Virus record (IMG/VR): IMGVR_UViG_3300045988_063706
Location: 1 to 53,359 of that record
Length of the DNA stretch: 53,359 nt
From: a virus
Direction: 5' to 3' (one strand)
Part shown: positions 1-53,359 of the stretch, piece after piece
Position numbering within the stretch: position 1 is the first letter of the stretch
How the letters are laid out: every line of letters begins with the position of its first letter
Made by a program: the position numbers and the translations under genes
The notes under the pieces: model-generated
Seen by the model: only the letters and a program-made list of their open reading frames with translations
Told to the model about the DNA's origin: nothing
The model's database searches: none

Positions 1-55
1 AGACCGAGTCATTGCATTTTACGGTCATGCGAAAAAGACGGTGGTTGATATAATT
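1..55. repeat. 55-bp terminal direct repeat, identical to 53305..53359. It is the assembly overlap of a circular or circularly permuted genome.
   Basis: Bases 1-55 (agaccgagtcattgc...ggttgatataatt) recur exactly as the last 55 bases of the window. Confidence 0.95.
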
Positions 56-1255
56 CTTACCACTCAAAAACCCGGTGACTATATAACATATACGACTCCC
101 TATGGTGAAGAGTTGACCGGATTTATTGAAAGTCTTGATATCACCTTTAGCAAGGAAATGAAAGCAAGAGCAACTCTTATCTCTGGTTATAGTCCTCCAG
201 TCGTTCAAACCTTTGATAATAGAGTGGTTTTGACTGGTTCTGGACAATGGCAAGTTCCCGACGGAATTAGAAAAATTCGTTATGCTCTGTTTCAAGGTGC
301 AACAGGGGGAGGCCCTGGAGTAAAGGGCGGAGACGCAAGTGGTAGCACTACTCACAATTACGAATACACCTCTTGGATTTCTGGAAAAGTCACAAACCGT
401 TCAAGACACGTTCTTTGGGGAGGCCCCGGCGGGGTTGGAGGCCCCGGTGGGCCGGGTGGCTCAGGCTCTCGCATAAAAGAGGGGGAAATGGATGTTACTC
501 CTGGAGCCTTATTGGATTATTCATGTGGAGTTGGCGGTACTGGTGCGCCTTTTGGAACTCCTACTGGAACAGAGGGTTCTGTAACGACTCTAAATGGGGT
601 AAATTCCTCTGATGGAACTTTCCCCGCCATTTCTGGTTGGGTTGATGTACTGACTGGAGATGTGTATGCACTTCCTGGAGATGCTGGGCTTCCCGGAGGA
701 AATGGTGCAGGGGGTAGAGATGATTATACTATACCAGACACAAATGACCTCGAAGAAATCATGGGTGGGTATGTTAGTCAGACAGGGGCATACGACGAAG
801 ACGGGAAACTCTGGCCCGGTGCTCCCACTAAACTTGGAAGAACTGGATATCCAAATCATGCGAATTTACCATGGGCTCCTCAATACTATTCTGCAAACTC
901 AGCAGGGACTCGTGGATGCGGTGCTGGTTATGCTTTAGGCCCCGGAGGAGTTGCAGGTGTTACTCAGGCCGAACCTGGAAGAAACGGTGCTTCTCAATCT
1001 CAATCCGCTGGATATGCCGCTGACGGTATGACCCCTCCTGCGCCCTCTATTTCACCTAAAAAACCCGGTGTCACTAAAGGCGGCCGAGGGGGTTATGGTG
1101 GAGGCGGTGGTTCCTGCCCCGGATGGGCCGGTGGTGAATGTGATCCGAGCGAGGGTGCAAGTCTTCCGAGTGTTGTTGCTGGTACTCCCGGAACAGGAGG
1201 CCCCGGCGGGGTTGGAGGCCCCGGTGGTGATGGAATGATTATCATTTATTATTGA
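1..1255 (+). CDS. C-terminal part of a tail fibre / receptor-binding protein with a glycine-rich domain. It continues the ORF 52349..53359 across the circular junction.
   Basis: The frame is open from base 2 (DRVIAFYGHAKKTVVDII), the same peptide that ends the window, so the ORF-track start at 41 is internal. It has the pattern VLTGSGQWQVPDGIRKIRYALFQGATGGGPG plus GGPGGVGGPGG tracts, typical of phage glycine-rich tail-fibre domains. Confidence 0.8.
   Translation, partial: DRVIAFYGHAKKTVVDIILTTQKPGDYITYTTPYGEELTGFIESLDITFSKEMKARATLISGYSPPVVQTFDNRVVLTGSGQWQVPDGIRKIRYALFQGATGGGPGVKGGDASGSTTHNYEYTSWISGKVTNRSRHVLWGGPGGVGGPGGPGGSGSRIKEGEMDVTPGALLDYSCGVGGTGAPFGTPTGTEGSVTTLNGVNSSDGTFPAISGWVDVLTGDVYALPGDAGLPGGNGAGGRDDYTIPDTNDLEEIMGGYVSQTGAYDEDGKLWPGAPTKLGRTGYPNHANLPWAPQYYSANSAGTRGCGAGYALGPGGVAGVTQAEPGRNGASQSQSAGYAADGMTPPAPSISPKKPGVTKGGRGGYGGGGGSCPGWAGGECDPSEGASLPSVVAGTPGTGGPGGVGGPGGDGMIIIYY
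419..450 (+). repeat. 32-bp perfect direct repeat, copy 1, inside the tail-fibre gene
   Basis: ggaggccccggcggggttggaggccccggtgg is also present at 1196..1227 and encodes GGPGGVGGPGG. Confidence 0.9.
1196..1227 (+). repeat. 32-bp perfect direct repeat, copy 2, inside the tail-fibre gene
   Basis: Identical to 419..450. The offset is 777 nt (259 codons), so the copies are in frame. Confidence 0.9.
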
Positions 1256-1267
1256 GGGGGTTTGGTT

Positions 1268-1735
1268 ATGTTAGAGCATTCACCATCTTTACAAAGTTTA
1301 TCTAAAATAGCCGAATACCTTGCTCAAACCCTTACTGATGAAGAGGCTGTTGAAGTCCCTGACCTCTATCCTCCATGGTTGCCTGGAGTTCATTATGGAG
1401 GGGATAATGAGTCGAAAATTGTCTGTACTACTGGAAGTCCAAACCTTGGATATAAACTCTATAGATGTATTACTCCGCACACTTCTCAAGAAGATTGGCA
1501 CCCCAGTAAAACCCCGGCCCTATGGACTTATATTGACCGAACCCATGCGGGAACATTGGATGACCCTATACCGGCTCAGCGGTCTATGGAGTATGTGTAT
1601 GGGAAATACTACTTCGATCCAGAGGACGAAAAGATTTACCTGTGCAAGCGTACAGGGGAACCGGAGGGAGGGACAATCATACTGCATTATTTACCGCATG
1701 AACTCATTGGGCACTATTTTGAGGAGGTTGAGTAA
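1268..1735 (+). CDS. Tail-associated protein with a CBM5/12-like (chitin-binding type 3) carbohydrate-binding motif
   Basis: GAGGGGG RBS upstream of the ATG at 1268. YKLYRCITPHTSQEDWHPSKTPALW matches the Y..G..V...Y.C...H.S...W.P....ALW pattern of CBM5/12 domains. It sits directly after the tail fibre. Confidence 0.6.
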   Translation: MLEHSPSLQSLSKIAEYLAQTLTDEEAVEVPDLYPPWLPGVHYGGDNESKIVCTTGSPNLGYKLYRCITPHTSQEDWHPSKTPALWTYIDRTHAGTLDDPIPAQRSMEYVYGKYYFDPEDEKIYLCKRTGEPEGGTIILHYLPHELIGHYFEEVE

Positions 1736-2467
1736 ATGACAGAACAACAGGCCCGTCAAAAATTAGTCCTTGCTTTTAAGGGCTGGTTAGGGTATAATGA
1801 AGTCAACGGCAAACATCGGGAAATCATTGATCTCTACAATACCCAAAAGCCGCTTCCGAGAGGGTACAAGGTCAAATATTCTGACGAGTGGTGTGCAACT
1901 GCTGTCACCGCCGCCGGAATTAAAGCCGGGTTGAGCCGCATTATTCTCGGCGAATGTAGTTGCTCCAAAATGATTGAACTCTATAAGCAGAAAAACCGCT
2001 GGCAAGAGAATGACGCATACGTTCCCTCCATTGGGGATATCGTCATGTACGACTGGCAAGATGGTACGAATTACGCTAAAACTGATAACAAGGGCGCTCC
2101 CGACCATGTTGGAGTCGTTGCAGGTGTCAACGGTAACACGGTAACAATCATTGAGGGTAACAAGGGGGAGGCGGTGGCCTATCGAAACCTGAAAATCAAC
2201 GGTCGTTATATTCGTGGATGGTGCTTGCCTGATTACGCAAGTATCGCAACAGAAAAGGAGGATGACGAAGATATGGAAGCAAGGTACAAGTATCTCAAGG
2301 ATGTCCCGCCCTCTTACCGGGGGTCCGTGGAAAAGGTTATGAAAAAGGGTTTCCTCGGTGGGTACAGTGACCCGAACCCGAACTCCCTGGAGGATAACCT
2401 GTTGGACATTACGGAGACATTCTGCCGTATCATCAAGGTCATGGACAATGCTGGGGCGTTCGACTAA
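1736..2467 (+). CDS. Endolysin, CHAP-domain peptidoglycan hydrolase with a C-terminal SLH-like wall-binding region
   Basis: CHAP Cys (SDEWCATAV), His (APDHVGVV) and IEGN. The C-terminus YLKDVPPSYRGSVEKVMKKGFLGG resembles an SLH repeat (weak). Holin-like genes follow. Confidence 0.85.
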   Translation: MTEQQARQKLVLAFKGWLGYNEVNGKHREIIDLYNTQKPLPRGYKVKYSDEWCATAVTAAGIKAGLSRIILGECSCSKMIELYKQKNRWQENDAYVPSIGDIVMYDWQDGTNYAKTDNKGAPDHVGVVAGVNGNTVTIIEGNKGEAVAYRNLKINGRYIRGWCLPDYASIATEKEDDEDMEARYKYLKDVPPSYRGSVEKVMKKGFLGGYSDPNPNSLEDNLLDITETFCRIIKVMDNAGAFD

Positions 2468-2783
2468 AGGGAAGCGAGAGGCTCCTAAAAAGCCGAGACG
2501 CCGGGTTTCCGTGACGAGGGTGGTATTCCTATCCACTCAAATCTCGGCTCTTGTATGGGTCTCTATCTCCTATGGCATAGCCATTTATTCGACCGTTGCC
2601 TTACAACAGCCATTTCCAGTCACTGAATTATCCTCGCAAGCAATAACATCAATTCTCGGTGTGGGCTTCCTAAAGGTACTGGAAAACATTTTCGAGCATA
2701 ACGATGGACCCGTTTTTGGGCATTCTAAGAAAGGAGAACAGGACTATGGAGGAGAACAAAACTACGATGACCCCGGAGTCTGA
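2448..2783 (+). CDS. Putative membrane protein (holin/antiholin candidate)
   Basis: Fills the gap between the endolysin and the next gene. Basic N-terminus, then hydrophobic stretches (VVFLSTQISALVWVSISYGIAIYSTV; ITSILGVGFLKVL). The start is uncertain (ATG 2448 or GTG 2511) and the RBS is weak. Confidence 0.4.
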   Translation: MLGRSTKGKREAPKKPRRRVSVTRVVFLSTQISALVWVSISYGIAIYSTVALQQPFPVTELSSQAITSILGVGFLKVLENIFEHNDGPVFGHSKKGEQDYGGEQNYDDPGV

Positions 2784-3033
2784 GGGTTTTGCGGAATTGG
2801 AGGGTGTCGTTGAGAAGAGGGCTATGCCTAAAGCCATTCTCAACAGGCTCGCCGCTCTCATGTCTGTCAAGTCCATTGTGACTCTGGTTCTTACCGGGGT
2901 ATTCGCATTCATGGCTTGCACAAACAGCATTTCGCAAGACTTCATGACTATCTATGCGGTCATCATTGCGTTCTACTTTGGCACTCAGAGTCAGAAAATC
3001 CAGGAAGTCATCACTGACAAAGAGGAGCAGTAA
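2746..3033 (+). CDS. Holin, two transmembrane segments
   Basis: RBS aaaggagaacaggactATG. 95 aa with two hydrophobic helices (IVTLVLTGVFAFMA; FMTIYAVIIAFYFG) and a charged C-terminus. Adjacent to the endolysin. Confidence 0.7.
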   Translation: MEENKTTMTPESEGFAELEGVVEKRAMPKAILNRLAALMSVKSIVTLVLTGVFAFMACTNSISQDFMTIYAVIIAFYFGTQSQKIQEVITDKEEQ

Positions 3034-3035
3034 CT

Positions 3036-3368
3036 ATGGACGCCGGGACCGTGACTTTTGTTGCCGGTTTGATATCCTGTGTCATCGGTGTTTCAACATT
3101 CATTTCAGGCAGAATGACAAAGGCTGAGCGAAACGGCTCCATGGAGACCAAAATCAATCAAGCCTTGGAGGGTATAACTGCAATCAACAGGAAGTTAGAG
3201 ACTTCCTCGCATGACCAACACGCTGTCGAATTGATGGTGCGTTCGCATGAAGAGCAGTTGAAAACCCTGTTCCGCTATGATCAGGACATACGAGCCTCTA
3301 TCGAAGAGGGCAACAAAACTCGTGAGGTACTCATTGAGTTACTGCAAGTTATAAAGTCTCAACGATAA
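3036..3368 (+). CDS. Membrane-anchored coiled-coil protein (lysis-cassette associated)
   Basis: N-terminal TM segment (VTFVAGLISCVIGVSTFI) followed by a helical charged region. Tightly packed after the holin. Confidence 0.6.
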   Translation: MDAGTVTFVAGLISCVIGVSTFISGRMTKAERNGSMETKINQALEGITAINRKLETSSHDQHAVELMVRSHEEQLKTLFRYDQDIRASIEEGNKTREVLIELLQVIKSQR

Positions 3369-3380
3369 CGAGGTGAAACG

Positions 3381-3713
3381 ATGAATCCAGAACAGAACCC
3401 CTTGGAAAACCTCGGAGAAATTCGTGACGAAAAGGATGCACTTGACCAGAGTATCGCTCTAAACCGGATTGTCATGACTATGCTCCAGCACCAAAAAGAG
3501 TCAAATAAACGAATGTTTATTGTGCTCATCATCAGCCTCATCATCAATGCGTGTATCGTTGCAGGGTTTCTCTATTACGAAAGCCTCTGGGAGTACGAAA
3601 CAACTACCACGACCGTCACGCAAGAAGTCGAGGGCGAGGGGTCTGACATCAACAATGTGCAGGGCAATCAATACATGGATAACGCCACGCACAACGAGGG
3701 AGGGCCTGACTGA
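3381..3713 (+). CDS. Single-pass membrane protein, unknown function
   Basis: RBS aacgaggtgaaacgATG. Central TM segment (MFIVLIISLIINACIVAGFLYY). Confidence 0.6.
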   Translation: MNPEQNPLENLGEIRDEKDALDQSIALNRIVMTMLQHQKESNKRMFIVLIISLIINACIVAGFLYYESLWEYETTTTTVTQEVEGEGSDINNVQGNQYMDNATHNEGGPD

Positions 3714-3871
3714 TGGGAAGAGCAAGACAGACCGTTACTGTCACAACGACTCGCCGTACACGGCAACAGACATCCCCGAAAGTGAGCACGTCTACGAAGC
3801 CTAAAGCAACCAACAGCGGGAATCAGAACCGCTGTCCGACTTGTGGCAAGTATATGAGCCGACACAAGTAG
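3713..3871 (+). CDS. Small basic protein (52 aa) with a C-terminal CxxC
   Basis: Not in the ORF track (under 60 aa). Its ATG overlaps the previous stop (TGATG). Sequence MGRARQTVTVTTTRRTRQQTSPKVSTSTKPKATNSGNQNRCPTCGKYMSRHK. Confidence 0.45.
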   Translation: MGRARQTVTVTTTRRTRQQTSPKVSTSTKPKATNSGNQNRCPTCGKYMSRHK

Positions 3872-3888
3872 GGAGGATGTGAACCGAC

Positions 3889-4119
3889 GTGACGAGTCAC
3901 ATTCAAACTCGAGCGAAGTTGAAAGAAATATGCCTTGTTACTGCGTTTGAGGATTTGCTTGACTTGTGTACGTTGAGTGACATCGACAAAGAAATTCTCC
4001 GGTTGCATTACCTAAAGGAGAAAGACTTTCGGTTCATTGGAGACGAACTCGGTTTCAGTGAATCAGCAATAAAGCAAAGGCATAGAAAAGCCCTAAAGAA
4101 ACTCGGAAATATTATCTAA
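3889..4119 (+). CDS. Sigma-70 region-4-like HTH protein (small phage transcription regulator)
   Basis: LSDIDKEILRLHYLKEKDFRFIGDELGFSESAIKQRHRKALKKL is a typical sigma-70 region 4 / ECF-type HTH. At 76 aa it has no region 2. Confidence 0.7.
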   Translation: MTSHIQTRAKLKEICLVTAFEDLLDLCTLSDIDKEILRLHYLKEKDFRFIGDELGFSESAIKQRHRKALKKLGNII

Positions 4120-4120
4120 A

Positions 4121-4156
4121 GGCTCGCCCCTCCGGGGGTGGGCCTTTTGTTATTTT
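4121..4156 (+). terminator. Rho-independent terminator
   Basis: 10-bp stem ggctcgcccc/ggggtgggcc (two G-U pairs), UCCG loop, then ttttgttatttt. Confidence 0.8.
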
Positions 4157-4178
4157 GAAATACTTTTGGTGTCCTTTT

Positions 4179-4218
4179 AGGCCCCGTCTTATGTACTTGA
4201 GGCGGGGCCTTTTGCTTT
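4179..4218 (+). terminator. Second rho-independent terminator
   Basis: Stem aggccccg/cggggcct with an extendable base, about 8-nt loop, then tttgcttt. Confidence 0.7.
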
Positions 4219-4245
4219 ATACTTGAGTATAAAGGAGGCGATATA

Positions 4246-4410
4246 GTGCTCTATCCTGAGTCCGTTGTGTGTAATGAACTCCGCTGGGAGTACGGGTTGC
4301 CAAAATGGAAAGCCCTTGCGCTCATACAGAAGTACAAATCCCGGGATGAGTATGCGGTACTGTGTCGCCTCATTGAGATACGAAATTCCATACTTAGAGA
4401 GGAGCGATAG
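4246..4410 (+). CDS. Small hypothetical protein (54 aa), first gene of the accessory operon
   Basis: Not in the track. Strong RBS taaaggaggcgatataGTG. It ends 2 nt before the next start. Confidence 0.5.
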   Translation: MLYPESVVCNELRWEYGLPKWKALALIQKYKSRDEYAVLCRLIEIRNSILREER

Positions 4411-4412
4411 CC

Positions 4413-4895
4413 GTGTATCAATATCCGGGTCAAATGGGGGTTGCCCCCGGTATGCAGGTTCCGCAACCGGGTCAAATGTACGGGGTCCCCGGACAGCCCA
4501 TGCAACAGTCTCCAAATTTCGTCCCTCAGGTCCCGTCAGGCGTCCCGCAAGGGGTCAGTCAGGGTAACTATGCCCCCGCCCTACAAAACCCCATGAGGGT
4601 CCGCCCTGTGGCCTCCTACGACGAAGCGAAAGCAGTCCCGACCGATTTTATGGGGAATTTGCTCGTGCTTACTGACCTCTCCCATGGGTGCATATACACA
4701 AAGGTTCTGGACCCTGCGACTGGTAGTTCCATATTCCGTGTCTATAAGGAAGTCGTTGAACCTGCGCCTCAGCCTGAGCCGGTTGCTCCACCTGCGCCCA
4801 TGTATGACCCTAAAGCAGAGATTGAGCGGCTCCGTTCAGAGTTGGAGGGTATAAAGCACGAACTCGGTCTTGATAGCAAGGAGGAACAGAAATGA
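4413..4895 (+). CDS. Hypothetical protein with a Pro/Gln/Gly/Met-rich N-terminal low-complexity region
   Basis: YQYPGQMGVAPGMQVPQPGQMYGVPGQPMQQSPNFVPQVPSGVPQGV, then a folded-looking segment, a Pro-rich linker and a C-terminal coiled coil. GTG start, coupled to its neighbours. Confidence 0.65.
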   Translation: MYQYPGQMGVAPGMQVPQPGQMYGVPGQPMQQSPNFVPQVPSGVPQGVSQGNYAPALQNPMRVRPVASYDEAKAVPTDFMGNLLVLTDLSHGCIYTKVLDPATGSSIFRVYKEVVEPAPQPEPVAPPAPMYDPKAEIERLRSELEGIKHELGLDSKEEQK

Positions 4896-5125
4896 ACCAG
4901 ATGAACCCCATGCAGATGCTTCTTCAGATGACAAGAGCCGGTCAAAACCCGATGGGCCTGTTGCAGTCTCTATCGAGACAAAACCCGCAAGTCGCTCAGG
5001 CTATGCGGCTCATTCAGGGTAAAAGTCCTGAGCAACTCCGAAAGACTGCGGAGAACCTTGCTAAAGAGCGAGGGTACAACTTGGAGCAGATTGCTCAGCA
5101 GATGGGCATATCGCTCCCTAAATAA
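4892..5125 (+). CDS. Small Gln/Met-rich hypothetical protein
   Basis: ATGA overlap with the upstream stop. MNQMNPMQMLLQMTRAGQNPMGLLQSL... Confidence 0.6.
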   Translation: MNQMNPMQMLLQMTRAGQNPMGLLQSLSRQNPQVAQAMRLIQGKSPEQLRKTAENLAKERGYNLEQIAQQMGISLPK

Positions 5126-5178
5126 GATATTCGGCGGCGTACGAGCCGAGTATAAATACAATGAAAAGGAGAATATCT

Positions 5179-6036
5179 ATGGACGACTTTGGAATGGGCT
5201 ATGCTCTCGGTCAGGACTCCAACGGCGGCGGGAACTGTAACAATGGTTTCGGCGGTATGTGGGGAGAGGGTATCTGGGCTGTCATCATCCTCGGTATGAT
5301 TTTCGGTTGGGGCCGAGGCGGATGGGGAGGCTTTGGCGGCGGTGAGGGTATCAACTCTCCGGCCGGTCAGGGTGCTCTTACTCGTGGCGACCTGTGCGCT
5401 GAGTTTAACTTCAACAATCTGGACAACGCTGTCCGGGGTGTTCAGCAGGGTCTTTGCGACGGGTTCTATGCTCAGAACACGGCCCTCATGAACGGCTTCC
5501 ACGGTGTGGACAATGCGGTTTGCAGTCTGGGCTATCAAACTCAGCAGGGCTTCTCCACTCTGGCCGCTCAGATGGCTCAGTGTTGCTGTGACACTCAGAG
5601 AGCGATTGACGGCGTCAATTTCAGCACTTTGCAGGGCTTCAACGGCCTCCAGAATCAGATTGCTTCCTGTTGCTGTGATACTCAGCGACAGATTGAGCGG
5701 GGTTTCTGTGACGTCGGCTATAACATGGCAACCAACACGAACAACATCATCCAGTCTACTCATAACGATACTGACCGGGTCATTGCTCGTCTGGACGCTA
5801 TGGAGAACGCTCGTCAGGCCGAGAAGATTGCCGCTTTGCAGGCTGAGAACCAGACGCTCAAGTTCCAGGCTTCTCAGAATGCTCAGAACGCATTCATTAC
5901 CGCAAATCAGGAGGCTCAGACTGCGGAACTTATTCGCAGAATTGCTCCTACTCCTGTCCCCTCTTACGCTGTTCCGGCCCCTTATCCCTATTGTGGCGGC
6001 TGGAATAACGGATGCGGTTGCGGCTCTTGTTGCTAA
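5179..6036 (+). CDS. Gly-rich / Cys-rich membrane-associated protein with a repeated CCCDTQR motif
   Basis: RBS aaaggagaatatctATG (5179). Gly-rich N-terminus, a TM-like IWAVIILGMIFGW, CCCDTQR twice 29 codons apart (nt 5581 and 5668), a coiled coil, and a C-terminus of CGGWNNGCGCGSCC. Confidence 0.65.
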   Translation: MDDFGMGYALGQDSNGGGNCNNGFGGMWGEGIWAVIILGMIFGWGRGGWGGFGGGEGINSPAGQGALTRGDLCAEFNFNNLDNAVRGVQQGLCDGFYAQNTALMNGFHGVDNAVCSLGYQTQQGFSTLAAQMAQCCCDTQRAIDGVNFSTLQGFNGLQNQIASCCCDTQRQIERGFCDVGYNMATNTNNIIQSTHNDTDRVIARLDAMENARQAEKIAALQAENQTLKFQASQNAQNAFITANQEAQTAELIRRIAPTPVPSYAVPAPYPYCGGWNNGCGCGSCC

Positions 6037-6097
6037 CAATGACACATTCTGCGGAGGGTGGGCATTCCGCCCTCCGCATTGATTAGGAGGAATCTAT

Positions 6098-6502
6098 ATG
6101 GCTTGCAAAACGGCTTGTAAACTGTGCAACAAACTCATCATTTCGCAGTCTGTGACTTTTACTGGAGGGAATCTGATTATCAATCTTCCCGCCGGTAGTT
6201 ATAACGATGGTTGTAAATACTGCATTGTCGTCGCTCAGAGCATTCCATCAACTGCGACCATCAATGCACCGGTATTTATCACCATCGGAACCGGAACTCA
6301 GCAATACCCTCTGAACAAGTGCGATTGCACTCAGGCCACGGCTTGTTCCATTCGTACGAGAACCCGGTATGCGACTCGGGTAGAGACCACTCCTACGAGC
6401 GGCGTCTTCAAACTGCTGGGGAAAATCTGCTGTGCGCCTAACAACAATCTCAGAGGGATTAACGGGACGGCCCCGGTAACTCCGGCCTCGACTTCTGTTT
6501 AA
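6098..6502 (+). CDS. Small Cys-rich protein, unknown function
   Basis: RBS taggaggaatctatATG. Several Cys clusters in 134 aa (CKTACKLC, CKYC, CDC, CC) and a beta-rich composition. Confidence 0.65.
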   Translation: MACKTACKLCNKLIISQSVTFTGGNLIINLPAGSYNDGCKYCIVVAQSIPSTATINAPVFITIGTGTQQYPLNKCDCTQATACSIRTRTRYATRVETTPTSGVFKLLGKICCAPNNNLRGINGTAPVTPASTSV

Positions 6503-6514
6503 GGGGGTTATCAC

Positions 6515-7324
6515 ATGAACCCGAAAATGAAACGTATGCTCGTCAATGAGCGTCGCCGTCGCAAAGACGGAACCTTTATGGGGTATGGTGAACCCTACTC
6601 AGAGCGGAGCGGTAGCAGGGGTGTGAATCCTGATGGAACCACTTATCCAGTCTATCCGAGCATGGTTGTGGAGGCCCGATTTCGTGACCGGGATGGGAGA
6701 GAACATTATGACAATGGTCGGTTCGCTCCTGTTCGAGGAGCCTACGATAGAGGAAGCCCTGCAACTCTTGGGGGATATCCAGTCTATCCTCTCGTTCCTC
6801 CAATCTACGAACATCACGAAGAGATGGAGCCTTGGGGAGATAGGGAATGGGATGATGCTCCTGAGCATAAACCCCATAAACTGAACCGGATAGGGTTTGC
6901 CTCTCCTGATGAAATGGACGATAGCAGGTACGGCTCCAGAGTGGATATGCCCCGAATGAATGAAATGGCATATCGCAAGGGAGAAAAGGCTCACGGCTAT
7001 GCGAGCGGCGTGGAGGATATGCCCATGACAAAGGAACTCGCTATGAAGTGGGTCAAAGAAATGCGTAACTCTGATGGAACCTCCGGCCCTCATTGGACCA
7101 TGGAACAGGCGAAACAGATTATGCAACAGCAGAAAATCGACTGTGACCCGCTTGAATTCTTTGTGGCCTTGAATATGATGTATTCTGATTACTACAAGGC
7201 GGCAAAGGCTCGTAACTGTTCAACCGTTGAACTCTATGCGGCTATGGCAGAAGCATTCCTTGATGACAAGGACGCTCAGCCTGAGAAACTCTCTAAGTAT
7301 TACGAGTATATCGTAAAGCATTGA
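6515..7324 (+). CDS. Hypothetical protein, basic N-terminus, Pro/Tyr/Asp/Arg-rich middle, helical C-terminal domain
   Basis: RBS aagggggttatcacATG. I recognise no motif. Last gene before the terminator. Confidence 0.65.
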   Translation: MNPKMKRMLVNERRRRKDGTFMGYGEPYSERSGSRGVNPDGTTYPVYPSMVVEARFRDRDGREHYDNGRFAPVRGAYDRGSPATLGGYPVYPLVPPIYEHHEEMEPWGDREWDDAPEHKPHKLNRIGFASPDEMDDSRYGSRVDMPRMNEMAYRKGEKAHGYASGVEDMPMTKELAMKWVKEMRNSDGTSGPHWTMEQAKQIMQQQKIDCDPLEFFVALNMMYSDYYKAAKARNCSTVELYAAMAEAFLDDKDAQPEKLSKYYEYIVKH

Positions 7325-7334
7325 TTTCTTAGGG

Positions 7335-7369
7335 TTTAGAGGCCTCAGAAATGGGGCCTCTAAATTTTT
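7335..7369 (+). terminator. Rho-independent terminator closing the accessory operon
   Basis: Stem tttagaggcc/ggcctctaaa, 10-nt loop, then ttttt. Confidence 0.8.
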
Positions 7370-7390
7370 GCAAAATTTTGAAAATTTCTC

Positions 7391-7419
7391 TTGCACTCTG
7401 TTCCACTCTGTGTTAGAAT
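7391..7419 (+). promoter_or_regulatory. Sigma-A-type promoter, member of the conserved phage promoter family
   Basis: TTGCAC, 17 nt, TAGAAT, with TGTGT upstream of the -10. Confidence 0.65.
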
Positions 7420-7453
7420 ACCCATAGAAACAAAGAAACGGAGGTTTCACACT

Positions 7454-8353
7454 ATGTTAGAATGGATTGCAAAGGGGAATGACTTCTCTGAGTATGAGAA
7501 CTCTACTCACATTCGCCTGGACCGTATCGATAAGAATGGGACTCACTATTACACGGACACTCAATGCCCTAAATGCGGAGGCACTGGAAACATTCCCTAT
7601 TTCGGTCATGTTGAGGGTGGTGTGTGCTTCCTGTGCGGCGGCTCTGGTGTGCATGAAAAGAAGTTCAGAGTCTTGACTGAGGAGTACTCCAAAAAGTTGG
7701 AGGAAAAGCGGTTCAAGGACGCTTGCAAGCAAGCCCTCAAAGACAACGAGGTTTTCCTCAAGAAAGAGGGTTTCACCCCTGATGGAAAGACCTATGTTGT
7801 GCTCGGAAATACATGGCCTATCAAGGCTCAACTCAAGAATGCCGGTGCTTTCTTCTGCCATCAGTTCGGGTGGCACTTCAATCACCCCGTTGATGAGTGG
7901 CCTACCTTTACTCTTGACTTGAACCAGCCTATCGCATTCTCTGATGACGGCCCTATCTACCCTCTGGACAAGACCGTTCACGGGGCTTATCGGTATCATT
8001 TCGAGTTGGAGCATATCGTTCAGGGTTATATCAAGGACATCCAGCAGAAGTTTGAGAATGCTCAGCCGACCGAGACCGAGTGGTATGGTAGCCTCGGCGA
8101 GCGGGTCACTCTTACTGAATGCGCTTGCACTCTTCTTACTCAGTGGGAAACCGTGTATGGAACCACTCGCCTCTATAAGTTTGTAAACCCCGAGGGGTTT
8201 ATCTTCACATGGAAGACCGGGGCCTACATTGAGTCCGAGTATGTAAACACTGGAAAGACCCTCACCCTGAAAGGAACCATCAAGGAGCATTCCAAATTCA
8301 AGGGCGAAAAGCAGACCGAATTGACCCGTTGCAAAATTTCTTACGAAAATTGA
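7454..8353 (+). CDS. Zinc-finger protein (DnaJ-type CxxCxGxG x2) with an OB-fold-like C-terminus
   Basis: RBS aaacggaggtttcacactATG. CPKCGGTGNIPYFGHVEGGVCFLCGGSG. The C-terminus GERVTLTE...LYKFVNPEGFIFTWKT...LTLKGTIKEHSKFKGEKQTELTRCKI looks OB-like. Confidence 0.7.
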   Translation: MLEWIAKGNDFSEYENSTHIRLDRIDKNGTHYYTDTQCPKCGGTGNIPYFGHVEGGVCFLCGGSGVHEKKFRVLTEEYSKKLEEKRFKDACKQALKDNEVFLKKEGFTPDGKTYVVLGNTWPIKAQLKNAGAFFCHQFGWHFNHPVDEWPTFTLDLNQPIAFSDDGPIYPLDKTVHGAYRYHFELEHIVQGYIKDIQQKFENAQPTETEWYGSLGERVTLTECACTLLTQWETVYGTTRLYKFVNPEGFIFTWKTGAYIESEYVNTGKTLTLKGTIKEHSKFKGEKQTELTRCKISYEN

Positions 8354-8363
8354 AAAGTTTCTC

Positions 8364-8392
8364 TTGCATTCTCCTCTGGAGTGTGGTAGTAT
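8364..8392 (+). promoter_or_regulatory. Sigma-A-type promoter (conserved family)
   Basis: cTCTTGCAT, 17 nt (ending GTGTGG), TAGTATaatatcagaaag. Confidence 0.7.
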
Positions 8393-8435
8393 AATATCAG
8401 AAAGAAACAACTACTTCACTTCGGAGGAGATTATT

Positions 8436-8786
8436 ATGACAAAGTATCAGGAAAAGGCTATCGAAACCCTTAAGAATGAGTTCTTCAAGTATTACTCTTA
8501 TGGACTTTCTGAAACCCATGAATTCAAGGAAATCCACGTTGAGGAGTGGGAAGAGACCGGAACCGTGTACGTTCGCCTTGAGGTAGGTCGAATCGGTGAC
8601 GAGGGAACTTTGGCTGAGTGCTTCTGCCGGGACACGACGGCGGTCTGCATTGGAAAACGAGGCGGGTATTTCAGTTATAGAGAGTTCAGTAACAAGAAAT
8701 GCACACTCAATCTTCTGGAGGCTATCACATGGGGATTCCATTGTAGACAACTCCGTGAAAAGAGATTAAAGAAAGAGGAGGCCTGA
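8436..8786 (+). CDS. Hypothetical protein (116 aa)
   Basis: RBS cggaggagattattATG, own promoter, ends in the bidirectional terminator. Confidence 0.6.
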   Translation: MTKYQEKAIETLKNEFFKYYSYGLSETHEFKEIHVEEWEETGTVYVRLEVGRIGDEGTLAECFCRDTTAVCIGKRGGYFSYREFSNKKCTLNLLEAITWGFHCRQLREKRLKKEEA

Positions 8787-8805
8787 AAAGGCCTCCTTAA
8801 ATTTT
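8775..8805. terminator. Bidirectional terminator at the convergence of the plus and minus transcription units
   Basis: Stem aggaggcc/ggcctcct, loop tgaaaa. T-runs on both strands. Overlaps both stop codons. Confidence 0.7.
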
Positions 8806-9075
8806 GTCGCAGTCTTTAGCAAGAACCCATTTCTCAAGGAACGGCTCAGTCGTTACTCGTTTGACCCATATAGAATCAGCGGTGGTGAATCTGACTTTCA
8901 ATGCAGGTTTTCCACTCTTTTTATTTCTGCCGGTTGCTATCACTTTTGCAAGGTCATACCCATACCGAACTCGGGCGATTTTCTTCTCCGGGTTTGTTAC
9001 GCATACCGGAGCGGCAACAGTGTCTCCGACTTTGAACTTAGTCTCCAAAAGTGTTCCCCTCCTTTTCCATGACAT
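8797..9075 (-). CDS. Hypothetical protein (92 aa)
   Basis: Last ORF of the minus-strand arm. Overlaps the end of the SNF2 gene. Confidence 0.5.
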   Translation of the reverse strand: MSWKRRGTLLETKFKVGDTVAAPVCVTNPEKKIARVRYGYDLAKVIATGRNKKSGKPALKVRFTTADSIWVKRVTTEPFLEKWVLAKDCDKI

Positions 9076-10531
9076 ATTCTACAATGTCCTTTTTGAGTCG
9101 GACTGCTTCGATTATGGTGGAGTCTATGGTTTTAGAGCCGTCATGCAGGTCTGCGACAAGGTGGATATAGAATACCGGCCGAGTTTGTCCAGGTCTGTGA
9201 ATTCGCTTCTTGCTTTGCTCATACAGGGCCAGCCGGTCGGTCATGGTATAATACACCAGATACCGGGCCTTTGTAAAGTCAGCGGATTCAGAGCCTTTGT
9301 AGAACTGAACCCCGAGAACGGTGGTCTTACCGGCTTGCCAGTCAGCCTCCGTGTCTTCCTTTCCCGATAGCTCACTGTATTTCCGTCCTGAGGCTTGACA
9401 GGCCGTCCTTACTTGCCGTAGGTCATACGCATATTGGGCAAACACTACAACAGGCTCTGAGGGGTCCAGAGAATCCAGTATATCGGTTAGAACTTCCTGT
9501 CGGCTTGTGTCCAACCGGAATATCTTCTTTTCCTCTATGTCGTTCACTGTACTAACGAACCCGCTTGCGATTTGCCGCTTTCGTATCTGCATAGTCAGGG
9601 CGTTCTCTGCCTCGCAATACCATTCACCATTTCTTAAGACCCCGTCCTCGCACATTTTTCTATAGACCCGTGAGGCTTTTTCAGAGAGCCGGAAATGCCG
9701 AATGCGGTTGTTTTGCTTTGGCAGTTTTACACTGGATGGAATTTTGAATGCTATGGAGTAAACCCGCTCTCGCAGTTCATCGAGGTTTTTATATGGTTGA
9801 TGCTTGTCAAGAACGGTATAGCCAACAGCCATAGACCGCCGGAGGTCGACGTTCTGATACCGCTCTTTGAACAGGGTGAAATTCGTGCCAAATATCGACG
9901 GGTCAAGAAACCTGTATTGAGCATATACGTCCATCGGGCTTTCTGCGAGTGGTGTACCTGTAACAAGGTATCGGTCTGAGACCTTTCTACCGAGACGAGC
10001 GAGTGCTCTACTACATTTACTCGCCGGGGACTTTATGCGGTGACTCTCGTCGCAAATGACGCAATCAATAGGGACGGTCTTCCGCAACAGGTATTGAATA
10101 AACTTGTCACGCCAGACGCCCTCGTAGTTTACAAGTAGGACTAAAGTCTCGCTCGATGGACACTGAGGACGACGTGACAGCCTTTGTTGGACGTCCTGTA
10201 CCTTTTTGGGGGTAGGCTTGCCGGACAGGTTGAGGACGTTCTGAGGACGAAGTAGGGAATGGAGCCTAAACTGCTTCTCCCACACTTCACAACCCTTATT
10301 CGTGCAAACAATCAAGACCAGTTTGTAGCCTTTGTTGACAATCATATCAATCATGACTTTGCTCTTGCCGGTTCCCATATCTGTATAGAGAGCGGCTTGC
10401 TTGCGCTCCATCATGAATTTCAATGCGAGTAACTGATGCTTCCAGGGTTTGGTCTTGAACTTCAATCCGTCTATTTCAATGAGGGGATTCTTACCCATGA
10501 TACGCACCCATTGTCTTCGGGGAATACCCAT
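9038..10531 (-). CDS. SNF2-family (SF2) helicase
   Basis: Walker A DMGTGKSKV, DEAH-like CDESHRIK, LVTGTPL, and C-terminal helicase motifs QSKKRIHRPGQTRPV. The start could instead be 10498. Confidence 0.85.
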   Translation of the reverse strand: MGIPRRQWVRIMGKNPLIEIDGLKFKTKPWKHQLLALKFMMERKQAALYTDMGTGKSKVMIDMIVNKGYKLVLIVCTNKGCEVWEKQFRLHSLLRPQNVLNLSGKPTPKKVQDVQQRLSRRPQCPSSETLVLLVNYEGVWRDKFIQYLLRKTVPIDCVICDESHRIKSPASKCSRALARLGRKVSDRYLVTGTPLAESPMDVYAQYRFLDPSIFGTNFTLFKERYQNVDLRRSMAVGYTVLDKHQPYKNLDELRERVYSIAFKIPSSVKLPKQNNRIRHFRLSEKASRVYRKMCEDGVLRNGEWYCEAENALTMQIRKRQIASGFVSTVNDIEEKKIFRLDTSRQEVLTDILDSLDPSEPVVVFAQYAYDLRQVRTACQASGRKYSELSGKEDTEADWQAGKTTVLGVQFYKGSESADFTKARYLVYYTMTDRLALYEQSKKRIHRPGQTRPVFYIHLVADLHDGSKTIDSTIIEAVRLKKDIVEYVMEKEGNTFGD

Positions 10532-10833
10532 TCCCCGGTCTGGTTTGTGTCAATGTACTTTACAAGGGTCATGACGCTCAATTTGCTATATGCAACCATA
10601 ACGACGGCCCCTGCGCTTCTCCATTTTTCGAGGTTGTGGTTTTGCTTTGCGCTTGCCTTGTTTTTATGGTCAGGGGTTTTGACTTCAATTCTGAGGGTTC
10701 GCCCCCGGTAACAAGCATTGATATCGGCTCGACCGGAGGCGGAACTTGACCCTTTTAACTTTTCAGCCCTGCAATGAGGGAGAGAGTTTAGATACCTCAG
10801 GATTGACCCCGTGATACTGCCCTCAAGAGCCAT
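10471..10833 (-). CDS. VRR-NUC domain nuclease
   Basis: GRADINACYRGRTLRIEVKTP matches the VRR-NUC G.PD....G....IEVK core. I trimmed the track ORF to the ATG at 10833 (MALEGS...). Confidence 0.7.
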   Translation of the reverse strand: MALEGSITGSILRYLNSLPHCRAEKLKGSSSASGRADINACYRGRTLRIEVKTPDHKNKASAKQNHNLEKWRSAGAVVMVAYSKLSVMTLVKYIDTNQTGEWVFPEDNGCVSWVRIPSLK

Positions 10834-11239
10834 TGTGGACCCCCTTGCCGAGAGTAAAGCGCAACCCCAAACGCTCAGCCCAAAAACTGGGAGACATAGT
10901 GTGCGGAATGGCCTTGTCATCAATGTAGAGGTCAGCATATACTTTCCTCGTATCACTGTTGAACATTTGCTGGACTTCTGCGAGGTTCTCGTTCACGGCG
11001 TCAAACTCAAGGCCCCGCACCCTGCAAAAGTCAACGGCGTCCCACAGTGGCTGACCATCTCTGGATGACCACAGAATGAGCCGAATGCCCTGCGCCTTGA
11101 GTTGATTGCAGAGGTCGAACATTTCATAGTTCGGGTCGCCTATCTCGGGGAACTTATCTTGCACAAGGGTTCCGTCAAAATCAACGGCAACGATTTTCGG
11201 CAAGGTGTTCATCTCGGTTTTAGAAACTTTGTTTTGCAT
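10823..11239 (-). CDS. HAD-superfamily phosphatase (nucleotidase-like)
   Basis: Motif I VAVDFDGTL and the downstream YIDDK. Small cap-less HAD typical of phage 5-prime nucleotidases. Confidence 0.65.
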   Translation of the reverse strand: MQNKVSKTEMNTLPKIVAVDFDGTLVQDKFPEIGDPNYEMFDLCNQLKAQGIRLILWSSRDGQPLWDAVDFCRVRGLEFDAVNENLAEVQQMFNSDTRKVYADLYIDDKAIPHTMSPSFWAERLGLRFTLGKGVHNGS

Positions 11240-11614
11240 TTATTCCTCTCCTATTCTTGCGGCTATTTCAACTCTCATGTGATGCGATACCCACATTCTC
11301 ATCCAGCCGCTGATTTTAGGGTTTTCCTCTTCGTTTAGAGCATACAGTTCCGCATACTCCTCAGAGTACTTTTTATTTACCAAATATCTCAGGGTCTGGA
11401 TATCTTCAAAGGTGGACATACTGAGTTTAACAGAAAAGTCGCCTCTTGCCCAGATGGAGAGGAATGCCCCGAACTCAGACTTCTCACAGCCGGTAACTCG
11501 AAAAAATGTATCATACAGGTCTGTGAATACCCTGCAAAAATGCACCCATTTCAAGTCCCCGTCTCGTACCACCTTGACGAGAATTTTGCTTAGTTGAGGC
11601 ATTCCTCTCACCAC
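11240..11614 (-). CDS. Hypothetical protein (124 aa)
   Basis: Tightly packed between the ThyA-like and HAD genes. Confidence 0.55.
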   Translation of the reverse strand: MVRGMPQLSKILVKVVRDGDLKWVHFCRVFTDLYDTFFRVTGCEKSEFGAFLSIWARGDFSVKLSMSTFEDIQTLRYLVNKKYSEEYAELYALNEEENPKISGWMRMWVSHHMRVEIAARIGEE

Positions 11615-11615
11615 C

Positions 11616-12416
11616 TTATCTTACAAGGTTAGGAACCTGCTGAGGGATAGGACAGGCCCCGCCGTCACAGTGAGCAGAATGCTTTTCCCTCCACTCATCC
11701 AGACTGCGCTCATACAGGTGCAGGCTCCCGGCGAAATGGGTATAGGTTCCGATATCAACCCCGAGCCGAAATGCAAGCAAAATCTGGAAACAAGTGAATG
11801 AGAAAACATCATACGGGAACCCGGTCCACAGGTCATTGGAGCGCATATAGGTCGTCGCATGGAGTTTTCCGTCCCGGATTAAATACTGGAGCGCAACGGT
11901 GCAAGGGACGTCTTTTGTGGGGAATGTGTTGTAGTCCTCGGCATCCTTGATATGGATAACTGCCTGACGGCTGAGCGGGTTCTTGGTCAGGGCCTCAACC
12001 ACATACTCGAATTGGTCAAACCCGAACCGCTCAAAGATGCGCTGACCGTATGCAGAATTGACAGTCACGCCATCGTCAGACATACGCTCCCAAACCTTGG
12101 AGAATACGCTGATATCCTTGAGCCGGTTAGAGCCGGACAGATACCACAGCAGTTCCCCCACGGCGTACCGCATGGGCATTCTCCGGTCGTCGCTCGTAAC
12201 GATATTTCGGGTCGGGTCATTGATTACCGTGATAGCGTTCAGGCACTCAGCAACGACAGCCCCGTCACGAGAGGGGTCATTCTTACCGGCCTCAGCCTGT
12301 TTGTGGAACATATCGAACCACTCCTGCCACGCCTCATTGACCGTCCTGGTCTCAACCAGAATACCAGTCGGGGTCAGGGTCCCGCCATTCATGGGGATAT
12401 TGCATACGTCACTCAT
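11616..12416 (-). CDS. Thymidylate-synthase-fold pyrimidine C5 transferase. It has Asp at the base-discriminating position, so it is a candidate dCMP hydroxymethylase or methylase.
   Basis: Strong RBS GAAAAGGAGGAAAACGGATATG at 12416. VPCTVALQY (catalytic Cys), YMRSNDLWTGFPYD, SLHLY. The Asp lies 31 residues after the Cys, where E. coli ThyA has Asn177 and T4 gp42 has Asp179. Confidence 0.75.
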   Translation of the reverse strand: MSDVCNIPMNGGTLTPTGILVETRTVNEAWQEWFDMFHKQAEAGKNDPSRDGAVVAECLNAITVINDPTRNIVTSDDRRMPMRYAVGELLWYLSGSNRLKDISVFSKVWERMSDDGVTVNSAYGQRIFERFGFDQFEYVVEALTKNPLSRQAVIHIKDAEDYNTFPTKDVPCTVALQYLIRDGKLHATTYMRSNDLWTGFPYDVFSFTCFQILLAFRLGVDIGTYTHFAGSLHLYERSLDEWREKHSAHCDGGACPIPQQVPNLVR

Positions 12417-12879
12417 ATCCGTTTTCCTCCTTTTCAAGTTTGGTTCCTGCAAAGTTGGCGTCATACCGGATGACCGGCAAAATACTCTCCGCCATTAGTC
12501 CCTCGAAGCGACTGAGCAGTTCCGGGACGGGGATGAGGGTAACTTCACCCCTTGCCGCTAAACGCTCCATGATGAGTCCCTCAGGAGCCGTGACGAGGAT
12601 TACCTTGCCCTCGGCGTCAAGTATGCGAGCCTCAAGCCGGTGCAACTCCTCTTTTGTGATATGCCGCTCCTCTTTCTTTTGGTACACGAACTGACCGTAG
12701 CAGAACCGGTCAGCAATAATGTTCCGGGTCATAGCCGCCGAAATGATACTGTCGAAAAAGTCATAATCGTTCGGGGTTTTGGCGGTGCAATGAACGATAT
12801 CAGCGTTCAGCAGTTTGGAAAGGAACTTTGCAAGTGTAGTCTTGCCAGTTCCGTCACAGCCCTCGAGAACAACCAGCAT
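12409..12879 (-). CDS. Thymidylate-kinase-like dNMP kinase
   Basis: VLEGCDGTGKTT P-loop and the DRFCYGQFVYQ motif (Tmk DR..S..AYQ). 156 aa. Confidence 0.7.
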   Translation of the reverse strand: MLVVLEGCDGTGKTTLAKFLSKLLNADIVHCTAKTPNDYDFFDSIISAAMTRNIIADRFCYGQFVYQKKEERHITKEELHRLEARILDAEGKVILVTAPEGLIMERLAARGEVTLIPVPELLSRFEGLMAESILPVIRYDANFAGTKLEKEENGYE

Positions 12880-13305
12880 TCAATTCACCCCCGTTGAACC
12901 CCATCCGCCTCTGGACTTATCAGGGAGGGTTTCTACCTCTGTGAATTCGACCTCAGGCTGGAGAGGGTAAATCATAAATTGACAGATGCGCTCATTCTTT
13001 TCGATGGTGACGTCCCGTGTAGCATAGGCAAAGAAACCCCATACGTCGTCATTCCCACAGAAAGAATTCTCAAAAACCCCGATGGAGTTTGCTTGCAAAA
13101 GACCTGTCCGCTTGAATGTGCTGGAGCGGGGCGCAAGTATGGCTCCATACCCCTCAGGGAGTTTCATGGACACGCCGAGCGAAATAAGGGCCGATTCTCC
13201 TGCTTTCAGGGTAACACGCTCAGCGGCCCGGAGGTCAATCCAGTCACCGACAGGGGTTTTCTTCGGCAACTCAACATCGGTGTGCCGCTTGATTAAAATG
13301 TTCAT
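12880..13305 (-). CDS. dut: dUTP diphosphatase (trimeric dUTPase)
   Basis: GYGAILAPRSS, GVFENSFCGNDDVWGF and a C-terminal RGGWGSTG. Confidence 0.9.
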   Translation of the reverse strand: MNILIKRHTDVELPKKTPVGDWIDLRAAERVTLKAGESALISLGVSMKLPEGYGAILAPRSSTFKRTGLLQANSIGVFENSFCGNDDVWGFFAYATRDVTIEKNERICQFMIYPLQPEVEFTEVETLPDKSRGGWGSTGVN

Positions 13306-14348
13306 GACTTCCTCCGTTTCTTCTTGCCCTTTTTGGGTAGGTTCAGGTTATCGGCACAGGTGATGCCGGTTTCCTTTTCCCAGTCTCTCGCCCGGAGTAC
13401 AGTGAGCGGCTCGTGCTTCTCCAGAACGATATCGTAGTCCTCCTCAGTGGGTTCCTCCATTTCCTGCTTGCCTAAATGGTCAGGCAACAGGCCCTCCCTC
13501 ATGGGGATATGGTCACACACGTTACAGGGGAAGAAAGTCCGATGGTCATGGAACAGAATGCGCCGAGCGGCCTCATACCGAGGATGCCGCCACATATCGT
13601 CAAAACACTTTACCTCCGGGTCCATGCAGTTGACAACAGGGTATTGACCCCGGAAGTCCTGACAGCACATAGCAACCCATCCATCCCAGCGGAAAGACAT
13701 CTCCCGGAAAATGCGGGAGCATACCCGGTCAGAGTAGTCAGTCCGGGGAGGCATACCAGCCCCACAGTGATTCGTCAGTTTGCGGGAAACACAAATCTCC
13801 TCTTCCTCAATAGCGGGGATGATGAGGAGCCGATGCTTCTTGTACTGCTTCGGAGCATACAGGGGGACACCCTTTTGCATACGGACGAATTCAACATGGG
13901 TTCCAGTCTCTTCCTCGTACTTGTCCAACAGTTCTTGGATTTCATCATCGTCAAACTTGCTGTCCTTGTACTCGTCCAGAGTTACGTCGTTCAACCCGGC
14001 GTCAAACATTTTGCAAATAGCGTTGAGGTCTTTGCGAACCCCATAGCCATTCGTCAAAATCTGGACCCAGTGAGTGGGGAGAACCTTGCGAATGAGTTTA
14101 ATGCACGAATAGAAGTTCGGATGCAGGGCGTTCTCCCCATGCCCCGCAATCAGGATGCGAGGGTTATACCCACTCTCCGCAATCAGTTCGCACTCACGGC
14201 GGAGGACATCCTTGCTGATGAAATGCAGTTTGCGCTCAAACCCGTTAGAACCGCAAAAGAAACAAGAGCGGTTGCAACCCTGAACGAGTTCGATTTGAAC
14301 CGTGTTCGGCTTGTAAAAAGCCGAGTTTCTGTACTTCTTTTTCTTCAT
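13302..14348 (-). CDS. Radical SAM enzyme with a SPASM/twitch-like C-terminal Cys cluster
   Basis: QGCNRSCFFCG (CX3CX2C, nt 14251..14280). C-terminus VCSRIFREMSFRWDGWVAMCCQDF...FFPCNVCDH. Lys-rich tail. Confidence 0.85.
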   Translation of the reverse strand: MKKKKYRNSAFYKPNTVQIELVQGCNRSCFFCGSNGFERKLHFISKDVLRRECELIAESGYNPRILIAGHGENALHPNFYSCIKLIRKVLPTHWVQILTNGYGVRKDLNAICKMFDAGLNDVTLDEYKDSKFDDDEIQELLDKYEEETGTHVEFVRMQKGVPLYAPKQYKKHRLLIIPAIEEEEICVSRKLTNHCGAGMPPRTDYSDRVCSRIFREMSFRWDGWVAMCCQDFRGQYPVVNCMDPEVKCFDDMWRHPRYEAARRILFHDHRTFFPCNVCDHIPMREGLLPDHLGKQEMEEPTEEDYDIVLEKHEPLTVLRARDWEKETGITCADNLNLPKKGKKKRRKS

Positions 14349-14351
14349 CTC

Positions 14352-15311
14352 TTACCACCTTACGATGACCGGCTTGGACTCATGGAGTTTATGGTACTGT
14401 TGCCAGTTGATGTCCCCGAACTTATACTGACCATCAGGGAACTTGAATGTTTCCCTTAGATAATGCCGTATCTCCATCTCCATGAGGCCATCATATTCCA
14501 GTTTGTGGAGATGCCGGTTCTTGTCCGGGTTATGCGGGTCACGAACGACCGAGGCAACTTGGTCGTCAATGTAGTCGTAGCACAGGCACGGAATATTAAA
14601 GCAGTCATAACCATTCTGGAGAACCTCTGCGGCGAACCCGATGTCATCTCCATGGAGGTTGAATGCGTCGGGCATTCTTATCCCCGCTTTCTTGATACCT
14701 TTCATATTCAGTATCTTGGTCTGACGAGGAGTAGGGCCTTTGTCTATCTGATACTTGATATCAGCGAGGTCCGCATGGTTTGAAAACCGCTGTTTCCGTA
14801 TGTTACCGAGCAGGACGCTTGGATGCTCTCTAAAGACCTCTCGTGCTATGCGCCCCGTCAACTGCAAAACTTTTTGAGGAATTAAGGGGTCATCTTCCCA
14901 GTCCTTGACCCCGGTGTGCATACTACATTTTTCTCCTGAACCGTTTCGCCCGGTATAGAGGAACTGGAGATACTTGATGTCATCATCCATATCCATAATG
15001 CAGGGCAAATGGTTTTCAATGGCATAGTCCATTATGAACTGACGTGTACTGCCTACTCCGGAGACTGCGCCCTTGGGAATGGGAACCATGTTCATCCCAC
15101 GTTTGAGGAGTTTGCGGTTTGCCTTTTTATAGGCCGCATACTGTTCCTCCCGCACAACGATGAAGACACGCTCAAGGGCCTCGTCAGTGAACAGAGGCAG
15201 GATTTTCTCGCCAGTAACAAACTCAGGCCGATTATAGGAGGGTATGAATACGAATGGCAGGTCTTTCTCAGTGGTCTCGTTGAGAATGCGCTCCATCTTA
15301 CTGCGCTTCAT
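14352..15311 (-). CDS. GT-A-fold glycosyltransferase-like protein (DXD type), candidate DNA or nucleotide glycosyltransferase
   Basis: RBS AAAAGGAGGCTGACCCATG. FVFIPSYNRP first strand, then CIMDMDDDI about 85 residues later. The family assignment is tentative. Confidence 0.5.
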   Translation of the reverse strand: MKRSKMERILNETTEKDLPFVFIPSYNRPEFVTGEKILPLFTDEALERVFIVVREEQYAAYKKANRKLLKRGMNMVPIPKGAVSGVGSTRQFIMDYAIENHLPCIMDMDDDIKYLQFLYTGRNGSGEKCSMHTGVKDWEDDPLIPQKVLQLTGRIAREVFREHPSVLLGNIRKQRFSNHADLADIKYQIDKGPTPRQTKILNMKGIKKAGIRMPDAFNLHGDDIGFAAEVLQNGYDCFNIPCLCYDYIDDQVASVVRDPHNPDKNRHLHKLEYDGLMEMEIRHYLRETFKFPDGQYKFGDINWQQYHKLHESKPVIVRW

Positions 15312-15368
15312 GGGTCAGCCTCCTTTTCAGAGAGGGAGGGGCTTTTATACCCCTCCCCCGTGGTGGGA

Positions 15369-16085
15369 TTAGTCGTCCTCTTCCCAGTCGTCATCCTCGT
15401 CATCGTCCTCGTCGTCCTCCTCATCGGAAGACTTCTTGGACTTCTTTGCCGGGGCTTTCTTCTTGGCGGGAGGGGCTTTCTTGGACTTGCGCTTGGGGGC
15501 GGGTTCCTCATCCTCATCCTCGTCCTCATCGTCTTCGTCCTCTTCCTCGTCCTCGTCATCATCCTCAGGCTCAGGCTTCTTCTTTGCCGGGGCTTTCTTG
15601 GCGGGAGTCTTCTTGGCGGGGGCTTTCTTCTTGGGGGCCTCCTCCTCTTCCTCCTCGTCATCGGTATCGTCCTCATCCTCATCATCGAGGTCCTCGTCCT
15701 CAACCTTGCCGCCCTTTCCGGCCTTGTAATAGTCGGAAATCTTGGCTCTGGTCTGGCCGTTGTATTCCTCCCAGAAAACCTCGATGTCGCAGACCTTTCC
15801 AATCAGCTTGTCCAGGTCAATCTTGAGTTTGCCGTCGGCTTTCATGCCGATAGCCTGGAGGAATGCCTTGAACTTCCACAGGGCCTTGTCGGCCAGAACG
15901 AACGACTCGAACACGGCGGAACCCTTGTCCTCACCCTTGGTGATTTCGAACTTGAACTGGAGCATATCGTCCCCGCCCTGAGAGGTCTTCTCCAGGATTT
16001 CGGCGACCTTTGCGGTGTGAATGCCCTCGCTCGCCTTGGTGTAACTCTCTACACCAGTAAAGTCCAGTTTCTTAACTCTTGCCAT
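15369..16085 (-). CDS. DUF669-like phage ssDNA-binding protein with a long block-polyampholyte C-terminal tail
   Basis: The N-terminal ~125 aa (GIHTAKVAEILEKTSQGGDDMLQFKFEITKGEDKGSAVFESFVLADKALWKFKAFLQAIG) fit the DUF669 pattern found beside Sak4-like ATPases. The tail alternates poly-D/E blocks with KKAPAKK blocks. Confidence 0.65.
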   Translation of the reverse strand: MARVKKLDFTGVESYTKASEGIHTAKVAEILEKTSQGGDDMLQFKFEITKGEDKGSAVFESFVLADKALWKFKAFLQAIGMKADGKLKIDLDKLIGKVCDIEVFWEEYNGQTRAKISDYYKAGKGGKVEDEDLDDEDEDDTDDEEEEEEAPKKKAPAKKTPAKKAPAKKKPEPEDDDEDEEEDEDDEDEDEDEEPAPKRKSKKAPPAKKKAPAKKSKKSSDEEDDEDDDEDDDWEEDD

Positions 16086-16100
16086 TTTGATAGTTCCTCC

Positions 16101-16298
16101 TTAAAAATTATATGTCTTAACAGATACCGAATCACACGGGAGCAGGTCCACGCACTGACGGAAAACCTTGCCCATGATTTCCGGCCCTGTCTTGACTACA
16201 CCAGAACCACGCCGAATCTCTCTGACGGTTGTAGGCTTGCCATCCTTATCACGATTGTAGATGACACCCTTTGCCCGGAATTGAACGTACTCAGCCAT
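16101..16298 (-). CDS. Hypothetical protein (65 aa)
   Basis: Packed between the ATPase and SSB genes. Confidence 0.5.
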   Translation of the reverse strand: MAEYVQFRAKGVIYNRDKDGKPTTVREIRRGSGVVKTGPEIMGKVFRQCVDLLPCDSVSVKTYNF

Positions 16299-17040
16299 CC
16301 TTTTCCCCTCCCATCAGACCGAGTTTACTGAGTTTTGCAAATGAGGGGTTTATCATGACGGCCGGAACCTTTACTTCCTTCGGGGTTTGCAGTTTGGTCC
16401 AATAATAGGGGTTCGGCCCGAGATGCGCCGCATACCGAACAACAGTCTTTTCAACCCCATCCTCAACGACCTCTTTCTTGAGGCGAGTGGTGTGGAACCC
16501 ATAGTTCGCCATTCCCTCCAGATAGGTTCGAGCGCCCTTTGTGGTGCTCGGCCTTGCGTCAGGTAGGATTTCATCCTCCATGCCCTCAATAGCGTCCATA
16601 GCCTCGTGACATGACAGGATTACCCATGTATAGAGGGAGAGTTTGTATGCGAGGCGAATGAGTTCCTCAGTCTCTGTCTTGAGGTCTCCCCACATTTGCT
16701 GAGTCATTTTCTTCTTTTTCTTGACAGCATTTTCGTCAATCCACACATTCGTGACCATGGAAAAGGTGTCCACAAAGACTGACTCGTACCCTGCGCCCTT
16801 TTCCTTAATGAGTTCCTTAAGAACCCCTTTGACGCTGTCAATGTTGTCTGCCCGGAGGCCACTGATATTCTTCTTGTTGCGAATGGTGTTGGAGCCATCA
16901 TCACCGACCTGGACATAGAGTTGCGGCTTGGGCCATGTGGAGCCGAACTCGGTTTTACCCGTGTTAGACTTACCCCATAGCACAACGAGTTTCCGCTGTC
17001 CTAAATCAGCGATATCCTTGACCCCGTCAAGATAGGCCAT
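16291..17040 (-). CDS. Sak4-like RecA-fold ATPase (AAA_24 type)
   Basis: Walker A LWGKSNTGKTEF and Walker B-like VFVDTFS. Sits in a Cas4-nuclease / ATPase / SSB recombination module. Confidence 0.75.
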   Translation of the reverse strand: MAYLDGVKDIADLGQRKLVVLWGKSNTGKTEFGSTWPKPQLYVQVGDDGSNTIRNKKNISGLRADNIDSVKGVLKELIKEKGAGYESVFVDTFSMVTNVWIDENAVKKKKKMTQQMWGDLKTETEELIRLAYKLSLYTWVILSCHEAMDAIEGMEDEILPDARPSTTKGARTYLEGMANYGFHTTRLKKEVVEDGVEKTVVRYAAHLGPNPYYWTKLQTPKEVKVPAVMINPSFAKLSKLGLMGGEKDG

Positions 17041-17053
17041 TTATACCCCTCCT

Positions 17054-18097
17054 TTAGAATGGCTCTTCAACGTGTGCTTTATAGTACTCTGAGAAGAATG
17101 GGTCATAGGCCCTGCGCTCCTCATTCACTATATCCGGCCGAGGCTCAATAGTAAAGTTCCTCTCCATGAGATGCTCAAGGTTGCCCCCGGTGAGTTGTGC
17201 ATAGCAGATGTCACGATACTGACAGAAACTGCAATTTCGGGTCATGTTCTTGGTCTTGTTCTTTGCCCCGTACTTTGCTATCAGTTTTGCTTGAAACATA
17301 AAGCCGTCCCACGTGCCCTCCACCATTTGAGGGTCATACTCCTGTTCAACCCGAAAGAAGAACGCCGGTATATTCCCACGGAACTCCTCAGCCCTTGCAA
17401 GGGTTTCCTCATCGGTTATCCCATGCTCTTTACAGGCCCGGAGCCACGAATAGGGGGTTATCTGCTGATGCTTTGCCTCAGAAAATCGCTTGGACTTTTC
17501 CAGCCATACAGGTTGAGGGGCCGGACTGCTATGGATATAATCCCAGATTACCGACTTCGGTAAAATGCCGTATAAAATTTGAACCGCTTTCGCATAGAGA
17601 TTTTTCTGAATGTTCATGACGAGGGTATTGCTATCCGGTCGTCTGTTGAATGTTTTGTGCTCTCCAACTTTCAGAAACTTCTCTCCTGTACTGCGGCTCT
17701 TGCGCTTGTAGAGTTCATCAATCTTACCCTTGAAAACATAGGGTTCGCCCCTATGCTCAAACATAGGCAACTCGAACTCTTGCTCAGTTATGCTCGGAAC
17801 TGGGGCTTCCTTGTAGATGCGCCGGTAGTCGGCAAAAATACTGAACAGGTCCTCAAGGTAGTTTTCACCGAGTTCTGATTGCCATTGAGGGGGGATTTCG
17901 TAGTAGGTGTCACGAATGGTTTCCTTTGCCTCTTTGAGTGCTTTCTTGTCGTGCCTGACCTCAAGCAACTTGTGAAAGTCCGTACCGAAATACAACGGCC
18001 TTTGAGGTTTTGCAGGGCGCACCCCTAACTCATACCCGAGGAAATGTGCAAATGGGCATGACATCCAGGAGGCAACTCTTGAATAAGATATGTTCAT
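17054..18097 (-). CDS. PD-(D/E)XK nuclease, Cas4/RecB-like with an Fe-S cysteine set
   Basis: GKIDELYK (D-E-x-K), an N-terminal Cys (WMSCPF) and a C-terminal CSFCQYRDIC. Confidence 0.8.
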   Translation of the reverse strand: MNISYSRVASWMSCPFAHFLGYELGVRPAKPQRPLYFGTDFHKLLEVRHDKKALKEAKETIRDTYYEIPPQWQSELGENYLEDLFSIFADYRRIYKEAPVPSITEQEFELPMFEHRGEPYVFKGKIDELYKRKSRSTGEKFLKVGEHKTFNRRPDSNTLVMNIQKNLYAKAVQILYGILPKSVIWDYIHSSPAPQPVWLEKSKRFSEAKHQQITPYSWLRACKEHGITDEETLARAEEFRGNIPAFFFRVEQEYDPQMVEGTWDGFMFQAKLIAKYGAKNKTKNMTRNCSFCQYRDICYAQLTGGNLEHLMERNFTIEPRPDIVNEERRAYDPFFSEYYKAHVEEPF

Positions 18098-18208
18098 TCC
18101 TTACCTCCTTTCTTTGTGGTTTCCTCTCCTCTGCGTTTACACGGGCTTGGAACCGTTGAGCCGTGGCTCAGCCGCATTAGAGGAGCCGGGTTTCCCCGGC
18201 GAGGCGGA

Positions 18209-18682
18209 TTACTCCTCCTCTTCGTACTCCTCGTCATCGTCTTCCTCTTCGTCCTCCTCAGGCTTGGGCTGAGGCTTCTTGGCGGGCTTCTTCTTGCCCT
18301 TGGACTTCTTGGCAGGGCGGGGAGGCTCTTCCTCCTCATCCTCTTCATCCTCGTCTTCCTCGACCTCGGCGGCCTTGGCCTTTGCCTTGGTCTTGGACTT
18401 CTTGTCCTCAGTCTTCTTGGACTTCTTCTTGGAAGTCTTGGCCTGAGCGCCGGAGGGCTCATAGGAGCCGTCATCCTCGGTGATATAGTTTGCGAAACGG
18501 TCCTGCTTCGCCTTGGGCTCAACCTGCTTGCCGGTCTTGCGACTGAACTTCGCCTTTCCGATGCGGGTCTCCAGAGTGACAGTGTTCTTGTCGGCGGCGA
18601 GGACTTCCTTAACGCCGACGGCGATACCCGTGAACATATGCAGAATAACGGTGTCGCCCTTTTTCAGATTAGCCAGACTCAT
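18209..18682 (-). CDS. Hypothetical early protein with a block-polyampholyte C-terminal tail
   Basis: First gene after the promoter at 18758..18786. A folded-looking ~70-aa N-terminus, then K-rich and D/E-rich alternating blocks (KKKSKKTEDKKSKTKAKAKAA / EVEEDEDEEDEEEE / PAKKSKGKKKPAKKPQPKP / EEDEEEDDDEEYEEEE). Confidence 0.65.
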   Translation of the reverse strand: MSLANLKKGDTVILHMFTGIAVGVKEVLAADKNTVTLETRIGKAKFSRKTGKQVEPKAKQDRFANYITEDDGSYEPSGAQAKTSKKKSKKTEDKKSKTKAKAKAAEVEEDEDEEDEEEEPPRPAKKSKGKKKPAKKPQPKPEEDEEEDDDEEYEEEE

Positions 18683-18757
18683 TGATTATTCCTCCTTAAA
18701 TTCATTTTGTTTCATAAGTATGGCCGGAGTTGGTGGGGTTTCACCGCCTCCACGCTT

Positions 18758-18786
18758 ATACTACCACAATCCAGCGCAGATTGCAA
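18758..18786 (-). promoter_or_regulatory. Sigma-A-type promoter (conserved family)
   Basis: Minus strand reads TTGCAA, 17 nt (ending TTGTGG), TAGTAT. Confidence 0.65.
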
Positions 18787-18822
18787 CCCCTTTTTGCAAA
18801 ATTTTATAAAAAATTTTTGCGC

Positions 18823-20535
18823 TCAATGCGTACCCCATGGGCCGACCCCTATATCACAGTCAAGCGGCACTTTCAGTTCGACGCCGAAAGTGTCCATAGC
18901 GGCGGGGTGAAGCATTATCCGTCGAATTTCATCGACAATCCAGTCTTTGCATTCCTCAGGGAATTCACCGAGGATGGAGTCATGCACAGTCCCAACGATT
19001 TTCAGGCCCTCTCCCTTGAGTTCCTTGTGGATTTGCGTGGCGGCTGATATGAGCAGGTCTGACCCCGTACCTTGTACCGGCGTATTGATTGCTCGTCTCT
19101 CCGCTGAGGCCTTTTCCCACTTATTCGCAGAGTATATCAGCGGGAGTTTACGGAAACGCCCGAACTTATTATAGACCCCGCCCATAGCCTCACAGAGTAG
19201 GGCTTGCTCATGATGCCATGGTAACAGACGGGAATATTTTGCGAAAAACTTTTCCCGAAACTCAGTCGCCTCAGCGAGTGTGAAGATTACTCCATAGGAG
19301 TTATATGCGTAGTCAACGAATTTCTTTGCCAGCATACCATAGAGGAACCCGAAATTCACGGCTTTTGCCTTGCCTCGCTCCTCCTTTGTAGGCTCTCTCC
19401 CCCCGGTCATGAGTTTCGCCGTAGTGGTATGAATGTCGCCTCCATGCAGATAAATGTCCAGCATGGTCTTATCATTCGCATAATCGGCCGCTATCCGTAG
19501 CTCCAATTGAGAATAGTCAGCCTCAAAGAACAGCCTCCCCGGAGGGGCCTTGTAAATGGCTCTCACGTCCTTTGTGCGAGGCACTTGCTGGAGGTTTGGG
19601 TTTTGGCATGAGGTTCGTCCTGATACCACGTTGGTCAGGTTGAACGACGGGTGAATGCGCTTGTCAGGACCGAGGTCTCCCTCCCAGCGGTTGAGGAACA
19701 TTTTGTTCAGGGTATTCGCCGCCTTATAGTCCAGGATGAGTTGAGGCAGTTTATGGCCCTTTGCCGCAAGCCGTTTGAGGACAGCGGCGTCCGCTGAGGG
19801 TTTGCCGGTTTTCTTTGACTTCTTGAGTATGGGCAAGCCCTCTTTGTCGAATAGGACCTCTGCTACTTGCCCCGAACTGTTCCAGTTGATATCATACCTT
19901 GACTTGAGTTGTGCAAGGCAGTCTTTCTCAATCTTTGCATATTTCTTTTGGCATTCATGCAGAGCAGGAATATCCACATAGGCCCCATTCCGCTCGACGT
20001 CACGATACATGAGATAGGCAGGGCGCAACAACTCACGATAGATTTTCATTTGTACGTCCGTCATCTTCTCAAAAAAGAACTGAAAGAGTTCCCATGTATA
20101 GCGCACGTCTTTTCGCAGATATGGGCGAATGCTTTTTGACTTGCCGTTGGTCTTCTCTTTCTTTGAGATATCCCAGTCAGGGACCCCGAGGTACACTTGC
20201 GCCATCTTTTTCAGGCCATGCTCAGCGGCGAGGTCATAGGCCGTACCCATCAGCATGACGTCATCGTGAATGGGCAATTTGATTCCGAACTTTGCCTCGA
20301 TGAACAGAGTATCAAATTTACCGTTCTGGAATATAGTTTTCATCTTATCCGAGCGCATACGCTCAACCGCTTGCATAAAGGCTTTCACATCTGAATGAGA
20401 AGCCATATTGAACGTCTTTATCTTGCATTCGGAATTGACGTCTTCTGCCAGCCCTATTCCAATCCACGTTATCTCGTCCTTGAACCGATTGAGACCGGTG
20501 GTTTCGATATCTATGGTTGCATACTTGTATTTCAT
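18823..20535 (-). CDS. Family A DNA polymerase with a 3'-5' exonuclease domain
   Basis: ATIDIETTGL (Exo I), SCQNPNLQQVPR, ADYSQLELRI (motif A), RGKAKAVNFGFLYGM (motif B), VHDSIL (motif C). Confidence 0.95.
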   Translation of the reverse strand: MKYKYATIDIETTGLNRFKDEITWIGIGLAEDVNSECKIKTFNMASHSDVKAFMQAVERMRSDKMKTIFQNGKFDTLFIEAKFGIKLPIHDDVMLMGTAYDLAAEHGLKKMAQVYLGVPDWDISKKEKTNGKSKSIRPYLRKDVRYTWELFQFFFEKMTDVQMKIYRELLRPAYLMYRDVERNGAYVDIPALHECQKKYAKIEKDCLAQLKSRYDINWNSSGQVAEVLFDKEGLPILKKSKKTGKPSADAAVLKRLAAKGHKLPQLILDYKAANTLNKMFLNRWEGDLGPDKRIHPSFNLTNVVSGRTSCQNPNLQQVPRTKDVRAIYKAPPGRLFFEADYSQLELRIAADYANDKTMLDIYLHGGDIHTTTAKLMTGGREPTKEERGKAKAVNFGFLYGMLAKKFVDYAYNSYGVIFTLAEATEFREKFFAKYSRLLPWHHEQALLCEAMGGVYNKFGRFRKLPLIYSANKWEKASAERRAINTPVQGTGSDLLISAATQIHKELKGEGLKIVGTVHDSILGEFPEECKDWIVDEIRRIMLHPAAMDTFGVELKVPLDCDIGVGPWGTH

Positions 20536-20951
20536 AGCGATATGTCCTCCGGGTCTTTGAAGTTGCCGTTATCGTCAAAGAGTGCATTGTACCACGCCTC
20601 AACGTCAATACCGGCCTCTTTCAATTTATATCGCTCAGGGTACAGGTCATCAATCTCGTAGAACTTCCTCATCTCCATGTGGTGTCTAAACATACGGACA
20701 TAGAAGTCTTTGCACCGTTTAGGCCCCCATCCATACTCATGATGCAGGGTAGACAGCACCATGGAATCAACGTCCAGAGTGAACCGCTTGTCTGCCTCTA
20801 AGAGTTGAGCATTGATTTCCCTGTTCATAGCGGCCTTTCCAGGCCCCTTGAGAGCGGCTTTCACCATCTCAGCTCCGGTTACAGTGTAAACCGGCTCTTT
20901 CTTTGGAATAAGCCCCTTTCTCTCCATTTCTCTTCGTTGCCGTCTGTTCAT
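20532..20951 (-). CDS. Hypothetical protein (139 aa)
   Basis: 4-nt overlap with the polymerase start. No motif recognised. Confidence 0.6.
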   Translation of the reverse strand: MNRRQRREMERKGLIPKKEPVYTVTGAEMVKAALKGPGKAAMNREINAQLLEADKRFTLDVDSMVLSTLHHEYGWGPKRCKDFYVRMFRHHMEMRKFYEIDDLYPERYKLKEAGIDVEAWYNALFDDNGNFKDPEDISL

Positions 20952-21322
20952 GCACCATACCCTCCTCCGGCCTTGCTATGGTTGGAACAGGAGTCCCATC
21001 GGTGACAATGCGCCCCAGTCTTTCGGCATATTCCAAAAGCCTTGTTCGCATTCGCACTCTGATTGAATGAAGTGCAGGTATCACAAATCCCGAGGGACAG
21101 ACAACCTTTCGCACCGAAATAGTCTGACAGTTGGGTCAAAAGTTTTCGGGCCTCAGAATATCTGATTTTCCTCTCGTTAGGTTTGCCCTTTGCAAGTGTG
21201 ATACCTGCATTCGGCTTTTCCTCTATTTTATCGTCCATGAGTTTGCCCATCACTATGAGTAGGGCTTCGAGGTCGCTTATCTTGCACCCCTTGTCCTCAT
21301 TGAGCGTTGTTATCCGCTTCAT
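20948..21322 (-). CDS. Hypothetical Cys-rich protein (124 aa)
   Basis: CLSLGICDTCTSF...GICRKTGAHCHRWDSC. Coupled to the neighbouring genes. Confidence 0.55.
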   Translation of the reverse strand: MKRITTLNEDKGCKISDLEALLIVMGKLMDDKIEEKPNAGITLAKGKPNERKIRYSEARKLLTQLSDYFGAKGCLSLGICDTCTSFNQSANANKAFGICRKTGAHCHRWDSCSNHSKAGGGYGA

Positions 21323-21326
21323 AGGG

Positions 21327-21503
21327 TTATACCCTCAGAGCGTCTGCGAGCCGCTTCACGGCCTCCTGATGGTCCGCAGGAGAGAGGGCCATGGTATTCA
21401 ACTCCTGACGATACGAGTTGTAAACCGTGTAATTCCCTTTCGTTGTGGAACCCTTTGCGGCCTTGATGAGACGCTCAGCGCACTCAGGGAGTTTCGTTTT
21501 CAT
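21327..21503 (-). CDS. Small hypothetical protein (58 aa)
   Basis: Not in the track. ATGA overlap with the upstream stop. MKTKLPECAERLIKAAKGSTTKGNYTVYNSYRQELNTMALSPADHQEAVKRLADALRV. Confidence 0.45.
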   Translation of the reverse strand: MKTKLPECAERLIKAAKGSTTKGNYTVYNSYRQELNTMALSPADHQEAVKRLADALRV

Positions 21504-21826
21504 ACTTGTTTCTCCTTTCCATCAGCACAGAAGAAGTCAGGCTCCCTCTGTTTCTTATCCAGTTCGCACAAGCATTTGAACTCAGGCTTATATGAATTTT
21601 TCTTGCGATACCGCTTGTAATGAGCGCATTCTTTACAGTGGATGACCTTTTGGATATCAGCCGTATCAAGGTCCGGAAAGACCCATCCGCTGAGCCGCTG
21701 GATTTCGTTAGCGGCCTCGCAGTAAAGAACCTTTTTGCCGCCCACTGTAAAACTGCCCTCAGGGAATTTATGGGCTTTTGCCCGGAGCATTTTTGCACAG
21801 GCGAGGAGAATTTGTTTCAGGTTCAT
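21500..21826 (-). CDS. Hypothetical Cys-containing protein (108 aa)
   Basis: CKECAHYKRY...CLCELD...FFC. Preferred over the overlapping frame 21484..21798. Confidence 0.55.
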   Translation of the reverse strand: MNLKQILLACAKMLRAKAHKFPEGSFTVGGKKVLYCEAANEIQRLSGWVFPDLDTADIQKVIHCKECAHYKRYRKKNSYKPEFKCLCELDKKQREPDFFCADGKEKQV

Positions 21827-21830
21827 AGTC

Positions 21831-23783
21831 TTACTCCTTTTTACTCCTCTTGACGAGTTCCTTAGTAGTTACTCCAATCCAGATAGGTTCACGGGTTCTG
21901 GACTTGTCTCTGCCCTCATGGAAACCGAGGGAACGCATATTTCTCATGAAGCCGTGCTTCTTATGGCTCTCCCGGCCGGACGCATTACAGAATTCGAAAT
22001 ACGCCGAGTAGAGTTCCTCTTTCCGTATGCTATACTCCGGCCCGGTTGCACACTTTTTCTTGATGAATGCGTGGATGCTATCAGAGTCCTGACGCAAGCC
22101 CTCAACCATGCGATTACTCACACGAGTTCTCGGGATTTCCTGCATGGGCAACAGGCTCAGCAAATACGGGATAATCTCGCAAACACTTTCCTCTGAGCAC
22201 AGGTCATCAACATACTCGTTATTGAGGAAAAGTTCGTTATTCATGTAGAGAATTCTCATACGCTTATAGAACGCATTTGATTTCTCCTCCAACTGGAGCG
22301 GAAGTTGGTTAAATGAGAAAATCAGTTTACAGAATGGCACAAAGAAGAACGGTTCTTTACCTTTCTTTTCGTGCATAATCAGGTCTCCGCCGGTGATTTT
22401 CTTGAGGTTCTCAATGCTGGATAGCGGGAGCGAGCCATTATCGCCGCACGAGTTGAGCAACCTGTTATAGAGTTGCGACGGATAGAACCGATGACTCAAT
22501 TCGTGCATACTCAGGGCGGAGGTATTCTCATGCCCTATCATGGTCTCAATGAACCGTAAAAGAACCGACTTTCCCGTGTTGGACTGCCCACATAAAATCA
22601 TAAAGGTCTTGAGGCCATGGTCCAGCGTCAAGCAGTATGCCATATAGTCCAATATCATCTTGACGTCCTCTTTTGCGAGCCGGGTTTTCTTGAAGAACTG
22701 ATATAGCCGGGTCTCCGTGAATGGCTTATACAGGCCGACCTCATGCGGGATTTGCAGGGTCTGGAGGTACTTGCTATCATGAGGAATGAGTTTGGCTTGC
22801 TGGATGTCCCATACCCCATTCTTAAAATTGATGAGGTTCTTATCCCGGTTGAGTTCGCTCGGGTCCTTTTGGATACGAGTGTCATCGACTATGAGCCGAT
22901 ATACCTCCATTATACGGGCCTGAGTGATGAAACTGTCCAGCATAATCATTTCACGAATGGTATTTCGCACAGAACTGGAGGCCTCTACATACACACCGTC
23001 CCGGTACTGGAAGCACTCCCCTCCAAGAACAAACGTGTCACCACGGTTCACAAAGTAGTCACAAATAGCACGAGCATTGATATTCGTTGGATTGCCCTTG
23101 CTATTGTAAATGAGATACGGGTTTTCCCCTTGCTCAGCCGCTTCATATTTACGAGTGTTCCGCAGGATTTTCTCGAGTTCTGCCTCAGCCATGGGGTCTT
23201 CAAAGACGACCTCGTTTATGACGTGAGCCATTTCCTCAATCTGTTCCTCGGACGCACCCCGGTTCTTGTATGCCATCAGGTGAGCGAAAAGGGTAGCATT
23301 CCGGCCGTCACCATTTTTCAACCCGAGGAGGCTTTCCTTTCGGTTTATCATCGGGGTGAATTCGAGCGGTAACTCTGCAACCGTTTTCCGCTTATTGAAG
23401 CGACGGTTCTCTGTACCCCATGGGAGGAGGACGTACCCCTTATTCGCACAACGAAAGTCGCACTTCAAGCCACAGGGCAAAACCATTCCCACTCGCTGAG
23501 GAAACTCCTTATCTGTCTTAAAGTACAGATGGAGGCCTTTTGGGGTCTTGCACATGAGAGTCTTGAGACCGAGCCGCTTTACAATTTCAAGGGCTTGCTC
23601 CTTACCCTCATCAATGTCTACGACAATATACCCGGACCGCACCCACCATCCAATCTGACCTCCGGCGAAAACATGGGCCTCAGCCGCCTTGAGGCTTACA
23701 ATGGCAGAGTCAATCCGTTTCTTGTCAGAACAGCGGACATACGAATCTTGTCCAATGAGAGAGTCAAACTCCTGCAACTTCAA
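21831..23783 (-). CDS. Bifunctional primase-polymerase / SF3 (D5/P4-type) replicative helicase
   Basis: Prim-pol motifs YIVVDIDEG and TPKGLHLYF. C-terminal P-loop LCGQSNTGKSVL with the flanking D5_N/P4-primase-like region. Confidence 0.85.
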   Translation of the reverse strand: MKLQEFDSLIGQDSYVRCSDKKRIDSAIVSLKAAEAHVFAGGQIGWWVRSGYIVVDIDEGKEQALEIVKRLGLKTLMCKTPKGLHLYFKTDKEFPQRVGMVLPCGLKCDFRCANKGYVLLPWGTENRRFNKRKTVAELPLEFTPMINRKESLLGLKNGDGRNATLFAHLMAYKNRGASEEQIEEMAHVINEVVFEDPMAEAELEKILRNTRKYEAAEQGENPYLIYNSKGNPTNINARAICDYFVNRGDTFVLGGECFQYRDGVYVEASSSVRNTIREMIMLDSFITQARIMEVYRLIVDDTRIQKDPSELNRDKNLINFKNGVWDIQQAKLIPHDSKYLQTLQIPHEVGLYKPFTETRLYQFFKKTRLAKEDVKMILDYMAYCLTLDHGLKTFMILCGQSNTGKSVLLRFIETMIGHENTSALSMHELSHRFYPSQLYNRLLNSCGDNGSLPLSSIENLKKITGGDLIMHEKKGKEPFFFVPFCKLIFSFNQLPLQLEEKSNAFYKRMRILYMNNELFLNNEYVDDLCSEESVCEIIPYLLSLLPMQEIPRTRVSNRMVEGLRQDSDSIHAFIKKKCATGPEYSIRKEELYSAYFEFCNASGRESHKKHGFMRNMRSLGFHEGRDKSRTREPIWIGVTTKELVKRSKKE

Positions 23784-23802
23784 GGGTCACCCCTCCTTTC
23801 GG

Positions 23803-24252
23803 TTATTTCTTAGGAGTAAACCCTTTATATCCGGGTTCGGCTTTACAGGAGACACAAGGCAGAGCGTTCGGGTCAGGCCCATCATACAGGCACAAATGAC
23901 AGGGAGCGTCAGGGACGACTCTATCTGTCATAGTGACCTGTTGCGTGTCCCCCTGCAACCAGCGCACAAGTCGGTCGCCCTTACGAGCCGCCGCCTCAAC
24001 GATTTCCTCGTCCGAGATATTGAAAATGGCTTGCACATGGTCCAGGGCATTGAACACGTCCCCGCACTCTTCCAGCACCTTGTTTCTGAGGCTTTGAATG
24101 GCTTCCTCATGGGTATCAAACCGAGGGTATTTTGTCAGGACGCATGAGAGTTCATTCAGTTCCTCAACGGACACCAGCACTTGATTGACGTTTCCGTACC
24201 GCTGTCTCGCTGAGGCAAGGGCTTTTCGTGTTCTGTCGAATAACGCTTGCAT
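23803..24252 (-). CDS. MazG-like nucleoside triphosphate pyrophosphohydrolase with a C-terminal Cys4 ribbon
   Basis: SVEELNEL ... VLEECGDVFNAL (EExxE...EExGD metal-binding pattern). PCHLC...PCVSC at the C-terminus. Confidence 0.6.
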   Translation of the reverse strand: MQALFDRTRKALASARQRYGNVNQVLVSVEELNELSCVLTKYPRFDTHEEAIQSLRNKVLEECGDVFNALDHVQAIFNISDEEIVEAAARKGDRLVRWLQGDTQQVTMTDRVVPDAPCHLCLYDGPDPNALPCVSCKAEPGYKGFTPKK

Positions 24253-24567
24253 TCAATCCAATCCACCTTTCAAAAGTTTACTCCATATTCGTTTGATGCG
24301 GTTTAGGTTCTTTTTCCGAACCCTTGCCGTCTTGCCGTGCTTTGACAAGTATAACACACGGGGCGGGACTATGCAAGCACTAATTTTGTTCCATGCTTTT
24401 ACGATTGTATGGACAATATCTTTGACAATGTCAATCAGCACTTCAAAGACCGCTTTAATATTGTCCATACACGACTCCACGGCGGACCTCAGGTCGTCCA
24501 AGGCGGACATGAACTCCTGACGACGTGCAAACTCCTCGTCGTAGGGTACAAGGCTCACACATCCCAT
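24253..24567 (-). CDS. Hypothetical protein (104 aa)
   Basis: Abuts the MazG-like start. No motif recognised. Confidence 0.55.
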   Translation of the reverse strand: MGCVSLVPYDEEFARRQEFMSALDDLRSAVESCMDNIKAVFEVLIDIVKDIVHTIVKAWNKISACIVPPRVLYLSKHGKTARVRKKNLNRIKRIWSKLLKGGLD

Positions 24568-24568
24568 C

Positions 24569-25036
24569 TCAGTTCCTCACGTCCGGGGCGTCCCAGTCCT
24601 TTTCCCAAATGACAGTGACACCAGAGTCCTCGAAAATACGTTGGGTCTCCTCACTGATTTTCTGTTGCCGCCCATAGATGACCCTCGTGATACCGGCCGA
24701 GACAATGGCACGAGCGCAAGCCTCGCACGGATAGCGAGTGACAAAAATGGTTGTCCCGGTGAGGTCTTCTCTTGCGCCACAGATAGCGTCAACCTCGGAA
24801 TGGATTGCCCTGCAATCAGCCGGGGAACGGTGAGTCTTGTCATTGTCCCCATACTTCTCAATCCGGAGACAGCCCCGATACTTGCAGAGGTCAGGGATTG
24901 CCCGGTTCGCACCAAAACTCACCGCTCGGCCATGCTTCACAATAACGGCCCCGACCGTGACCTTAGTGCAACCAGACATGATTCCGGCATAAATGTTCGC
25001 CATGTCTAACCAGTTACTCCACCCCATTACTCGCAT
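24569..25036 (-). CDS. dCMP deaminase (cytidine/deoxycytidylate deaminase fold)
   Basis: RBS GGAGGAGCATCACAATG. HSEVDAI (H-x-E) and YPCEACARAI (PCxxC) zinc motifs. Confidence 0.9.
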   Translation of the reverse strand: MRVMGWSNWLDMANIYAGIMSGCTKVTVGAVIVKHGRAVSFGANRAIPDLCKYRGCLRIEKYGDNDKTHRSPADCRAIHSEVDAICGAREDLTGTTIFVTRYPCEACARAIVSAGITRVIYGRQQKISEETQRIFEDSGVTVIWEKDWDAPDVRN

Positions 25037-25418
25037 TGTGATGCTCCTCCTCTCTCATAATCCCATCGGCTTGAATGTTGTTCTGGATGCGCTCAACGAT
25101 AACGGCGATGAATGTGGTATTCGTGACCTTGCCGCTGTTCATGCTCACCACATTCCCGAAATACTTCTTGCGAGTGTCCTCCGCCATGTTATTGAATGCG
25201 CTCTCAATAGCGTGGCGAATGGCTCTCTCAACTCTGGACGTGGTAGAGTCCACTTCCTTTGCAATATCAGGGTACAGTTTCCCGGTCATGTTCCGCAGGT
25301 ACTCCCGGTCATTGTAGACCATCTCAACTCCGACCTTGAGATAGTCCCACCCCAAAAGACCGGGGTTTATGCCAACATCCAGCAGGGTATCAGAAATCAT
25401 CCATTGTACGGAAGTCAT
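25014..25418 (-). CDS. Stand-alone Spo0A C-terminal (DNA-binding) domain protein, no receiver domain
   Basis: RBS AAAAGGAGGAAAACTGATG at 25418. [43 protein letters not shown]...[15 protein letters not shown] is near-collinear with B. subtilis Spo0A [43 protein letters not shown]...KPTNSEFIAMVADKL. Confidence 0.9.
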   Translation of the reverse strand: [134 protein letters not shown]

Positions 25419-26518
25419 CAGTTTTCCTCCTTTTGGTAGTTCCACGGCTCAGTCGTGGGATGATAGCAGTTGCGGGGACGACCCGTACCATTCACAGCCT
25501 TGATATATTTGCTCAACTCACAGAAGCAATTCTCAAGGGCCATGACATTCAGACAGCGGTCTCCCTCGGGGCGATACTTGAACAGTTTCTCAGGGTTCCA
25601 TCCAAACAGACGAGCATAGTCCCCGGCCTGGAGCGCAATAAAGTACTCGTCAATGTTGTCCCGGAGGAAGAACAGGGCCTCCTCATGGGTCATACCGCCG
25701 TAGTCACTGAACACAAGGTCAAGACCCCGCTTGCACCCCGGCCCCGCAACAGTAAACTCATTCTCGGAGAACGGAAAGTCCTCAATATAGGTCAGGTCAA
25801 CGAATACCTGATAGGCAAGGAATGAGGCAAACCCACGAATCTCCCGGATGATATTGTATGCGGCCTCCTGGTCTTTGGCTTTCATCAGGCGGCGGAACAC
25901 CTTGCGCTCTTTTAACCATGGACCGATATGGAATACCCGCAGGGGGATGTCCGGCTCGTAGTCCTTGAATTTCTTCCCCATTTCCTCAGACGGAGCACGA
26001 CTAAAGCCCTCCCCGTCCGGGAATTTCCATGCGTACTTTGTGCCGCCCTGATTATATGCGCTGGACCACCACTTGCGGTCAGGGCTCTCAATGAGGAGCC
26101 GCTTATAGGTCGGGCGAACTGCTTCCTTTAGGGCCAGCCCATCATAGATTTCATCAGCCGACCACGGCCCCCCGAAATCCGTGAATGTGTTCGGGTTATT
26201 CCAGGACCGGAGCAGGAATGTATTCAGCACCTTTTCCTCCAGAGTGAGTTCAGGGTTCGTGGAAACCAGTTCAATCAGCGCACGGCTGACACGGTCATCC
26301 TCCCGGAATACGTTGGTAAACTTGTACTCCTTAAGAACCGGGTTCTTAGTCCACGGCTGAGGTTTACCGAGGATATCCTTGCGAACGTGAATACGATACC
26401 GCTCAACAATGAAGTCCCGGAGATGCGCCGTGTTCTCCTCATTGAGGTATGGTTCCGCCTTTCTGATGCGCTTTTCGTTGACGCCACAGTAGGCAACGTC
26501 TCTCGGCTTTGTCTGCAT
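25418..26518 (-). CDS. Candidate DNA base hypermodification protein (alpha-glutamyl/putrescinyl-thymine pyrophosphorylase-like, aGPT-Pplase-like)
   Basis: 366 aa. PQPWTKNPVLKEYKFTNVFREDDRVS matches my memory of the PWT..pIL..YRF.NV.RE.DrvT signature of that family, and FLAYQVFVDL lies downstream. From memory only, not searched. Confidence 0.45.
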   Translation of the reverse strand: MQTKPRDVAYCGVNEKRIRKAEPYLNEENTAHLRDFIVERYRIHVRKDILGKPQPWTKNPVLKEYKFTNVFREDDRVSRALIELVSTNPELTLEEKVLNTFLLRSWNNPNTFTDFGGPWSADEIYDGLALKEAVRPTYKRLLIESPDRKWWSSAYNQGGTKYAWKFPDGEGFSRAPSEEMGKKFKDYEPDIPLRVFHIGPWLKERKVFRRLMKAKDQEAAYNIIREIRGFASFLAYQVFVDLTYIEDFPFSENEFTVAGPGCKRGLDLVFSDYGGMTHEEALFFLRDNIDEYFIALQAGDYARLFGWNPEKLFKYRPEGDRCLNVMALENCFCELSKYIKAVNGTGRPRNCYHPTTEPWNYQKEEN

Positions 26519-26521
26519 GGG

Positions 26522-26794
26522 TCACATCCCCTTTCTATGGATAAATACTGCAACGGCCTCCATCAGTGCTGGAAATAGGACCAGCACAAACGGCTCCAGC
26601 ATACGGCCGGAGGCCAGTTGCATGACGAGGAGGTACAGGTAGGGACAGGCCACAAACAGGGCCACCCCCAACACACGGAGCAAAAACTTCGTCCTCCTCC
26701 GTCCCTCAGACGACCTCAATAGCCGTCTGCCCTTTGCCGGAGCAAGGGTTCCCGGCTCGACCCAACGAGCCTCACGTCGTCCCTGAGTTCCCAT
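26522..26794 (-). CDS. Small membrane protein (90 aa, two TM segments)
   Basis: Arg-rich N-terminus, then FLLRVLGVALFVACPYLYLLV and FVLVLFPALMEAVAVFI. Trimmed to the ATG at 26794. Confidence 0.5.
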   Translation of the reverse strand: MGTQGRREARWVEPGTLAPAKGRRLLRSSEGRRRTKFLLRVLGVALFVACPYLYLLVMQLASGRMLEPFVLVLFPALMEAVAVFIHRKGM

Positions 26795-26796
26795 AA

Positions 26797-27402
26797 TCAA
26801 TACCCCAGGATTTTGGACACACACATATCCGCATGATGAGTCCACAGCACGTTCGGACAGACCTTGATAGCGGCCTCAAACTCATTCCACTTGTCGGTCT
26901 CGTATGCGCCCATGTGCCAGCGGATGCACAAGGCCTCCTCACGGGTGAGAGGGACTTCAAGGAGAAGTTTGCACAGGGAATCAGCACCGTGACCTCCGAA
27001 ACCGGCAACTCCATCCACATGGGCATAGATAGGTTTCAGGCCGTTAGAGTCGTTGTCCTCATGGGTTCCAACAATTCTATAAGCCCCGATTTTGCAGAAG
27101 TCATGGAAAAGCCCTACCAGCAACGGAGAACAGGGCCGCTCCCATTTGAGATGCTCAGCCTCGGTAAAGTGCATGAGATATTGAGCCACGCTAAACGAGT
27201 GCTTGAACAGTCCTCCAGGGAATGCCCCGTGATACTTAGTGGAAGCAGGGGCCTCAAAATAGTCCGTCCCGTCCACAATGACAGAAAGATGATTTGCGAG
27301 TTCAGCAGAGACACCCTCAACAGTGAGGGCCTCCATGAACTGTTTGTAGTTCTCGTCATACACATCCGGAAAGTCCGGGCAGTATTTACCGAGTACTTTC
27401 AT
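26797..27402 (-). CDS. HD-domain phosphohydrolase
   Basis: KYHGAFPGGLFKHS, GLFHDFCK, GHGADS, IRWHMG, HHADM. Confidence 0.8.
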   Translation of the reverse strand: MKVLGKYCPDFPDVYDENYKQFMEALTVEGVSAELANHLSVIVDGTDYFEAPASTKYHGAFPGGLFKHSFSVAQYLMHFTEAEHLKWERPCSPLLVGLFHDFCKIGAYRIVGTHEDNDSNGLKPIYAHVDGVAGFGGHGADSLCKLLLEVPLTREEALCIRWHMGAYETDKWNEFEAAIKVCPNVLWTHHADMCVSKILGY

Positions 27403-27448
27403 TTTACAAAATACCTCCTTACATTGCCATAAATAGGCGGTTTACTAC

Positions 27449-27477
27449 ATAATACCACAATCCCGCCCATTTGTAAA
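27449..27477 (-). promoter_or_regulatory. Sigma-A-type promoter (conserved family)
   Basis: Minus strand reads TTTACA, 17 nt (ending TTGTGG), TATTAT. Confidence 0.6.
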
Positions 27478-27510
27478 GCCCCTATTTTTGCCTTATAAAT
27501 GGGCGGGATT
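27459..27510. repeat. Perfect 14-bp inverted repeat (aatcccgcccattt / aaatgggcgggatt) with a 24-nt spacer, overlapping the promoter
   Basis: Arms at 27459..27472 and 27497..27510. The -35 hexamer lies in the spacer. Confidence 0.85.
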
Positions 27511-27523
27511 TTGTACTTTTGTT

Positions 27524-28180
27524 TCATGCCTCAATACTTCTGCGAGACATAACACTCGAACCGTCCCGCATACCAGCCTCATACGCATTACGACCGAACG
27601 CCGCTTTCGTATTAGAGGAACGGGTCTGTCTCAGGTTCGGGAACTTTTTGCCAAATGCGTCATTCACGTCCTGAGGAACTACCACAGCGAGAGCCACAGT
27701 CTGAGCGTCCAGAGCGGACTTGATACCATGCAGGAACCCGAGGACATAGGAGTTATAATAGTGAGCCGCTCCCTGATGACCGGGGATGAACCCGTTGTCC
27801 CGAGTAGCCTTGTCGCCGCCTTTCTTCATCACGCTGAATGCGAATTCCATAGCGGAGGCGACGGCCTTTGCATTGTCAGAGCGTCCGAAGAATGCGATTT
27901 TATTGGTTGCGCCGAGGATGATGATGCGACAGGCAAAAGCATTCGCCAGAATGGTCCCGAGGGAATTGTTGAACTTGTGCGCTTTGACCTTGGTCTCGAC
28001 GAGTTCGTAGGTGATTTTCTCACCGGTCTGAGCGGCTTCCATATCGACGTTATACTTCGCCATCAGAGCCTGAGCCTTGAGGAGAGCCGCCTTTGCCTCG
28101 GTCTCGGAGGGGTTGTTACCAGCCAGAGCAAGCAGTTTCTGAATCTTGTCGGCAATCTGGTTCATCTTAGTGTCAGTCAT
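27524..28180 (-). CDS. DUF2786-like protein
   Basis: The N-terminus KIQKLLALAGNNPSETEAKAALLKAQALMAKYNV is the DUF2786 signature common in phage and plasmid early regions. Confidence 0.65.
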   Translation of the reverse strand: MTDTKMNQIADKIQKLLALAGNNPSETEAKAALLKAQALMAKYNVDMEAAQTGEKITYELVETKVKAHKFNNSLGTILANAFACRIIILGATNKIAFFGRSDNAKAVASAMEFAFSVMKKGGDKATRDNGFIPGHQGAAHYYNSYVLGFLHGIKSALDAQTVALAVVVPQDVNDAFGKKFPNLRQTRSSNTKAAFGRNAYEAGMRDGSSVMSRRSIEA

Positions 28181-28212
28181 TTTGAAAACTCCTTTCAGCG
28201 ATTGAGTGGTGG

Positions 28213-28743
28213 TTAGGCGACCTCAGTGGAGATATACTCCACGTCGGTCAGCTCGTACTCAGCATTCTTGAAGCGGAACCACACAGAGCCGGTCAGCTCG
28301 TTCTGCCACGCACGGCGGCGAGCCACAGTATCAGCACCCATGAGGAGGGAAACCATCTGAGTGGTCTCATCGTACTCAACGGAGGTCAGGTCGAACAGAC
28401 CGCAGAGCCCGTCGAGGCTGATGCGAGTGTGGGACAGGCCCCACTTCTGCTCCTCGTAGGTCTTGGCACGAGGGCCGGTCTTCTTGCCGGACTTCTTGGA
28501 GGTCTTCTTCTCGGGCTTGCTCTCCTCGGTGGTGGTCTCCTCAGTGGTCTCCTCCTCAGGCTTCTCCTCGGCATTGGTGAAGTCAACGACGATGGACTTC
28601 TTGTACCAACGCTTGAGGACGGACTCGGTGGTGATGATGATATCGGTGGAGTCCTCGATGGAAGTGAGTTCGAACTTGCCGTTCTCCATGGTCTTCATGG
28701 TGTAGGAAGCGCCAGTCTTCTTGGAAGTGTAGATAGTAGTCAT
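28213..28743 (-). CDS. Hypothetical early protein with an acidic/Thr then Lys-rich linker
   Basis: First gene after the promoter at 28809..28837. EEKPEEETTEETTTEESKPEKKTSKKSGKKTGPRAK separates two folded-looking halves. Confidence 0.65.
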   Translation of the reverse strand: MTTIYTSKKTGASYTMKTMENGKFELTSIEDSTDIIITTESVLKRWYKKSIVVDFTNAEEKPEEETTEETTTEESKPEKKTSKKSGKKTGPRAKTYEEQKWGLSHTRISLDGLCGLFDLTSVEYDETTQMVSLLMGADTVARRRAWQNELTGSVWFRFKNAEYELTDVEYISTEVA

Positions 28744-28808
28744 TTTATTTTCCTCCTATAATGTTCTGATTTTGTTTCCGGGGTTCTCGCCCCTTGCTTT
28801 CTGACATT

Positions 28809-28837
28809 ATATTACCACACTCTCAAGAAGAATGCAA
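28809..28837 (-). promoter_or_regulatory. Sigma-A-type promoter (conserved family)
   Basis: Minus strand reads CTCTTGCAT, 17 nt (ending GTGTGG), TAATATaatgtcagaaag. Confidence 0.7.
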
Positions 28838-28854
28838 GAGTTTTCTTCAAATTT

Positions 28855-29301
28855 TTAGAATAATTTTTCTACACTCTTGAAACCCTTGAGCCTCAACGCA
28901 TTCAGGATTTTAGAACAGTCTTTTCCATGGTTTCTGAGCCATAAAATTTGAGAATAAAGTTTTTCTTCGGTATGAAAACCGGCATACGGATTGTCCGTGC
29001 TAAAGTACATTTCGAGCCAGTCGAGCCGGAGACAGCGGAAAGGCTCATGGAGGCCCCTGTACTCAATGTCATCCCATACAGGGGAACGCTCAAGCCCACG
29101 CTTATCGACCTCACAAGCAACGAGGCTCCAGTAGGCTATCAACTGCTCATAGGCCCCATACCAAACACACGGGACAATCTTAGTTGAGGAACCTACCCTA
29201 TCCCTCCAACCCTCCCTCATGTCCTGAACATACTGCAACAGTTTCAGCAGGGTCTTGTCAGGCATGAGGGGAATGAGGTCTGGATGCCACAGCATTCTCA
29301 T
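28855..29301 (-). CDS. Hypothetical protein, possibly related to the pyrimidine-dimer DNA glycosylase-like (TIGR02328-type) family
   Basis: The N-terminus MRMLWHPDLIPLMPDKTLLKLL resembles the MRLWH..LIP.LP...LL opening of that family. Weak, and the expected downstream Glu is not obvious. Confidence 0.35.
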   Translation of the reverse strand: MRMLWHPDLIPLMPDKTLLKLLQYVQDMREGWRDRVGSSTKIVPCVWYGAYEQLIAYWSLVACEVDKRGLERSPVWDDIEYRGLHEPFRCLRLDWLEMYFSTDNPYAGFHTEEKLYSQILWLRNHGKDCSKILNALRLKGFKSVEKLF

Positions 29302-29507
29302 ACTCGGTCAAACCTTGCAGGGTCCAACCAGAATGAGGGACAGGAGCCTTTCAGCCCCATAGCATACAACATCCAGTCCCCCTGACGGTCAGCGTGTCCG
29401 CAACCTATTCTCCCGACGGGTTTGCCGTCCCATCCGATAGCATTCGGCCCATACAAGCAGGTCGAACAGTTCTCAGGAACACGCTTGCGCTCAGTTACCT
29501 CAATCAT
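29298..29507 (-). CDS. Small Cys-rich protein (69 aa)
   Basis: CSTC...GCGH...SCPSF. 4-nt overlap with the next gene. Confidence 0.5.
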   Translation of the reverse strand: MIEVTERKRVPENCSTCLYGPNAIGWDGKPVGRIGCGHADRQGDWMLYAMGLKGSCPSFWLDPARFDRV

Positions 29508-29748
29508 CTTCCATACCCCTTTTCTTTAGGTTATTCCATTCCCTGCGAGCCTCTTGCTCTGTACTGCACCAGTGGGTCTGAGTCCAACAATCACCGTTGC
29601 ACTCGTATTTATATCGGGACCGCTTATTCCTATGGAGTTTAGGGTATGCGCCACAGTTCGGACATGGTCTCGGTTCTATCCTCCTAAAGTCAACGATACG
29701 AAACCGGCTTTCCCATGAGTCGTGGAGCGGCTTATCCCTCTTCTCCAT
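29500..29748 (-). CDS. Lar-family restriction-alleviation-like zinc-ribbon protein
   Basis: PCPNCGAYPKL...YKYECNGDCWTQTHWCSTEQEARREWNN fits the Lar pattern CP.CG...y.v.C..C......eA...WN. Confidence 0.5.
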   Translation of the reverse strand: MEKRDKPLHDSWESRFRIVDFRRIEPRPCPNCGAYPKLHRNKRSRYKYECNGDCWTQTHWCSTEQEARREWNNLKKRGMEDD

Positions 29749-29962
29749 CTTTACTCCCCTTTTTCAGAGGCCGCATGACCTCAAGGATGACATTCACACA
29801 ATCCCGACAGAACTTCTTGTCAGGGGAAAGGTTCTGACCGAGATTGAATGAGGCTGACTCTACATTGTTACCTCCCATCACGGACTCAGCACCGATGCCC
29901 ACAGTGTAAACCGTATTCGGGATAATCTTCCCGCACCGGTCACAGACATAGCAATATCCCAT
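29732..29962 (-). CDS. Small zinc-ribbon protein (76 aa)
   Basis: CYVCDRCGK ... FCRDC. Confidence 0.5.
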   Translation of the reverse strand: MGYCYVCDRCGKIIPNTVYTVGIGAESVMGGNNVESASFNLGQNLSPDKKFCRDCVNVILEVMRPLKKGSKDGEEG

Positions 29963-29963
29963 A

Positions 29964-30221
29964 TTAGATACCTCCTAACATTTTCTTGACTTCTCTGCCG
30001 ACAGTGGTGTCATCAAACGGGGTTCCAAGGAGAACGGCCTCGACACACTTGTCCAAGACCTTGTTTGTGCTGACCCCTGTCCATTCAGAGATGCGCTTGA
30101 CGGCTATCCGTATGCAGTCTCTTTCTAAAGGGGTGAACCCGTCAACAACGACATACAGACACAACAGGCTCCGCTCATATTCTGCCCTTGCACTTAGGAA
30201 CTCACGAATTGCGCTGAACAT
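29964..30221 (-). CDS. Hypothetical protein (85 aa)
   Basis: RBS GGAGGAACCCGATG at 30221. The track ORF was trimmed. Confidence 0.5.
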   Translation of the reverse strand: MFSAIREFLSARAEYERSLLCLYVVVDGFTPLERDCIRIAVKRISEWTGVSTNKVLDKCVEAVLLGTPFDDTTVGREVKKMLGGI

Positions 30222-30474
30222 CGGGTTCCTCCAGTTTGATGATATACAGGCTCCCGCCGAAAACACGGGCTTTCATATTGCGGAACCCTAACTTCTTGAT
30301 ACAGTTGTGATAGCTCGCCTGAGCCGAGCGAATGGTTGCATACTCGTCGTCGCTCAAGATGACCTTGAACACCTGCCCCTCAGACTTGTGGATTGCCATC
30401 AGAGCGCTCTGGAGTTTGGTGGGCCGGAACAGCCGATTCACCAGAGCGGGGTCATTTACCTTTTCGAATTTCAT
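30202..30474 (-). CDS. Hypothetical protein (90 aa)
   Basis: RBS aaggaggaaaactgcaATG. Confidence 0.55.
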   Translation of the reverse strand: MKFEKVNDPALVNRLFRPTKLQSALMAIHKSEGQVFKVILSDDEYATIRSAQASYHNCIKKLGFRNMKARVFGGSLYIIKLEEPDVQRNS

Positions 30475-30488
30475 TGCAGTTTTCCTCC

Positions 30489-31166
30489 TTACATATAATC
30501 AGAGCCATAATGGGAATGAGTAGGCTCCCAAAAGTTTTCGAACTCCTCGTGCTCGGTACGAAACCAGTTCCGCTCCCCGTCACCGTGGAAGTACACATAC
30601 TCAACCGGCAACGTGCGAACAGCAGTCGGGTCTCCAAGATGGAGTCGGTTCCATTCATTCCACACACTGAGAGCCATATCGTAGAACTCAGGCTCAACCG
30701 GGTTATCAGGGTCATATCCGTGGAACTGAGACTGAGTGCATACCTCAGCAATCGTGTCAGGGAAGCGAGGGTCATCAATACGGTTGAACACGCACCAGAT
30801 GACAGCCTCCTGCTCAACCTTTAATTCCACGCCACGAGCCTCCCCCCATACCATTTGAGCAAGACGGCGCATATCAGCAGGGTCAGCGGCGGGGACTAAT
30901 GTGTTATAGTCCACAGTGACGGACTCTGAGCCGACCTCAGCCTCCTCCCCGCTATTGGGGAGGGACTGGGTCATGGTTGCCTTTGCCGGGACGGTGAGGT
31001 CGTCCTGAGCGTCCCTCGCAAGGACTGTCATGGTGATACCTGCATACATAACCAAACACACGGCCGACAGCAGTACACCCAACAGGATGCCAAACGGCTC
31101 AGGGCGATAGCGGCGTCTCCGCTTGCGCTCAGGGTGGATGCGAACGGTGATTATCTTCTGGGTCAT
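30489..31166 (-). CDS. Membrane-anchored SleB/CwlJ-like cell-wall hydrolase (Hydrolase_2 family)
   Basis: Basic N-terminus plus a TM segment (FGILLGVLLSAVCLVMYAGI). LAQMVWGEARGVELKVEQEAVIWCVFNRIDDPRFPDTIAEVCTQSQF matches the SleB catalytic-domain signature. Confidence 0.75.
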   Translation of the reverse strand: MTQKIITVRIHPERKRRRRYRPEPFGILLGVLLSAVCLVMYAGITMTVLARDAQDDLTVPAKATMTQSLPNSGEEAEVGSESVTVDYNTLVPAADPADMRRLAQMVWGEARGVELKVEQEAVIWCVFNRIDDPRFPDTIAEVCTQSQFHGYDPDNPVEPEFYDMALSVWNEWNRLHLGDPTAVRTLPVEYVYFHGDGERNWFRTEHEEFENFWEPTHSHYGSDYM

Positions 31167-31357
31167 TTCAGGTCCTCCTCCTTGAACGGCTTTCCGTTCA
31201 GGTATAGTTTATATCCGGCCTTTCGCATAGAGGCACGAGTCCTCTTATCATAGACCGCTGACTTGTACCGGGTTGACATGAGGGTTTTCCCGTCTCGCCT
31301 GACTTCAAATAGGAAATGCGGGGTCGGTTTGGGCTTTTCTGAACTATTCGTCTTCAT
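31163..31357 (-). CDS. Small basic hypothetical protein (64 aa)
   Basis: 4-nt overlap with the SleB-like start. Confidence 0.5.
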   Translation of the reverse strand: MKTNSSEKPKPTPHFLFEVRRDGKTLMSTRYKSAVYDKRTRASMRKAGYKLYLNGKPFKEEDLK

Positions 31358-31601
31358 GCCCGATTACCTCATATTCGAGATGGTTGTACTGATACAGAGG
31401 GTAAAGTTCCCGAGTCCATTCAGGGTGACGCTCCAGGAATGCCTCATTGGAAGCATTGATACCGAGGTCATACTGCTCCGGAGTACCCTCTGCGAGATAC
31501 ACCTTTTCGGTCATCCCATCTCCGTCGAAACGGATGATATCGCCGGGGCGAACAAGAGTGCCATGCTTGTCCACATATTGTCGGATAGGCTTATCCATCA
31601 C
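31344..31601 (-). CDS. Hypothetical protein (85 aa)
   Basis: Coupled to the neighbouring genes. Confidence 0.55.
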   Translation of the reverse strand: MMDKPIRQYVDKHGTLVRPGDIIRFDGDGMTEKVYLAEGTPEQYDLGINASNEAFLERHPEWTRELYPLYQYNHLEYEVIGHEDE

Positions 31602-31870
31602 TCTGTCGCCTCCTCTACTCGCTCAATAGCGTTTTCAAGGTTGGTGACGGCCTCCTCGACGGAACTAATGGCCTCCTCCAGAATGGACACCACTTCCTCC
31701 GCTCGGTCGTGCTTCTCGCTGGACTGCATATTCTCCGGCATATTGTCGGCGTAGTCCTGCTCCTCGTCTTTCGGCTCCTCGAGGTCAGAACGAATGCTGT
31801 CCAAGTCGTCTTTGAGGGACTCCATCCGCTCACGGATTTCGTCCAGGACCTTTCTTCTATCTTTGTTCAT
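31598..31870 (-). CDS. Strongly acidic helical early protein (90 aa)
   Basis: First gene after the promoter at 31911..31939. RBS taaaggaggtaaaccATG. Very high Glu/Asp content. Confidence 0.6.
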   Translation of the reverse strand: MNKDRRKVLDEIRERMESLKDDLDSIRSDLEEPKDEEQDYADNMPENMQSSEKHDRAEEVVSILEEAISSVEEAVTNLENAIERVEEATE

Positions 31871-31910
31871 GGTTTACCTCCTTTAGAATGTGGTGGGGCT
31901 TACAACTGCT

Positions 31911-31939
31911 ATATTACCACATAAAACAACAAATTGCAA
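31911..31939 (-). promoter_or_regulatory. Sigma-A-type promoter (conserved family)
   Basis: Minus strand reads TTGCAA, 17 nt (ending ATGTGG), TAATAT. Confidence 0.65.
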
Positions 31940-31958
31940 GCCCCATTTTACAAAGATT

Positions 31959-32147
31959 TTAGACGGTCCACTCCACGGAGTAGTTCAGGGCCGGGTTCAC
32001 TCCGCAGATGACAGCGATAGAACATGGGGGTCGGCCACGCTCAACACGCTTGCGGTCTTTGTTGAGGTCATAGATGACGCCCCGCTTGTTTTCTCCCTTG
32101 AACTGCTTCGCCTCCTCCAGAGTCTTAAATGCTTTCCACTGGTACAT
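31959..32147 (-). CDS. Hypothetical protein (62 aa)
   Basis: RBS taggagggtttctATG. Confidence 0.5.
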   Translation of the reverse strand: MYQWKAFKTLEEAKQFKGENKRGVIYDLNKDRKRVERGRPPCSIAVICGVNPALNYSVEWTV

Positions 32148-32161
32148 AGAAACCCTCCTAT

Positions 32162-32584
32162 TCAGTTTTGCTCCAGCAGGGTTCCGTCAACGTATACGTC
32201 AACCTCGTCGTCATAGTCCTCGCCCTTTTCCCGGATATAGTAGATGTCCGAGTCTATATTTCGGGTGATTTTCCAGAGGTCACCATAGAACTCGTCTCCG
32301 CAGGGAGTGGAAATACAGGCCGCCGAGATTTTGTTGATACGAATAGATGAAACCTTGCTTTCGCCGGTATAGTCGGAGCCGTCAATGTAATAGATGAACA
32401 GGGAGAAGTCATCGTCCTGGAGGAACTGATACTCACCTTTGCAGAACGGGCCATTCTCGCCGAGTTCGTTGTAGTCATAAAGGTTCTTGTCGAATGCCCG
32501 GAGAGACTTATAATGGATGAACTGAACACCATTGTCATCCTCGAGAATACGATAGGAACGGTCTTCGTAACTAATGCGTAACAT
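32162..32584 (-). CDS. Hypothetical early protein (140 aa)
   Basis: RBS cagaaaggagccgaatATG at 32584. The 309-aa track ORF extends through the promoter region and was trimmed. Confidence 0.6.
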   Translation of the reverse strand: MLRISYEDRSYRILEDDNGVQFIHYKSLRAFDKNLYDYNELGENGPFCKGEYQFLQDDDFSLFIYYIDGSDYTGESKVSSIRINKISAACISTPCGDEFYGDLWKITRNIDSDIYYIREKGEDYDDEVDVYVDGTLLEQN

Positions 32585-32714
32585 ATTCGGCTCCTTTCTG
32601 AAAGAACTCGAGCGAGGTTGCCTTTCGCAACTATTTGTCGCCTTGATACTCCGGAGAGTTGGGTACGACCATTGAGTATTCTGTTTTATCCTCGCTGTTG
32701 TTCTTTCTGACATT

Positions 32715-32743
32715 ATACTACCACAAGGTCGAACAGAATGCAA
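32715..32743 (-). promoter_or_regulatory. Leftward early promoter (conserved family)
   Basis: Minus strand reads TTCTTGCAT, 17 nt (ending TTGTGG), TAGTATaatgtcagaaag. Confidence 0.7.
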
Positions 32744-32822
32744 GAATAATTCTTTGAAAAGATGCACAAAAGAATGAAGAATAAATTGTTCACTTTTATT
32801 CAACAGAAATAGAAGAAAGTTC

Positions 32823-32851
32823 TTGCTTTTAGAATAAAGGTATGGTATTAT
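32823..32851 (+). promoter_or_regulatory. Rightward early promoter (conserved family), divergent from 32715..32743
   Basis: TTGCTT, 17 nt (ending GTATGG), TATTATactatcagaaagg. Confidence 0.65.
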
Positions 32852-32881
32852 ACTATCAGAAAGGAACAGGAGGTCAATCAA

Positions 32882-33043
32882 ATGTATAGCAAGGTCATCA
32901 ACGGTATCTCTTATCTCTGCCAGGACTTCTTCCAGATTGCTGTCGCTGAGAAGTTCGCATACGAAAACAAGGCCCTCAACATTGAGACTCGTCAACTCAA
33001 AAACGGCTTCACTTATTACAGAGTTATCGTTCGGGCCGAGTAA
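32882..33043 (+). CDS. Small hypothetical protein (53 aa)
   Basis: Not in the track. RBS gaaaggaacaggaggtcaatcaaATG. Confidence 0.5.
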   Translation: MYSKVINGISYLCQDFFQIAVAEKFAYENKALNIETRQLKNGFTYYRVIVRAE

Positions 33044-33059
33044 AGGAAGGAGAACAACA

Positions 33060-33275
33060 ATGTATAGAGCGGGAATGTTTAGTGTTCTCACAGAAACAGC
33101 CGATGGTCAATTTCATAGGAGCCGTTTCTTTGAGACCGAACAGGAAGCGAGAACCTATGGGAACACTCAGTGGAAGAAAGCAAGTGTCATTTCCGTTGAG
33201 ATTTACAAGACCGGGTTTTATAAGAAGCGTCGTCACTCTGTACTGGTTGCAAGTGCAAGAAAGAAAGGAGAATAA
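33060..33275 (+). CDS. Hypothetical protein (71 aa)
   Basis: RBS aaggaaggagaacaacaATG. The track ORF was trimmed. Confidence 0.55.
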   Translation: MYRAGMFSVLTETADGQFHRSRFFETEQEARTYGNTQWKKASVISVEIYKTGFYKKRRHSVLVASARKKGE

Positions 33276-33277
33276 CA

Positions 33278-33478
33278 ATGTATTCCTCTAAGAATCTCAA
33301 TACTGCCGTATATCTGCTCAGCGAGTGCGAACAGTTCTACGACAGTGACGAGAACGCCGTTAAGGTGTTCAACCTGTGCGTTGAGTACCTCTACACCAAA
33401 AAGGTCAGCAAACTCAAAAAGGCCGCAAAACTGTATCACGCTGTCACCGGGTTTCCGGTAACTGTTGAGGAGGAGTAA
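33278..33478 (+). CDS. Hypothetical protein (66 aa)
   Basis: RBS agaaaggagaataacaATG. Confidence 0.55.
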   Translation: MYSSKNLNTAVYLLSECEQFYDSDENAVKVFNLCVEYLYTKKVSKLKKAAKLYHAVTGFPVTVEEE

Positions 33479-33481
33479 AGC

Positions 33482-33847
33482 ATGAAGAAACTGAAAACGA
33501 AAGAGGAACTACTGGAGTACATTGGGGAGAACTGCTTCATTCGCAACTCCGATGGAACGGAAATCGGCTCCACGTCAGGCGGGTTCGCTCCACTGTTCTA
33601 CAAATGTGCGGATGACCTTGAGGGTACGCCGCTCAAGGACTGGGACGAGGCCTATGACCTTTATATCCAGCACAACACACGGCGCAACCTCGGTCAAGAC
33701 CTGCTCCGATATGGGGTCATCCTCAAGGTGAACAACTTCCAAACGGAGAAAGGCTACTACACCATCCGCCTCATCCGGTACGAGGGAGCCATTTACTTCC
33801 ACAAGATGAAAAACGGTATGCAGGTTGAAATCAAAAAGTTGAATTGA
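33482..33847 (+). CDS. Hypothetical protein (121 aa)
   Basis: RBS gaggaggagtaaagcATG. Followed by a terminator. Confidence 0.6.
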   Translation: MKKLKTKEELLEYIGENCFIRNSDGTEIGSTSGGFAPLFYKCADDLEGTPLKDWDEAYDLYIQHNTRRNLGQDLLRYGVILKVNNFQTEKGYYTIRLIRYEGAIYFHKMKNGMQVEIKKLN

Positions 33848-33860
33848 ACAGGAGGAAAGG

Positions 33861-33894
33861 GGGCCTCGGCAAATAGCCGGGGTCCTTAAATTTT
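33861..33894 (+). terminator. Rho-independent terminator
   Basis: Stem gggcctcgg/ccggggtcc (two G-U pairs), 7-nt loop, then ttaaatttt. Confidence 0.6.
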
Positions 33895-33908
33895 GGCAAC
33901 AGGGTCTG

Positions 33909-34050
33909 AAAAATTGGCAATTTATTCAACGAAAATCGTCAAAAATTGGCATTTTATTCGCGACTTTCGTCCAAAAATTGACATCTAAATAAGAATAAAT
34001 TTAGAATGAAAATACTGCCAAATTTTTTATTTTCCTATTGTGTGTAAACG
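33909..34050 (+). repeat. Iteron cluster A: three 19-nt boxes at exact 32-bp phasing, plus a shared tail
   Basis: aaaaattggcaatttattc (33909), aaaaattggcattttattc (33941), aaaaattgacatctaaa (33973), followed by attttcctattgtgtgtaaacgga. Confidence 0.85.
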
Positions 34051-34181
34051 GAGGACAGGGATTTATTCCAAAATGCAAAAGTCTCGAACTTTTTGGTAAA
34101 ATTAGGTAATCTGCATAAAATTTTTATAATTATACAGTCCATTACACGGGCTGGACAAAAATTTTGCATGATTTTGACGTG

Positions 34182-34325
34182 AAAAATTGGCAATTTATTC
34201 AGCGAGTTTGGACAAAAATTGGCAATCTATTCTTGGAAAATCGTCAAAAATTGACATCTAAACAAGAATAAATTTAGATAGCCTTTAGATGTCAATATTT
34301 TATATTTCCTATTAGTTATAAATGG
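34182..34325 (+). repeat. Iteron cluster B: a diverged duplicate of cluster A, 273 bp downstream
   Basis: aaaaattggcaatttattc (34182), aaaaattggcaatctattc (34214), aaaaattgacatctaaa (34246), again at 32-bp phasing, followed by atatttcctattagttataaatgga. Confidence 0.85.
34251..34295. repeat. Perfect 12-bp palindrome arms ttgacatctaaa / tttagatgtcaa with a 21-nt spacer
   Basis: Arms at 34251..34262 and 34284..34295. Confidence 0.9.
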
Positions 34326-34403
34326 AATATGTATAAATATATAAATATAAATGAATACATAAAATATATATATAAAAGTAAGGGGCCAAAAAACGGCAAA
34401 AAA

Positions 34404-34448
34404 TTGACATCTAAAGTTAGAAAGGATTTTGAATAAATTAGATGTCAA
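34404..34448. repeat. Second ttgacatctaaa / (a)ttagatgtcaa palindrome
   Basis: Arms at 34404..34415 and 34437..34448 (11 of 12 match). The same 12-mer also occurs at 33978..33989. Confidence 0.85.
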
Positions 34449-34645
34449 TTTTTGCAAATTTTTAAGAATAAAAAACCAAATTTTCGCAGGGTGGACGAGA
34501 ATAAATTGCCAAATTTTTTGGACAAAAAGCCAAATTTTACACGCAAAAAGTCCAAAAGTTCGAGACTTTGGTCGTCACAACCTTTTAGGGCCTGCGCCCT
34601 GGAGCTGTCCTAATCGGACTTGGAACTCGTGTCGTCCCTGGAGCC

Positions 34646-34687
34646 GGGTTTAGGGTTTGGGCATGGTGCAGGGTTAGGGGCATAGGG
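34646..34687 (+). repeat. G-run cluster (six GGG runs, TTAGGG-like), G-quadruplex-capable
   Basis: GGGtttaGGGtttGGGcatggtgcaGGGttaGGGGcataGGG. Confidence 0.8.
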
Positions 34688-34720
34688 TGAGGACGCTCTG
34701 TCGTCCCTGAGGACGCTCTG
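34688..34720 (+). repeat. Short direct repeats upstream of terS: tgaggacgctctg x2, and gtcgtccctg x2 with 34631..34640
   Basis: The 13-mer occurs at 34688 and 34708. The 10-mer occurs at 34631 and 34700. Confidence 0.8.
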
Positions 34721-34754
34721 GCGAGACTTTTACCGTGGAGGGTAAAACAGGGGC

Positions 34755-34783
34755 TTTACAAATTCGAGACTCGGGCTTATAAT
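34755..34783 (+). promoter_or_regulatory. Promoter of the packaging/late operon
   Basis: TTTACA, 17 nt, TATAAT, 19 nt upstream of terS. Confidence 0.65.
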
Positions 34784-34801
34784 GGGGTTATCGAGAGGAG
34801 G

Positions 34802-35506
34802 ATGCTCATGGGTGCATTCAAGAAATTGGAGGGTAGATATCTCTATGTAGATATGTCAAAAATTCATGTGCCCTCATGGAAAATTCGTGAAGTACAAAAG
34901 GCCGCACACGCAAAAACAAGGCTACTCAAAAAGATTGACCCCTTTGCCCGGTGCGTGGGCAGAAAAAGAACATTTGAGACTCCTGAGCAACTCAGAGCCG
35001 CTTGCGACGACTACTTCAAAAGTCAGGAATGTTTCGTCTATGACAAATGGGGACAGCCTATCAAAGACCCCATGACCGGCGAATTCATAAAAACCACTCA
35101 TCCGCTCACGATTGCAGGGTTAGGGCTTCATATCGGGGTTGCAACTTCTACACTCAGGAGGTACAAGGCAATCGCAGAAAGCGGGACTGTTCCATACGAA
35201 TTCGCTGAGGTCGTCATGGAAGCCCTGCAAAAGATTGAATCCTATGCAGAACGTCGAGGATACGATAAGGACGGACAGCGTGGTTCTCAGTTTGTTCTGC
35301 AAGCTGGATTCAATTGGAACACTAAGAAAGAAGAGAGTGAAAGCCGCCGTCTTTCTGTTGAATCTAAAATTGCTCTGGAAAAGTTGAAGATGCAACAGGA
35401 AGAGCATGAACTCAAGATGAAAATGCTTCAAGCCGGGTTGGATGGAGATGAGGATAACGATATCAGCATAACCATCACCAGAGCGAAAAGAAAGGATGAG
35501 GAATAA
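34802..35506 (+). CDS. terS: Terminase small subunit
   Basis: CDDYFKSQE...HPLTIAGLGLHIGVATSTLRRYKAI is the HTH pattern of Firmicute-phage small terminases. Charged coiled-coil C-terminus. Lies upstream of terL. Confidence 0.7.
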   Translation: MLMGAFKKLEGRYLYVDMSKIHVPSWKIREVQKAAHAKTRLLKKIDPFARCVGRKRTFETPEQLRAACDDYFKSQECFVYDKWGQPIKDPMTGEFIKTTHPLTIAGLGLHIGVATSTLRRYKAIAESGTVPYEFAEVVMEALQKIESYAERRGYDKDGQRGSQFVLQAGFNWNTKKEESESRRLSVESKIALEKLKMQQEEHELKMKMLQAGLDGDEDNDISITITRAKRKDEE

Positions 35507-35622
35507 TGCTGACTGAGGTTCTGTTCGGGTTGTCCGTTCTGGTCTTTCTGGCTGGCACTCATCTCCTTGCATATCTCATCGGGTATAAACACGGATTAAA
35601 ACAGAATAAGGAGGACGAATAA
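35506..35622 (+). CDS. Tiny hydrophobic peptide (38 aa)
   Basis: Not in the track. TAATG overlap with the terS stop. MLTEVLFGLSVLVFLAGTHLLAYLIGYKHGLKQNKEDE. Confidence 0.35.
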   Translation: MLTEVLFGLSVLVFLAGTHLLAYLIGYKHGLKQNKEDE

Positions 35623-35623
35623 A

Positions 35624-35992
35624 ATGGCATTCAAGAAAACTGTGGTCTTTGACTTTGACGGGGTCATCCATTCGTATTCTAGTGGGTGGAAGGGCGCTGA
35701 GTGCATTCCTGATCCGCCTGTCCCCGGTATTGAGAAAGCCCTTGCCAAACTCCATGAGGAGTACGAGATTGCCGTTGTGTCCTCTCGGTGCTCCACTCAG
35801 GCCGGAGTTGATGCGATTAACCATTGGCTCTACAAGAACGGCCTCGCTCAGTATGTGGACAAGGTGTGCAAGGAGAAGCCTCCGGCCATTGTTTACATTG
35901 ATGACCGGGCTATTTGCTTTGACGGGAATGCGGCCTCTCTCGTGGAAAAGGTTCGCTCGTTCAAGCCTTGGACGGAGGTGAATAAAGGGTGA
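35624..35992 (+). CDS. HAD-superfamily phosphatase (second copy of this type in the genome)
   Basis: VVFDFDGVIH motif I, VSSR, YIDDR. Confidence 0.65.
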   Translation: MAFKKTVVFDFDGVIHSYSSGWKGAECIPDPPVPGIEKALAKLHEEYEIAVVSSRCSTQAGVDAINHWLYKNGLAQYVDKVCKEKPPAIVYIDDRAICFDGNAASLVEKVRSFKPWTEVNKG

Positions 35993-36285
35993 AGTCCGTA
36001 TTCATTTCTCAGCCTATGAATGGCAAAAGCGAAAAGGAAATCATGAAAGAGCGGCAACGTGTAGCCGGTATTCTGCTCACCATGATAGGGCCGTTCAATC
36101 TGCTGGACACACACTTTACTCATCCCATTGGAACCGGCACCCCGCTCGAGTATCTGGGCGAGTCTATAAAATACCTTTCGCAAGCCGACCTCGCTGTCTT
36201 TTGTCCGGGGTGGGAAACCGCTCGTGGATGCAGGGTGGAGCGTCTCTGCTGTGAGGAGTACGGGGTCAGCATTGTGGAATTATAG
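35989..36285 (+). CDS. DUF4406 / nucleoside 2-deoxyribosyltransferase-like protein
   Basis: VFISQPMNGKSEKEI ... ADLAVFCPGWETARGCRVERLCCEEYGVSIV fits the isGPm.G ... gWe.S.G...E pattern. GTG start overlaps the upstream stop. Confidence 0.55.
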   Translation: MKSVFISQPMNGKSEKEIMKERQRVAGILLTMIGPFNLLDTHFTHPIGTGTPLEYLGESIKYLSQADLAVFCPGWETARGCRVERLCCEEYGVSIVEL

Positions 36286-36294
36286 GAGGTTGAA

Positions 36295-36441
36295 ATGGAG
36301 GAAAAGGAAGAACTGTTAGAACAACTGGAATTTTGTACTGAGGCTGATTGCTTCTGGAATACGAATTGCGTTTGCTATTGCAAGCAGAACAACAAAGACC
36401 CTCGCTATGGAAAGGGGTGTCCTCAGTATCAGCCGGATTGA
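36295..36441 (+). CDS. Small Cys-rich protein (48 aa)
   Basis: Not in the track. RBS ataggaggttgaaATG. FCTEADCFWNTNCVCYCKQ...GCPQY. Confidence 0.45.
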   Translation: MEEKEELLEQLEFCTEADCFWNTNCVCYCKQNNKDPRYGKGCPQYQPD

Positions 36442-36452
36442 GAGGTGATTTT

Positions 36453-36671
36453 ATGTCAAGAAAGAAAGGGCCGAACCCATTTAGACCCCGGACCATGGTT
36501 TGGGCCTTGTATGAGGAGGACTGGTCTGACCTGACCGTTCACCAGATTGCGGAGGTGTTTGCCTCCTCTGATGAATCCATTTATGCCGCTATGCGCCTCA
36601 TCAAGCGGAAGACCGGGTACATGGTTCCTCATGTGAGGCTTTCCTCCAAGGGGGTTCCGGTATGCAAGTAG
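36453..36671 (+). CDS. Small putative HTH protein (72 aa)
   Basis: RBS gagaggtgattttATG. LTVHQIAEVFASSDESIYAAMRLIKRKTG looks HTH-like. Overlaps the terL start. Confidence 0.5.
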   Translation: MSRKKGPNPFRPRTMVWALYEEDWSDLTVHQIAEVFASSDESIYAAMRLIKRKTGYMVPHVRLSSKGVPVCK

Positions 36672-37990
36672 AAAAGGCAGTCAATCCCCGGTTCGAGGAC
36701 TTCATATTTGACTGGGATTATCGGGAATACCTGCTCGTCGGTGGGTACGGCTCAAGCAAGAGTTACCATATAGCGCTCAAACTCATTCTCAAGGCTCTTG
36801 AGGAGAAACGAAAGATTCTGGTCGTGCGTGAGGTCTACGATACCATTCGTGAGTCATGCTTTGACCTGTTCCTGGAAATCCTGGAAGACCTTGACTTGCT
36901 CGACCCGAATAGCAACCGCAAGCGGAGCAAAAAGGTTCGGTATAGAACGAGTCCCATGCAACTCATTTTCCCGAATGGGAGCAAGGTTATTTTCAAGGGC
37001 ATGGACAAACCGGGCAAACTCAAGTCAATCAATGGTGTTTCCATTGTGTGGCTGGAAGAGGCCTCAGAAATCAAGTATGCAGGCTATAAGGAGTTGAAAG
37101 GCCGTCTCCGTCATCCGAGCCTGAGCCTACACTTTATCCTCAGCACAAACCCGGTCGGGACTGAGAATTGGGTGTATCAGCACTTCTTCAAGCGCACGAA
37201 TGATGACGGCTCTGTAACCGTTATTCTGGACGACAAGCGGCTCTATCGCAAGCATACTATCGTAAAGAATGGTGTGTACTACCACCACTCCGTCGTTGAT
37301 GACAACCTATTCGTCCCGAAGAGTTACGTCCGCACACTGGATGAAATGCAGGACTATGACCCTGACCTGTATCGTGTGGCACGGCTGGGTCAGTTCGGCT
37401 TGAACGGTGTTCGGGTTCTGCCTCAGTTCCAGGTCGCCGCCTCCCATGCCCAAGTTATGCGGGCCGTGAATGGTATTCCCTCCGCATTCAAATTCACAGG
37501 GTTCGACTTTGGCTTTGAGACCTCGTACAATGCAGTCGTCAGAATGGCGGTGGATGACCGGGAAAAGGTGCTCTATATCTATTGGGAGTACTACAAGAAC
37601 CATATGACAGACGACCAGACCGCCGCCGAACTGGAAGAGTTGGGGTTGCAGGGTGAACAAATTATAGCCGATAACGAAGACCCGAAAGCCATTCAATACT
37701 ATCGTCAGATGGGGTTCCATATCCGGCCTTGTCACAAGTGGGCGGGGTCTCGCCTTGCGAATACAAGAAAGGTGAAGCGATTCAAGAAAATCATTTGTTC
37801 TCCGGACTGCATAAATACCATTCGTGAACTCTCGACGCTCACCTATGCAAAAGACCAGAAAGACAACCTTGTATTCGACCAGTTCAACATCGACCCGCAT
37901 ACATTCTCCGCTATATGGTACGGCCTGGATAATTACACGGTTGCGGACGTCAAGGACGAACTGAGGAACAGTAGAAAGGGGGCCGCATAA
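36662..37990 (+). CDS. terL: Terminase large subunit (PBSX/Terminase_3-like)
   Basis: Walker A VGGYGSSKSY and VWLEEASEI (Walker B region). C-terminal nuclease-domain length is as expected. Confidence 0.9.
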   Translation: MQVEKAVNPRFEDFIFDWDYREYLLVGGYGSSKSYHIALKLILKALEEKRKILVVREVYDTIRESCFDLFLEILEDLDLLDPNSNRKRSKKVRYRTSPMQLIFPNGSKVIFKGMDKPGKLKSINGVSIVWLEEASEIKYAGYKELKGRLRHPSLSLHFILSTNPVGTENWVYQHFFKRTNDDGSVTVILDDKRLYRKHTIVKNGVYYHHSVVDDNLFVPKSYVRTLDEMQDYDPDLYRVARLGQFGLNGVRVLPQFQVAASHAQVMRAVNGIPSAFKFTGFDFGFETSYNAVVRMAVDDREKVLYIYWEYYKNHMTDDQTAAELEELGLQGEQIIADNEDPKAIQYYRQMGFHIRPCHKWAGSRLANTRKVKRFKKIICSPDCINTIRELSTLTYAKDQKDNLVFDQFNIDPHTFSAIWYGLDNYTVADVKDELRNSRKGAA

Positions 37991-38206
37991 TTGCTCCAAC
38001 CTCCTTGCTACGACCCTCGAGCTCGCATTGACTGTCCTCAGAGGTCCGCTTTTTGCCGCCTGTCTTGTGCAAAGTGGCAAGCCTTTGAAAAGGAAAAGGC
38101 CGAATACTATGCAAGGCGGGAAAAGGAATACCTCCAGCGGTCATCAGACTACGAATACCAACGCAAAATCCATGAAAAATTTGAAAGGAGAAAGCACAAG
38201 AAATGA
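37991..38206 (+). CDS. Small Cys-containing, Lys/Glu-rich protein (71 aa)
   Basis: TTG start directly after the terL stop. Overlaps the portal start. Confidence 0.4.
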   Translation: MLQPPCYDPRARIDCPQRSAFCRLSCAKWQAFEKEKAEYYARREKEYLQRSSDYEYQRKIHEKFERRKHKK

Positions 38207-39756
38207 GTAGAGAAGTCGAAACGGTCGTGAATGGCCTCCGTATCCCCTGGAGCATGATTTCCGAAGAACTGGAGGGCCTGTATGGTAGCACACTCCTCGC
38301 CGAATTCAAGGAAATCATCGGGTATTATGACGTCTATGAGAATGGCGCAAAGTTTGTTTCTGAGAGTGCGAAGACCGACTTTACCGGGGCGAACTTACGC
38401 TTCAAGGAATGTCGCAAACTCATAAACAAAGAAGCCCGGTTCCTGTTCTCCAAACATCCGGACTTCTGGGTTCGGGTTCCGTACGACAAGGATTCTGCGG
38501 ACGAGACTGCAAAGGCTACGGCAAAGGCGCAGACCACCATCCTCCAGAACTATGTGGACTCCGTATTCAAGGCGACGGGCCTGTATGCCAAACTCGTCAA
38601 GGCGGCGAAAGACTGCTTCATTGGAAAGCGGGTTGCATACTTTGTCAACTTTGATGAAGTGAATAAGCGCATTATGATTGACTTCATCCCGAGCCTGGAG
38701 TTTGTGTTCGAGACTGACGAGAGCGACACAAGCAAACTCACCAAAATCGTCACATTCTACACCATCAAGGACAGCAAAAGCAAAGTTGACCAGAGGGTTT
38801 ACAAGAAGAAGTATTGGCTCCATGAGGAGACTGACGTATGCTGGCTCAGCGAAGCCATTTATGACGGAACTGGCACTCTCCTTGAGGAGATTACACCTGA
38901 GCGCCCGACGAAGTTTGTGGGCCGCATTCCCGCCGGTGTCATCATCAACGATGGGTTGACCGGCGACATGGACGGTTCCAGCGAAATTGAAGACCTGGAG
39001 AACTCTGAGAGTTGGTTTAGCCGCATTTCCAACGGTGACATTGACTCCGAGCGGTGCGGTATGAACCCTATTCGCTGGGCAAGGGACATGAACCCCAAAA
39101 CTACGAAAGGCCTCTCTATTGCGCCGGGGGCCTTCTGGGACCTTGCCTCCGACCCGAATGCGCCTGATGGGGTCATCGGCGAAGTGGGTATGATGGAAAC
39201 TTCCCTCAACTACACCAACGCCGTCAACTCCACACTGAACCGCATTCGTACCTCCATGTATGACGCCCTCGACGTCCCCGATGTGTCCCCTGATGCCCTG
39301 AAAGGTGTAGTTTCCTCCGGGAAGACTCTAAAGGCTCTGTACTGGGGACTCATTGTCCGCTGTGATGAGAAAATGCTGGCATGGAGACCGGCCCTTGAGA
39401 ACATTGTGAGCCTCGTTGTTGAGGGTGGCAAACTCTATCCGGAGAGTGCAGGGCGATACACGGAGCAACCGCTCCCCGATTCCCCCTATGAAATTGAAGT
39501 GGAGAATCAATATCCTCTGCCGGATGACGAAGCCGATGAGAAGCAGGTTGACCTCGCCGAAGTGAATGCTCAGACGATGAGCAAAATGGCCTATATGAAG
39601 AAATGGCGTGGCCTGACTGACGTGGAAGCCATGCAGGAACTCAAGCAGATTGCCATGGAGCGGGAAATGCTGGAGGACACTTTTGGCTACCAGAACCCGG
39701 CTCAGCAACAGCAGGAGCAAGAACAGCAGGAAGAGGAGGACTTTGACAATGTATGA
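38203..39756 (+). CDS. Portal protein (SPP1 gp6-like)
   Basis: 517 aa immediately after terL. Acidic Gln-rich C-terminus. The overall pattern is that of the SPP1-type portal family. Confidence 0.85.
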   Translation: MSREVETVVNGLRIPWSMISEELEGLYGSTLLAEFKEIIGYYDVYENGAKFVSESAKTDFTGANLRFKECRKLINKEARFLFSKHPDFWVRVPYDKDSADETAKATAKAQTTILQNYVDSVFKATGLYAKLVKAAKDCFIGKRVAYFVNFDEVNKRIMIDFIPSLEFVFETDESDTSKLTKIVTFYTIKDSKSKVDQRVYKKKYWLHEETDVCWLSEAIYDGTGTLLEEITPERPTKFVGRIPAGVIINDGLTGDMDGSSEIEDLENSESWFSRISNGDIDSERCGMNPIRWARDMNPKTTKGLSIAPGAFWDLASDPNAPDGVIGEVGMMETSLNYTNAVNSTLNRIRTSMYDALDVPDVSPDALKGVVSSGKTLKALYWGLIVRCDEKMLAWRPALENIVSLVVEGGKLYPESAGRYTEQPLPDSPYEIEVENQYPLPDDEADEKQVDLAEVNAQTMSKMAYMKKWRGLTDVEAMQELKQIAMEREMLEDTFGYQNPAQQQQEQEQQEEEDFDNV

Positions 39757-39961
39757 GCGAGCGGAAGTGTTTAACGAGGACCCCTCTCTGAATGAGACGG
39801 TGCGAAAGGGTATTGTTATCTCCCTCAATGCTGAGGACAAGACCGTGGACCTTATCCCCCTGAACCTTAGTGCGGATGAGATGCTGGGGCTGTTGTTTGC
39901 CGTGAGCCATGTGGATGCTCAGGGCCTGATTGAAATGGCCGAGGCTCAGTCCGAACAGTAA
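39749..39961 (+). CDS. Hypothetical protein (70 aa)
   Basis: The ATG overlaps the portal stop. Followed by a terminator. Confidence 0.5.
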   Translation: MYERAEVFNEDPSLNETVRKGIVISLNAEDKTVDLIPLNLSADEMLGLLFAVSHVDAQGLIEMAEAQSEQ

Positions 39962-39964
39962 AGA

Positions 39965-39999
39965 AAAGCCCCGCCCTTTTTACGGGGCGGGGTTTGTTT
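39965..39999. terminator. Bidirectional rho-independent terminator
   Basis: Stem ccccgccc/gggcgggg, 8-nt loop. T-runs on both strands. Confidence 0.8.
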
Positions 40000-40000
40000 C

Positions 40001-40198
40001 TTATCGCTTCAAAAAGTCATATTCAATATGGAGAACGGGGATTCCGGATTTCTTCATATGGCCTATCTTTGTGACCTTGGAAGCATATACCTCAGGAATC
40101 ATGCCGTCTACTGCAATCGGGTGGAAGATGTGGCCTTGTGTGCCTCTCAGGTAAAACAGTTTGCCGGGGTTCTGAGCCTTGTATTCGTTGACTGTCAT
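40001..40198 (-). CDS. Hypothetical protein (65 aa) in the minus-strand islet
   Basis: RBS taaggaggaaaacaaaATG at 40198. The track ORF was trimmed. Confidence 0.55.
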   Translation of the reverse strand: MTVNEYKAQNPGKLFYLRGTQGHIFHPIAVDGMIPEVYASKVTKIGHMKKSGIPVLHIEYDFLKR

Positions 40199-40211
40199 TT
40201 TGTTTTCCTCC

Positions 40212-40346
40212 TTAAATTTTATACATATCAACATTCCAGGAACCGAAAATCTTTTCCATCTTAGTGGCATAGGCAAGGGCTTCTTCAAATGTAGCGAACT
40301 CCTCACGCTCAACGAAGTCTTCATCAGCGGCTCTAACTACGAACAT
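40212..40346 (-). CDS. Small acidic protein (44 aa) in the minus-strand islet
   Basis: RBS agggaggaaaacaaaATG at 40346. MFVVRAADEDFVEREEFATFEEALAYATKMEKIFGSWNVDMYKI. Confidence 0.5.
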   Translation of the reverse strand: MFVVRAADEDFVEREEFATFEEALAYATKMEKIFGSWNVDMYKI

Positions 40347-40377
40347 TTTGTTTTCCTCCCTGTTTCTTTGTGAGTAT

Positions 40378-40406
40378 AATATAGCACACTCTTTCGAAGA
40401 ATGCAA
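40378..40406 (-). promoter_or_regulatory. Sigma-A-type promoter (conserved family) driving the islet
   Basis: Minus strand reads CCCTTGCAT, 17 nt (ending GTGTGC), TATATT. Confidence 0.65.
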
Positions 40407-40453
40407 GGGCTTTTTGAAAATTTCTCAGAAAAATTTTGAAAGGAGGTTTTCGT

Positions 40454-42250
40454 ATGGCAGAATGGACACTTGCTGACGCTACTCAAATCAGGGCAAACCT
40501 AACGAAAGAGCAGGAAGACGAGATATCCATGCTCTATCGCAAGGTCTATTTGCAGGTGCGAAAGCAAATGCTCGCTATTCCTAAAGACGGAACGACCTCG
40601 CAACAGCTTCAAAGGCAATATCTGGACAAACTGCATAAACAACTCGACGAGGCGTACAAGTCTCTCGGCGTGGGTCTTGAAAAGCAGATTCAAAAGGAGG
40701 CAAAGAAAGCCGCTCAAGGCGTGGTAGAGTCCTCCAAAAAGATGACGAATAAACTCGGGTTCAAGATTGAGGGTGCATACTCATTCGTTCCAAAAGATGT
40801 CATCAACGCTTTAGTGACTGGGCAGGTATATGGAGGAAACTGGAGCCTGAGTGGTGCTATCTGGGCCGACATCGACAAGAAGCAGTCCGACATCAGTAAA
40901 GTTATCGCTGAGGGCCTTGCGGCGAATAAAAGTGCATACGATATCGCAAAAGACTTGGAAACCTACGTTGACCCTAAAGCGAAAAAGGAATGGGACTGGA
41001 GCAAGGTTTATCCGGGCACAAGCAAAAAGGTCGACTACAATGCTCAGCGGCTGGCTCGTACTATGATTTCCCATGCCTACCAACAGAGTCTCGAACGGGT
41101 ATGCAAGAATAATCCATTTGTTGAGGGGTTTATCTGGCAATCCGCACACTCAAGTCGGGTTTGTCCTATCTGCGCCGAGCGGGATGGGCAGTTCTACAAA
41201 AAGGGTGAACTCCCGCTTGACCATCCGAATGGAATGTGTACCTTTATCGCAAGTATTCAAGGCTCTATGAATGATGTCGCTGACCGGCTTGCTGATTGGG
41301 CAAATGGCAAGAGTGACCCCGAACTGGACAAATGGTACGAGGATATGACCGGGGGCAAGGCTACTCCGGTATTCAACGAGGAACAAAAGAAATGGCTGGA
41401 GCCTCTTGGCTACTCGGTGAATAATATGCCTACAAACTTCAAAGAGTTTGCTACTCAGTTATCCTTTGACCAACAGAGCGAGCTCCTTTCCCTTGCCGGT
41501 GGCTCATGGAGCAGTCCTCATCCATATCAGCTCATGGAGAAATACTACAAAGAGCACTTGCTCAGTGTGAGGGCCGGGGTTTCTGCTATACAGAAGCCGA
41601 AAAAGCCTCCTATCGGTATGAGCAAGGAACTCATGGAGGAACTGTTCAGAAAGCAGGATTACTCTGTCATTGGAAAACTTTCCGAAGCGACGAATAAGTG
41701 GTGGAAGTCCTTAACTCAAGAGGAGCGAGATGCGGTTGAGGCCTATACTGGAAGTTCCTACATTGATATGAATAACTTCCTGCGTGGCATTGATAAAAAT
41801 ATCGCAGACTATATGAAGAAGCGAATTCAGGACTGCCGCTCCGCTCTTAACAAGGTAGAAAGCCCCTTTGACATCGTTGTGGGCCGTGGCTCCAGCACAA
41901 GCAGTCTCCGGGGAATGCTTGGAAAGCCTAAAGGCATGAAAACCGCTATTGATGATGGCGAACTTGCAGATTGGGTGAATAAGAACAAGGACTCTTTGAT
42001 TGGCTCTATTGCAAGCGACAAGGGTTTCCTCTCAACGACCCCTGTTGAGGGCGGCGGGTTCTCGGGCGATATCACTTATCGAATTTTTGTGCCTAAAGGC
42101 AGTCATGGAGCCTATGTTGACGAGTACAGTAGACATCAGGGTGAGCGAGAGCTCCTGTTGCAAGCCGATGGAAAGTTTAGAGTGACTGACCTTGTCGCCT
42201 CCTATGGGAATAGGGTTACGGTCTATATGGAGTACATTCCGCAAAAATAA
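40454..42250 (+). CDS. Minor head protein (SPP1 gp7 / Mu F-like) fused to a C-terminal ADP-ribosyltransferase (R-S-E type) domain
   Basis: gp7 core ARTMISHAYQQS...WQSAHSSRVCPICAERDGQFY...LDHPNGMCTF. ART region from about nt 41690: AYTGSSYIDMNNFLRG, VVGRGS (Arg), GFLSTT (STS-like), QGERELLL (ExE). Confidence 0.8.
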   Translation: MAEWTLADATQIRANLTKEQEDEISMLYRKVYLQVRKQMLAIPKDGTTSQQLQRQYLDKLHKQLDEAYKSLGVGLEKQIQKEAKKAAQGVVESSKKMTNKLGFKIEGAYSFVPKDVINALVTGQVYGGNWSLSGAIWADIDKKQSDISKVIAEGLAANKSAYDIAKDLETYVDPKAKKEWDWSKVYPGTSKKVDYNAQRLARTMISHAYQQSLERVCKNNPFVEGFIWQSAHSSRVCPICAERDGQFYKKGELPLDHPNGMCTFIASIQGSMNDVADRLADWANGKSDPELDKWYEDMTGGKATPVFNEEQKKWLEPLGYSVNNMPTNFKEFATQLSFDQQSELLSLAGGSWSSPHPYQLMEKYYKEHLLSVRAGVSAIQKPKKPPIGMSKELMEELFRKQDYSVIGKLSEATNKWWKSLTQEERDAVEAYTGSSYIDMNNFLRGIDKNIADYMKKRIQDCRSALNKVESPFDIVVGRGSSTSSLRGMLGKPKGMKTAIDDGELADWVNKNKDSLIGSIASDKGFLSTTPVEGGGFSGDITYRIFVPKGSHGAYVDEYSRHQGERELLLQADGKFRVTDLVASYGNRVTVYMEYIPQK

Positions 42251-42253
42251 CTC

Positions 42254-42282
42254 TTGCATTCTGTTTCTTTCTATGGTATAAT
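42254..42282 (+). promoter_or_regulatory. Sigma-A-type promoter (conserved early-type family) inside the structural module
   Basis: CTCTTGCAT, 17 nt (ending CTATGG), TATAAT. Confidence 0.7.
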
Positions 42283-42306
42283 GCAAGTGGAAAGGAGTGA
42301 GACTAT

Positions 42307-42492
42307 ATGTCAAGCAAATTCGAATGGACAGAAGAGACGGCTCCGAAGCCGGTACGCATGGAAGACCTCGTCTGTAAAGACTGCTTCCATAGGAGCGGAC
42401 GAACTGACATCTGTGCTGAGTATCAGGAACTAAAGCCTTTCTCAGTGCTGGATGGTGGTTCTTGTCCACACTACAAAAAGGAGAAGAAATGA
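42307..42492 (+). CDS. Small zinc-ribbon protein (61 aa)
   Basis: RBS gaaaggagtgagactatATG. CKDCFH...ICAEY...SCPHY. Confidence 0.55.
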   Translation: MSSKFEWTEETAPKPVRMEDLVCKDCFHRSGRTDICAEYQELKPFSVLDGGSCPHYKKEKK

Positions 42493-43316
42493 TAAAGAAC
42501 AAGGACAAAATTCTCGGTTCCCTGATTGGGTTTGCTATTGGCGACGCTATGGGTGCAACGACCGAGTTCATGAGCAAGGAGCAAATTCAAAAGCAATACG
42601 GAAAAGTCGACCATATCATGGGCGGCGGTTGGTTAAATCTGCGCCCCGGCTCCGTCACTGATGATACGCAAATGTCCCTCGTAGTTTATAGGGCTATGCG
42701 GGACACGGCTGGTCATCCTGAGCGGACGCTCGAGACGATGTGCGCCGGGTTTAGGGCGTGGGCGGACAGCAACCCGCCTGACATTGGTGGGGCCTGTCGA
42801 CGGGCGATTTACGGAACAAAGTCGCTGAAACCCCGTGCGTGGATATGGCATAACAAGCGGCGACAGGAGGCAACCAAACACAAGGACCTCGGCAACGGTG
42901 GCCTCATGCGCTGTCTTGTGCCTCTGCTGGCGGGTGACTTACGACTGGCAAAGGCTCAGTCTTATCTCACGCATTCCGTTGACACTCACGACACCTATAT
43001 CGAACTCTACTACGAAGCCCTCCAGGATGCCTTTCTTGGGCTGAGGCCTGTATATCCGAAGCACATGGAGCCGACGGGTCATGTCATCAATACTGAGCGA
43101 AATGCTGAATATTGGTGTTATGCTACGACTTCATTCGAGGAGGCTATTATTGGGGCCGTAAATGATGGGGGCGACGCTGATACCATAGCCGCTCTCACTG
43201 GAGGCCTTGCCGGTGCTCTGTATGGGTTTGAGGCAATTCCATTTGAGTGGGTAAATGCCCTCGAACCAGAGGTCGCCGATGAACTTTGTGACTGTGCAGA
43301 CTGGCTCATAAAATGA
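42489..43316 (+). CDS. ADP-ribosylglycohydrolase (ARH/DraG family)
   Basis: GSLIGFAIGDAMGATTEF, SVTDDTQMSL, and the C-terminal GGDADTIAALTGGLAGALYG. Confidence 0.9.
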   Translation: MIKNKDKILGSLIGFAIGDAMGATTEFMSKEQIQKQYGKVDHIMGGGWLNLRPGSVTDDTQMSLVVYRAMRDTAGHPERTLETMCAGFRAWADSNPPDIGGACRRAIYGTKSLKPRAWIWHNKRRQEATKHKDLGNGGLMRCLVPLLAGDLRLAKAQSYLTHSVDTHDTYIELYYEALQDAFLGLRPVYPKHMEPTGHVINTERNAEYWCYATTSFEEAIIGAVNDGGDADTIAALTGGLAGALYGFEAIPFEWVNALEPEVADELCDCADWLIK

Positions 43317-43333
43317 CAACTTAAAAATCGCTG

Positions 43334-43370
43334 AAAGCCCTGAGCCGCAACGGTTCGGGGCTTTACCTTT
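43334..43370 (+). terminator. Rho-independent terminator
   Basis: 14-bp stem aaagccctgagccg/cggttcggggcttt (two G-U pairs), 3-nt loop, then accttttat. Confidence 0.65.
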
Positions 43371-43387
43371 TATGGTAAACAACTACC

Positions 43388-43416
43388 TTGTCAAAGTTCA
43401 GAGTTCGATGTATAAT
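43388..43416 (+). promoter_or_regulatory. Promoter ahead of the head genes
   Basis: TTGTCA, 17 nt, TATAAT. Confidence 0.6.
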
Positions 43417-43496
43417 TCAAATAGGTGTTTACCGGAGTTCAGTAAAACCGGATTAAAGTGACCGGGCATTCATCCCGGAGAAAAGGAGAAAACACT

Positions 43497-44171
43497 ATGA
43501 ACGAGAAGAGCAAACTTAAGGGGATTGGACTCCAGTTCTTTGCCGATGGCGGAGACCCCGGTGCTGGCGGTGATGGCGGGAATCCTGAGGGCGGTGCTGG
43601 TGGTACTGGTGGCTCCGGCGGTGGAACTGGCGGAGAGGGTGGTACTCAGACCAAAACCTTTACTCAGGAAGAAGTCAATAGAATGCTGGCAAACGAGAAG
43701 CGTCAGGGCAGACAGGCCGCTCTCAAGGCTCTGGGTCTTGACCCCAACGACAAGGACGCCGAGAAAAAGGCAAAGGCCATTCTCGACACTCAGAAGACTC
43801 AGGCCGAAAAGGATGCTGAGGCCCTCACCACTGAAAAGAATGCCCGTGCTGAGGCTGAGGCAAAGGCACTCGCCGCCGAACGTAAACTCGCAGTCCTCAC
43901 AACTGGATGCAAGGCTGAGTTCGTCGAGGAAGTGTTTGCGCTGGCCTCTGCAAAGGTAAACGACTCCACTGACTTTGAGGCCGCTCTCAAGGCAGTCAAG
44001 GAGAAGTGTCCCGCATTCTTTGAGGGTGACGGTGGTGGCGACCCCGGTACTGGTGGCGGTCAGGGTCATCGTCGTCAGAAACAGGGTGAAAAGCCCGGTG
44101 CAAGAGGAGCCGCTCTTGCTCAGAGTGTTATCTCTTCGAACCCCACAAAAAATCCGTATTTCAATGATTAA
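43497..44171 (+). CDS. Scaffolding protein
   Basis: RBS gaaaaggagaaaacactATG. N-terminal GIGLQFFAD motif, Gly-rich tract, long Ala/Lys/Glu coiled coil. Positioned before the decoration and capsid genes. Confidence 0.75.
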   Translation: MNEKSKLKGIGLQFFADGGDPGAGGDGGNPEGGAGGTGGSGGGTGGEGGTQTKTFTQEEVNRMLANEKRQGRQAALKALGLDPNDKDAEKKAKAILDTQKTQAEKDAEALTTEKNARAEAEAKALAAERKLAVLTTGCKAEFVEEVFALASAKVNDSTDFEAALKAVKEKCPAFFEGDGGGDPGTGGGQGHRRQKQGEKPGARGAALAQSVISSNPTKNPYFND

Positions 44172-44183
44172 GGAGGAAAAGAA

Positions 44184-44567
44184 ATGTTGAATCGCTCTGG
44201 TATCAGAAAAGAAACTGCTGGCGCTCCGGTTCAGATTCTGGGTTCTACGAGTCCCTATTATGCAATCGGGATTATCGTGGATGACTCTGCCGGAACCGTC
44301 GTCGGCTCCCGCAAGATTGTTAAGGCCGGTACTCCCCTCACCGTGGACTTCTCGAACCTCCAGACCCCGGCGACAAAGATTGCCGCAAATACAAACATCG
44401 GGGATGCGAACGTCATTCTGCTCCATGACGTTGACGTCACCAACGGGGATGCAAACGGCTCCGGTCTGGTGACGGGCATTGTGAACTACAACCGTTTGGA
44501 GACCGACGTTCAGGCCCTGCTCAAGCCCGGTAACTCTGTTTCCGGTGTGTTCTGTATTGCGCTGTAA
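44184..44567 (+). CDS. Head decoration protein (candidate)
   Basis: 127 aa, between the scaffold and an E-type major capsid gene. Called on position and size. Confidence 0.5.
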   Translation: MLNRSGIRKETAGAPVQILGSTSPYYAIGIIVDDSAGTVVGSRKIVKAGTPLTVDFSNLQTPATKIAANTNIGDANVILLHDVDVTNGDANGSGLVTGIVNYNRLETDVQALLKPGNSVSGVFCIAL

Positions 44568-44583
44568 AGGAGGAAAACAAAAC

Positions 44584-45687
44584 ATGAATAAGAGAAAGTC
44601 TGTGCTGAGCGGTATCGGCTTGCAGTTTTTCGCCGAGCGCCTGTCCATCTTCGACTTGGTCAAGGCTCCTGAGCTGACCGCATACTGGGAAACTTTCATC
44701 AAGGACCGGCCTCCCTATCTGGGCGAGACCCTGTGGAACAACCAGAAGAAACTCGGCCTGGACCTCAAGTGGATTAAGGGTTCTCAGGGTCTGCCCGTTG
44801 TTCTGAAGCCCTCCGCCTTTGATGTGAATGCTGTTCCCCGGCCCCGTATCGGCTTTGACCGGCTGTCCGCTGAGATGCCGTTCTTCAAGGAGAGCACCTA
44901 CATTGACGAGGAACTGCGTCAGCAGTTGAACATGGTCATCGAGACCGGCAATCAGGCATATATCGATTCCGTCCTGAACCGTGTGTTCAACGACGAGATT
45001 CGTCTGCTGGAGGGTGCTCGTGCCCGTCGTGAGATGATGCGTATGATGATGCTGACTACCGGCTCTATCGCTATCTCTGCGAATGGGCAGAACTACTCCT
45101 ATGACTACGGCGTCCCCGCCGAGCACAAGGCGACCGTCACGAAGTCCTGGAGCGACCCCTCTGCCGACATCCTGGCCGATGTGCGGGGCTGGCAGGACAA
45201 GGTCGAGAGCGATACCGGCGTCCGTCCCACTCGGGCCGTGTGTGACTCCAAGACTTGGGGTTATATCAAGAAGAATACCATCATCTCTAAGGCTATCTAT
45301 GTGATTGCCGGTGGTGGCATTCTGGTCTCTGATGCCCGTGTCAAGGCTCTGCTCAAGGAGGAACTGGACCTGGAGGTCGTTGTGTACTCCAAACTCTACA
45401 CGGGTGACTCTGGTAAGGCTGTGAAGTTCATCCCCGACGACACTTTCGTTCTGTTCCCGACCGGTCTGCTGGGTTCCACTTGGTTCGGCACCACTCCCGA
45501 GGAGTCCGACCTGCTGACCAGCAACGTCGCCAACGTGTCCATCACCGATACCGGCGTCGCCGTTTGCACTTCCGAAAAGGTTGACCCCGTCAATGTGGAG
45601 ACAAAGGTTTCCATGGTCTCTCTGCCCTCTTTCGAGGCCGCTGACCAGATTTTCATCGCTGACGTGAGCGCCGGAGGGGAGGCGTAA
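44584..45687 (+). CDS. Major capsid protein (lambda gpE-like family)
   Basis: RBS taaaggaggaaaacaaaacATG. N-terminal GIGLQFFAE motif. ELTAYWETFIKDRPPYLGETLWNNQKKLGLDLKWIKGSQGLPVVLKPSAFD fits the Phage_cap_E pattern. Confidence 0.8.
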   Translation: MNKRKSVLSGIGLQFFAERLSIFDLVKAPELTAYWETFIKDRPPYLGETLWNNQKKLGLDLKWIKGSQGLPVVLKPSAFDVNAVPRPRIGFDRLSAEMPFFKESTYIDEELRQQLNMVIETGNQAYIDSVLNRVFNDEIRLLEGARARREMMRMMMLTTGSIAISANGQNYSYDYGVPAEHKATVTKSWSDPSADILADVRGWQDKVESDTGVRPTRAVCDSKTWGYIKKNTIISKAIYVIAGGGILVSDARVKALLKEELDLEVVVYSKLYTGDSGKAVKFIPDDTFVLFPTGLLGSTWFGTTPEESDLLTSNVANVSITDTGVAVCTSEKVDPVNVETKVSMVSLPSFEAADQIFIADVSAGGEA

Positions 45688-45690
45688 ACC

Positions 45691-46071
45691 ATGGTCACAA
45701 TTGAGAGAGCCGGTCATGTACTGACTGTCACTCAGGGCGCATTCAAGGCCCTGTATAAGCCCATGGGGTACGTCATCGTCGGGACTGAGGGAGAGCCTGA
45801 GGCCTCCCCGGTCCCTGACGAGGTAACTACTCCCCCTGTCGACGAGGATGGCTCTGAGGACGACCAGACCTCCGAGGAGGACGAGGTTCAGGACGATGGC
45901 GAAGACACCGACGAAGACCAGGACGATGAGGACCTCGAGGAGAAGCCCCTCAGCGAAATGAACTTCAAGGAGTTGAAAGCCTATGCCAAACGGCGGGGAA
46001 TCAACGTGAATGGCATGAGTAGCAAGAAAGAGGTCCGTGAAGCCATTCTGGAGGCCGAGGAGGAAGACTAA
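45691..46071 (+). CDS. Head-associated protein with an acidic tract and a Rho-N/SAP-like C-terminal motif
   Basis: DEDGSEDDQTSEEDEVQDDGEDTDEDQDDEDLEE, then LSEMNFKELKAYAKRRGINVNGMSSKKEVREAIL. Confidence 0.6.
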   Translation: MVTIERAGHVLTVTQGAFKALYKPMGYVIVGTEGEPEASPVPDEVTTPPVDEDGSEDDQTSEEDEVQDDGEDTDEDQDDEDLEEKPLSEMNFKELKAYAKRRGINVNGMSSKKEVREAILEAEEED

Positions 46072-46086
46072 GAAAGGAGGAATACC

Positions 46087-46353
46087 ATGGCCGGAGAAAA
46101 CCCTATTGACAGCATGAAAATCGTTCTCCGGGAAAAGGACATTCCTTTCTTTTCTGACGAAGAGTTGCAGTTCTACCTCAGCGCAAACGGCGGGAACGTC
46201 AACGACGCCCTGTATCAATGTTTGTGCATAAAGGCAGAGAACACAACGATGTCTCTTTCCGGGTTTTCAACGGGTGACACAAGCACCTATTTCCGTCGCC
46301 TTGCGAATATGTACCGTCCCTCCAACTCTGGGACGCTGGGAGGTACTGTATGA
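46087..46353 (+). CDS. Head-tail connector (adaptor) protein, candidate
   Basis: Position and size within the connector block. Confidence 0.5.
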   Translation: MAGENPIDSMKIVLREKDIPFFSDEELQFYLSANGGNVNDALYQCLCIKAENTTMSLSGFSTGDTSTYFRRLANMYRPSNSGTLGGTV

Positions 46354-46709
46354 GAACCCCGAAATTCGAACTGAATAAGCTGGTTCGGCTCATCCGGACG
46401 CATGGGGTTCCCTACGAGTTCCAGCGTGATGGAGTTGATGAGTTCAAAGAACCCGTAAAGGCGGCGTCCAAAATCAGCGTGAATGGGGTGTACCACGAAC
46501 AGAGTCAACATCTTACTCTCACTGAGGCGGACGCCGCCTCTGTTAGACAGAAGCAAAGTCCCTATATTCTGGCTCTGTTTTCAGAGGCAAACGGTATCAA
46601 ACAGGGCGACTATGTCATCATAAATGGATTGAAATACACGGTGGTCGGGACGAATAATATTGGGAACTGGAACCTTGCGCTCGACATCAGTCTGGAGGAA
46701 CCTGTATGA
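46350..46709 (+). CDS. Head closure / head-tail joining protein, candidate
   Basis: 4-nt overlaps on both sides. Called on position. Confidence 0.5.
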   Translation: MRTPKFELNKLVRLIRTHGVPYEFQRDGVDEFKEPVKAASKISVNGVYHEQSQHLTLTEADAASVRQKQSPYILALFSEANGIKQGDYVIINGLKYTVVGTNNIGNWNLALDISLEEPV

Positions 46710-47059
46710 ACTTTAGACTGGATGCGGAGTCGTTGCTGAATGGGCTTGCAAACTTTGAAACAAGGGCGCAAGCGGCTATCCGTATGTATGCGGAAACCTC
46801 AGCACTCAAACTCCAAAACTACGCAAAGGAAAAGGCCCGGTGGACCGATAGAACCGGACACGCTCGTCAGCGATTGACAGGTGAGGCGCTCACCGTGACG
46901 AATGGGTATAAGTTGCGGCTCGCCCATGGGGTTGATTATGGAAAATGGCTGGAACTGGCCCACGAGAAACGGTTTGCAATCATCATGGAGACTATTGAGA
47001 TAGTTGGTTCCTCGGAAATTCTTCCCGGCTTTGAAAGGCTCTTAGAGAGGGTGAGGTAA
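46706..47059 (+). CDS. HK97 gp10-like tail-component protein
   Basis: AKEKARWTDRTGHARQRLTGE...WLELAHEKRFAII resembles the gp10 family pattern. Confidence 0.6.
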   Translation: MNFRLDAESLLNGLANFETRAQAAIRMYAETSALKLQNYAKEKARWTDRTGHARQRLTGEALTVTNGYKLRLAHGVDYGKWLELAHEKRFAIIMETIEIVGSSEILPGFERLLERVR

Positions 47060-47422
47060 ATGCCACAAGAAACGAGATACATGGATATTTTCAAGCACCT
47101 TTCTGACAATGGCATTGACGTCTACTCTCCCGCTCAGAAAAAGGGCGAATGTGAGGCCCCGTATGTGGTGCTCAAAGATGCAGGTACTACCAAAATCGCC
47201 GGACTGAGCACTACTCAAACCATCTATGACGTCATGTGCTATGTGCCGAAAGACCATTTCACACTCTTGGAAAAGTACGTCCAAAGGGTAAAGCAAGTCA
47301 TGAGCCAACTGCAACCGATGATAATGCCGGTATTCATCGAGACTGCGTCGTTTTACGACGATTCTGTAGAGGCTCACATGATTAGCGTTCAATACCGAAA
47401 CAACCGTAAAATCATTCTTTGA
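47060..47422 (+). CDS. Tail completion / terminator protein, candidate
   Basis: Positioned immediately before the major tail protein. Confidence 0.5.
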   Translation: MPQETRYMDIFKHLSDNGIDVYSPAQKKGECEAPYVVLKDAGTTKIAGLSTTQTIYDVMCYVPKDHFTLLEKYVQRVKQVMSQLQPMIMPVFIETASFYDDSVEAHMISVQYRNNRKIIL

Positions 47423-47435
47423 GGAGGTTTACACT

Positions 47436-48320
47436 ATGGCAACCAAAAAGGGTCATGAAATTCCTACCATTGATGTCGTTCTGGTAACTGTCGGCCCTGT
47501 TGAGGAGGGCGGTGACGAGATTGCTCTCGATACTGCCTCCAACATCCAGGTCAGCCCTCAGATTGAGACCGAGGACGCTATCAAACTCATCGTAAAGGGC
47601 CGTCTCATTGCTCAGAAGAACGCCGTGAACACCATGACCGGCAACGCTATCACGCTGACCGACAACGTGTTCAATCCCGAACTGGTGAAGATTCTCCAGG
47701 GCGGCGTCATCAAGTATTGGGCCGACGCTGAGCAGGGGTCCACTTCTGATACCGACATGGGGTTCGGCGTGGCTTCTTACACTCCTCCCGTCGCCGGTGC
47801 TATGGAGAAACTCGCCACGTTCCCGCTGAATGCGTATTCCGCTATCTACAACGCCGCCGGAGTCATTACCGGGTACGAGCGTATCACTTATCCGAACTGT
47901 CAGGGTGTCCCCGTCGCTCTGAACAGCGAGGACGGCGTGTTCCGTGTTTCCGAGTACACTATCAACTCCGCCCCTGCTGAGGGTGAGGCCCCCTATGTCA
48001 TCAACTATATCAAGGAACTGCCCGTCGTGGGTATTCTGGGCGAACTGACTGTTCAGTCTACTGCTGGTACTACCTCCGGCAAAACCAAACTGACCGTCAC
48101 TCCTACAAAGGGTCCTGACAATGCCTATTGGACGAAGACCGGGACTTCCCTGACCCTGCCCAACTACCACGAGGTCGTCGGTACTGGCGGCGGGTACACG
48201 TCTTGGAACGGGACTGCGGAACTGACTGCAACCACGGGTCAGGAGGTCATCGTGGTTGAGGTGGATGCAAGCAACCGGGCCGTCAAGGGTGGCAAGACAA
48301 CTGTCACCGCTATGGCCTAA
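47436..48320 (+). CDS. Major tail protein with a C-terminal Ig-like domain
   Basis: Positioned before the chaperone and tape measure genes. The C-terminus LTVQSTAGTTSGKTKLTVTP...VIVVEVDASNRAVKGGKTTVTA looks Big_2-like. Confidence 0.75.
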   Translation: MATKKGHEIPTIDVVLVTVGPVEEGGDEIALDTASNIQVSPQIETEDAIKLIVKGRLIAQKNAVNTMTGNAITLTDNVFNPELVKILQGGVIKYWADAEQGSTSDTDMGFGVASYTPPVAGAMEKLATFPLNAYSAIYNAAGVITGYERITYPNCQGVPVALNSEDGVFRVSEYTINSAPAEGEAPYVINYIKELPVVGILGELTVQSTAGTTSGKTKLTVTPTKGPDNAYWTKTGTSLTLPNYHEVVGTGGGYTSWNGTAELTATTGQEVIVVEVDASNRAVKGGKTTVTAMA

Positions 48321-48337
48321 AGAGAGGAGAATAAACA

Positions 48338-48799
48338 ATGGAGAATCTGAAGATTACACCTATTTCCGAACTCATCGAATCCAGCCGGGGCGAGGTCGTC
48401 GCCCTGCCCCCTTTCCGTGAGGGCTGTCCTTTCGTGGCTCAGTTGAAGCGGCCCTCCATGCTGATGCTGACAAAGTCCGGCCGCATTCCTAACTCCCTCA
48501 TTTCTTCTGCGAACAAACTGTTCAACGGAAAGGGGGTTGACGGCTCTAATGGCAACACGATGAAAGACGCTTTTGATGTGTTCGAAACTCTGTGCGAGGC
48601 CTCTTTCGTGGAGCCTACCTACGCTCAGCTCAAGGAAGCCGGGGTTGAACTGACTGACGAACAGTTCATGGCGGTATTCAACTATACTCAGGCCGGGGCG
48701 AAGTCCCTTGCTCCCTTTCGTGGAAAGCAAGCAGATTCTGTCCCTCCTGTCTCTGGCTCAGAGGTATCGGGAAAGACCGTCGAGGCTCCTCGGAATTGA
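48338..48799 (+). CDS. Tail assembly chaperone (gpG-like)
   Basis: Sits between the major tail and tape measure genes, with an overlapping downstream ORF. Confidence 0.7.
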   Translation: MENLKITPISELIESSRGEVVALPPFREGCPFVAQLKRPSMLMLTKSGRIPNSLISSANKLFNGKGVDGSNGNTMKDAFDVFETLCEASFVEPTYAQLKEAGVELTDEQFMAVFNYTQAGAKSLAPFRGKQADSVPPVSGSEVSGKTVEAPRN

Positions 48800-48929
48800 G
48801 GATGCTTATACTGCCTATTGTCTTGACGAGGCCTGTGCTTACATAATGGCCCGTCTTGACAATGGGGAGGAGATGGAATACAAAAAGAAATATAGCAGTT
48901 TCACCGAACTTTATAGTCAGTACGAATAG
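48708..48929 (+). CDS. gpT-like extension of the tail assembly chaperone, probably expressed by frameshifting from 48338..48799
   Basis: Open in the +1 frame from 48654. RPSRLLGIEDAYTAYCLDEACAYIM resembles chaperone T-segments. There is no RBS. Candidate slip site CCC_UUU_C at 48713..48719. Confidence 0.55.
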   Translation: MLPFVESKQILSLLSLAQRYRERPSRLLGIEDAYTAYCLDEACAYIMARLDNGEEMEYKKKYSSFTELYSQYE

Positions 48930-48940
48930 GAGGTGTCTAA

Positions 48941-51900
48941 ATGCCTGGAGTTGACCTTGGAACCGCTGTTGGCTATCTTATGTTAGACGCCTCAGGTTTC
49001 ACAAGTGGGTTCGATAGGGCAAGGTCCGCTCTCAGGACCTTTCAAGACGAGTCTGCGACTGCCGCTGACAAGTTTTCTGCTGTTGGAACTGCGATGACTG
49101 CGGTGGGTGGCACTCTGACAAAGAGCGTCACCCTCCCTGTCGTTGGTCTGGGAACAGCAGTTATGAAAGTCGGTAACGACTTTGAAGCCCAAATGAGCCG
49201 AGTTAAGGCCATAGCCGGGGCGACTGGCGAAGAGATGGAGAAGTTGAATGACCTTGCGCTCCAATTAGGTGCTGAAACTTCTTTCTCCGCAAGTGAAGCC
49301 GCTGAGGGTATGGAAAATCTTGCGAGTGCGGGTTTTACCGTGAATGAAATTATGGACGCTATGCCGGGACTCCTGGACTTAGCGGCGTCGTCTGGTGCTG
49401 ACCTTGCCACGGCAACCGAAATCGCCGCCTCAGCCGTCCGAGGGTTCGGCCTGGAGGCCTCTGACACTACTCACGTCGCTGACGTATTTGCTGAGGCCGC
49501 CGCTCGTACAAATGCTCAGACTGAGGACATGGGCGAGGCTATGAAATATATTGCCCCTGTCGCAAAGGCTATGGGACAGAGCCTCGAAGAGACTGCCGCC
49601 GCTGTGGGTATCCTTTCCGATGCAGGTATTAAGGGTTCTCAGGCTGGCACGTCCTTGAGAGGTGCTCTTTCTCGTTTGGCTCGTCCAACAGATACTATGA
49701 CTCAGGTCATGAAAGAGTATAGCCTTTCTTTCTACGATGCGTCTGGCAATATGCTCCAACTGAACCAGATTATCGCAGAACTTGAAAAAGGTCTTGGAGG
49801 GCTTACTCAGGAACAGCGAAACAACGCATTGGTCACTCTGTTCGGTCAAGAATCTCTTTCGGGTATGCTGGCTCTAATGGAGCGAGGTCCTGAGGAACTG
49901 CAAGCACTCACTCAATCGTTCTATGACGTTGATGGAGCCGCCGCTGAAATGGCCGATACCATGATGGACAATACCTCCGGAGCAATCGAGGAAATGATGG
50001 GTTCCATTGAAACCCTTGCTATCAAGATTCAACAGGTCATGGCCCCGGTTGTTACAGACATTGTCCAAAAGATTACAGAATTCATCAATAAAATCTCCTC
50101 AATGGATGATGAAACCCTGCAATTAGTTGTGAAAATCGCCGCCGTCGCCGCCGCTCTTGGGCCTCTGCTTCTCATCTTTGGAAAGATAACAAGCGCAGTC
50201 GGCTCAGTCATCAATATATTCACAAGCCTATCCGGAACCATTGGCGGAATTGTGAGTACGTTGAGTCAGGTTGGAGGGGCTTTGACCGGAACCCTTACCG
50301 GGCCTCTAACCGGAGCGGCGGCAACCATTACCAAACTCATCACGTCTTTTGCAAGTTTGGCCCCCACTATTCTTCCGATTGTTGCTATTGTTGGAACCCT
50401 TGCGGCGGCATTCAAACACCTGTGGGACACGAATGAAGAATTTCGTGAAAGCATGACTGCAATCTGGGAGGGTATCTCCGAAACCGTTGGCAATTTTTGT
50501 GATGGAATTGTTGAACGTATTAACGAACTCGGGTTCAGTTTTGAGAATCTTGGGGAAGTTTTGAGTGCTCTTTGGGATGCCTTTACTACGTTACTCGCCC
50601 CTCTATTTGAGGGTGTATTCCAGAATATTGCAATAGCAATAGAAACCGCCTTAAACACTATCCTAAGTGTTCTCGACATCTTTATCGGGCTATTCACTGG
50701 TGATTGGGAGCAAATGTGGAATGGTATCAAAAACCTTTTCACTGGGGTCTTTGACGGTATGATAGCAACAGTCGAGAATTGGGGAAATACCCTCATGGGC
50801 TTGCTGGATGCTGTTCTCGGGCTTTTTGGAACCTCTTGGGAAGAACTTTGGACCGGTGTCAAAGACTGGTTCAGTAATGCCGTTAACTCCATTGTCTCCG
50901 GGGTACAGTCCATCATCGATTGGTTCGCCGCTCTACCGAGCAATATTGCAACCGCTGTCCAAAATGCTATTTCTGCGATTGGAAACTTTGCTTCTGAGGT
51001 ATGGTCCAGTCTTGTTTCTGGGGTTGGAGACGCTATCAGCGCAGTTGGTTCGTTCTTTGCAGAGTTGCCGAATAATATTGCCTATGCCCTCGGATATGCT
51101 ATCGGCTCCATCCAAAATTGGGTTGAGGAAATGTGGAACACTCTTTCAACGGCTATTCCGCAACTCATTGAGGATATTGGCACATGGTTCGGCGAATTAC
51201 CTGGAAGAATCAAAGAATGGCTTGCTCAAACTGTTACCGCTATCGGTGAATGGTTTTCTCAAGTGTGGGCTTCTGTCACTGAGTGGCTTGCTCAAACTTT
51301 CAACGTGATCGCCGAATGGTTCATGTCAATTCCGGGGGCCGTTTATGAGTGGCTCTCCGGGGTATTCACAACGATTGTTGACTGGGGTGCAAACCTCATT
51401 GAAACTATCGGAACAGTCATGGGAGATTTCTTCCAGTCCATTGTGGATTGGCTTGCAGGTATTCCAGACGCCTTTGTCGAGTGGTTCAATAAGGTTATTG
51501 AATTCCTCAAGAGTTTACCTGCTACTCTGTTTGAAATTGGTAAAGATATGCTCCAGTCTTTGTGGGATGGGATGGTGTCCATTGTGGATGGTTTGTTCGG
51601 TTGGATTGGTGATGTCATTGAGGGGATAAAAAGCATTTTCTCCTCCGCTGAGGAGGGTTATGAAGATGCTCGGCGTTCTGCTGAGTCTGTGAGCGGTTCT
51701 TATGCAAGCGGCCTTGATTATGTCCCTCGGGACATGAACGTCCGTGTGCATGAGGGCGAGCGCATTCTTACCAAACAGGAGAACGCTTCTGGAGTGTTCG
51801 GCAACTCTGGCTCCGGTGGTGTTCAGACCGTGAACTTTGATCTCTCAATTCCTATGGATGGGCAGGTACTCGCAAGAGCAAGTTACAGTTACAATCTAAA

Positions 51901-51952
51901 AGAGGGTTCTCTTAGAGGGGGCGATTTAGTAGAGGGAGGCAATAGCCTATGA
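48941..51952 (+). CDS. Tape measure protein
   Basis: 1003 aa. The N-terminal TMP core (VKAIAGATGEEMEKLNDLALQLGAETSFSASEAAEGMENLASAGF), a long helical W/F-periodic region, and the position all fit. Confidence 0.9.
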   Translation: MPGVDLGTAVGYLMLDASGFTSGFDRARSALRTFQDESATAADKFSAVGTAMTAVGGTLTKSVTLPVVGLGTAVMKVGNDFEAQMSRVKAIAGATGEEMEKLNDLALQLGAETSFSASEAAEGMENLASAGFTVNEIMDAMPGLLDLAASSGADLATATEIAASAVRGFGLEASDTTHVADVFAEAAARTNAQTEDMGEAMKYIAPVAKAMGQSLEETAAAVGILSDAGIKGSQAGTSLRGALSRLARPTDTMTQVMKEYSLSFYDASGNMLQLNQIIAELEKGLGGLTQEQRNNALVTLFGQESLSGMLALMERGPEELQALTQSFYDVDGAAAEMADTMMDNTSGAIEEMMGSIETLAIKIQQVMAPVVTDIVQKITEFINKISSMDDETLQLVVKIAAVAAALGPLLLIFGKITSAVGSVINIFTSLSGTIGGIVSTLSQVGGALTGTLTGPLTGAAATITKLITSFASLAPTILPIVAIVGTLAAAFKHLWDTNEEFRESMTAIWEGISETVGNFCDGIVERINELGFSFENLGEVLSALWDAFTTLLAPLFEGVFQNIAIAIETALNTILSVLDIFIGLFTGDWEQMWNGIKNLFTGVFDGMIATVENWGNTLMGLLDAVLGLFGTSWEELWTGVKDWFSNAVNSIVSGVQSIIDWFAALPSNIATAVQNAISAIGNFASEVWSSLVSGVGDAISAVGSFFAELPNNIAYALGYAIGSIQNWVEEMWNTLSTAIPQLIEDIGTWFGELPGRIKEWLAQTVTAIGEWFSQVWASVTEWLAQTFNVIAEWFMSIPGAVYEWLSGVFTTIVDWGANLIETIGTVMGDFFQSIVDWLAGIPDAFVEWFNKVIEFLKSLPATLFEIGKDMLQSLWDGMVSIVDGLFGWIGDVIEGIKSIFSSAEEGYEDARRSAESVSGSYASGLDYVPRDMNVRVHEGERILTKQENASGVFGNSGSGGVQTVNFDLSIPMDGQVLARASYSYNLKEGSLRGGDLVEGGNSL

Positions 51953-52335
51953 CATTCAAAGTTGATAATGTTGATTACAGTTCCAAGATAACGATTGCAG
52001 GGTATAAGGTTTCTCCCCGAAGAGTCTATGGAGGCGCTCGGGGAGACCTCCTAAATGGTGAAAGCGTGGCTGACCTTATAGTCATTAAAAAAGACTTGGA
52101 AGTCACGATTGTTTCTACTGTTGAGGCTGATACTTCTGCAATAGCAACGGCACTATTAAAGGAATACGTTCAACTCGTATTCTCTGACCCTGTTACTGCT
52201 ACGGATATTTCAGGAACATATGAACCCGAAGTCTCTTCTATTGAGATGGCTATTGATATTGGAGGGGCTGTTGGTACAACTGCCTCAAATAATCGGTATT
52301 GGTACGGGTTTGAAGTATCATTCAAACAGAAGTAG
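51949..52335 (+). CDS. Distal tail protein-like (short)
   Basis: 4-nt overlap with the TMP stop. Called on position. Confidence 0.5.
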   Translation: MTFKVDNVDYSSKITIAGYKVSPRRVYGGARGDLLNGESVADLIVIKKDLEVTIVSTVEADTSAIATALLKEYVQLVFSDPVTATDISGTYEPEVSSIEMAIDIGGAVGTTASNNRYWYGFEVSFKQK

Positions 52336-52348
52336 AAAGGAGGTTATC

Positions 52349-53359
52349 ATGGCTGTCAACGAATTACTGTATAATAGTAAAACCTTTGAACGGCTTAGAA
52401 AAGCCTCTTGCAATCTAAGCGAGTCCCTTTCTTTGAGTGCATTACCCATAGATACTCTGAGTGCAACTGTGGTAGAAGAAACAGACGTTGCAGATTTGAA
52501 AGAATATGAGTACGGTTCAATCGTTCAATACAAGCATAACAATATTCTCATCGGGAAATTTTATCTGGAAAAGATTGAACAGACTGGAAAATGGGATTGG
52601 ACATTTTCCTGTATATCTCCTATTGGTCTTCTTGAAAAAGACAACCATTGGGGAGGAATTTATACTGGTCAAACTGCTGAAGAGGTTCTTGCTGATGTCA
52701 TTGGTGGGGTTATACCTTACACTATTGATGATGGGTTAAAAACCGTTCTTGTATATGGTTGGTTGCCAAAAGGTACTCGAAGGGATAACCTGAGAAATGT
52801 TCTTTTTGCTATCAATGCAAGAGTTATTAAAAATGATGCAGGGGATTGTCATTTTGTTGCTCTTTCTGAGGGAGAACCTTATGAACTCCCTATCAGTAAA
52901 TTCTATTTAACGGGTGGGAGTGTTACTAAAGGCTCCCCCGCTACTCAAGCACAAATTACAGAGCACTCTTACTATCAATCCCCCGGAGCAACTACTGAGA
53001 CAATTTTTGAGGGTGTTGCAACTGGTTCAAGTTTTATAACTCCTAAAGGAACAAGTATCTCGCAAGCAACTCTTCTTGAATGGGATAAACCATACTATGA
53101 CTATCAGGTTACAGGCTCAACTATCTTAGAGTCTGGAGTGAACTACGTTGTAGTCTCTCAATCTGCTAACTGTACTATAACAGCGAAAGCCTATGCACAC
53201 TCTGAACGAGTTTTGTTTCGAAATGGTGAGGAGAACGAGTCTCCTAATGTCGTAAATTCAAATGCTTGTCACCTTGTAAATTTAACAAATTCAGAACTCG
53301 TTGTAGACCGAGTCATTGCATTTTACGGTCATGCGAAAAAGACGGTGGTTGATATAATT
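52349..53359 (+). CDS. N-terminal part of the tail fibre / tip protein. The ORF has no stop in the window and continues at base 1 (about 736 aa joined).
   Basis: RBS gaaaggaggttatcATG at 52349. Not in the ORF track because it has no stop. In frame with 1..1255 through the 55-bp overlap (…LVVDRVIAFYGHAKKTVVDII…). Confidence 0.8.
   Translation, partial: MAVNELLYNSKTFERLRKASCNLSESLSLSALPIDTLSATVVEETDVADLKEYEYGSIVQYKHNNILIGKFYLEKIEQTGKWDWTFSCISPIGLLEKDNHWGGIYTGQTAEEVLADVIGGVIPYTIDDGLKTVLVYGWLPKGTRRDNLRNVLFAINARVIKNDAGDCHFVALSEGEPYELPISKFYLTGGSVTKGSPATQAQITEHSYYQSPGATTETIFEGVATGSSFITPKGTSISQATLLEWDKPYYDYQVTGSTILESGVNYVVVSQSANCTITAKAYAHSERVLFRNGEENESPNVVNSNACHLVNLTNSELVVDRVIAFYGHAKKTVVDII
53305..53359. 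repeat. 55-bp terminal direct repeat (copy of 1..55)
   Basis: Exact identity with bases 1-55. Confidence 0.95.

Follow-up and report, generated by a model that had tools for sequence, protein, structure and literature searches.

Organization of the transcription unit

The window analyzed here is the whole stretch of 53,359 nucleotides of the virus record IMGVR_UViG_3300045988_063706. Positions 4246-7324 on its plus strand form a single transcription unit that is insulated by terminators and occupies the distal end of the late arm (structural and lysis genes) of this 53-kb gut phage. The unit encodes five conserved cassette proteins in the fixed order A-B-C-D-E and additionally contains one lineage-specific small gene, w0. 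The following features were assigned to the locus:

3889..4119, plus strand: sigma-r4 gene, 76 aa, sigma-70 region 4 only (Pfam Sigma70_r4, 3.7e-11)
4118..4147, plus strand: intrinsic terminator 1, 13-bp stem (8 GC pairs), T-run; ends the sigma-r4 transcript
4179..4210, plus strand: intrinsic terminator 2, 13-bp stem followed by TTTTGCTTT; -24.8 kcal/mol
4213..4238, plus strand: possible promoter/leader TGCTTTATACTTGAGTATAAAGGAGG, including the RBS of the first gene; read from the sequence
4246..4410, plus strand: w0, first gene of the unit, 54 aa, helical, GTG start, strong RBS
4413..4895, plus strand: A, 160 aa; homologues in 72 of 83 loci
4892..5125, plus strand: B (version B1), 77 aa, Q/M-rich, helical, translationally coupled to A
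5179..6036, plus strand: C, 285 aa, hallmark protein of the cassette; alternative start at 5161
6098..6502, plus strand: D (version D1), 134 aa; 5,647 clusters
6515..7324, plus strand: E (version E1), 269 aa, coupled to D
7335..7369, plus strand: closing intrinsic terminator, 17-bp stem, -24.7 kcal/mol, followed by a T-run

An ORF check of the window returned six ORFs at these coordinates, and public gene calls on near-identical contigs gave the identical gene set with 5179 as the start of C. The original prediction had spoken of a seven-gene operon; six ORFs are listed and present, five of which belong to the conserved cassette. Its bracketing by two upstream terminators and a downstream one was found again (4118-4147, 4179-4210, and 7335-7369). 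The downstream hairpin was not reported by the terminator scan and was found by separate folding; it reached z = -4.3, and 0 of 200 shuffles were equally good. The gene located 3' of the unit has its own promoter (TTGCAC-17-TAGAAT) and is missing from one relative (L083). The tight coupling that had been claimed for the genes holds for w0-A (gap of 2 nt), A-B (overlap of 4 nt), and D-E (gap of 12 nt) and does not apply to B-C and C-D, which are spaced by 53 and 61 nt in the window. Family-wide, the median gaps amount to -8 nt for A-B, 12 nt for D-E, 64 nt for B-C, and 84 nt for C-D. For translation the cassette thus falls into three units, with A-B and D-E as coupled pairs and C standing by itself between them.

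The usual 5' neighbours of the cassette are a gene encoding only sigma-70 region 4 and a terminator. In 44 of 83 loci a homologue of sigma-r4 was detected 5' of A, the terminator between this gene and A recurs in 24 of 35 loci, and T-tract k-mers are enriched upstream of A (p about 1e-16). The sigma-r4 protein, which is encoded across the terminators, is likely a dedicated regulator of the cassette and is regarded as a candidate for this role. Its gene lies outside the coordinates of the earlier finding. The string TGCTTTATACTTGAGTATAAAGGAGG may tentatively be read as a promoter or leader; about 10 other loci have a comparable string after their terminator, but its enrichment is weak. Scanning the window for a canonical sigma-70 promoter gave none for the unit, and -10-like boxes were not enriched (19 compared with 15.5 +/- 2.8 in shuffles).

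The first gene, w0, is a real gene, because close relatives show only synonymous changes (two to six) and no amino-acid changes. It was not found in other cassette loci by HMM search and is confined to this phage lineage.

Cassette proteins and their versions

The unusual compositions noted in the original prediction were confirmed against the rest of the window's proteome, as given below for A to E. The statement that the proteins belong to no recognisable family holds only in part: C (PHROG 16490) and E (DUF7841) are members of families, both without assigned function. B, D, and E each occur in two unrelated, exchangeable versions, while A and C are constant.

In protein A the N-terminal 62 residues are rich in P, Q, G, and M; after them come a small central domain, which is conserved, and an amphipathic helix at the C-terminus. 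The proline and glutamine contents of A are 14.4 and 8.8%, and no match was obtained in Pfam or the PDB. In protein B glutamine accounts for 16.9% and methionine for 10.4% of the residues, and family searches gave no meaningful match. B was detected by HMM in 49 loci. The B slot is occupied in 64 loci, with B1 in 45 and B2 in 16 of them.

The hallmark protein C begins with an acidic N-tail, whose net charge is negative in 71 of 77 members. Next come a hydrophobic helix flanked by Gly (residues ~32-44), a pair of long helices with CCCDTQR motifs, a Pro-rich segment, and the C-terminal CGGWNNGCGCGSCC. The protein contains 14.7% glycine, 5.6% cysteine, and 9.5% asparagine. Membership in PHROG 16490 was established by a profile match (E = 1.7e-66, 225.8 bits). 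Its relatives comprise at least 7,983 clusters at 90% identity and 2,336 clusters at 50% identity; no fusions occur among them, and the protein always stands alone with about 250-300 aa. Since the helical AlphaFold model is of low confidence (pLDDT 51) and the hydrophobic segment is short (13-17 residues), membrane insertion and topology of C are predicted features only. The flavour of the C-tail does not co-vary with the version of D or E.

Protein D1 is made up of an N-terminal CxxxCxxC arm, an eight-stranded beta-sandwich, and a disordered tail preceded by CC; cysteine and threonine amount to 7.5 and 14.2%. Its AlphaFold model (pLDDT 76, pTM 0.69) gave nothing significant in a Foldseek search of the PDB, and no Ena, BclA, or coat match. 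Foldseek against BFVD retrieved distal knobs of tail fibres, collagen-repeat proteins, and receptor-binding proteins (RBPs), together with one fusion protein of a D-like and a DUF7841 part. Viral proteins with a D-like fold carry Myo-, Sipho-, Podo-, and crAss-like labels. The matches outside D's own family are weak (E = 1e-4 to 1e-2, TM 0.45-0.57), and at the fold level D appears to be a beta-sandwich resembling the knobs at tail-fibre tips. D2, the alternative protein of the D slot in other loci, resembles BclA_C (PF18573) in 7 of 32 members with a best E-value of 5e-7, the best score of 30.1 bits being below the Pfam gathering score of 38. The domain is absent from the window's D1 and from all 39 D1 members, and hhalign gave no match between D1 and D2. 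The window's D1 lacks both marks of a BclA-type exosporium glycoprotein, the BclA_C domain and the GXX stalk.

Protein E combines a disordered, R/P/G/D/Y-rich N-terminal half with a helical DUF7841 domain (PF25223; aa 148-264, nt 6956-7306). The assignment is clear with 7.7e-29 and 100.7 bits compared with a cut-off of 25.2; the match covers profile positions 4-114 of 114, and relatives bear the same label. E1 was found only together with D1 and never with D2, and the other version combinations are mixed. E2 and the Crassvirales homologues of E also have R/G/Y/S/D-rich stretches in a different domain order.

Distribution and genomic context

The A-E cassette is conserved in its order in about 80 phage and prophage loci of gut Clostridia. 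Bajarodcaudo virus 5 and Dulem virus 35 have cassettes to which A, B, C, and D show pairwise homology. The cassette is mobile and common to thousands of phages and prophages of gut Clostridia, and its E-C-D core is present in some Crassvirales, too. In two Crassvirales genomes (cr4_1 and cr109_1) homologues of E (1e-34), full-length C (3.5e-20), and D (3e-7) follow the holin and are located directly 5' of virion structural genes. Restriction to phages of spore-formers was not found, as shown by these two genomes. Bacteroidota are non-sporulating. To our knowledge, the Suoliviridae have no cultured member, a caveat on the host assignment of Crassvirales.

In the window the cassette lies downstream of CHAP endolysin and holin-like genes, in agreement with the predicted position after the lysis genes. 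An integrase or recombinase Pfam label is absent across the whole 53-kb contig, in line with the predicted lack of lysogeny genes. In prophages the lysis genes border the cassette on one side and the integrase or host DNA on the other, and endolysin domains were detected in about 23 of 100 ORFs upstream of the cassette (58 loci). Most phages have the cassette after their lysis genes, and one lineage carries it inside the head module, with the minor capsid protein on one side and the scaffold/major capsid genes on the other. Linkage to lysis genes is not obligatory, as the endolysin of Dulem virus 35 is 15 kb away from the cassette. Small membrane proteins accompany the cassette. With terminators on both sides and a position varying between genomes it shares these two traits with morons in the sense of Hendrix, which would also have a promoter of their own and expression independent of the late operon. 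Its description as a self-contained, insulated accessory unit at the usual moron position is supported. Seven TAG-recoded phages carry zero to five in-frame TAG codons in A, B, and C (none in 5 of 21 genes); because of these codons, complete expression of A-C in them needs a phage suppressor context.

Possible functions of the cassette

No homologues of known function were found for the cassette proteins in family and structure searches. The original prediction raised, as a speculation, a spore-interfacing module. In this reading Cys/Gly/Tyr/Gln-rich proteins would be deposited on the host spore coat or exosporium or interfere with it. This reading draws on compositions analogous to those of coat proteins, the sub-threshold likeness of D2 to BclA_C, the lack of signal peptides as in mother-cell coat proteins, the predominance of clostridial hosts, the Spo0A_C and SleB-type proteins encoded by the same phage, and one prophage adjoining the host's cotJA/cotJB. 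The cotJ adjacency, however, merely marks the prophage end. The Spo0A_C gene and the SleB-like gene (Hydrolase_2, a weak match) do exist but are encoded in the early arm on the other strand, unlinked to the cassette. In Crassvirales, phages of non-sporulating hosts, E, C, and D are positioned next to the holin, which argues against a spore-specific role. The order harboring this E-C-D core has been assigned to Bacteroidota hosts (PMC10136315), and neither sequence nor fold searches linked the window's proteins to a coat, exosporium, or Ena family. C and D gave no Pfam or NCBIfam match to CotY/CotZ/ExsY (PF10612) or Ena (DUF3992), and neither a run of GXX collagen repeats nor a collagen Pfam match was obtained in the six translations. 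Spore interfacing is therefore not supported as the function of the cassette and is regarded as very improbable. A host-directed moron serving defence, superinfection exclusion, or another lysogenic conversion, expressed in lysogens from its own promoter, is unlikely. It would agree with the classic site between lysis genes and integrase or host DNA, the flanking terminators, the inclusion of a predicted membrane protein, and the mosaic, exchangeable D/E end, which recalls arms-race systems. However, PADLOC-DB 2.0 gave no match at E <= 0.1 for sigma-r4, w0, or A-E, and enzymatic or nucleic-acid-sensing domains were not found. Moreover, the cassette occurs in phages without lysogeny genes (this window and the Crassvirales genomes), and in the TAG-recoded phages its complete expression is tied to the phage suppressor context.

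A virion surface component and a secreted matrix, the alternatives named in the original prediction, may still be considered as candidates. In a phase-separating or matrix-forming set, the prion-like P/Q/Y/M region of A and the R/G/Y/D region of E would drive the formation of a condensate or cross-linked matrix, with C nucleating it at the membrane and the progeny being embedded or protected. The low-complexity compositions of A and E are consistent with such a phase-separating set, as are the stretches shared by E2 and the Crassvirales E homologues despite their differing domain order, and the Cys-rich C and D could lock the matrix upon oxidation. The case is purely compositional, though, and the conserved parts are the folded ones (the beta-sandwich of D, DUF7841, and the centre of A), whereas the low-complexity regions vary in length and position; we consider this reading improbable. 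An accessory fibre or decoration of the virion is possible but doubtful. It would have trimeric C as coiled-coil shaft, D as exchangeable distal knob, E as knob chaperone or adaptor, and A/B attaching or assembling the fibre, so that released virions bind host or gut glycans. The fold of D1 points in this direction, being similar to the knobs at the distal ends of tail fibres, collagen-repeat proteins, and RBPs; so does the similarity of D2 to the trimeric C-terminal knob of BclA. The coupled and co-varying D-E pair recalls the swapping of tips with their chaperones in tail fibres. In addition, the cassette is always found in late-gene territory, within the head module in one lineage, which is a frequent site of decoration genes, and directly 5' of virion structural genes in Crassvirales. 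On the other hand, insulation by terminators and a candidate regulator gene of its own are unusual for a structural gene, C has a strongly hydrophobic segment, and small membrane proteins accompany the cassette. A specific docking site is hard to reconcile with the occurrence in both Crassvirales and Clostridia phages and with D-fold matches in Myo-, Sipho-, Podo-, and crAss-like phages, and searches of Pfam, PHROG, and NCBIfam gave no known fibre or capsid-binding domain.

With low confidence, we favour a fibre-like complex that is anchored in the membrane, can be cross-linked, and is produced late in infection. Its assembly would take place in the cytoplasm of the infected cell, because only C has a hydrophobic or signal segment. 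C would insert its Gly-flanked hydrophobic helix into the cytoplasmic membrane with the acidic N-tail outside, and the helical shaft of roughly 170 residues and the Cys-rich tail would reach into the cytoplasm. D, a beta-sandwich knob similar to distal phage-fibre domains, would join with E, its cognate partner, to form the end of the complex that binds ligands and can be exchanged. The P/Q-rich A and the Q/M-rich B may form a second conserved sub-complex acting as scaffold or chaperone. The pairings A-B and D-E are proposed from gene coupling, the latter also from version pairing and the fusion of a D-like protein with DUF7841. Abundant Cys, Tyr, and Gln residues would permit cross-linking or metal binding. 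The assembly may act at or after the lysis step, its target being either the host envelope or particles and debris after their release.

C and D are each represented by thousands of sequence clusters in gut metagenomes without a name, a Pfam function, or literature. The analysis unites these scattered hypothetical proteins in one conserved mobile cassette, a testable system in which A-B-C stay constant and D-E are exchangeable. It crosses the divide between Firmicutes and Bacteroidota phages and brings a candidate regulator gene and terminators of its own. The cassette could, as a tentative proposal, represent a late phage function of a new class, portable and self-regulated. It would be a five-protein kit, acquirable by any tailed gut phage of Firmicutes or Bacteroidota, for building a fibre or matrix that nucleates at the membrane, can be cross-linked through Cys, Tyr, and Gln, and bears an exchangeable knob for ligand binding. 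This structure would serve egress or the protection or retention of progeny in the gut. If so, the phage life cycle would gain a step in addition to those of holin, endolysin, and spanin. As an egress or particle-retention device, the cassette would extend textbook lysis by one step in the most abundant gut phages. If it instead encodes a virion fibre whose tips can be swapped, it is relevant to host range and to adherence to mucosa. Either way, the annotation of a large fraction of gut viromes is improved, and cultured lysogens exist in Anaerotruncus colihominis DSM 17241, whose prophage is at about 1.67-1.69 Mb, in Muriventricola aceti H5_61, and in Eubacterium sp. 14-2.

Comparison with known systems

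The entries for PHROG 16490 (C) and DUF7841 (E) record neither the multi-gene cassette nor its versions, context, or function. The exosporium proteins BclA, ExsY, CotY, and CdeC share with the cassette proteins their richness in Cys, the lack of signal peptides, Q-, Y-, and G-rich low-complexity segments, and the likeness of D2 to BclA_C. They differ in that D1 has no BclA_C or CotZ signal, that collagen repeats are missing, and that the cassette also occurs in phages of non-sporulating Bacteroidota.

Spanins such as lambda Rz/Rz1 are post-holin lysis accessories which, like the cassette, adjoin holin and endolysin and are expressed late. An i-spanin has an N-terminal transmembrane domain and a periplasmic coiled-coil domain, and C may resemble it in its predicted N-terminal hydrophobic anchor, two long helices, functionally suggestive cysteines, and Pro-rich end. 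The o-spanin is a small outer-membrane lipoprotein, and a two-component spanin needs a diderm host, whereas the hosts of the cassette are mostly monoderm Clostridia without an outer membrane. Neither a signal peptide nor a lipobox was found in A, B, D, or E by sequence and hydropathy, and the cassette has no lipobox lipoprotein partner and comprises five proteins instead of two. The acidic N-tail of C suggests a reverse topology that places most of the protein on the cytoplasmic side, and no sequence relationship between spanins and the cassette was found.

Modules of tail-fibre tip and chaperone differ from the cassette, which is located outside the tail module after the lysis genes and insulated by terminators. 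The D knob is a separate protein of 134 aa unfused to a shaft, C has a hydrophobic anchor, and Pfam, PHROG, and NCBIfam gave no fibre or chaperone family match for the cassette proteins. The likeness lies in the predicted beta-sandwich knob of D, in the long, helical, shaft-like C, and in the D-E pair, which is coupled, co-varies, and is exchanged as a unit.

Gene Content, Borders and Genomic Context of the Cassette

Within positions 4246-7324 of the window six ORFs are encoded on the plus strand, one fewer than the seven genes of the original prediction. The unit and its upstream neighbors comprise the following features:

1736-2467, +, CHAP endolysin
2704-3713, +, small membrane proteins
3889-4119, +, sigma-r4 gene (76 aa, sigma-70 region 4 alone), followed by the terminators and then the cassette
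4118-4147 and 4179-4210, two intrinsic terminators 5' of the unit (pattern scan)
4246-4410, +, w0, 54 aa, GTG start
4413-4895, +, A, 160 aa
4892-5125, +, B, 77 aa
5179-6036, +, C, 285 aa; an ATG at 5161 is possible, yet homologs and public gene calls begin at 5179
6098-6502, +, D, 134 aa
6515-7324, +, E, 269 aa
7335-7369, third terminator (17-bp stem, -24.7 kcal/mol, z = -4.3, then a T-run), found by folding and missed by the pattern scan

A to E constitute a conserved cassette. The small ORF w0 is a real gene: its RBS is strong, and four relatives of ~97% nucleotide identity differ by two to six synonymous substitutions without any amino acid change. It was not found by HMM in more distant loci. 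The downstream gene (7389-8353, +) possesses its own promoter (TTGCAC-17-TAGAAT), likely starts at ATG 7454, encodes a CxxC...CxxC zinc ribbon and matches phrog_30451. Since it has its own promoter and is missing from L083, a 97%-identical relative, the unit ends at the 7335-7369 terminator and the downstream ORF is a separate variable gene.

On this 53,359-bp gut-metagenome phage contig the plus strand carries, in this order, terminase, portal, capsid and tail genes, a CBM5/12 protein, the endolysin and the small membrane proteins. Replication and nucleotide-modification genes are located on the opposite strand, and no integrase or recombinase label was found anywhere on the contig. According to Pfam labels, the minus strand includes a nucleotide-metabolism/DNA-hypermodification cluster (11616-15311 and 24569-26518) with thymidylate-synthase-like, dTMP-kinase-like, DCD/dUTPase, radical SAM, TAGT (weak), dCMP deaminase and HMUDK_hel genes, which suggests that a pyrimidine in the phage DNA is replaced or modified. 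Between portal and major capsid gene, a 604-aa protein with an ADP-ribosyltransferase exotoxin domain (40436-42250, +) and an ADP-ribosylglycohydrolase (42462-43316, +) may represent an injected ART plus antidote. The tail region furthermore encodes a 294-aa protein with an S-layer SbsC C-terminal domain (47436-48320, +).

Distribution and Synteny

C matches PHROG 16490 at 1.7e-66. Its family comprises at least 7,983 clusters at 90% identity and 2,336 clusters at 50% identity (exhaustive HMMER search, 1.84 billion representatives); the latter are all stand-alone proteins of ~130-340 aa with no fusions. The D family comprises 5,647 clusters. None of the database sources gives a name to any cassette protein. 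Dulem virus 35 and Bajarodcaudo virus 5, which are otherwise different phages, share the five genes and their order; C of both is 45% identical to the window protein, and in Bajarodcaudo virus 5 the identities are 37% for D, 31% for B and 30% for A.

When 185,579 species genomes were scanned, 148 relatives of C emerged, and the loci of 80 of them were fetched. Their hosts are nearly all Clostridia (Oscillospiraceae, Acutalibacteraceae, Lachnospiraceae, Christensenellales) and include cultured strains, e.g., Anaerotruncus colihominis DSM 17241, whose prophage spans about 1,669,815-1,686,573 of NZ_CP102255. Muriventricola aceti H5_61 and Eubacterium sp. 14-2 are cultured lysogens as well. An iterated HMM search of all ORFs in 83 loci detected C in all 83, A in 72, B in 49, the sigma-r4 gene in 44, D in 43 and E in 27. 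Gene order is conserved as [sigma-r4] - A - B - C - D-slot - E-slot, and the D-slot always encodes ~130-155 aa and the E-slot ~145-300 aa, including loci where the profiles fail.

For the genomic position, 100 ORFs from the 4.5 kb 5' of the cassette in 58 loci were surveyed. About 23 of them contain endolysin catalytic domains (Amidase_2 9, CHAP 5, M23 3, GH25 2, M15 2, others), and capsid domains are represented by Phage_min_cap2 (five) and Phage_cap_E (two). The capsid cases form one related lineage. In it, portal/minor capsid genes on one side and scaffold/major capsid genes on the other enclose the cassette along with the sigma-r4 gene, small membrane proteins and the optional gene X. In Dulem virus 35 the endolysin is encoded elsewhere, away from the cassette, and in prophages the cassette comes last, ahead of the integrase or host DNA. 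Its location is thus late-gene territory in every case and usually adjoins the lysis genes, although this neighborhood is not obligatory. Both temperate phages and phages without lysogeny genes carry the cassette.

The optional gene X (~125 aa) flanks the cassette in 27 of 83 loci, either immediately 5' of A or shortly 3' of E (e.g., L015:94-471, L027:6713-7078, L001:6382-6780). It is not present in the window and has no Pfam or PDB relative. Its invariant D-C...R...H...D pattern suggests a papain-like (Cys/His/Asp) enzyme.

Exchangeable Versions, Coupling and Regulation

Clustering of the slot occupants showed that B, D and E each come in two versions, designated 1 and 2, which are unrelated to one another. 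E1, which contains DUF7841, and D2 never occur together.

Combinations of B, D and E versions
B1-D1-E1 (window type): 21 loci
B2-D2-E2: 13 loci, and 11 further loci without a called B
B1-D2-E2: 8 loci
B1-D1-E2: 5 loci
B2-D1-E2: 3 loci

Spacing between adjacent cassette genes (median gap; share of loci with a gap of 15 nt or less)
A-B: -8 nt; 95%
B-C: 64 nt; 6%
C-D: about 84 nt; 5%
D-E: 12 nt; 81%

This family-wide spacing defines three translational units, namely A-B, C and D-E. Co-variation of the tail flavor of C with the version of B, D or E was not significant and is confounded by phylogeny.

A terminator separates the sigma-r4 gene from A in 24 of the 35 loci with informative spacing. T-tract k-mers are enriched 5' of A (p about 1e-16), and the promoter search showed no enrichment of a generic -10 box 5' of the cassette. 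Right after the terminator 5' of A, a non-coding string, TGCGAAAATTTAAGCATAAGGAGG, recurs in L020, L038, L056, L067 and other loci; its window version at 4213-4238 is TGCTTTATACTTGAGTATAAAGGAGG. This string could be a promoter or leader recognized by the sigma-r4 protein; it is weakly enriched, and shared lineage may account for the enrichment.

Positions 3036-3368 and 3381-3713 (+) of the window, L001:6641-7373 and L002:7381-7668 encode small coiled-coil proteins with a single transmembrane helix. Such proteins accompany the cassette and the sigma-r4 gene, also where the cassette lies in the head module, and may be part of an extended module rather than a phage holin.

TAG is read as a sense codon in L011, L030, L041, L062, L065, L076 and L078 and in the Crassvirales loci L091 and L092. 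On read-through A, B and C regain full length, with at most five in-frame TAGs per gene and none in five of 21 genes. Recoding was considered as a timing marker because cassette genes of seven loci contain in-frame TAGs, but these occur in genes of both strands too, so that no timing can be deduced.

Protein Anatomy and Family Searches

The unusual compositions named in the original prediction (Pro/Gln-, Gln/Met-, Gly- and Cys-rich proteins) hold against the remainder of the window proteome. A has an N-terminus rich in P, Q, G and M, a conserved core of small size and a helix at the C-terminus, B is helical and Q/M-rich, and E combines a disordered R/P/G/D/Y-rich half with DUF7841. The N-terminal tail of C is net acidic and Lys/Arg-poor in 71 of 77 members and is followed by a very hydrophobic 13-residue core between Gly runs (median start at residue 32). 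Two long helices (80-149 and 157-255), predicted in a low-confidence AlphaFold model, bear repeated CCCxTQR motifs; a Pro-rich segment and a GCGC-type C-terminus follow. This model (pLDDT 51) was too poor as a query for fold searches. Among the cassette proteins only C has a hydrophobic segment, and none has a signal peptide.

In the AlphaFold model of D1 (pLDDT 76, pTM 0.69), residues 12-106 form a beta-sandwich of eight strands, while the N-terminal CxxxCxxC arm is flexible and the tail disordered. Fold searches against the PDB gave nothing significant, the best match being a phage baseplate/tail-fiber chain (E = 0.06). In a viral model library D1 matched, beyond its own family, distal domains of tail fibers, collagen-repeat proteins and receptor-binding proteins (E = 1e-4 to 1e-2) as well as one crAss-like protein that fuses a D-like domain to DUF7841. 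The idea of an Ena/DUF3992-like pilus subunit, derived from the Cys arm and the beta-sandwich, was rejected for lack of a Pfam or PDB fold match.

Scans of the window proteins with Pfam, PHROG and NCBIfam, and of every member of A, B, D1, D2, E2 and X with Pfam, yielded PHROG 16490, DUF7841 and a sub-threshold BclA_C match for D2 (full-length in seven of 32 members, best 5e-7), and nothing else. Weak matches of B to TMP_2, HRDC and Sigma70_r4 were dismissed as compositional. Profile searches against PDB sequences with A, B, D1, D2, E1 and X gave no relatives; the best match of B was a de novo designed helical protein. A, B and E2 are without informative sequence relatives, and hhalign indicated no relationship between D1 and D2, E1 and E2, or A and a 188-aa Crassvirales protein.

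Homologs in Crassvirales and the Question of a Spore Role

C-like matches were obtained in two RefSeq Crassvirales of the family Suoliviridae, cr4_1 and cr109_1, and neither match is an isolated domain. Directly 3' of the holin, both genomes encode a DUF7841 protein homologous to E1 (E = 1e-34), which has an R/G/Y-rich stretch at the C-terminus instead, and a full-length homolog of C (E = 3.5e-20) with a Gly/Trp hydrophobic segment, CCCTTQR and a C-terminal GCGC; cr4_1 carries a D1 homolog as well (E = 3e-7). Virion structural genes follow. Supplements of a metaproteomics study (PMC9523058) contained no peptides of these homologs.

Assigned hosts of Crassvirales are Bacteroidota, and no member of the Suoliviridae has been cultured (PMC10136315). 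A core also found in phages of diderms that do not sporulate is difficult to square with a function in the spore coat, and the window proteins match no coat, exosporium or Ena family by sequence or structure. The originally proposed spore-interfacing module thus fails as a general explanation. The Spo0A_C-only protein (25014-25445, -) and the weak SleB-type Hydrolase_2 (30489-31166, -), which had been associated with it, do exist; both belong to the early arm, without linkage to the cassette. These two genes may serve phage manipulation of host sporulation or germination. One cassette-bearing prophage (L087:5485-5923) is integrated beside host cotJA/cotJB, most likely a coincidence that just marks the prophage end.

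Possible Function and Comparison with Known Systems

The cassette is a late module of several proteins, portable and insulated, in which A, B and C stay constant and the D-E pair is exchangeable, B being exchangeable also. In the favored model, proposed at low confidence, C would be anchored in the membrane, its long helical shaft facing the cytoplasm, D with E would form an exchangeable, knob-like ligand-binding end, and the A-B pair would serve as scaffold or chaperone. Cross-linking would be possible through Cys, Tyr and Gln residues, and the assembly would act during or after lysis.

The main rival to this membrane-anchored assembly, a virion fiber with a swappable tip, is of only slightly lower probability. 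The D fold, the D-E logic and the placement in the head module would suit such a fiber, whereas the insulation by terminators, the likely dedicated regulator (the sigma-r4 protein), the hydrophobic anchor of C and the portability across unrelated virion types argue against it. A role in defense or superinfection exclusion is less likely, as PADLOC matches none of the proteins. Formation of a condensate or matrix is likewise less likely, and so is a spore role, given the Crassvirales core.

The literature searched has no account of DUF7841, of the Crassvirales gene annotated as "outer capsid protein/viral fiber" or of a cassette of this kind, and PHROG 16490 and DUF7841 are catalogued as unknowns only. 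Compared with known systems, the cassette does not qualify as a spanin, a tail-fiber module, a set of exosporium or Ena proteins or a known defense system. We therefore rate it, with its role still putative, as lying outside the known kinds of system.

Follow-up and report, generated by a model that had tools for sequence, protein, structure and literature searches.

A viral gene block joining a predicted deoxycytidylate 5-hydroxymethylase, a putative TAGT-family glycosyltransferase and a BtrN-like radical SAM enzyme: a DNA modification probably not yet described

Why should an uncultured phage encode a radical SAM enzyme in one block with a glycosyltransferase (GT) and a ThyA-fold enzyme? The question is raised by a stretch of 53,359 nucleotides from the IMG/VR virus record IMGVR_UViG_3300045988_063706 (the window), in which a sequence-only reading had proposed a candidate pathway of DNA base hypermodification. 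It had named five abutting or overlapping minus-strand genes running from 15311 to 11616, and all five ORFs were recovered, as were the quoted motifs of the ThyA-fold, kinase, radical SAM and GT proteins, each at its codons in the translations.

The gene block and its predicted hydroxymethylase

The block and the two genes that continue it are as follows.
15311→14352, minus strand: GT, 319 aa
14348→13302, minus strand: radical SAM enzyme, 348 aa
13305→12880, minus strand: dUTPase-like protein, 141 aa
12879→12409, minus strand: Tmk/YorR-like kinase, 156 aa
12416→11616, minus strand: ThyA-fold enzyme, 266 aa
11614→11240, minus strand: 124-aa protein, after a 1-nt gap
11239→10823, minus strand: BT0820-type HAD phosphatase, abutting the 124-aa ORF

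From GT to ThyA the junctions are a 3-nt gap, a 4-nt overlap, a direct abutment and an 8-nt overlap. The ThyA ORF starts at 12464 in the mechanical ORF list, as against the ATG at 12416; the latter start, chosen in the earlier reading, is taken as right because AAGGAGG stands 8-9 nt 5' of it and a 266-aa product was also called independently on an identical contig. AAGGAGG likewise precedes the GT start. Past 11616 the packed run is syntenic with a relative (L003), which carries a 34.5% identical homologue of the 124-aa protein in the same position; this protein had no match in Pfam, PHROG or NCBIfam. The HAD phosphatase (NCBIfam NF046079 8e-30, under its cutoff; PDB 2obb 2.4e-20), also syntenic in L003, possibly acts on a nucleotide or sugar-phosphate. 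The block's domain assignments, made by profile searches, are significant rather than chance.

The ThyA-fold protein was matched to Thymidylat_synt (PF00303, 4e-28) and carries the motifs VPCTVALQY, YMRSND, GFPYD and HLY. Its best solved relative is the CMP hydroxymethylase MilA (2.7e-37), followed by ThyA (2e-19) and T4 gp42 (3e-17). The catalytic Cys of VPCTVALQY is Cys172 (codon 11903..11901), and 31 residues further on the Asp of GFPYD is Asp203 (codon 11810..11808). As had been claimed, this Asp occupies the Asn177 position: it aligns with T4 gp42 Asp179 and MilA Asp186, whereas Asn is found there in E. coli ThyA and in the PaMx11 protein. The signature residues are L143D/C146/R166/S167/D169/N177D. 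The positions of MilA A176 and K133 are filled by Ser and Arg, a pair that marks deoxyribo-specific enzymes (diagnostic residues from PMC5175136), so the substrate would be a deoxyribonucleotide. Asp169 is kept, and the enzyme lacks the D169N change that marks the 5-hydroxy-dCMP synthases reported in 2026 (PMC13326640). Where a hydroxymethyl or methyl dCMP product had been left open, L143D, the kept Asp169 and the Ser/Arg pair thus favour hydroxymethyl over methyl or the new hydroxy product. With its full signature, the protein is a predicted deoxycytidylate 5-hydroxymethylase (5hm-dCMP synthase). Its nearest match is an Agathobaculum phage.

The kinase (Thymidylate_kin 5e-9, N-terminal part only; phrog_761 5e-15) carries VLEGCDGTGKTT and DRFCYGQFVYQ, has SPbeta YorR as its best solved relative (2e-9), and is predicted to be a small P-loop 5hm-dCMP kinase. 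In those Asp-type relatives in which the kinase profile detects one, a homologous kinase gene separates the Asp-type ThyA gene from the radical SAM (or GT) gene. The dUTPase-like protein (PF00692 1e-14; phrog_135 2.5e-37) is closest among solved proteins to B. subtilis YncF/YosS (8e-41). Its motif III reads GVFENSF in place of GVIDESY, and its activity is uncertain because Glu replaces the catalytic Asp; as a trimeric dUTPase-family enzyme it may provide dUMP/dCMP and exclude dUTP (or dCTP) from DNA.

The glycosyltransferase and the radical SAM enzyme

The GT scored above the Pfam cutoff for TAGT (PF20691, 3.7e-9; 37.2 bits against 27.5) and was matched to phrog_4519 (glycosyltransferase, 2.6e-19) and phrog_842 (beta-glucosyl-HMC-alpha-glucosyltransferase, 7.6e-11). 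FIPSYNRP and DMDDD were read in its translation, and D109-D110-D111 are invariant in 34 homologues. Fold matches of its AF2 model (pLDDT 94) were GT-A enzymes, namely POMGNT1, TarS, GalNAc-T2, TarP and SpsA (E about 1e-6). Sequence and model together bear out the earlier GT-A assignment and place the protein as a TAGT-family GT-A enzyme; its predicted reaction is sugar transfer from a nucleotide-sugar donor onto cytosine in phage DNA, at the 5-hydroxymethyl group.

The radical SAM enzyme was matched to Radical_SAM in Pfam (9e-11) and, just under cutoff, to SPASM (4.6e-4). CNRSCFFC holds the CX3CX2C cysteines C25/C29/C32, and C210/C228/C275/C278 are the predicted ligands of an auxiliary [4Fe-4S] cluster. 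BtrN is a sugar/cyclitol dehydrogenase. A profile of 35 homologues matched it best (4m7t, E 3e-19), over both core and C-terminal domain, while subsequent matches covered the core only. All four auxiliary-cluster cysteines of BtrN (Cys169/187/232/235) are kept, aligning with C210/C228/C275/C278. For the AF2 model (pLDDT 90), Foldseek also ranked BtrN top (E 6e-12, TM 0.82 on target), then the twitch dehydrogenase SpeY, with anSME far weaker than either. A two-cluster SPASM maturase was rejected. Of the SPASM/twitch-like cluster noted earlier, the twitch alternative stood, with one auxiliary cluster as in BtrN and SpeY, and full SPASM did not. The enzyme shares only about 15% identity with BtrN, and many twitch-domain arginines are invariant in the family, none of them present in BtrN. 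The enzyme is predicted to tailor a DNA-linked sugar, probably by oxidation; sequence alone does not tell dehydrogenation from dehydration, epimerisation or decarboxylation. In both the GT and radical SAM families the median pI is mildly basic, at about 8.7-8.8.

The radical SAM family across viruses

The family is phage-only (352 clusters at 50% identity), and no convincing relative was found in cultured phages or 185,579 species genomes. Gene context was read as a census of 61 non-redundant IMG/VR groups. A TAGT gene lies within 1.5 kb of the radical SAM gene in 41 of the 61 and within 100 bp in 23; 23 groups show translational coupling of the two genes, and two proteins are fusions of their products. 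A ThyA-like gene occurs within 5 kb in 40/61, and HMUDK_hel within 10 kb in the same number; the 10-kb flanks hold an Asn177-type ThyA in 35 groups and an Asp177-type in 6. The association with ThyA-like, HMUDK_hel and TET/JBP genes persists down to about 31% identity. Five groups (5/61) have no sugar-enzyme neighbour, and about 10 lie in virion or lysis modules with neither a ThyA-like gene nor a GT nearby.

One single-polypeptide TAGT and radical SAM fusion (P0236, 5 contigs) is flanked by HMUDK_hel and ThyA-like genes; the other (P0249) immediately follows a Tet_JBP dioxygenase gene. In a third setting, the neighbour or fusion partner of the radical SAM gene encodes a protein with weak likeness to PIG-L, a sugar de-N-acetylase; this assignment is sub-threshold (E 1e-3), and a profile of the PIG-L-like family had no match in PDB. 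Close relatives separate the pair: L111-L113 have a GT 76-82% identical to that of the window in the order GT-kinase-ThyA, without a radical SAM gene, and L019, whose radical SAM enzyme is 68% identical, has the order SSB-radical SAM-kinase-ThyA and lacks a TAGT gene over its 21 kb. Membership of the radical SAM enzyme in such clusters is optional. The proposed tie of GT and radical SAM enzyme to hydroxymethylpyrimidine-making enzymes recurs in dozens of divergent viral contigs, even as fusions. That thymidine-type clusters lack a SPASM-type/GT-A pairing held for published clusters but not for metagenomes, where most members sit in hmU-type (Asn177) clusters.

Proposed pathway and competing explanations

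The five genes are real, and further candidate parts of the pathway lie elsewhere in the window.
25418..26518, minus strand: HMUDK_hel / aGPT-Pplase1-like protein (PF18723, 1.3e-56)
24569..25036, minus strand: dCMP deaminase (phrog_174, 7.5e-35)
23803..24252, minus strand: MazG-like NTP pyrophosphohydrolase (phrog_2245, 4.5e-7, weak)
18823..20535, minus strand: family A DNA polymerase (phrog_17, 1.4e-113)

The HMUDK_hel / aGPT-Pplase1 family is typical of hydroxymethylpyrimidine hypermodification clusters. The window's protein was aligned by hhalign (probability 99.6%) to the 'aGPT-Pplase1 domain' protein of Microbacterium phage Morrigan; it lacks a kinase P-loop, and none of 56 family members has a Walker A motif. 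The window also encodes a Spo0A_C-domain protein, and its gene content is of Firmicute type.

The reading we prefer, at a probability of roughly 0.55, is pre-replicative replacement of cytosine followed by post-replicative decoration, giving glycosyl-5hmC whose sugar is tailored by the radical SAM enzyme; all chemistry beyond the sequence signatures we infer. The ThyA-fold enzyme, by its signature, would convert dCMP to 5-hydroxymethyl-dCMP. By analogy with T4, the Tmk/YorR-like kinase would yield the diphosphate and host NDP kinase the triphosphate, the family A polymerase would put the modified dNTP into DNA, and the pool would be remodelled by the dUTPase-like enzyme, the MazG-like NTPase (a candidate dCTPase) and the dCMP deaminase, the last as by T4 cd. 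The GT, judged by family, fold and context, would then glycosylate 5hmC in DNA. Finally, the 5'-deoxyadenosyl radical of the BtrN/SpeY-like enzyme would take hydrogen from the DNA-linked sugar, with the auxiliary [4Fe-4S] cluster as electron sink, most likely turning a sugar hydroxyl into a ketone; this step is suggested by the closest characterised relatives, the conserved ligands and the position beside, or fusion with, enzymes that handle sugars. The resulting glycosyl-5hmC, tailored by radical chemistry without need of oxygen, would shield phage DNA from nucleases.

The radical SAM enzyme might instead act before the GT, converting a host nucleotide-sugar (UDP-Glc or UDP-GlcNAc, for example) to an unusual keto, deoxy or epimeric donor whose sugar the TAGT enzyme transfers to 5hmC. 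The substrates of BtrN and SpeY are indeed free small molecules, a nucleotide diphosphate could be a ligand of the invariant arginines, and fusion or adjacency to the GT is also compatible with substrate channelling. We nevertheless think this unlikely: NAD-dependent enzymes normally oxidise nucleotide-sugars, the block has no nucleotidyltransferase or other donor-pathway gene, L019 keeps the radical SAM gene without a TAGT over 21 kb, and close relatives glycosylate without the radical SAM enzyme, so the GT needs no special donor. It is similarly doubtful that the enzyme works on the base, oxidising 5-hydroxymethyl- to 5-formyl-pyrimidine in parallel to or instead of glycosylation, as an oxygen-independent dehydrogenase that would be an anaerobic counterpart of TET chemistry, akin to anSME with its -CH2OH to -CHO conversion. 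Its most constant partners (Asp-type ThyA, Asn-type ThyA, TET/JBP) make hydroxymethylpyrimidines, L019, L045/L060 and L054 pair it with a ThyA-like gene and no GT, and anSME is among the fold matches. An anaerobic host is also suggested by the Firmicute-type content: the Spo0A_C protein, the dUTPase and kinase nearest B. subtilis/SPbeta, and the ThyA nearest an Agathobaculum phage. However, an oxidised hydroxymethyl group is lost as GT acceptor, yet GT and radical SAM enzyme are coupled or fused; PIG-L-like fusion and adjacency point to a sugar substrate, and the anSME match is much weaker than those to BtrN and SpeY.

That the enzyme is a viperin-like (pVip) modifier of nucleotides, or serves in counter-defence apart from DNA decoration, is very improbable, although PADLOC gave weak pVip matches (2.4e-4 and 4.8e-4), viperins are among the core-only PDB matches (about 2e-8), and a survey of GT neighbourhoods lists 'annotated viperins' near GT/ThyS genes. 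These matches are confined to the N-terminal core; no Cys-rich twitch domain occurs in viperins, whereas here it is invariant and aligned to BtrN, and the TAGT fusions argue for a biosynthetic role. Hardly to be expected is ordinary biology, in which the GT would be a transferase for wall polymers or virion proteins and the radical SAM enzyme would mature a peptide (RiPP) from a nearby precursor. Peptide maturases commonly have SPASM/twitch domains, some family members do lie in virion or lysis modules, and the teichoic-acid enzymes TarS and TarP are among the GT-A matches, but TarP is also matched by published phage DNA GT-A enzymes. The GT is above cutoff for TAGT, a DNA-modification family, and the association with ThyA-like, HMUDK_hel and TET/JBP genes is deeply kept. 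The maturase alternative was raised in the sequence-only reading too; no RRE domain was found, and the overlapping block leaves no space in which a precursor ORF could fit.

In many viral contigs the radical SAM enzyme neighbours a DNA glycosyltransferase or is fused to one, and in the tailored glycosyl-5hmC reading it probably marks a DNA modification not yet described. The combination had not been mappable to a described pathway, and literature searches found no published description of it. A related module is that of Enterococcus phage VPE25, in which a ThyA homologue with 41% identity adjoins a dUTPase and a T4-type beta-GT. The locus resembles a T4-style gene set, by which hydroxymethylcytosine DNA would be made and sugar-coated, with a BtrN-like radical SAM enzyme added.

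The gene block and its predicted hydroxymethylase

About 53 kb long, the window is a phage-like genome whose minus strand carries an extended replication arm with genes for an SNF2 helicase, a family A polymerase, a primase, an exonuclease and a Sak4-like protein. No near-identical DNA was found among 50,697 phage records, no tRNAs were found in the window, and promoter and terminator scans of it stayed at chance level. A protein with a Spo0A C-terminal DNA-binding domain (match 8.4e-30) points to a host among the endospore-forming Firmicutes, whose sporulation control the phage might disturb. The five abutting or overlapping minus-strand ORFs described in the sequence-only reading were all recovered at the same coordinates; from the GT gene to the ThyA-fold gene, successive neighbours are 3 nt apart, overlap by 4 nt, abut directly and overlap by 8 nt.

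Features of the window
10823-11239, minus strand, BT0820-type HAD phosphatase
11240-11614, minus strand, 124-aa protein with no detectable family
11616-12416, minus strand, ThyA-fold enzyme
12409-12879, minus strand, kinase
12880-13305, minus strand, dUTPase-like protein
13302-14348, minus strand, radical SAM enzyme
14352-15311, minus strand, glycosyltransferase (GT)
15336-15368, minus strand, G+C-rich hairpin
15369-16085 and 18209-18682, minus strand, proteins with low-complexity tails
25014-25445, minus strand, Spo0A C-terminal DNA-binding domain protein
25418-26518, minus strand, HMUDK_hel protein, 366 aa

The ThyA-fold gene was confirmed to start at 12416 and not at the upstream ATG at 12464, because a consensus AAGGAGG lies 8-9 nt ahead of the former and the 266-aa product was also called independently on an identical contig; AAGGAGG precedes the GT start as well. 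The packed run continues directly downstream of this gene through the 124-aa protein into the HAD gene. Both are syntenic in L003, a related viral locus (IMG/VR 3300032007_000114) whose radical SAM protein is 78% identical to that of the window, so they may be members of the hydroxymethylase pathway. The best solved relative of the HAD phosphatase is the uncharacterised BT0820-type protein 2obb; an assignment to the DLP3/RB69 type was rejected, as the sugar-phosphate phosphatase of that arabinose pathway top-matches 1xpj instead.

Upstream of the block, the hairpin (GGGGAGGGG...CCCCTCCC) separates the stop of an SSB-like gene from the ribosome-binding site of the GT gene. Lacking a T-run, it was not called a terminator; it may serve in regulation or processing. 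The proteins at 15369-16085 and 18209-18682 carry long Asp/Glu/Lys-rich low-complexity tails, one being DUF669/SSB-like and the other having no PHROG match, and these repeats give rise to long spurious ORFs on the opposite strand, e.g. 15009-16331 (plus strand, 440 aa).

The ThyA-fold protein has a thymidylate synthase fold (PF00303, 4e-28) with the catalytic Cys146 and the phosphate/sugar contacts Arg166/Ser167, the Cys, Arg and Ser being invariant in the alignment. Among solved structures, the CMP 5-hydroxymethylase MilA was the best relative by a wide margin (2.7e-37), followed by true thymidylate synthases (2e-19) and T4 gp42 (3e-17). The motifs noted from the sequence alone were verified together with both codon positions (Cys 11903..11901, Asp 11810..11808, 31 residues between). 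The proposal that Asp replaces E. coli Asn177 also held: the Asp of GFPYD aligns with T4 Asp179 and MilA Asp186, a position taken by Asn in E. coli ThyA and in the dUMP hydroxymethylase of PaMx11. A second Asp, three residues ahead of the Cys (KDVPC), occupies the Leu143 position, at which an acidic residue admits water and gives a hydroxymethyl instead of a methyl product (PMC13326640). Certain Asp177 ThyA homologues instead make 5-hydroxy-dCMP with flavin and O2 and are recognised by a diagnostic Asn169 (PMC13326640, 2026); this reading was rejected for the window enzyme, which retains Asp169 (YMRSND). In alignment with MilA, Ser (YMRSND) and Arg (LSRQ) stand in place of MilA Ala176/Lys133, positions that set ribo- versus deoxyribo-preference (PMC5175136). 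Given the kept Asp169, the Asp residues at the Leu143 and Asn177 positions and the deoxyribo-type Ser/Arg pair, the protein was read as a putative 5hm-dCMP synthase that would convert dCMP and methylene-THF to 5hm-dCMP, an activity predicted from this residue signature. Among phages, the nearest relatives come from an Agathobaculum phage (56%) and from Enterococcus phages (41-47%). A dUTPase gene and one for a T4-type beta-glucosyltransferase adjoin that of the homologue in Enterococcus phage VPE25.

The kinase is a short P-loop protein whose best solved relative is SPbeta YorR, itself uncharacterised. Its likeness to Tmk is N-terminal only, with residues 5-35 matching PF02223 and a TIGR00041 score of 43 bits against an 83-bit cutoff. 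The dUTPase-like protein strongly matches B. subtilis YncF/YosS (8e-41), with the catalytic Asp changed to Glu and Tyr to Phe in motif III at about residues 75-81 (GVIDESY to GVFENSF), a change that may affect its activity and may alter its specificity, e.g. towards dCTP. A dCMP deaminase, a MazG-like NTPase and an HD hydrolase are encoded elsewhere on the same strand, and with the kinase and dUTPase-like protein they resemble the pool-remodelling set of T4.

Glycosyltransferase and radical SAM enzyme

The GT reached 37.2 bits against Pfam TAGT (PF20691), above the 27.5 cutoff, and most of its homologues carry PF20691; the TAGT family was reportedly defined by Iyer et al. in 2013 in Nucleic Acids Res. 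Its AF2 model (pLDDT 94) has a GT-A fold and matches POMGNT1, TarS, GalNAc-T2, TarP and SpsA, and D109-D111, the DxD metal/nucleotide-sugar motif, is invariant among homologues. Structural matches at the level of TarP are also given by published phage DNA GT-A enzymes (PMC8256090; bioRxiv 10.1101/2023.12.21.572611). The GT is tied to hydroxymethylpyrimidine-making enzymes, as a ThyA-like gene shares its block in the window and in the majority of related loci. Homologues were found in 174 Microbacterium phages, and the cassette of Microbacterium phage Morrigan combines a GT homologue with an Asp-type ThyA homologue, a thymidylate kinase, a MazG-like protein and an aGPT-Pplase1 protein. The GT is accordingly predicted to glycosylate 5hmC in DNA. 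Both the GT and the radical SAM families are mildly basic (median pI ~8.7-8.8), a charge that would fit a nucleic-acid substrate without settling the matter.

Across 35 homologues of the radical SAM enzyme, the CX3CX2C motif at C25/C29/C32 is invariant, as are C210, C228, C229, C275, C278 and many arginines, while C195 is near-invariant. When the family profile was compared with solved structures, BtrN was the best match (3e-19) with both the core and the C-terminal domain covered; other structures matched in the core alone, at 2e-8 or worse. C210/C228/C275/C278 align with the BtrN auxiliary-cluster ligands Cys169/187/232/235, with a spacing of 18/47/3 in the window and 18/45/3 in BtrN. In a Foldseek search with the AF2 model (pLDDT 90), BtrN took ranks 1-2 (E 6e-12, TM on target 0.82-0.83) and the twitch dehydrogenase SpeY ranks 3-6. 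From these profile and fold matches and the aligned ligands, the enzyme was assigned a twitch architecture like that of two sugar/cyclitol dehydrogenases. It would probably oxidise a secondary alcohol of a sugar or cyclitol in a two-electron reaction, at an identity to BtrN of ~15% and with no curated family model reached. In one homologue, P0253 (623 aa), an intein carrying an HNH endonuclease interrupts the twitch domain.

The Cys cluster had been described from the sequence alone as SPASM/twitch-like. The twitch half of this description stands, the four auxiliary Cys being aligned with those of BtrN; a full SPASM does not, since the second half has CX2C only. A full SPASM motif has seven Cys (CX9-15GX4C ... 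CX2CX5CX3C ... C), and the window enzyme scored 20.9 against the SPASM cutoff of 21.5. Neither an RRE domain nor a precursor ORF is present at the block, and with the incomplete motif and sub-cutoff score this led to rejection of a two-cluster SPASM peptide maturase. Viperin/pVip was rejected because the match is limited to the N-terminal core (~residues 17-108, E ~1e-4). An isomerase of the type of M6 gp53, a spore-photoproduct-lyase (SPL)-like radical SAM enzyme that isomerises a glycine adduct (PMC5889632, PMC8989533), was likewise set aside: gp53 is SPL-like, and tblastn of the window enzyme against 50,697 phage records gave only weak N-terminal matches in three Campylobacter phages, which carry a rich but unrelated radical SAM cluster.

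Distribution and modularity of the cassette

The indexed search placed the radical SAM family in 134 clusters (90% identity); of 1.84 billion representative clusters at 50% identity, 352 belonged to it at E ≤ 1e-30. The tblastn search yielded no convincing relative in cultured phages, so the family would have been missed by isolate-based mass spectrometry. Over 185,579 species genomes the family profile gave core-level noise only (23-38% identity, partial lengths), and a host or prophage was thus not identified.

For the neighbourhood census, a profile scan of IMG/VR gave 165 relatives, of which 80 loci were kept and collapsed at 90% identity to 61 groups; ORFs were called in the kept loci and searched with HMMs built for this analysis. 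A TAGT-like GT lies within 1.5 kb of the radical SAM gene in 41 of the 61 groups, and within 100 bp in 23 of those. ThyA-like genes were found within 5 kb in 40/61 groups; within 10-kb flanks, 35 of the 61 groups have an Asn177-type (hmU) gene and six an Asp177-type (hmC) gene. Two proteins are natural fusions of TAGT and radical SAM. P0236 occurs on five contigs (JGI and Logan assemblies) between HMUDK_hel and ThyA-like genes, and P0249 is encoded in locus L110, where, in the stretch 1177-3857, a Tet_JBP dioxygenase gene directly ahead overlaps the start of the fusion gene. From these Asp-type ThyA, Asn-type ThyA and TET/JBP contexts, the GT and radical SAM unit appears on all three known routes to 5-hydroxymethylpyrimidine. 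The L110 cassette combines an O2-dependent (Tet_JBP) with an O2-sensitive (radical SAM) enzyme.

An HMUDK_hel protein is encoded within 10 kb of the radical SAM gene in 40/61 groups, including groups with no nearby ThyA-like gene or GT. That of the window (1.3e-56), 11 kb from the block, is homologous to aGPT-Pplase1 proteins (hhalign probability 99.6%) and lacks a Walker A motif or kinase P-loop. No assigned function was found for the HMUDK_hel/aGPT-Pplase1 family in the literature consulted, where clade-2 enzymes are characterised.

L003 is syntenic without the dUTPase, and upstream of its GT it has, at 5492-7038, an ADDT-like gene (weak, 1.7e-4) and a gene of the 5-hmdU-DNA-kinase family (4e-23). 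Its hydroxymethylase is of the Asp177, cytosine type, and this gene content hints that kinase and amino-acid-transferase chemistry may also act on 5hmC. In L111-L113 (GT 76-82% identical) the order is GT-kinase-ThyA, with the radical SAM gene absent. L019 (radical SAM 68% identical) has SSB-radical SAM-kinase-ThyA(Asp) and no TAGT in 21 kb. The radical SAM step was thus read as an optional tailoring add-on whose dependence on a GT is not absolute. L111-L113 and L019 are natural 'knock-outs' that can serve as controls, and they call for caution in assuming strict GT dependence.

In a further ten groups the radical SAM gene lies in a virion/lysis module, where its target may not be DNA. In these settings, as in L004 (8957-9619), L008 (8960-9619) and their relatives, it is followed by a gene for a 226-aa protein with PHSDD and GHPFH motifs, to which the radical SAM protein is fused in P0238. 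The 226-aa protein gave a sub-threshold, full-length match to PIG-L (sugar de-N-acetylase) and no PDB sequence match; this PIG-L-like partner would be a second, weaker link to sugar chemistry. No hidden GT emerged in the GT-less contexts, either from relaxed HMM searching or when five conserved neighbour clusters were compared with GT profiles in hhalign, and a motif-based guess that a 342-aa neighbour family is GT-B was dropped, as no meaningful Pfam or PDB match was obtained. L010 (regions 1-742 and 10971-12266) has a radical SAM-TAGT pair with no ThyA-like gene within 8-kb flanks; among its other products are a SAM synthetase, a PAPS-reductase-like protein, DUF5131, ParB_N and a second radical SAM enzyme (431 aa), and may be a different DNA-modification system.

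Proposed pathway and comparison with known systems

The residue and domain signatures support a putative cytosine- and deoxyribo-specific hydroxymethylase, a GT-A enzyme of the TAGT family and a radical SAM enzyme of the twitch type whose auxiliary-cluster site is complete. In the proposed pathway, 5hm-dCMP would be phosphorylated and 5hm-dCTP incorporated into DNA, where 5hmC would be glycosylated. The radical SAM enzyme would then abstract a hydrogen from the DNA-attached sugar, with the auxiliary cluster taking the second electron, and its most likely product would be a keto-sugar. We give this reading, in which the radical SAM enzyme tailors a DNA-linked sugar, a probability of roughly 0.55.

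Two alternatives are live, each judged improbable and to the same degree. The radical SAM enzyme could act on the nucleotide-sugar donor. It could also act directly on the hydroxymethyl group to give a 5-formylpyrimidine, an alternative favoured by loci of the L019 type without a GT; the fusions and tight coupling to GTs argue against this, as does the PIG-L-like partner.

Tailoring of a DNA-linked sugar would add to the known tailoring of 5-hydroxymethylpyrimidines, which comprises glycosyl transfer, amino-acid transfer, PLP decarboxylation, a flavin lyase, acetylation and one SPL-like radical SAM isomerase. Full-text literature on radical SAM enzymes and phage DNA glycosylation or hypermodification gave only the work on the SPL-like isomerase and reviews. 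Pre-replicative hmC formation with glycosylation is a known pathway type; for the coupled BtrN-like radical SAM step no such precedent was found. Tentatively, and at slightly worse than even odds, the BtrN-like enzyme would be the first radical SAM enzyme to edit a DNA-attached sugar, giving a keto-, deoxy- or otherwise rearranged glycosyl-5-hydroxymethylpyrimidine unseen in any genome, with the GT and radical SAM enzyme as a portable cassette for the Asp-type ThyA (hmC), Asn-type ThyA (hmU) and TET/JBP routes.

If the sugar-tailoring reading is true, radical carbohydrate chemistry on DNA joins the list of known tailoring steps. Phage DNA hypermodification determines resistance to restriction enzymes and CRISPR nucleases, and enzymes for epigenetic sequencing and for the labelling of DNA are drawn from it. 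The loci define a directly testable cassette of three or four genes, which offers a route, concrete enough to be put to the test, to DNA sugar modifications of a new class. 'Annotated viperins' have been listed among 'immune' genes near GT/ThyS genes (bioRxiv 10.1101/2023.12.21.572611); as the present family gives weak pVip matches, such labels could reflect core-only similarity, and the proposed pathway would account for radical SAM genes logged as 'viperins' in GT-neighbourhood surveys.

Among known systems, that of Enterococcus phage VPE25 is a module similar to the T-even 5hmC pathway. The T-even set consists of gp42 dCMP hydroxymethylase, gp1 dNMP kinase, gp56 dCTPase/dUTPase, the cd deaminase and alpha/beta-glucosyltransferases. 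Common to it and the window are Asp at N177, an acidic residue at L143, a nucleotide kinase and pool-remodelling enzymes, and post-replicative O-glycosylation of 5hmC is a further likeness, a step predicted from genes in the window. However, the T4 GT is GT-B and that of the window GT-A/TAGT, the window kinase is Tmk/YorR-like, its hydroxymethylase is nearer MilA than gp42, and T-even phages have no radical SAM enzyme.

The mildiomycin/blasticidin pathways combine the hydroxymethylase MilA, a GT and the radical SAM enzymes MilG/BlsE, which act on the sugar attached to (hydroxymethyl)cytosine. This is the same trio of enzyme classes as in the window, and MilA is the nearest solved relative of the window hydroxymethylase. 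BlsE is only distant to the window radical SAM enzyme (E 0.12 in sequence, TM 0.45 in fold), and these pathways use free ribonucleotides and N1-glycosides, whereas the Ser/Arg pair of the window ThyA-fold protein is deoxyribo-specific. BtrN (butirosin) and SpeY (spectinomycin) have the partial TIM-barrel core, CX3CX2C motif and C-terminal twitch domain in common with the window enzyme, which is only ~15% identical to BtrN and differs from it by ~100 extra residues, the additional invariant Cys229, the near-invariant Cys195 and many invariant arginines. Its family is phage-restricted and presumably acts on a nucleic-acid- or nucleotide-linked sugar, in contrast to the free aminocyclitol of BtrN/SpeY.

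Phage GT clusters associated with TET/5mYOX and ThyS have the GT family, fold and TarP-like matches of the window GT, and likewise the association with ThyA homologues and dCMP deaminase; the papers on these clusters nowhere mention a radical SAM enzyme, whereas the window family is a coupled or fused partner of the GT (PMC8256090; bioRxiv 10.1101/2023.12.21.572611). Thymidine hypermodification clusters, with 5-HMUDK, aGPT-Pplase/AADT and the SPL-like isomerase M6 gp53, resemble the proposed step in post-replicative tailoring of a 5-hydroxymethylpyrimidine by a radical SAM enzyme (PMC5889632, PMC8989533), and HMUDK_hel/aGPT-Pplase1-like proteins co-occur in both. L003 shares with them the 5-hmdU DNA kinase and ADDT-like genes, which the window lacks. 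M6 gp53 is SPL-like, whereas the window enzyme is BtrN-like with a twitch domain and its family partners GTs in place of amino-acid transferases. The arabinosyl-5hoC pathway of RB69/DLP3/RL38JI shares N177D, the acidic L143, MilA as top structural relative, a kinase and DNA GTs with the window; its enzymes carry D169N and use flavin and O2, whereas the window keeps Asp169 and is predicted to be folate-dependent, adding a hydroxymethyl and not a hydroxy group (PMC13326640).

What the first reader, a model, noticed from the sequence alone, without database searches (positions are those of the whole stretch)
25014..25418. Phage-encoded Spo0A DNA-binding domain with no receiver domain
The 134-aa protein is near-collinear with the C-terminal effector domain of Spo0A. 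It carries MVYND, LYPDIAK and the recognition-helix block T.[12 protein letters not shown] (nt 25201..25250), followed by the ..TN..FIA helix. It starts right at that domain, behind a strong RBS.

Established knowledge: Spo0A is the master regulator of sporulation entry in Bacilli and Clostridia. In full-length Spo0A the unphosphorylated receiver domain inhibits the C-terminal domain. The isolated C-terminal domain binds 0A boxes (TGTCGAA) constitutively.

Inference: the phage expresses a phosphorylation-independent Spo0A mimic, or a competitor at 0A boxes, early in infection. It could block or force host sporulation decisions, or regulate phage promoters. The gene is embedded in a nucleotide-metabolism operon and is not a stray host fragment. 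It also predicts a spore-forming Firmicute host.
Basis: partly seen in the sequence, partly recalled or inferred. Interest (0 to 1): 0.75.

Follow-up and report, generated by a model that had tools for sequence, protein, structure and literature searches.

The report
Gut phage receiver-less Spo0A DNA-binding protein
A complete 53-kb human-gut phage genome encodes just the DNA-binding half of Spo0A, the bacterial master switch for spore formation. It lacks the phosphorylation-controlled half, so it probably acts on host sporulation genes without host signals; this gene class was already reported in gut phages in 2023 and has not been tested experimentally.

Summary
Window 25418..25014 (minus strand) encodes a 134-aa protein that is a full-length Spo0A_C domain: Pfam 104/104 positions, 103.6 bits. 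Its recognition helix is almost identical to B. subtilis Spo0A. An AlphaFold model matches only Spo0A-C crystal structures (RMSD 1.2-2.0 A). No receiver domain is encoded anywhere in the genome.

The window is a circularly closed, probably virulent tailed-phage genome from human gut. The gene sits between a 5-hmdU DNA kinase and a dCMP deaminase, inside a replication and thymidine-hypermodification block. That position is conserved in related phages.

The gene is under purifying selection (dN/dS 0.11-0.18) but diverges much faster than its neighbours. 0A boxes are not enriched in the phage genome, so autoregulation is unsupported and host DNA is the likelier target.

The idea is not new. Schwartz et al. 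2023 (mBio) described truncated, effector-only spo0A homologs in gut phages. I found 279 IMG/VR contigs and thousands of protein clusters in this family. Whether it activates or blocks sporulation, and which host it infects, remain undetermined. Verdict: a solid, well-anchored new member of a known kind, of moderate interest.

The parts
25014..25418 (-). Gene for the 134-aa standalone Spo0A_C protein. The Spo0A_C domain spans residues 8-111; residues 113-134 form a clade-specific acidic tail.
   Evidence: ORF. Pfam PF08769 at 103.6 bits, profile positions 1-104/104. AF2 mean pLDDT 91.7. Foldseek matches only 1LQ1/1FC3.
25426..25430 (-). Shine-Dalgarno GGAGG, 7 nt upstream of the ATG. The ATG (25418-25416) overlaps the TGA stop (25420-25418) of the upstream kinase gene.
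   Evidence: Read directly from the sequence.
25254..25289 (-). Codons for the first helix of the helix-turn-helix (residues 44-55, [12 protein letters not shown]).
   Evidence: AF2 secondary structure. Alignment to 1LQ1.
25203..25241 (-). Codons for the recognition helix (residues 60-72, [13 protein letters not shown]). Residues 61-72 ([12 protein letters not shown]) are identical to B. subtilis S210-E221.
   Evidence: Invariant or near-invariant across standalone homologues. Lowest variability within the phage's own clade.
25014..25082 (-). Codons for the C-terminal tail (residues 113-134, [22 protein letters not shown]). It is absent from bacterial Spo0A and shared only by the closest clade.
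   Evidence: Alignments. Low AF2 confidence (pLDDT 56-66). Highest variability.
25418..26518 (-). Upstream gene in the same operon: 5-hmdU DNA kinase (HMUDK_hel).
   Evidence: Pfam PF18723 at 192.5 bits. Order conserved in L058/59/75 and L091-L096.
24569..25036 (-). Downstream gene: dCMP/cytidine deaminase. Its ORF overlaps the end of the Spo0A_C gene by 23 nt.
   Evidence: Pfam PF00383 at 55 bits. Conserved synteny.
27449..27477 (-). Candidate sigma-70-like promoter (TTTACA-17-TATTAT with TG) in the 121-bp gap upstream of the tightly packed gene run that contains the Spo0A_C gene. Weak evidence only.
   Evidence: The number of promoter-like sites in the region equals the chance expectation, so this is a lead and not a finding.

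Best explanation
The gene encodes a phosphorylation-independent Spo0A effector domain.

Proposed mechanism:
- It is made together with the phage's replication and DNA-modification enzymes during lytic growth.
- The recognition helix and DNA-backbone contact residues are those of bacterial Spo0A, so the protein most likely binds host 0A boxes (TGTCGAA). No kinase or phosphorelay input is needed, because the inhibitory receiver domain is absent.
- The expected result is mistimed occupancy of Spo0A-controlled promoters, and possibly of 0A boxes at the host replication origin. This would uncouple the host's dormancy decision from its own signals.
- I consider the likeliest net effect to be derailing or blocking productive sporulation entry, which keeps the cell usable for phage replication.

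What is shown: domain identity, fold, conserved contact residues, absence of any receiver domain, phage context, conserved synteny, and purifying selection.

What is inferred: 0A-box binding by this particular protein, host DNA as the target, timing of expression, and the direction of the effect on sporulation.
For: Domain identity:
- Full-length Spo0A_C match.
- Sequence matches to the solved Spo0A-C structures 1LQ1/1FC3, E = 3e-23.
- AF2 model (pLDDT 91.7) superposes on DNA-bound Spo0A-C at 1.2-1.7 A, and no other fold matches.

DNA-contact residues:
- Residues equivalent to B. subtilis S210-E221 are identical, including E213, R214 and R217. T194, K203, T208, K246, T248 and N249 are also conserved. 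Their roles as contact residues come from my own knowledge of Zhao et al. 2002.
- The same helix is invariant or near-invariant across standalone homologues down to about 32% identity, and is the least variable segment within the phage's own clade.

Phosphorylation independence:
- No receiver domain anywhere in the genome.
- Isolated B. subtilis and C. difficile Spo0A DNA-binding domains bind 0A-box targets without phosphorylation (PMC3485338).

A maintained, functional gene:
- dN/dS is 0.11-0.18.
- The slot between the kinase and the deaminase is conserved in at least eight related loci.
- More than 60 near-identical variants lie on 50-55 kb contigs from many samples.

Host rather than phage target: 0A boxes are not enriched in the phage (5 vs 8.0; 31 vs 30.4; 145 vs 159).

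Precedent: phage sigF/sigG homologues expressed in B. subtilis reduce spore yield by up to 99% (quoted).
Against: - No binding or expression data exist for any phage Spo0A_C. No isolate phage in INPHARED carries one.
- The host is unknown, so host 0A boxes could not be examined and spore-forming ability could not be checked.
- The segment equivalent to the B. subtilis sigma-A-activating region (residues 227-240, own knowledge) is only partly conserved. F236, G237 and V240 are kept; G227, I229, S231 and S233 are changed. Activator and pure competitor cannot be told apart.
- One close homologue (P0073) has Ser in place of the R217-equivalent Arg, so specificity may not be uniform across the clade.
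- The protein evolves 3-10 times faster than its neighbours. This could also reflect a function other than binding a fixed host motif.
Confidence: 0.6

Rival explanations
1. Constitutive activator. The protein keeps the RNA-polymerase contact surface and switches on Spo0A-activated genes. [quoted passage not shown]
For: - F87, G88 and V91, equivalent to B. subtilis F236, G237 and V240 in the sigma-A-activating region (own knowledge), are kept. F87 is invariant and G88 near-invariant in the standalone family.
- The Spo0A C-terminal fragment is described as a trans-activation domain (title of 1FC3).
- Schwartz et al. leave both activation and repression open.
Against: - Four other positions of the same region are changed, and segment 73-79 is among the most variable.
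- For an apparently virulent phage with its own replication machinery and no integrase found, pushing the host into dormancy during replication seems counter-productive.
- Abrupt rather than gradual Spo0A activity is known to be ineffective for sporulation (Fujita and Losick 2005, own knowledge; reference listed). Even an activator might therefore lower spore yield.
Confidence: 0.2
2. Phage-directed regulator. The protein controls the phage's own promoters, for example an early-to-middle switch, using 0A-like operators. It would have nothing to do with host sporulation.
For: - Phages commonly recruit helix-turn-helix domains as their own regulators.
- One exact TGTCGAA at 32488-32494 and two one-mismatch boxes (32727, 32799) lie within about 310 bp around the divergent promoter region 32585-32881.
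- The gene's slot is conserved in the replication block.
Against: - Exact, degenerate and one-mismatch 0A boxes are all at or below the shuffled expectation genome-wide.
- All five exact boxes lie inside coding sequence.
- In related phages the Spo0A_C gene occupies different slots (L026, L027) or a very divergent allele occupies the same slot (L058/59/75). This is typical of an accessory gene, not a core regulator.
- If thymidine is hypermodified, as the gene set suggests, phage 0A boxes would present an altered major groove.
Confidence: 0.1
3. Host-replication inhibitor. The protein binds 0A boxes at the host oriC, as Spo0A does in B. subtilis (own knowledge: Castilla-Llorente 2006; Boonstra 2013). 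This would shut down chromosome replication and free nucleotides and replisome components for the phage.
For: - The gene is embedded among replication and nucleotide-pool genes: primase-helicase, PolA, dCMP deaminase, ThyA-like, dUTPase-like and a kinase.
- DNA-contact residues are conserved.
Against: - This rests only on position and analogy.
- Among the 80 IMG/VR loci examined, only three (all close relatives) show this neighbourhood, so the link to replication genes is lineage-specific.
- The host origin is unknown.
Confidence: 0.07
4. Decaying or non-functional remnant of a captured host spo0A gene.
For: It is truncated relative to bacterial Spo0A and evolves faster than its neighbours.
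Against: - dN/dS is 0.11-0.18.
- The ORF is intact, with a strong RBS and stop/start coupling.
- The slot is conserved across phages whose primases are 77-97% identical.
- The recognition helix is invariant.
- The protein sits in a deep radiation of standalone proteins, separate from receiver-bearing Spo0A.
- There are thousands of standalone family members.
Confidence: 0.02

Closest known systems
Truncated, effector-domain-only spo0A homologs of human-gut phages (Schwartz et al. 2023, mBio 14:e00182-23; PMC10294663)
   Same: - Encoded on a gut viral genome.
- Aligns only to the C-terminal DNA-binding domain.
- Lacks the receiver domain.
- Same proposed consequence: independence from the host phosphorelay.
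   Different: - That paper gives a survey-level alignment of 29 virome sequences, without genome context.
- Here the gene is placed in a complete, circular 53.3-kb genome, in a conserved slot between a 5-hmdU DNA kinase and a dCMP deaminase.
- Also added here: selection analysis, a 0A-box scan, a structure model and a tree.
- Whether this exact phage was among their 29 sequences was not checked.
Bacterial Spo0A (TIGR02875; B. subtilis P06534; structures 1LQ1, 1FC3)
   Same: - Same six-helix effector fold (TM 0.83-0.94 normalised to the target).
- Residues 61-72 ([12 protein letters not shown]) are identical to B. subtilis S210-E221.
- 44% identity over 105 residues.
   Different: - No receiver domain, phospho-acceptor Asp or linker.
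- Below the TIGR02875 cutoff (98.6 vs 200).
- Phage context rather than chromosomal.
- Extra acidic 22-residue tail.
- Partly diverged sigma-A-activating segment.
Engineered isolated Spo0A DNA-binding domains (B. subtilis Spo0A-C / Spo0A-DBD; C. difficile Spo0A-DBD, Rosenbusch et al. 2012, PMC3485338)
   Same: - Same boundaries, starting just before helix A.
- These fragments bind 0A boxes with high affinity without phosphorylation. That is the behaviour predicted for the phage protein.
   Different: Those are laboratory truncations of host proteins. The phage protein is a naturally evolved, long-diverged standalone lineage, and its DNA binding has not been tested.
Phage-encoded sporulation sigma-factor homologues (sigF/sigG-like; Schwartz et al. 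2022, cited)
   Same: Phage copies of host sporulation regulators that act outside the host's normal control. Ectopic expression lowers spore yield.
   Different: Different protein family and level of the cascade: sigma factors downstream, versus the master response regulator at entry. Those have experimental support; this one has none.
PHROG families phrog_24603 and phrog_37855
   Same: The window protein matches both: E = 2.4e-15 over essentially the whole 111-position profile, and E = 1.2e-24 to positions 161-269 of a 278-position profile.
   Different: Both PHROGs are labelled 'unknown function', so they add no functional information. phrog_37855 appears to represent full-length-like proteins.

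Membership tests
Spo0A_C domain family (Pfam PF08769) | Profile match above the curated gathering score, covering the whole domain | tested here: met
   103.6 bits vs cutoff 25; profile positions 1-104 of 104; E = 6.9e-30.
Spo0A_C domain family (Pfam PF08769) | Six-helix fold with a helix-turn-helix, as in 1FC3/1LQ1 | tested here: met
   AF2 mean pLDDT 91.7, pTM 0.82. Foldseek hits with E <= 0.001 are only 1LQ1/1FC3 chains, RMSD 1.2-2.3 A, target-normalised TM 0.83-0.94.
Spo0A_C domain family (Pfam PF08769) | Signature recognition helix [12 protein letters not shown], including the base-contacting Glu/Arg/Arg (B. subtilis E213, R214, R217; roles from own knowledge of Zhao et al. 2002) | tested here: met
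   Residues 61-72 are identical to B. subtilis 210-221.
Spo0A_C domain family (Pfam PF08769) | Sequence-specific binding to 0A boxes (TGTCGAA) | not testable with these tools
   Needs EMSA, footprinting or ChIP. Inferred only from conserved contact residues and from the behaviour of isolated domains.
Bona fide Spo0A response regulator (NCBIfam TIGR02875 equivalog) | N-terminal receiver domain with phospho-acceptor aspartate | tested here: not met
   No Response_reg hit. TIGR02875 matched only at profile positions 149-259. No receiver anywhere in the six-frame translation of the genome.
Bona fide Spo0A response regulator (NCBIfam TIGR02875 equivalog) | Whole-protein score at or above the curated cutoff (200 bits) | tested here: not met
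   98.6 bits.
Phage-borne truncated Spo0A homologs (Schwartz et al. 2023) | Encoded on a bona fide viral genome | tested here: met
   Terminase, portal, head morphogenesis protein, tape measure, PolA and primase-helicase. Circular 53.3-kb contig. Recurs as 50-55 kb contigs in many samples.
Phage-borne truncated Spo0A homologs (Schwartz et al. 2023) | Aligns only to the effector domain of bacterial Spo0A | tested here: met
   44 of 58 representative related ORFs likewise lack Response_reg.
Phage-borne truncated Spo0A homologs (Schwartz et al. 2023) | The phage infects a spore-forming (Spo0A-bearing) host | tested here: inconclusive
   No prophage copy among GTDB species representatives; the only four hits are distant full-length Spo0A genes in Clostridia/Oscillospiraceae MAGs. 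The nearest isolate-phage primases are from Firmicutes phages, at 22-24% identity. No tRNAs. Host not identified.

The most novel reading that the evidence does not exclude
The Spo0A_C gene is functionally coupled to the thymidine-hypermodification module in which it is embedded. The phage would replace or decorate thymine in its own DNA, using a ThyA-like hydroxymethylase, 5-hmdU DNA kinase, radical-SAM enzyme and glycosyltransferase. Its own TGTCGAA sites would then be chemically masked in the major groove. That would let the phage flood the cell with a constitutive Spo0A DNA-binding domain that acts only on unmodified host DNA (the sporulation regulon and/or oriC). This would be a self/non-self discrimination mechanism for a transcription-factor mimic. 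The fast evolution of the protein and its clade-specific acidic tail would then reflect an arms race with host factors.
Probability: 0.12. Interest if true: 0.7.

Novelty: new member of a known kind. Interest (0 to 1): 0.4.

Why it matters
Spore formation governs persistence and transmission of many gut Firmicutes. It is also a refuge from phage. A phage protein that occupies the master regulator's binding sites without needing host signals would give phages direct control over the dormancy decision. That would affect phage-host dynamics and spore-mediated transmission in the human gut.

The class has been catalogued but never tested. This locus is a good test case for four reasons:
- The genome is complete and prevalent.
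- The ORF is intact and under selection.
- The genomic slot is conserved.
- Natural allelic variants span 51-99% identity.

It does not open a new category of biology.

Tried and rejected
1. Megablast of window 15-35 kb against INPHARED found no match. tblastn of the protein found only 13 unannotated uncultured faecal contigs. So there is no isolate relative and no host from that route.

2. Host identification failed.
- There are no tRNAs.
- Primase tblastn gave only remote Firmicutes-phage hits and one rodent-gut metagenomic virus.

3. The 0A-box scans (exact, TGNCGAA, one mismatch) showed no enrichment or depletion. The exact box at 32488 looked interesting because it overlaps a promoter-like -35 element. 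However, it lies about 95 nt inside the first leftward gene, and the promoter scan is at chance level, so I rejected it as evidence.

4. The promoter and terminator scan around the gene gave counts equal to shuffled expectation, so it does not define the operon.

5. The PADLOC defence-system library gave no meaningful hit for the protein or five unannotated neighbours. A defence-system reading is not supported.

6. The split-Spo0A idea (receiver encoded elsewhere in the phage) was rejected.

7. My first greedy longest-ORF gene map was wrong in places, for example 15009-16331(+) and 27488-28216(+). I corrected it using gene calls from identical loci.

8. I tried to read the 1998 J. Bacteriol. 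papers on the Spo0A sigma-A-activating region by DOI; they are not held. Those residue roles rest on my own knowledge.

9. dS is saturated for the more distant pairs (L091, L092), so dN/dS is reported only for L094-L096.
Full report
**Observation.** The ORF runs from 25418 to 25014 on the minus strand and encodes 134 aa from an ATG. A GGAGG at 25426-25430 lies 7 nt upstream of the ATG. The ATG overlaps the TGA of the preceding gene (TGATG). The recognition-helix block [14 protein letters not shown] is residues 59-72, nt 25203-25244.

Pfam Spo0A_C matches end to end: positions 1-104 of 104, 103.6 bits against a cutoff of 25, E = 6.9e-30. No other HTH family competes. NCBIfam TIGR02875 (Spo0A equivalog) matches only its positions 149-259 of 262 and scores 98.6 against a cutoff of 200. 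That is the effector half only. phmmer against PDB finds only B. subtilis and G. stearothermophilus Spo0A-C, 1LQ1 at E = 3.3e-23 and 1FC3. Identity to B. subtilis residues 157-261 is 44%.

An AlphaFold2 model built on 38 homologues has mean pLDDT 91.7. Foldseek against PDB gives only Spo0A-C chains at E <= 0.001, with RMSD 1.2-1.7 A to the DNA-bound form.

**No receiver domain.** The upstream ORF is a 5-hmdU DNA kinase. I built an HMM from the receiver-plus-linker parts of 13 full-length Spo0A ORFs. It scores 215 bits on its positive controls but at best 5 bits (E = 0.4) anywhere in the six-frame translation of the window. A split Spo0A is excluded.

**Genome context.**
- The window is a whole metagenomic contig from a human-gut sample. 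It has a 55-nt terminal overlap, so it is a circularly closed genome of about 53.3 kb.
- It encodes small and large terminase, portal, a head-morphogenesis protein, a tape measure, PolA, a D5-type primase-helicase, a helicase and an exonuclease.
- None of the ORFs scanned against Pfam matched an integrase or recombinase family. Several large ORFs were scanned only against PHROGs, where they matched structural or replication families.
- Near-identical genomes are always free 50-55 kb contigs with different break points. Together these points favour a virulent, or at least non-integrating, phage.
- The Spo0A_C gene lies in a long leftward block of tightly packed genes: 201-aa ORF, about 90-aa ORF, 5-hmdU DNA kinase, Spo0A_C, dCMP deaminase, two small ORFs, primase-helicase, PolA.
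- Further along the same strand are a ThyA-like enzyme, a thymidylate-kinase-like P-loop kinase, a dUTPase-like protein, a radical-SAM/SPASM enzyme and a TET-associated glycosyltransferase.

**Is the gene maintained?**
- The order kinase, Spo0A_C, deaminase, primase, PolA is conserved in five Logan/ENA relatives (L091, L092, L094-L096) and three IMG/VR relatives (L058, L059, L075).
- dN/dS against the window is 0.18, 0.11 and 0.17 for the three unsaturated comparisons. This indicates purifying selection.
- The protein nevertheless diverges much faster than its neighbours. In L091 the primase is 97% identical, the kinase 90% and the deaminase 85%, but Spo0A_C only 62%. In L092 the figures are 84, 80, 68 and 51%. 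In L058/59/75 the primase is 77% identical and Spo0A_C about 32-37%.
- In a neighbour-joining tree those three copies sit on a different branch from the window clade. The slot is stable while its occupant changes quickly, either by fast evolution or by allele replacement.
- Within the window's own clade, variability is lowest in the recognition helix and the last core helix. It is highest in the N-terminus, residues 73-79 and the C-terminal tail.

**Family and distribution.**
- The search for homologous proteins returned 167 relatives. Most of the 120 listed are 110-140 aa, a minority run to about 215 aa, and all carry PF08769 as their only Pfam domain.
- IMG/VR holds 279 viral contigs with a relative.
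- Of 58 representative ORFs, all have Spo0A_C and only 14 have a receiver domain.
- An exhaustive phmmer search of 1.84 billion cluster representatives gives 6,279 clusters at E <= 0.001 and 2,138 at E <= 1e-10.
- In the tree, receiver-bearing proteins group with B. subtilis and Geobacillus Spo0A. The window protein sits inside a deep radiation of standalone proteins (distance tree, no support values). It is not a recent capture of a host gene.
- INPHARED has no isolate phage with such a gene, only 13 unannotated faecal contigs.

**What it most likely does.**
- Residues 61-72 are identical to B. subtilis S210-E221. This stretch contains the base-contacting E213, R214 and R217 (roles from my knowledge of Zhao et al. 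2002).
- T194, K203, T208, K246, T248 and N249 are also conserved.
- Rosenbusch et al. used the same argument for C. difficile Spo0A. They showed that isolated DNA-binding domains bind 0A boxes with high affinity without phosphorylation (PMC3485338).
- I therefore infer phosphorylation-independent 0A-box binding.

**Where it most likely acts.**
- The phage genome is not enriched in 0A boxes: exact 5 vs 8.0 +/- 3.0, TGNCGAA 31 vs 30.4, one mismatch 145 vs 159 +/- 12.
- The five exact sites are all inside coding sequence. This includes the one at 32488, which lies about 95 nt into the first leftward gene.
- A role as regulator of phage promoters thus has no support, and host DNA is the likelier target.

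**Activator or competitor?** This cannot be decided.
- The region equivalent to the sigma-A-activating segment (B. subtilis 227-240, own knowledge) keeps F236, G237 and V240 but changes G227, I229, S231 and S233.
- For an apparently virulent phage I favour derailment or blocking of sporulation entry. This is analogous to phage sigF/sigG homologues that cut spore yield when expressed.
- That direction is an inference.

**Comparison with what is known.**
- The central idea is published. Schwartz et al. 2023 (mBio) reported that virome spo0A homologs (n=29) align only to the effector domain. They proposed independence from host signals.
- Jiang et al. 2019 found PF08769 enriched in gut Firmicutes mobile elements.
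- PHROGs already holds two matching families, both labelled unknown function.
- I found no experimental follow-up in the library.
- The prediction of a spore-forming host is reasonable but not strict. [quoted passage not shown]

**What this analysis adds:**
- a complete genome context
- a conserved slot within a hypermodification module
- selection and rate data
- a negative 0A-box scan
- a structural model
- the size of the standalone family

**Verdict.** The phage-promoter alternative is not supported. The finding is a new member of a known kind, of moderate interest. The association with thymidine hypermodification is lineage-specific, seen in 3 of 80 IMG/VR loci. It supports only a low-probability novel reading in which phage DNA is masked from its own Spo0A mimic.

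Noticed in passing
window 11616-15311 (-), 24569-25036 (-), 25418-26518 (-): A complete-looking thymidine-hypermodification gene set. It comprises a ThyA-like enzyme (candidate dUMP hydroxymethylase), a thymidylate-kinase-like P-loop kinase, a dUTPase/DCD-like protein, a radical-SAM + SPASM enzyme, a TET-associated glycosyltransferase (TAGT), a 5-hmdU DNA kinase and a dCMP deaminase. The combination of radical-SAM enzyme and TAGT suggests a possibly uncharacterised modified base.
   Followed up: partly
P0121, P0122, P0123, P0125, P0127, P0131; L097:8001-10922: Proteins made of 2-4 tandem Spo0A_C domains with no receiver (for example 454 aa with four domains, 393 bits). In one NCBI genome, two such genes (454 and 462 aa) sit side by side in a chromosomal-looking neighbourhood with uvrC, glmS and bofA. 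I did not check whether these arrays have been described.
   Followed up: partly
P0204; L098:2281-5292: A 1,003-aa metagenomic protein that fuses three Spo0A_C domains with a sigma-70 region 4 domain and three RNA polymerase alpha C-terminal domains. It lies on a 5.7-kb contig with no informative neighbours.
   Followed up: partly
L058:6172-6624, L059:7122-7574, L075:7911-8363 vs window 25014-25418: In related phages the slot between the kinase and the deaminase is kept, but the Spo0A_C occupant is only about 32-37% identical, while the primase is 77% and PolA 71% identical. It also falls on a different tree branch. This suggests allele replacement or very fast evolution at a fixed locus.
   Followed up: partly
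window 40436-42250 (+) and 42462-43316 (+): The head-morphogenesis (SPP1 gp7-like) protein carries a C-terminal ADP-ribosyltransferase-like region (PHROG 3895/802). It is followed by an ADP-ribosylglycohydrolase gene. This may be an injected host-modifying enzyme with its antidote or reverser.
   Followed up: no
window 30489-31166 (-): A 225-aa protein with a weak SleB/CwlJ-type cell-wall hydrolase match (Hydrolase_2, 26.8 bits vs cutoff 27). It is a second 'sporulation-like' gene of the kind listed by Schwartz et al., and may simply be the endolysin.
   Followed up: no
window 1-55 and 53305-53359: An exact 55-nt terminal direct repeat, typical of an assembler k-mer overlap. The contig is therefore a circularly closed genome of about 53,304 bp. 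Related contigs break at different positions.
   Followed up: yes
window 3224, 12750, 19845, 24234, 32488: All five exact TGTCGAA sites are on the + strand, which is antisense to most of the leftward genes they lie in. With five sites this is at most marginal (two-sided about 0.06), and I did not pursue it.
   Followed up: no
window 25014-25082 (-), residues 113-134: A clade-specific acidic C-terminal extension ([15 protein letters not shown]). It is conserved among the closest relatives (P0069, P0072, P0073, P0078, L091) and absent from bacterial Spo0A and most standalone homologues. It is predicted to be helical, at low confidence. Its function is unknown.
   Followed up: partly
L092:1877-2611: A relative of the window phage carries a 244-aa pentapeptide-repeat protein in the early region. 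Such proteins can mimic DNA. The window has no such gene call at the corresponding position.
   Followed up: no
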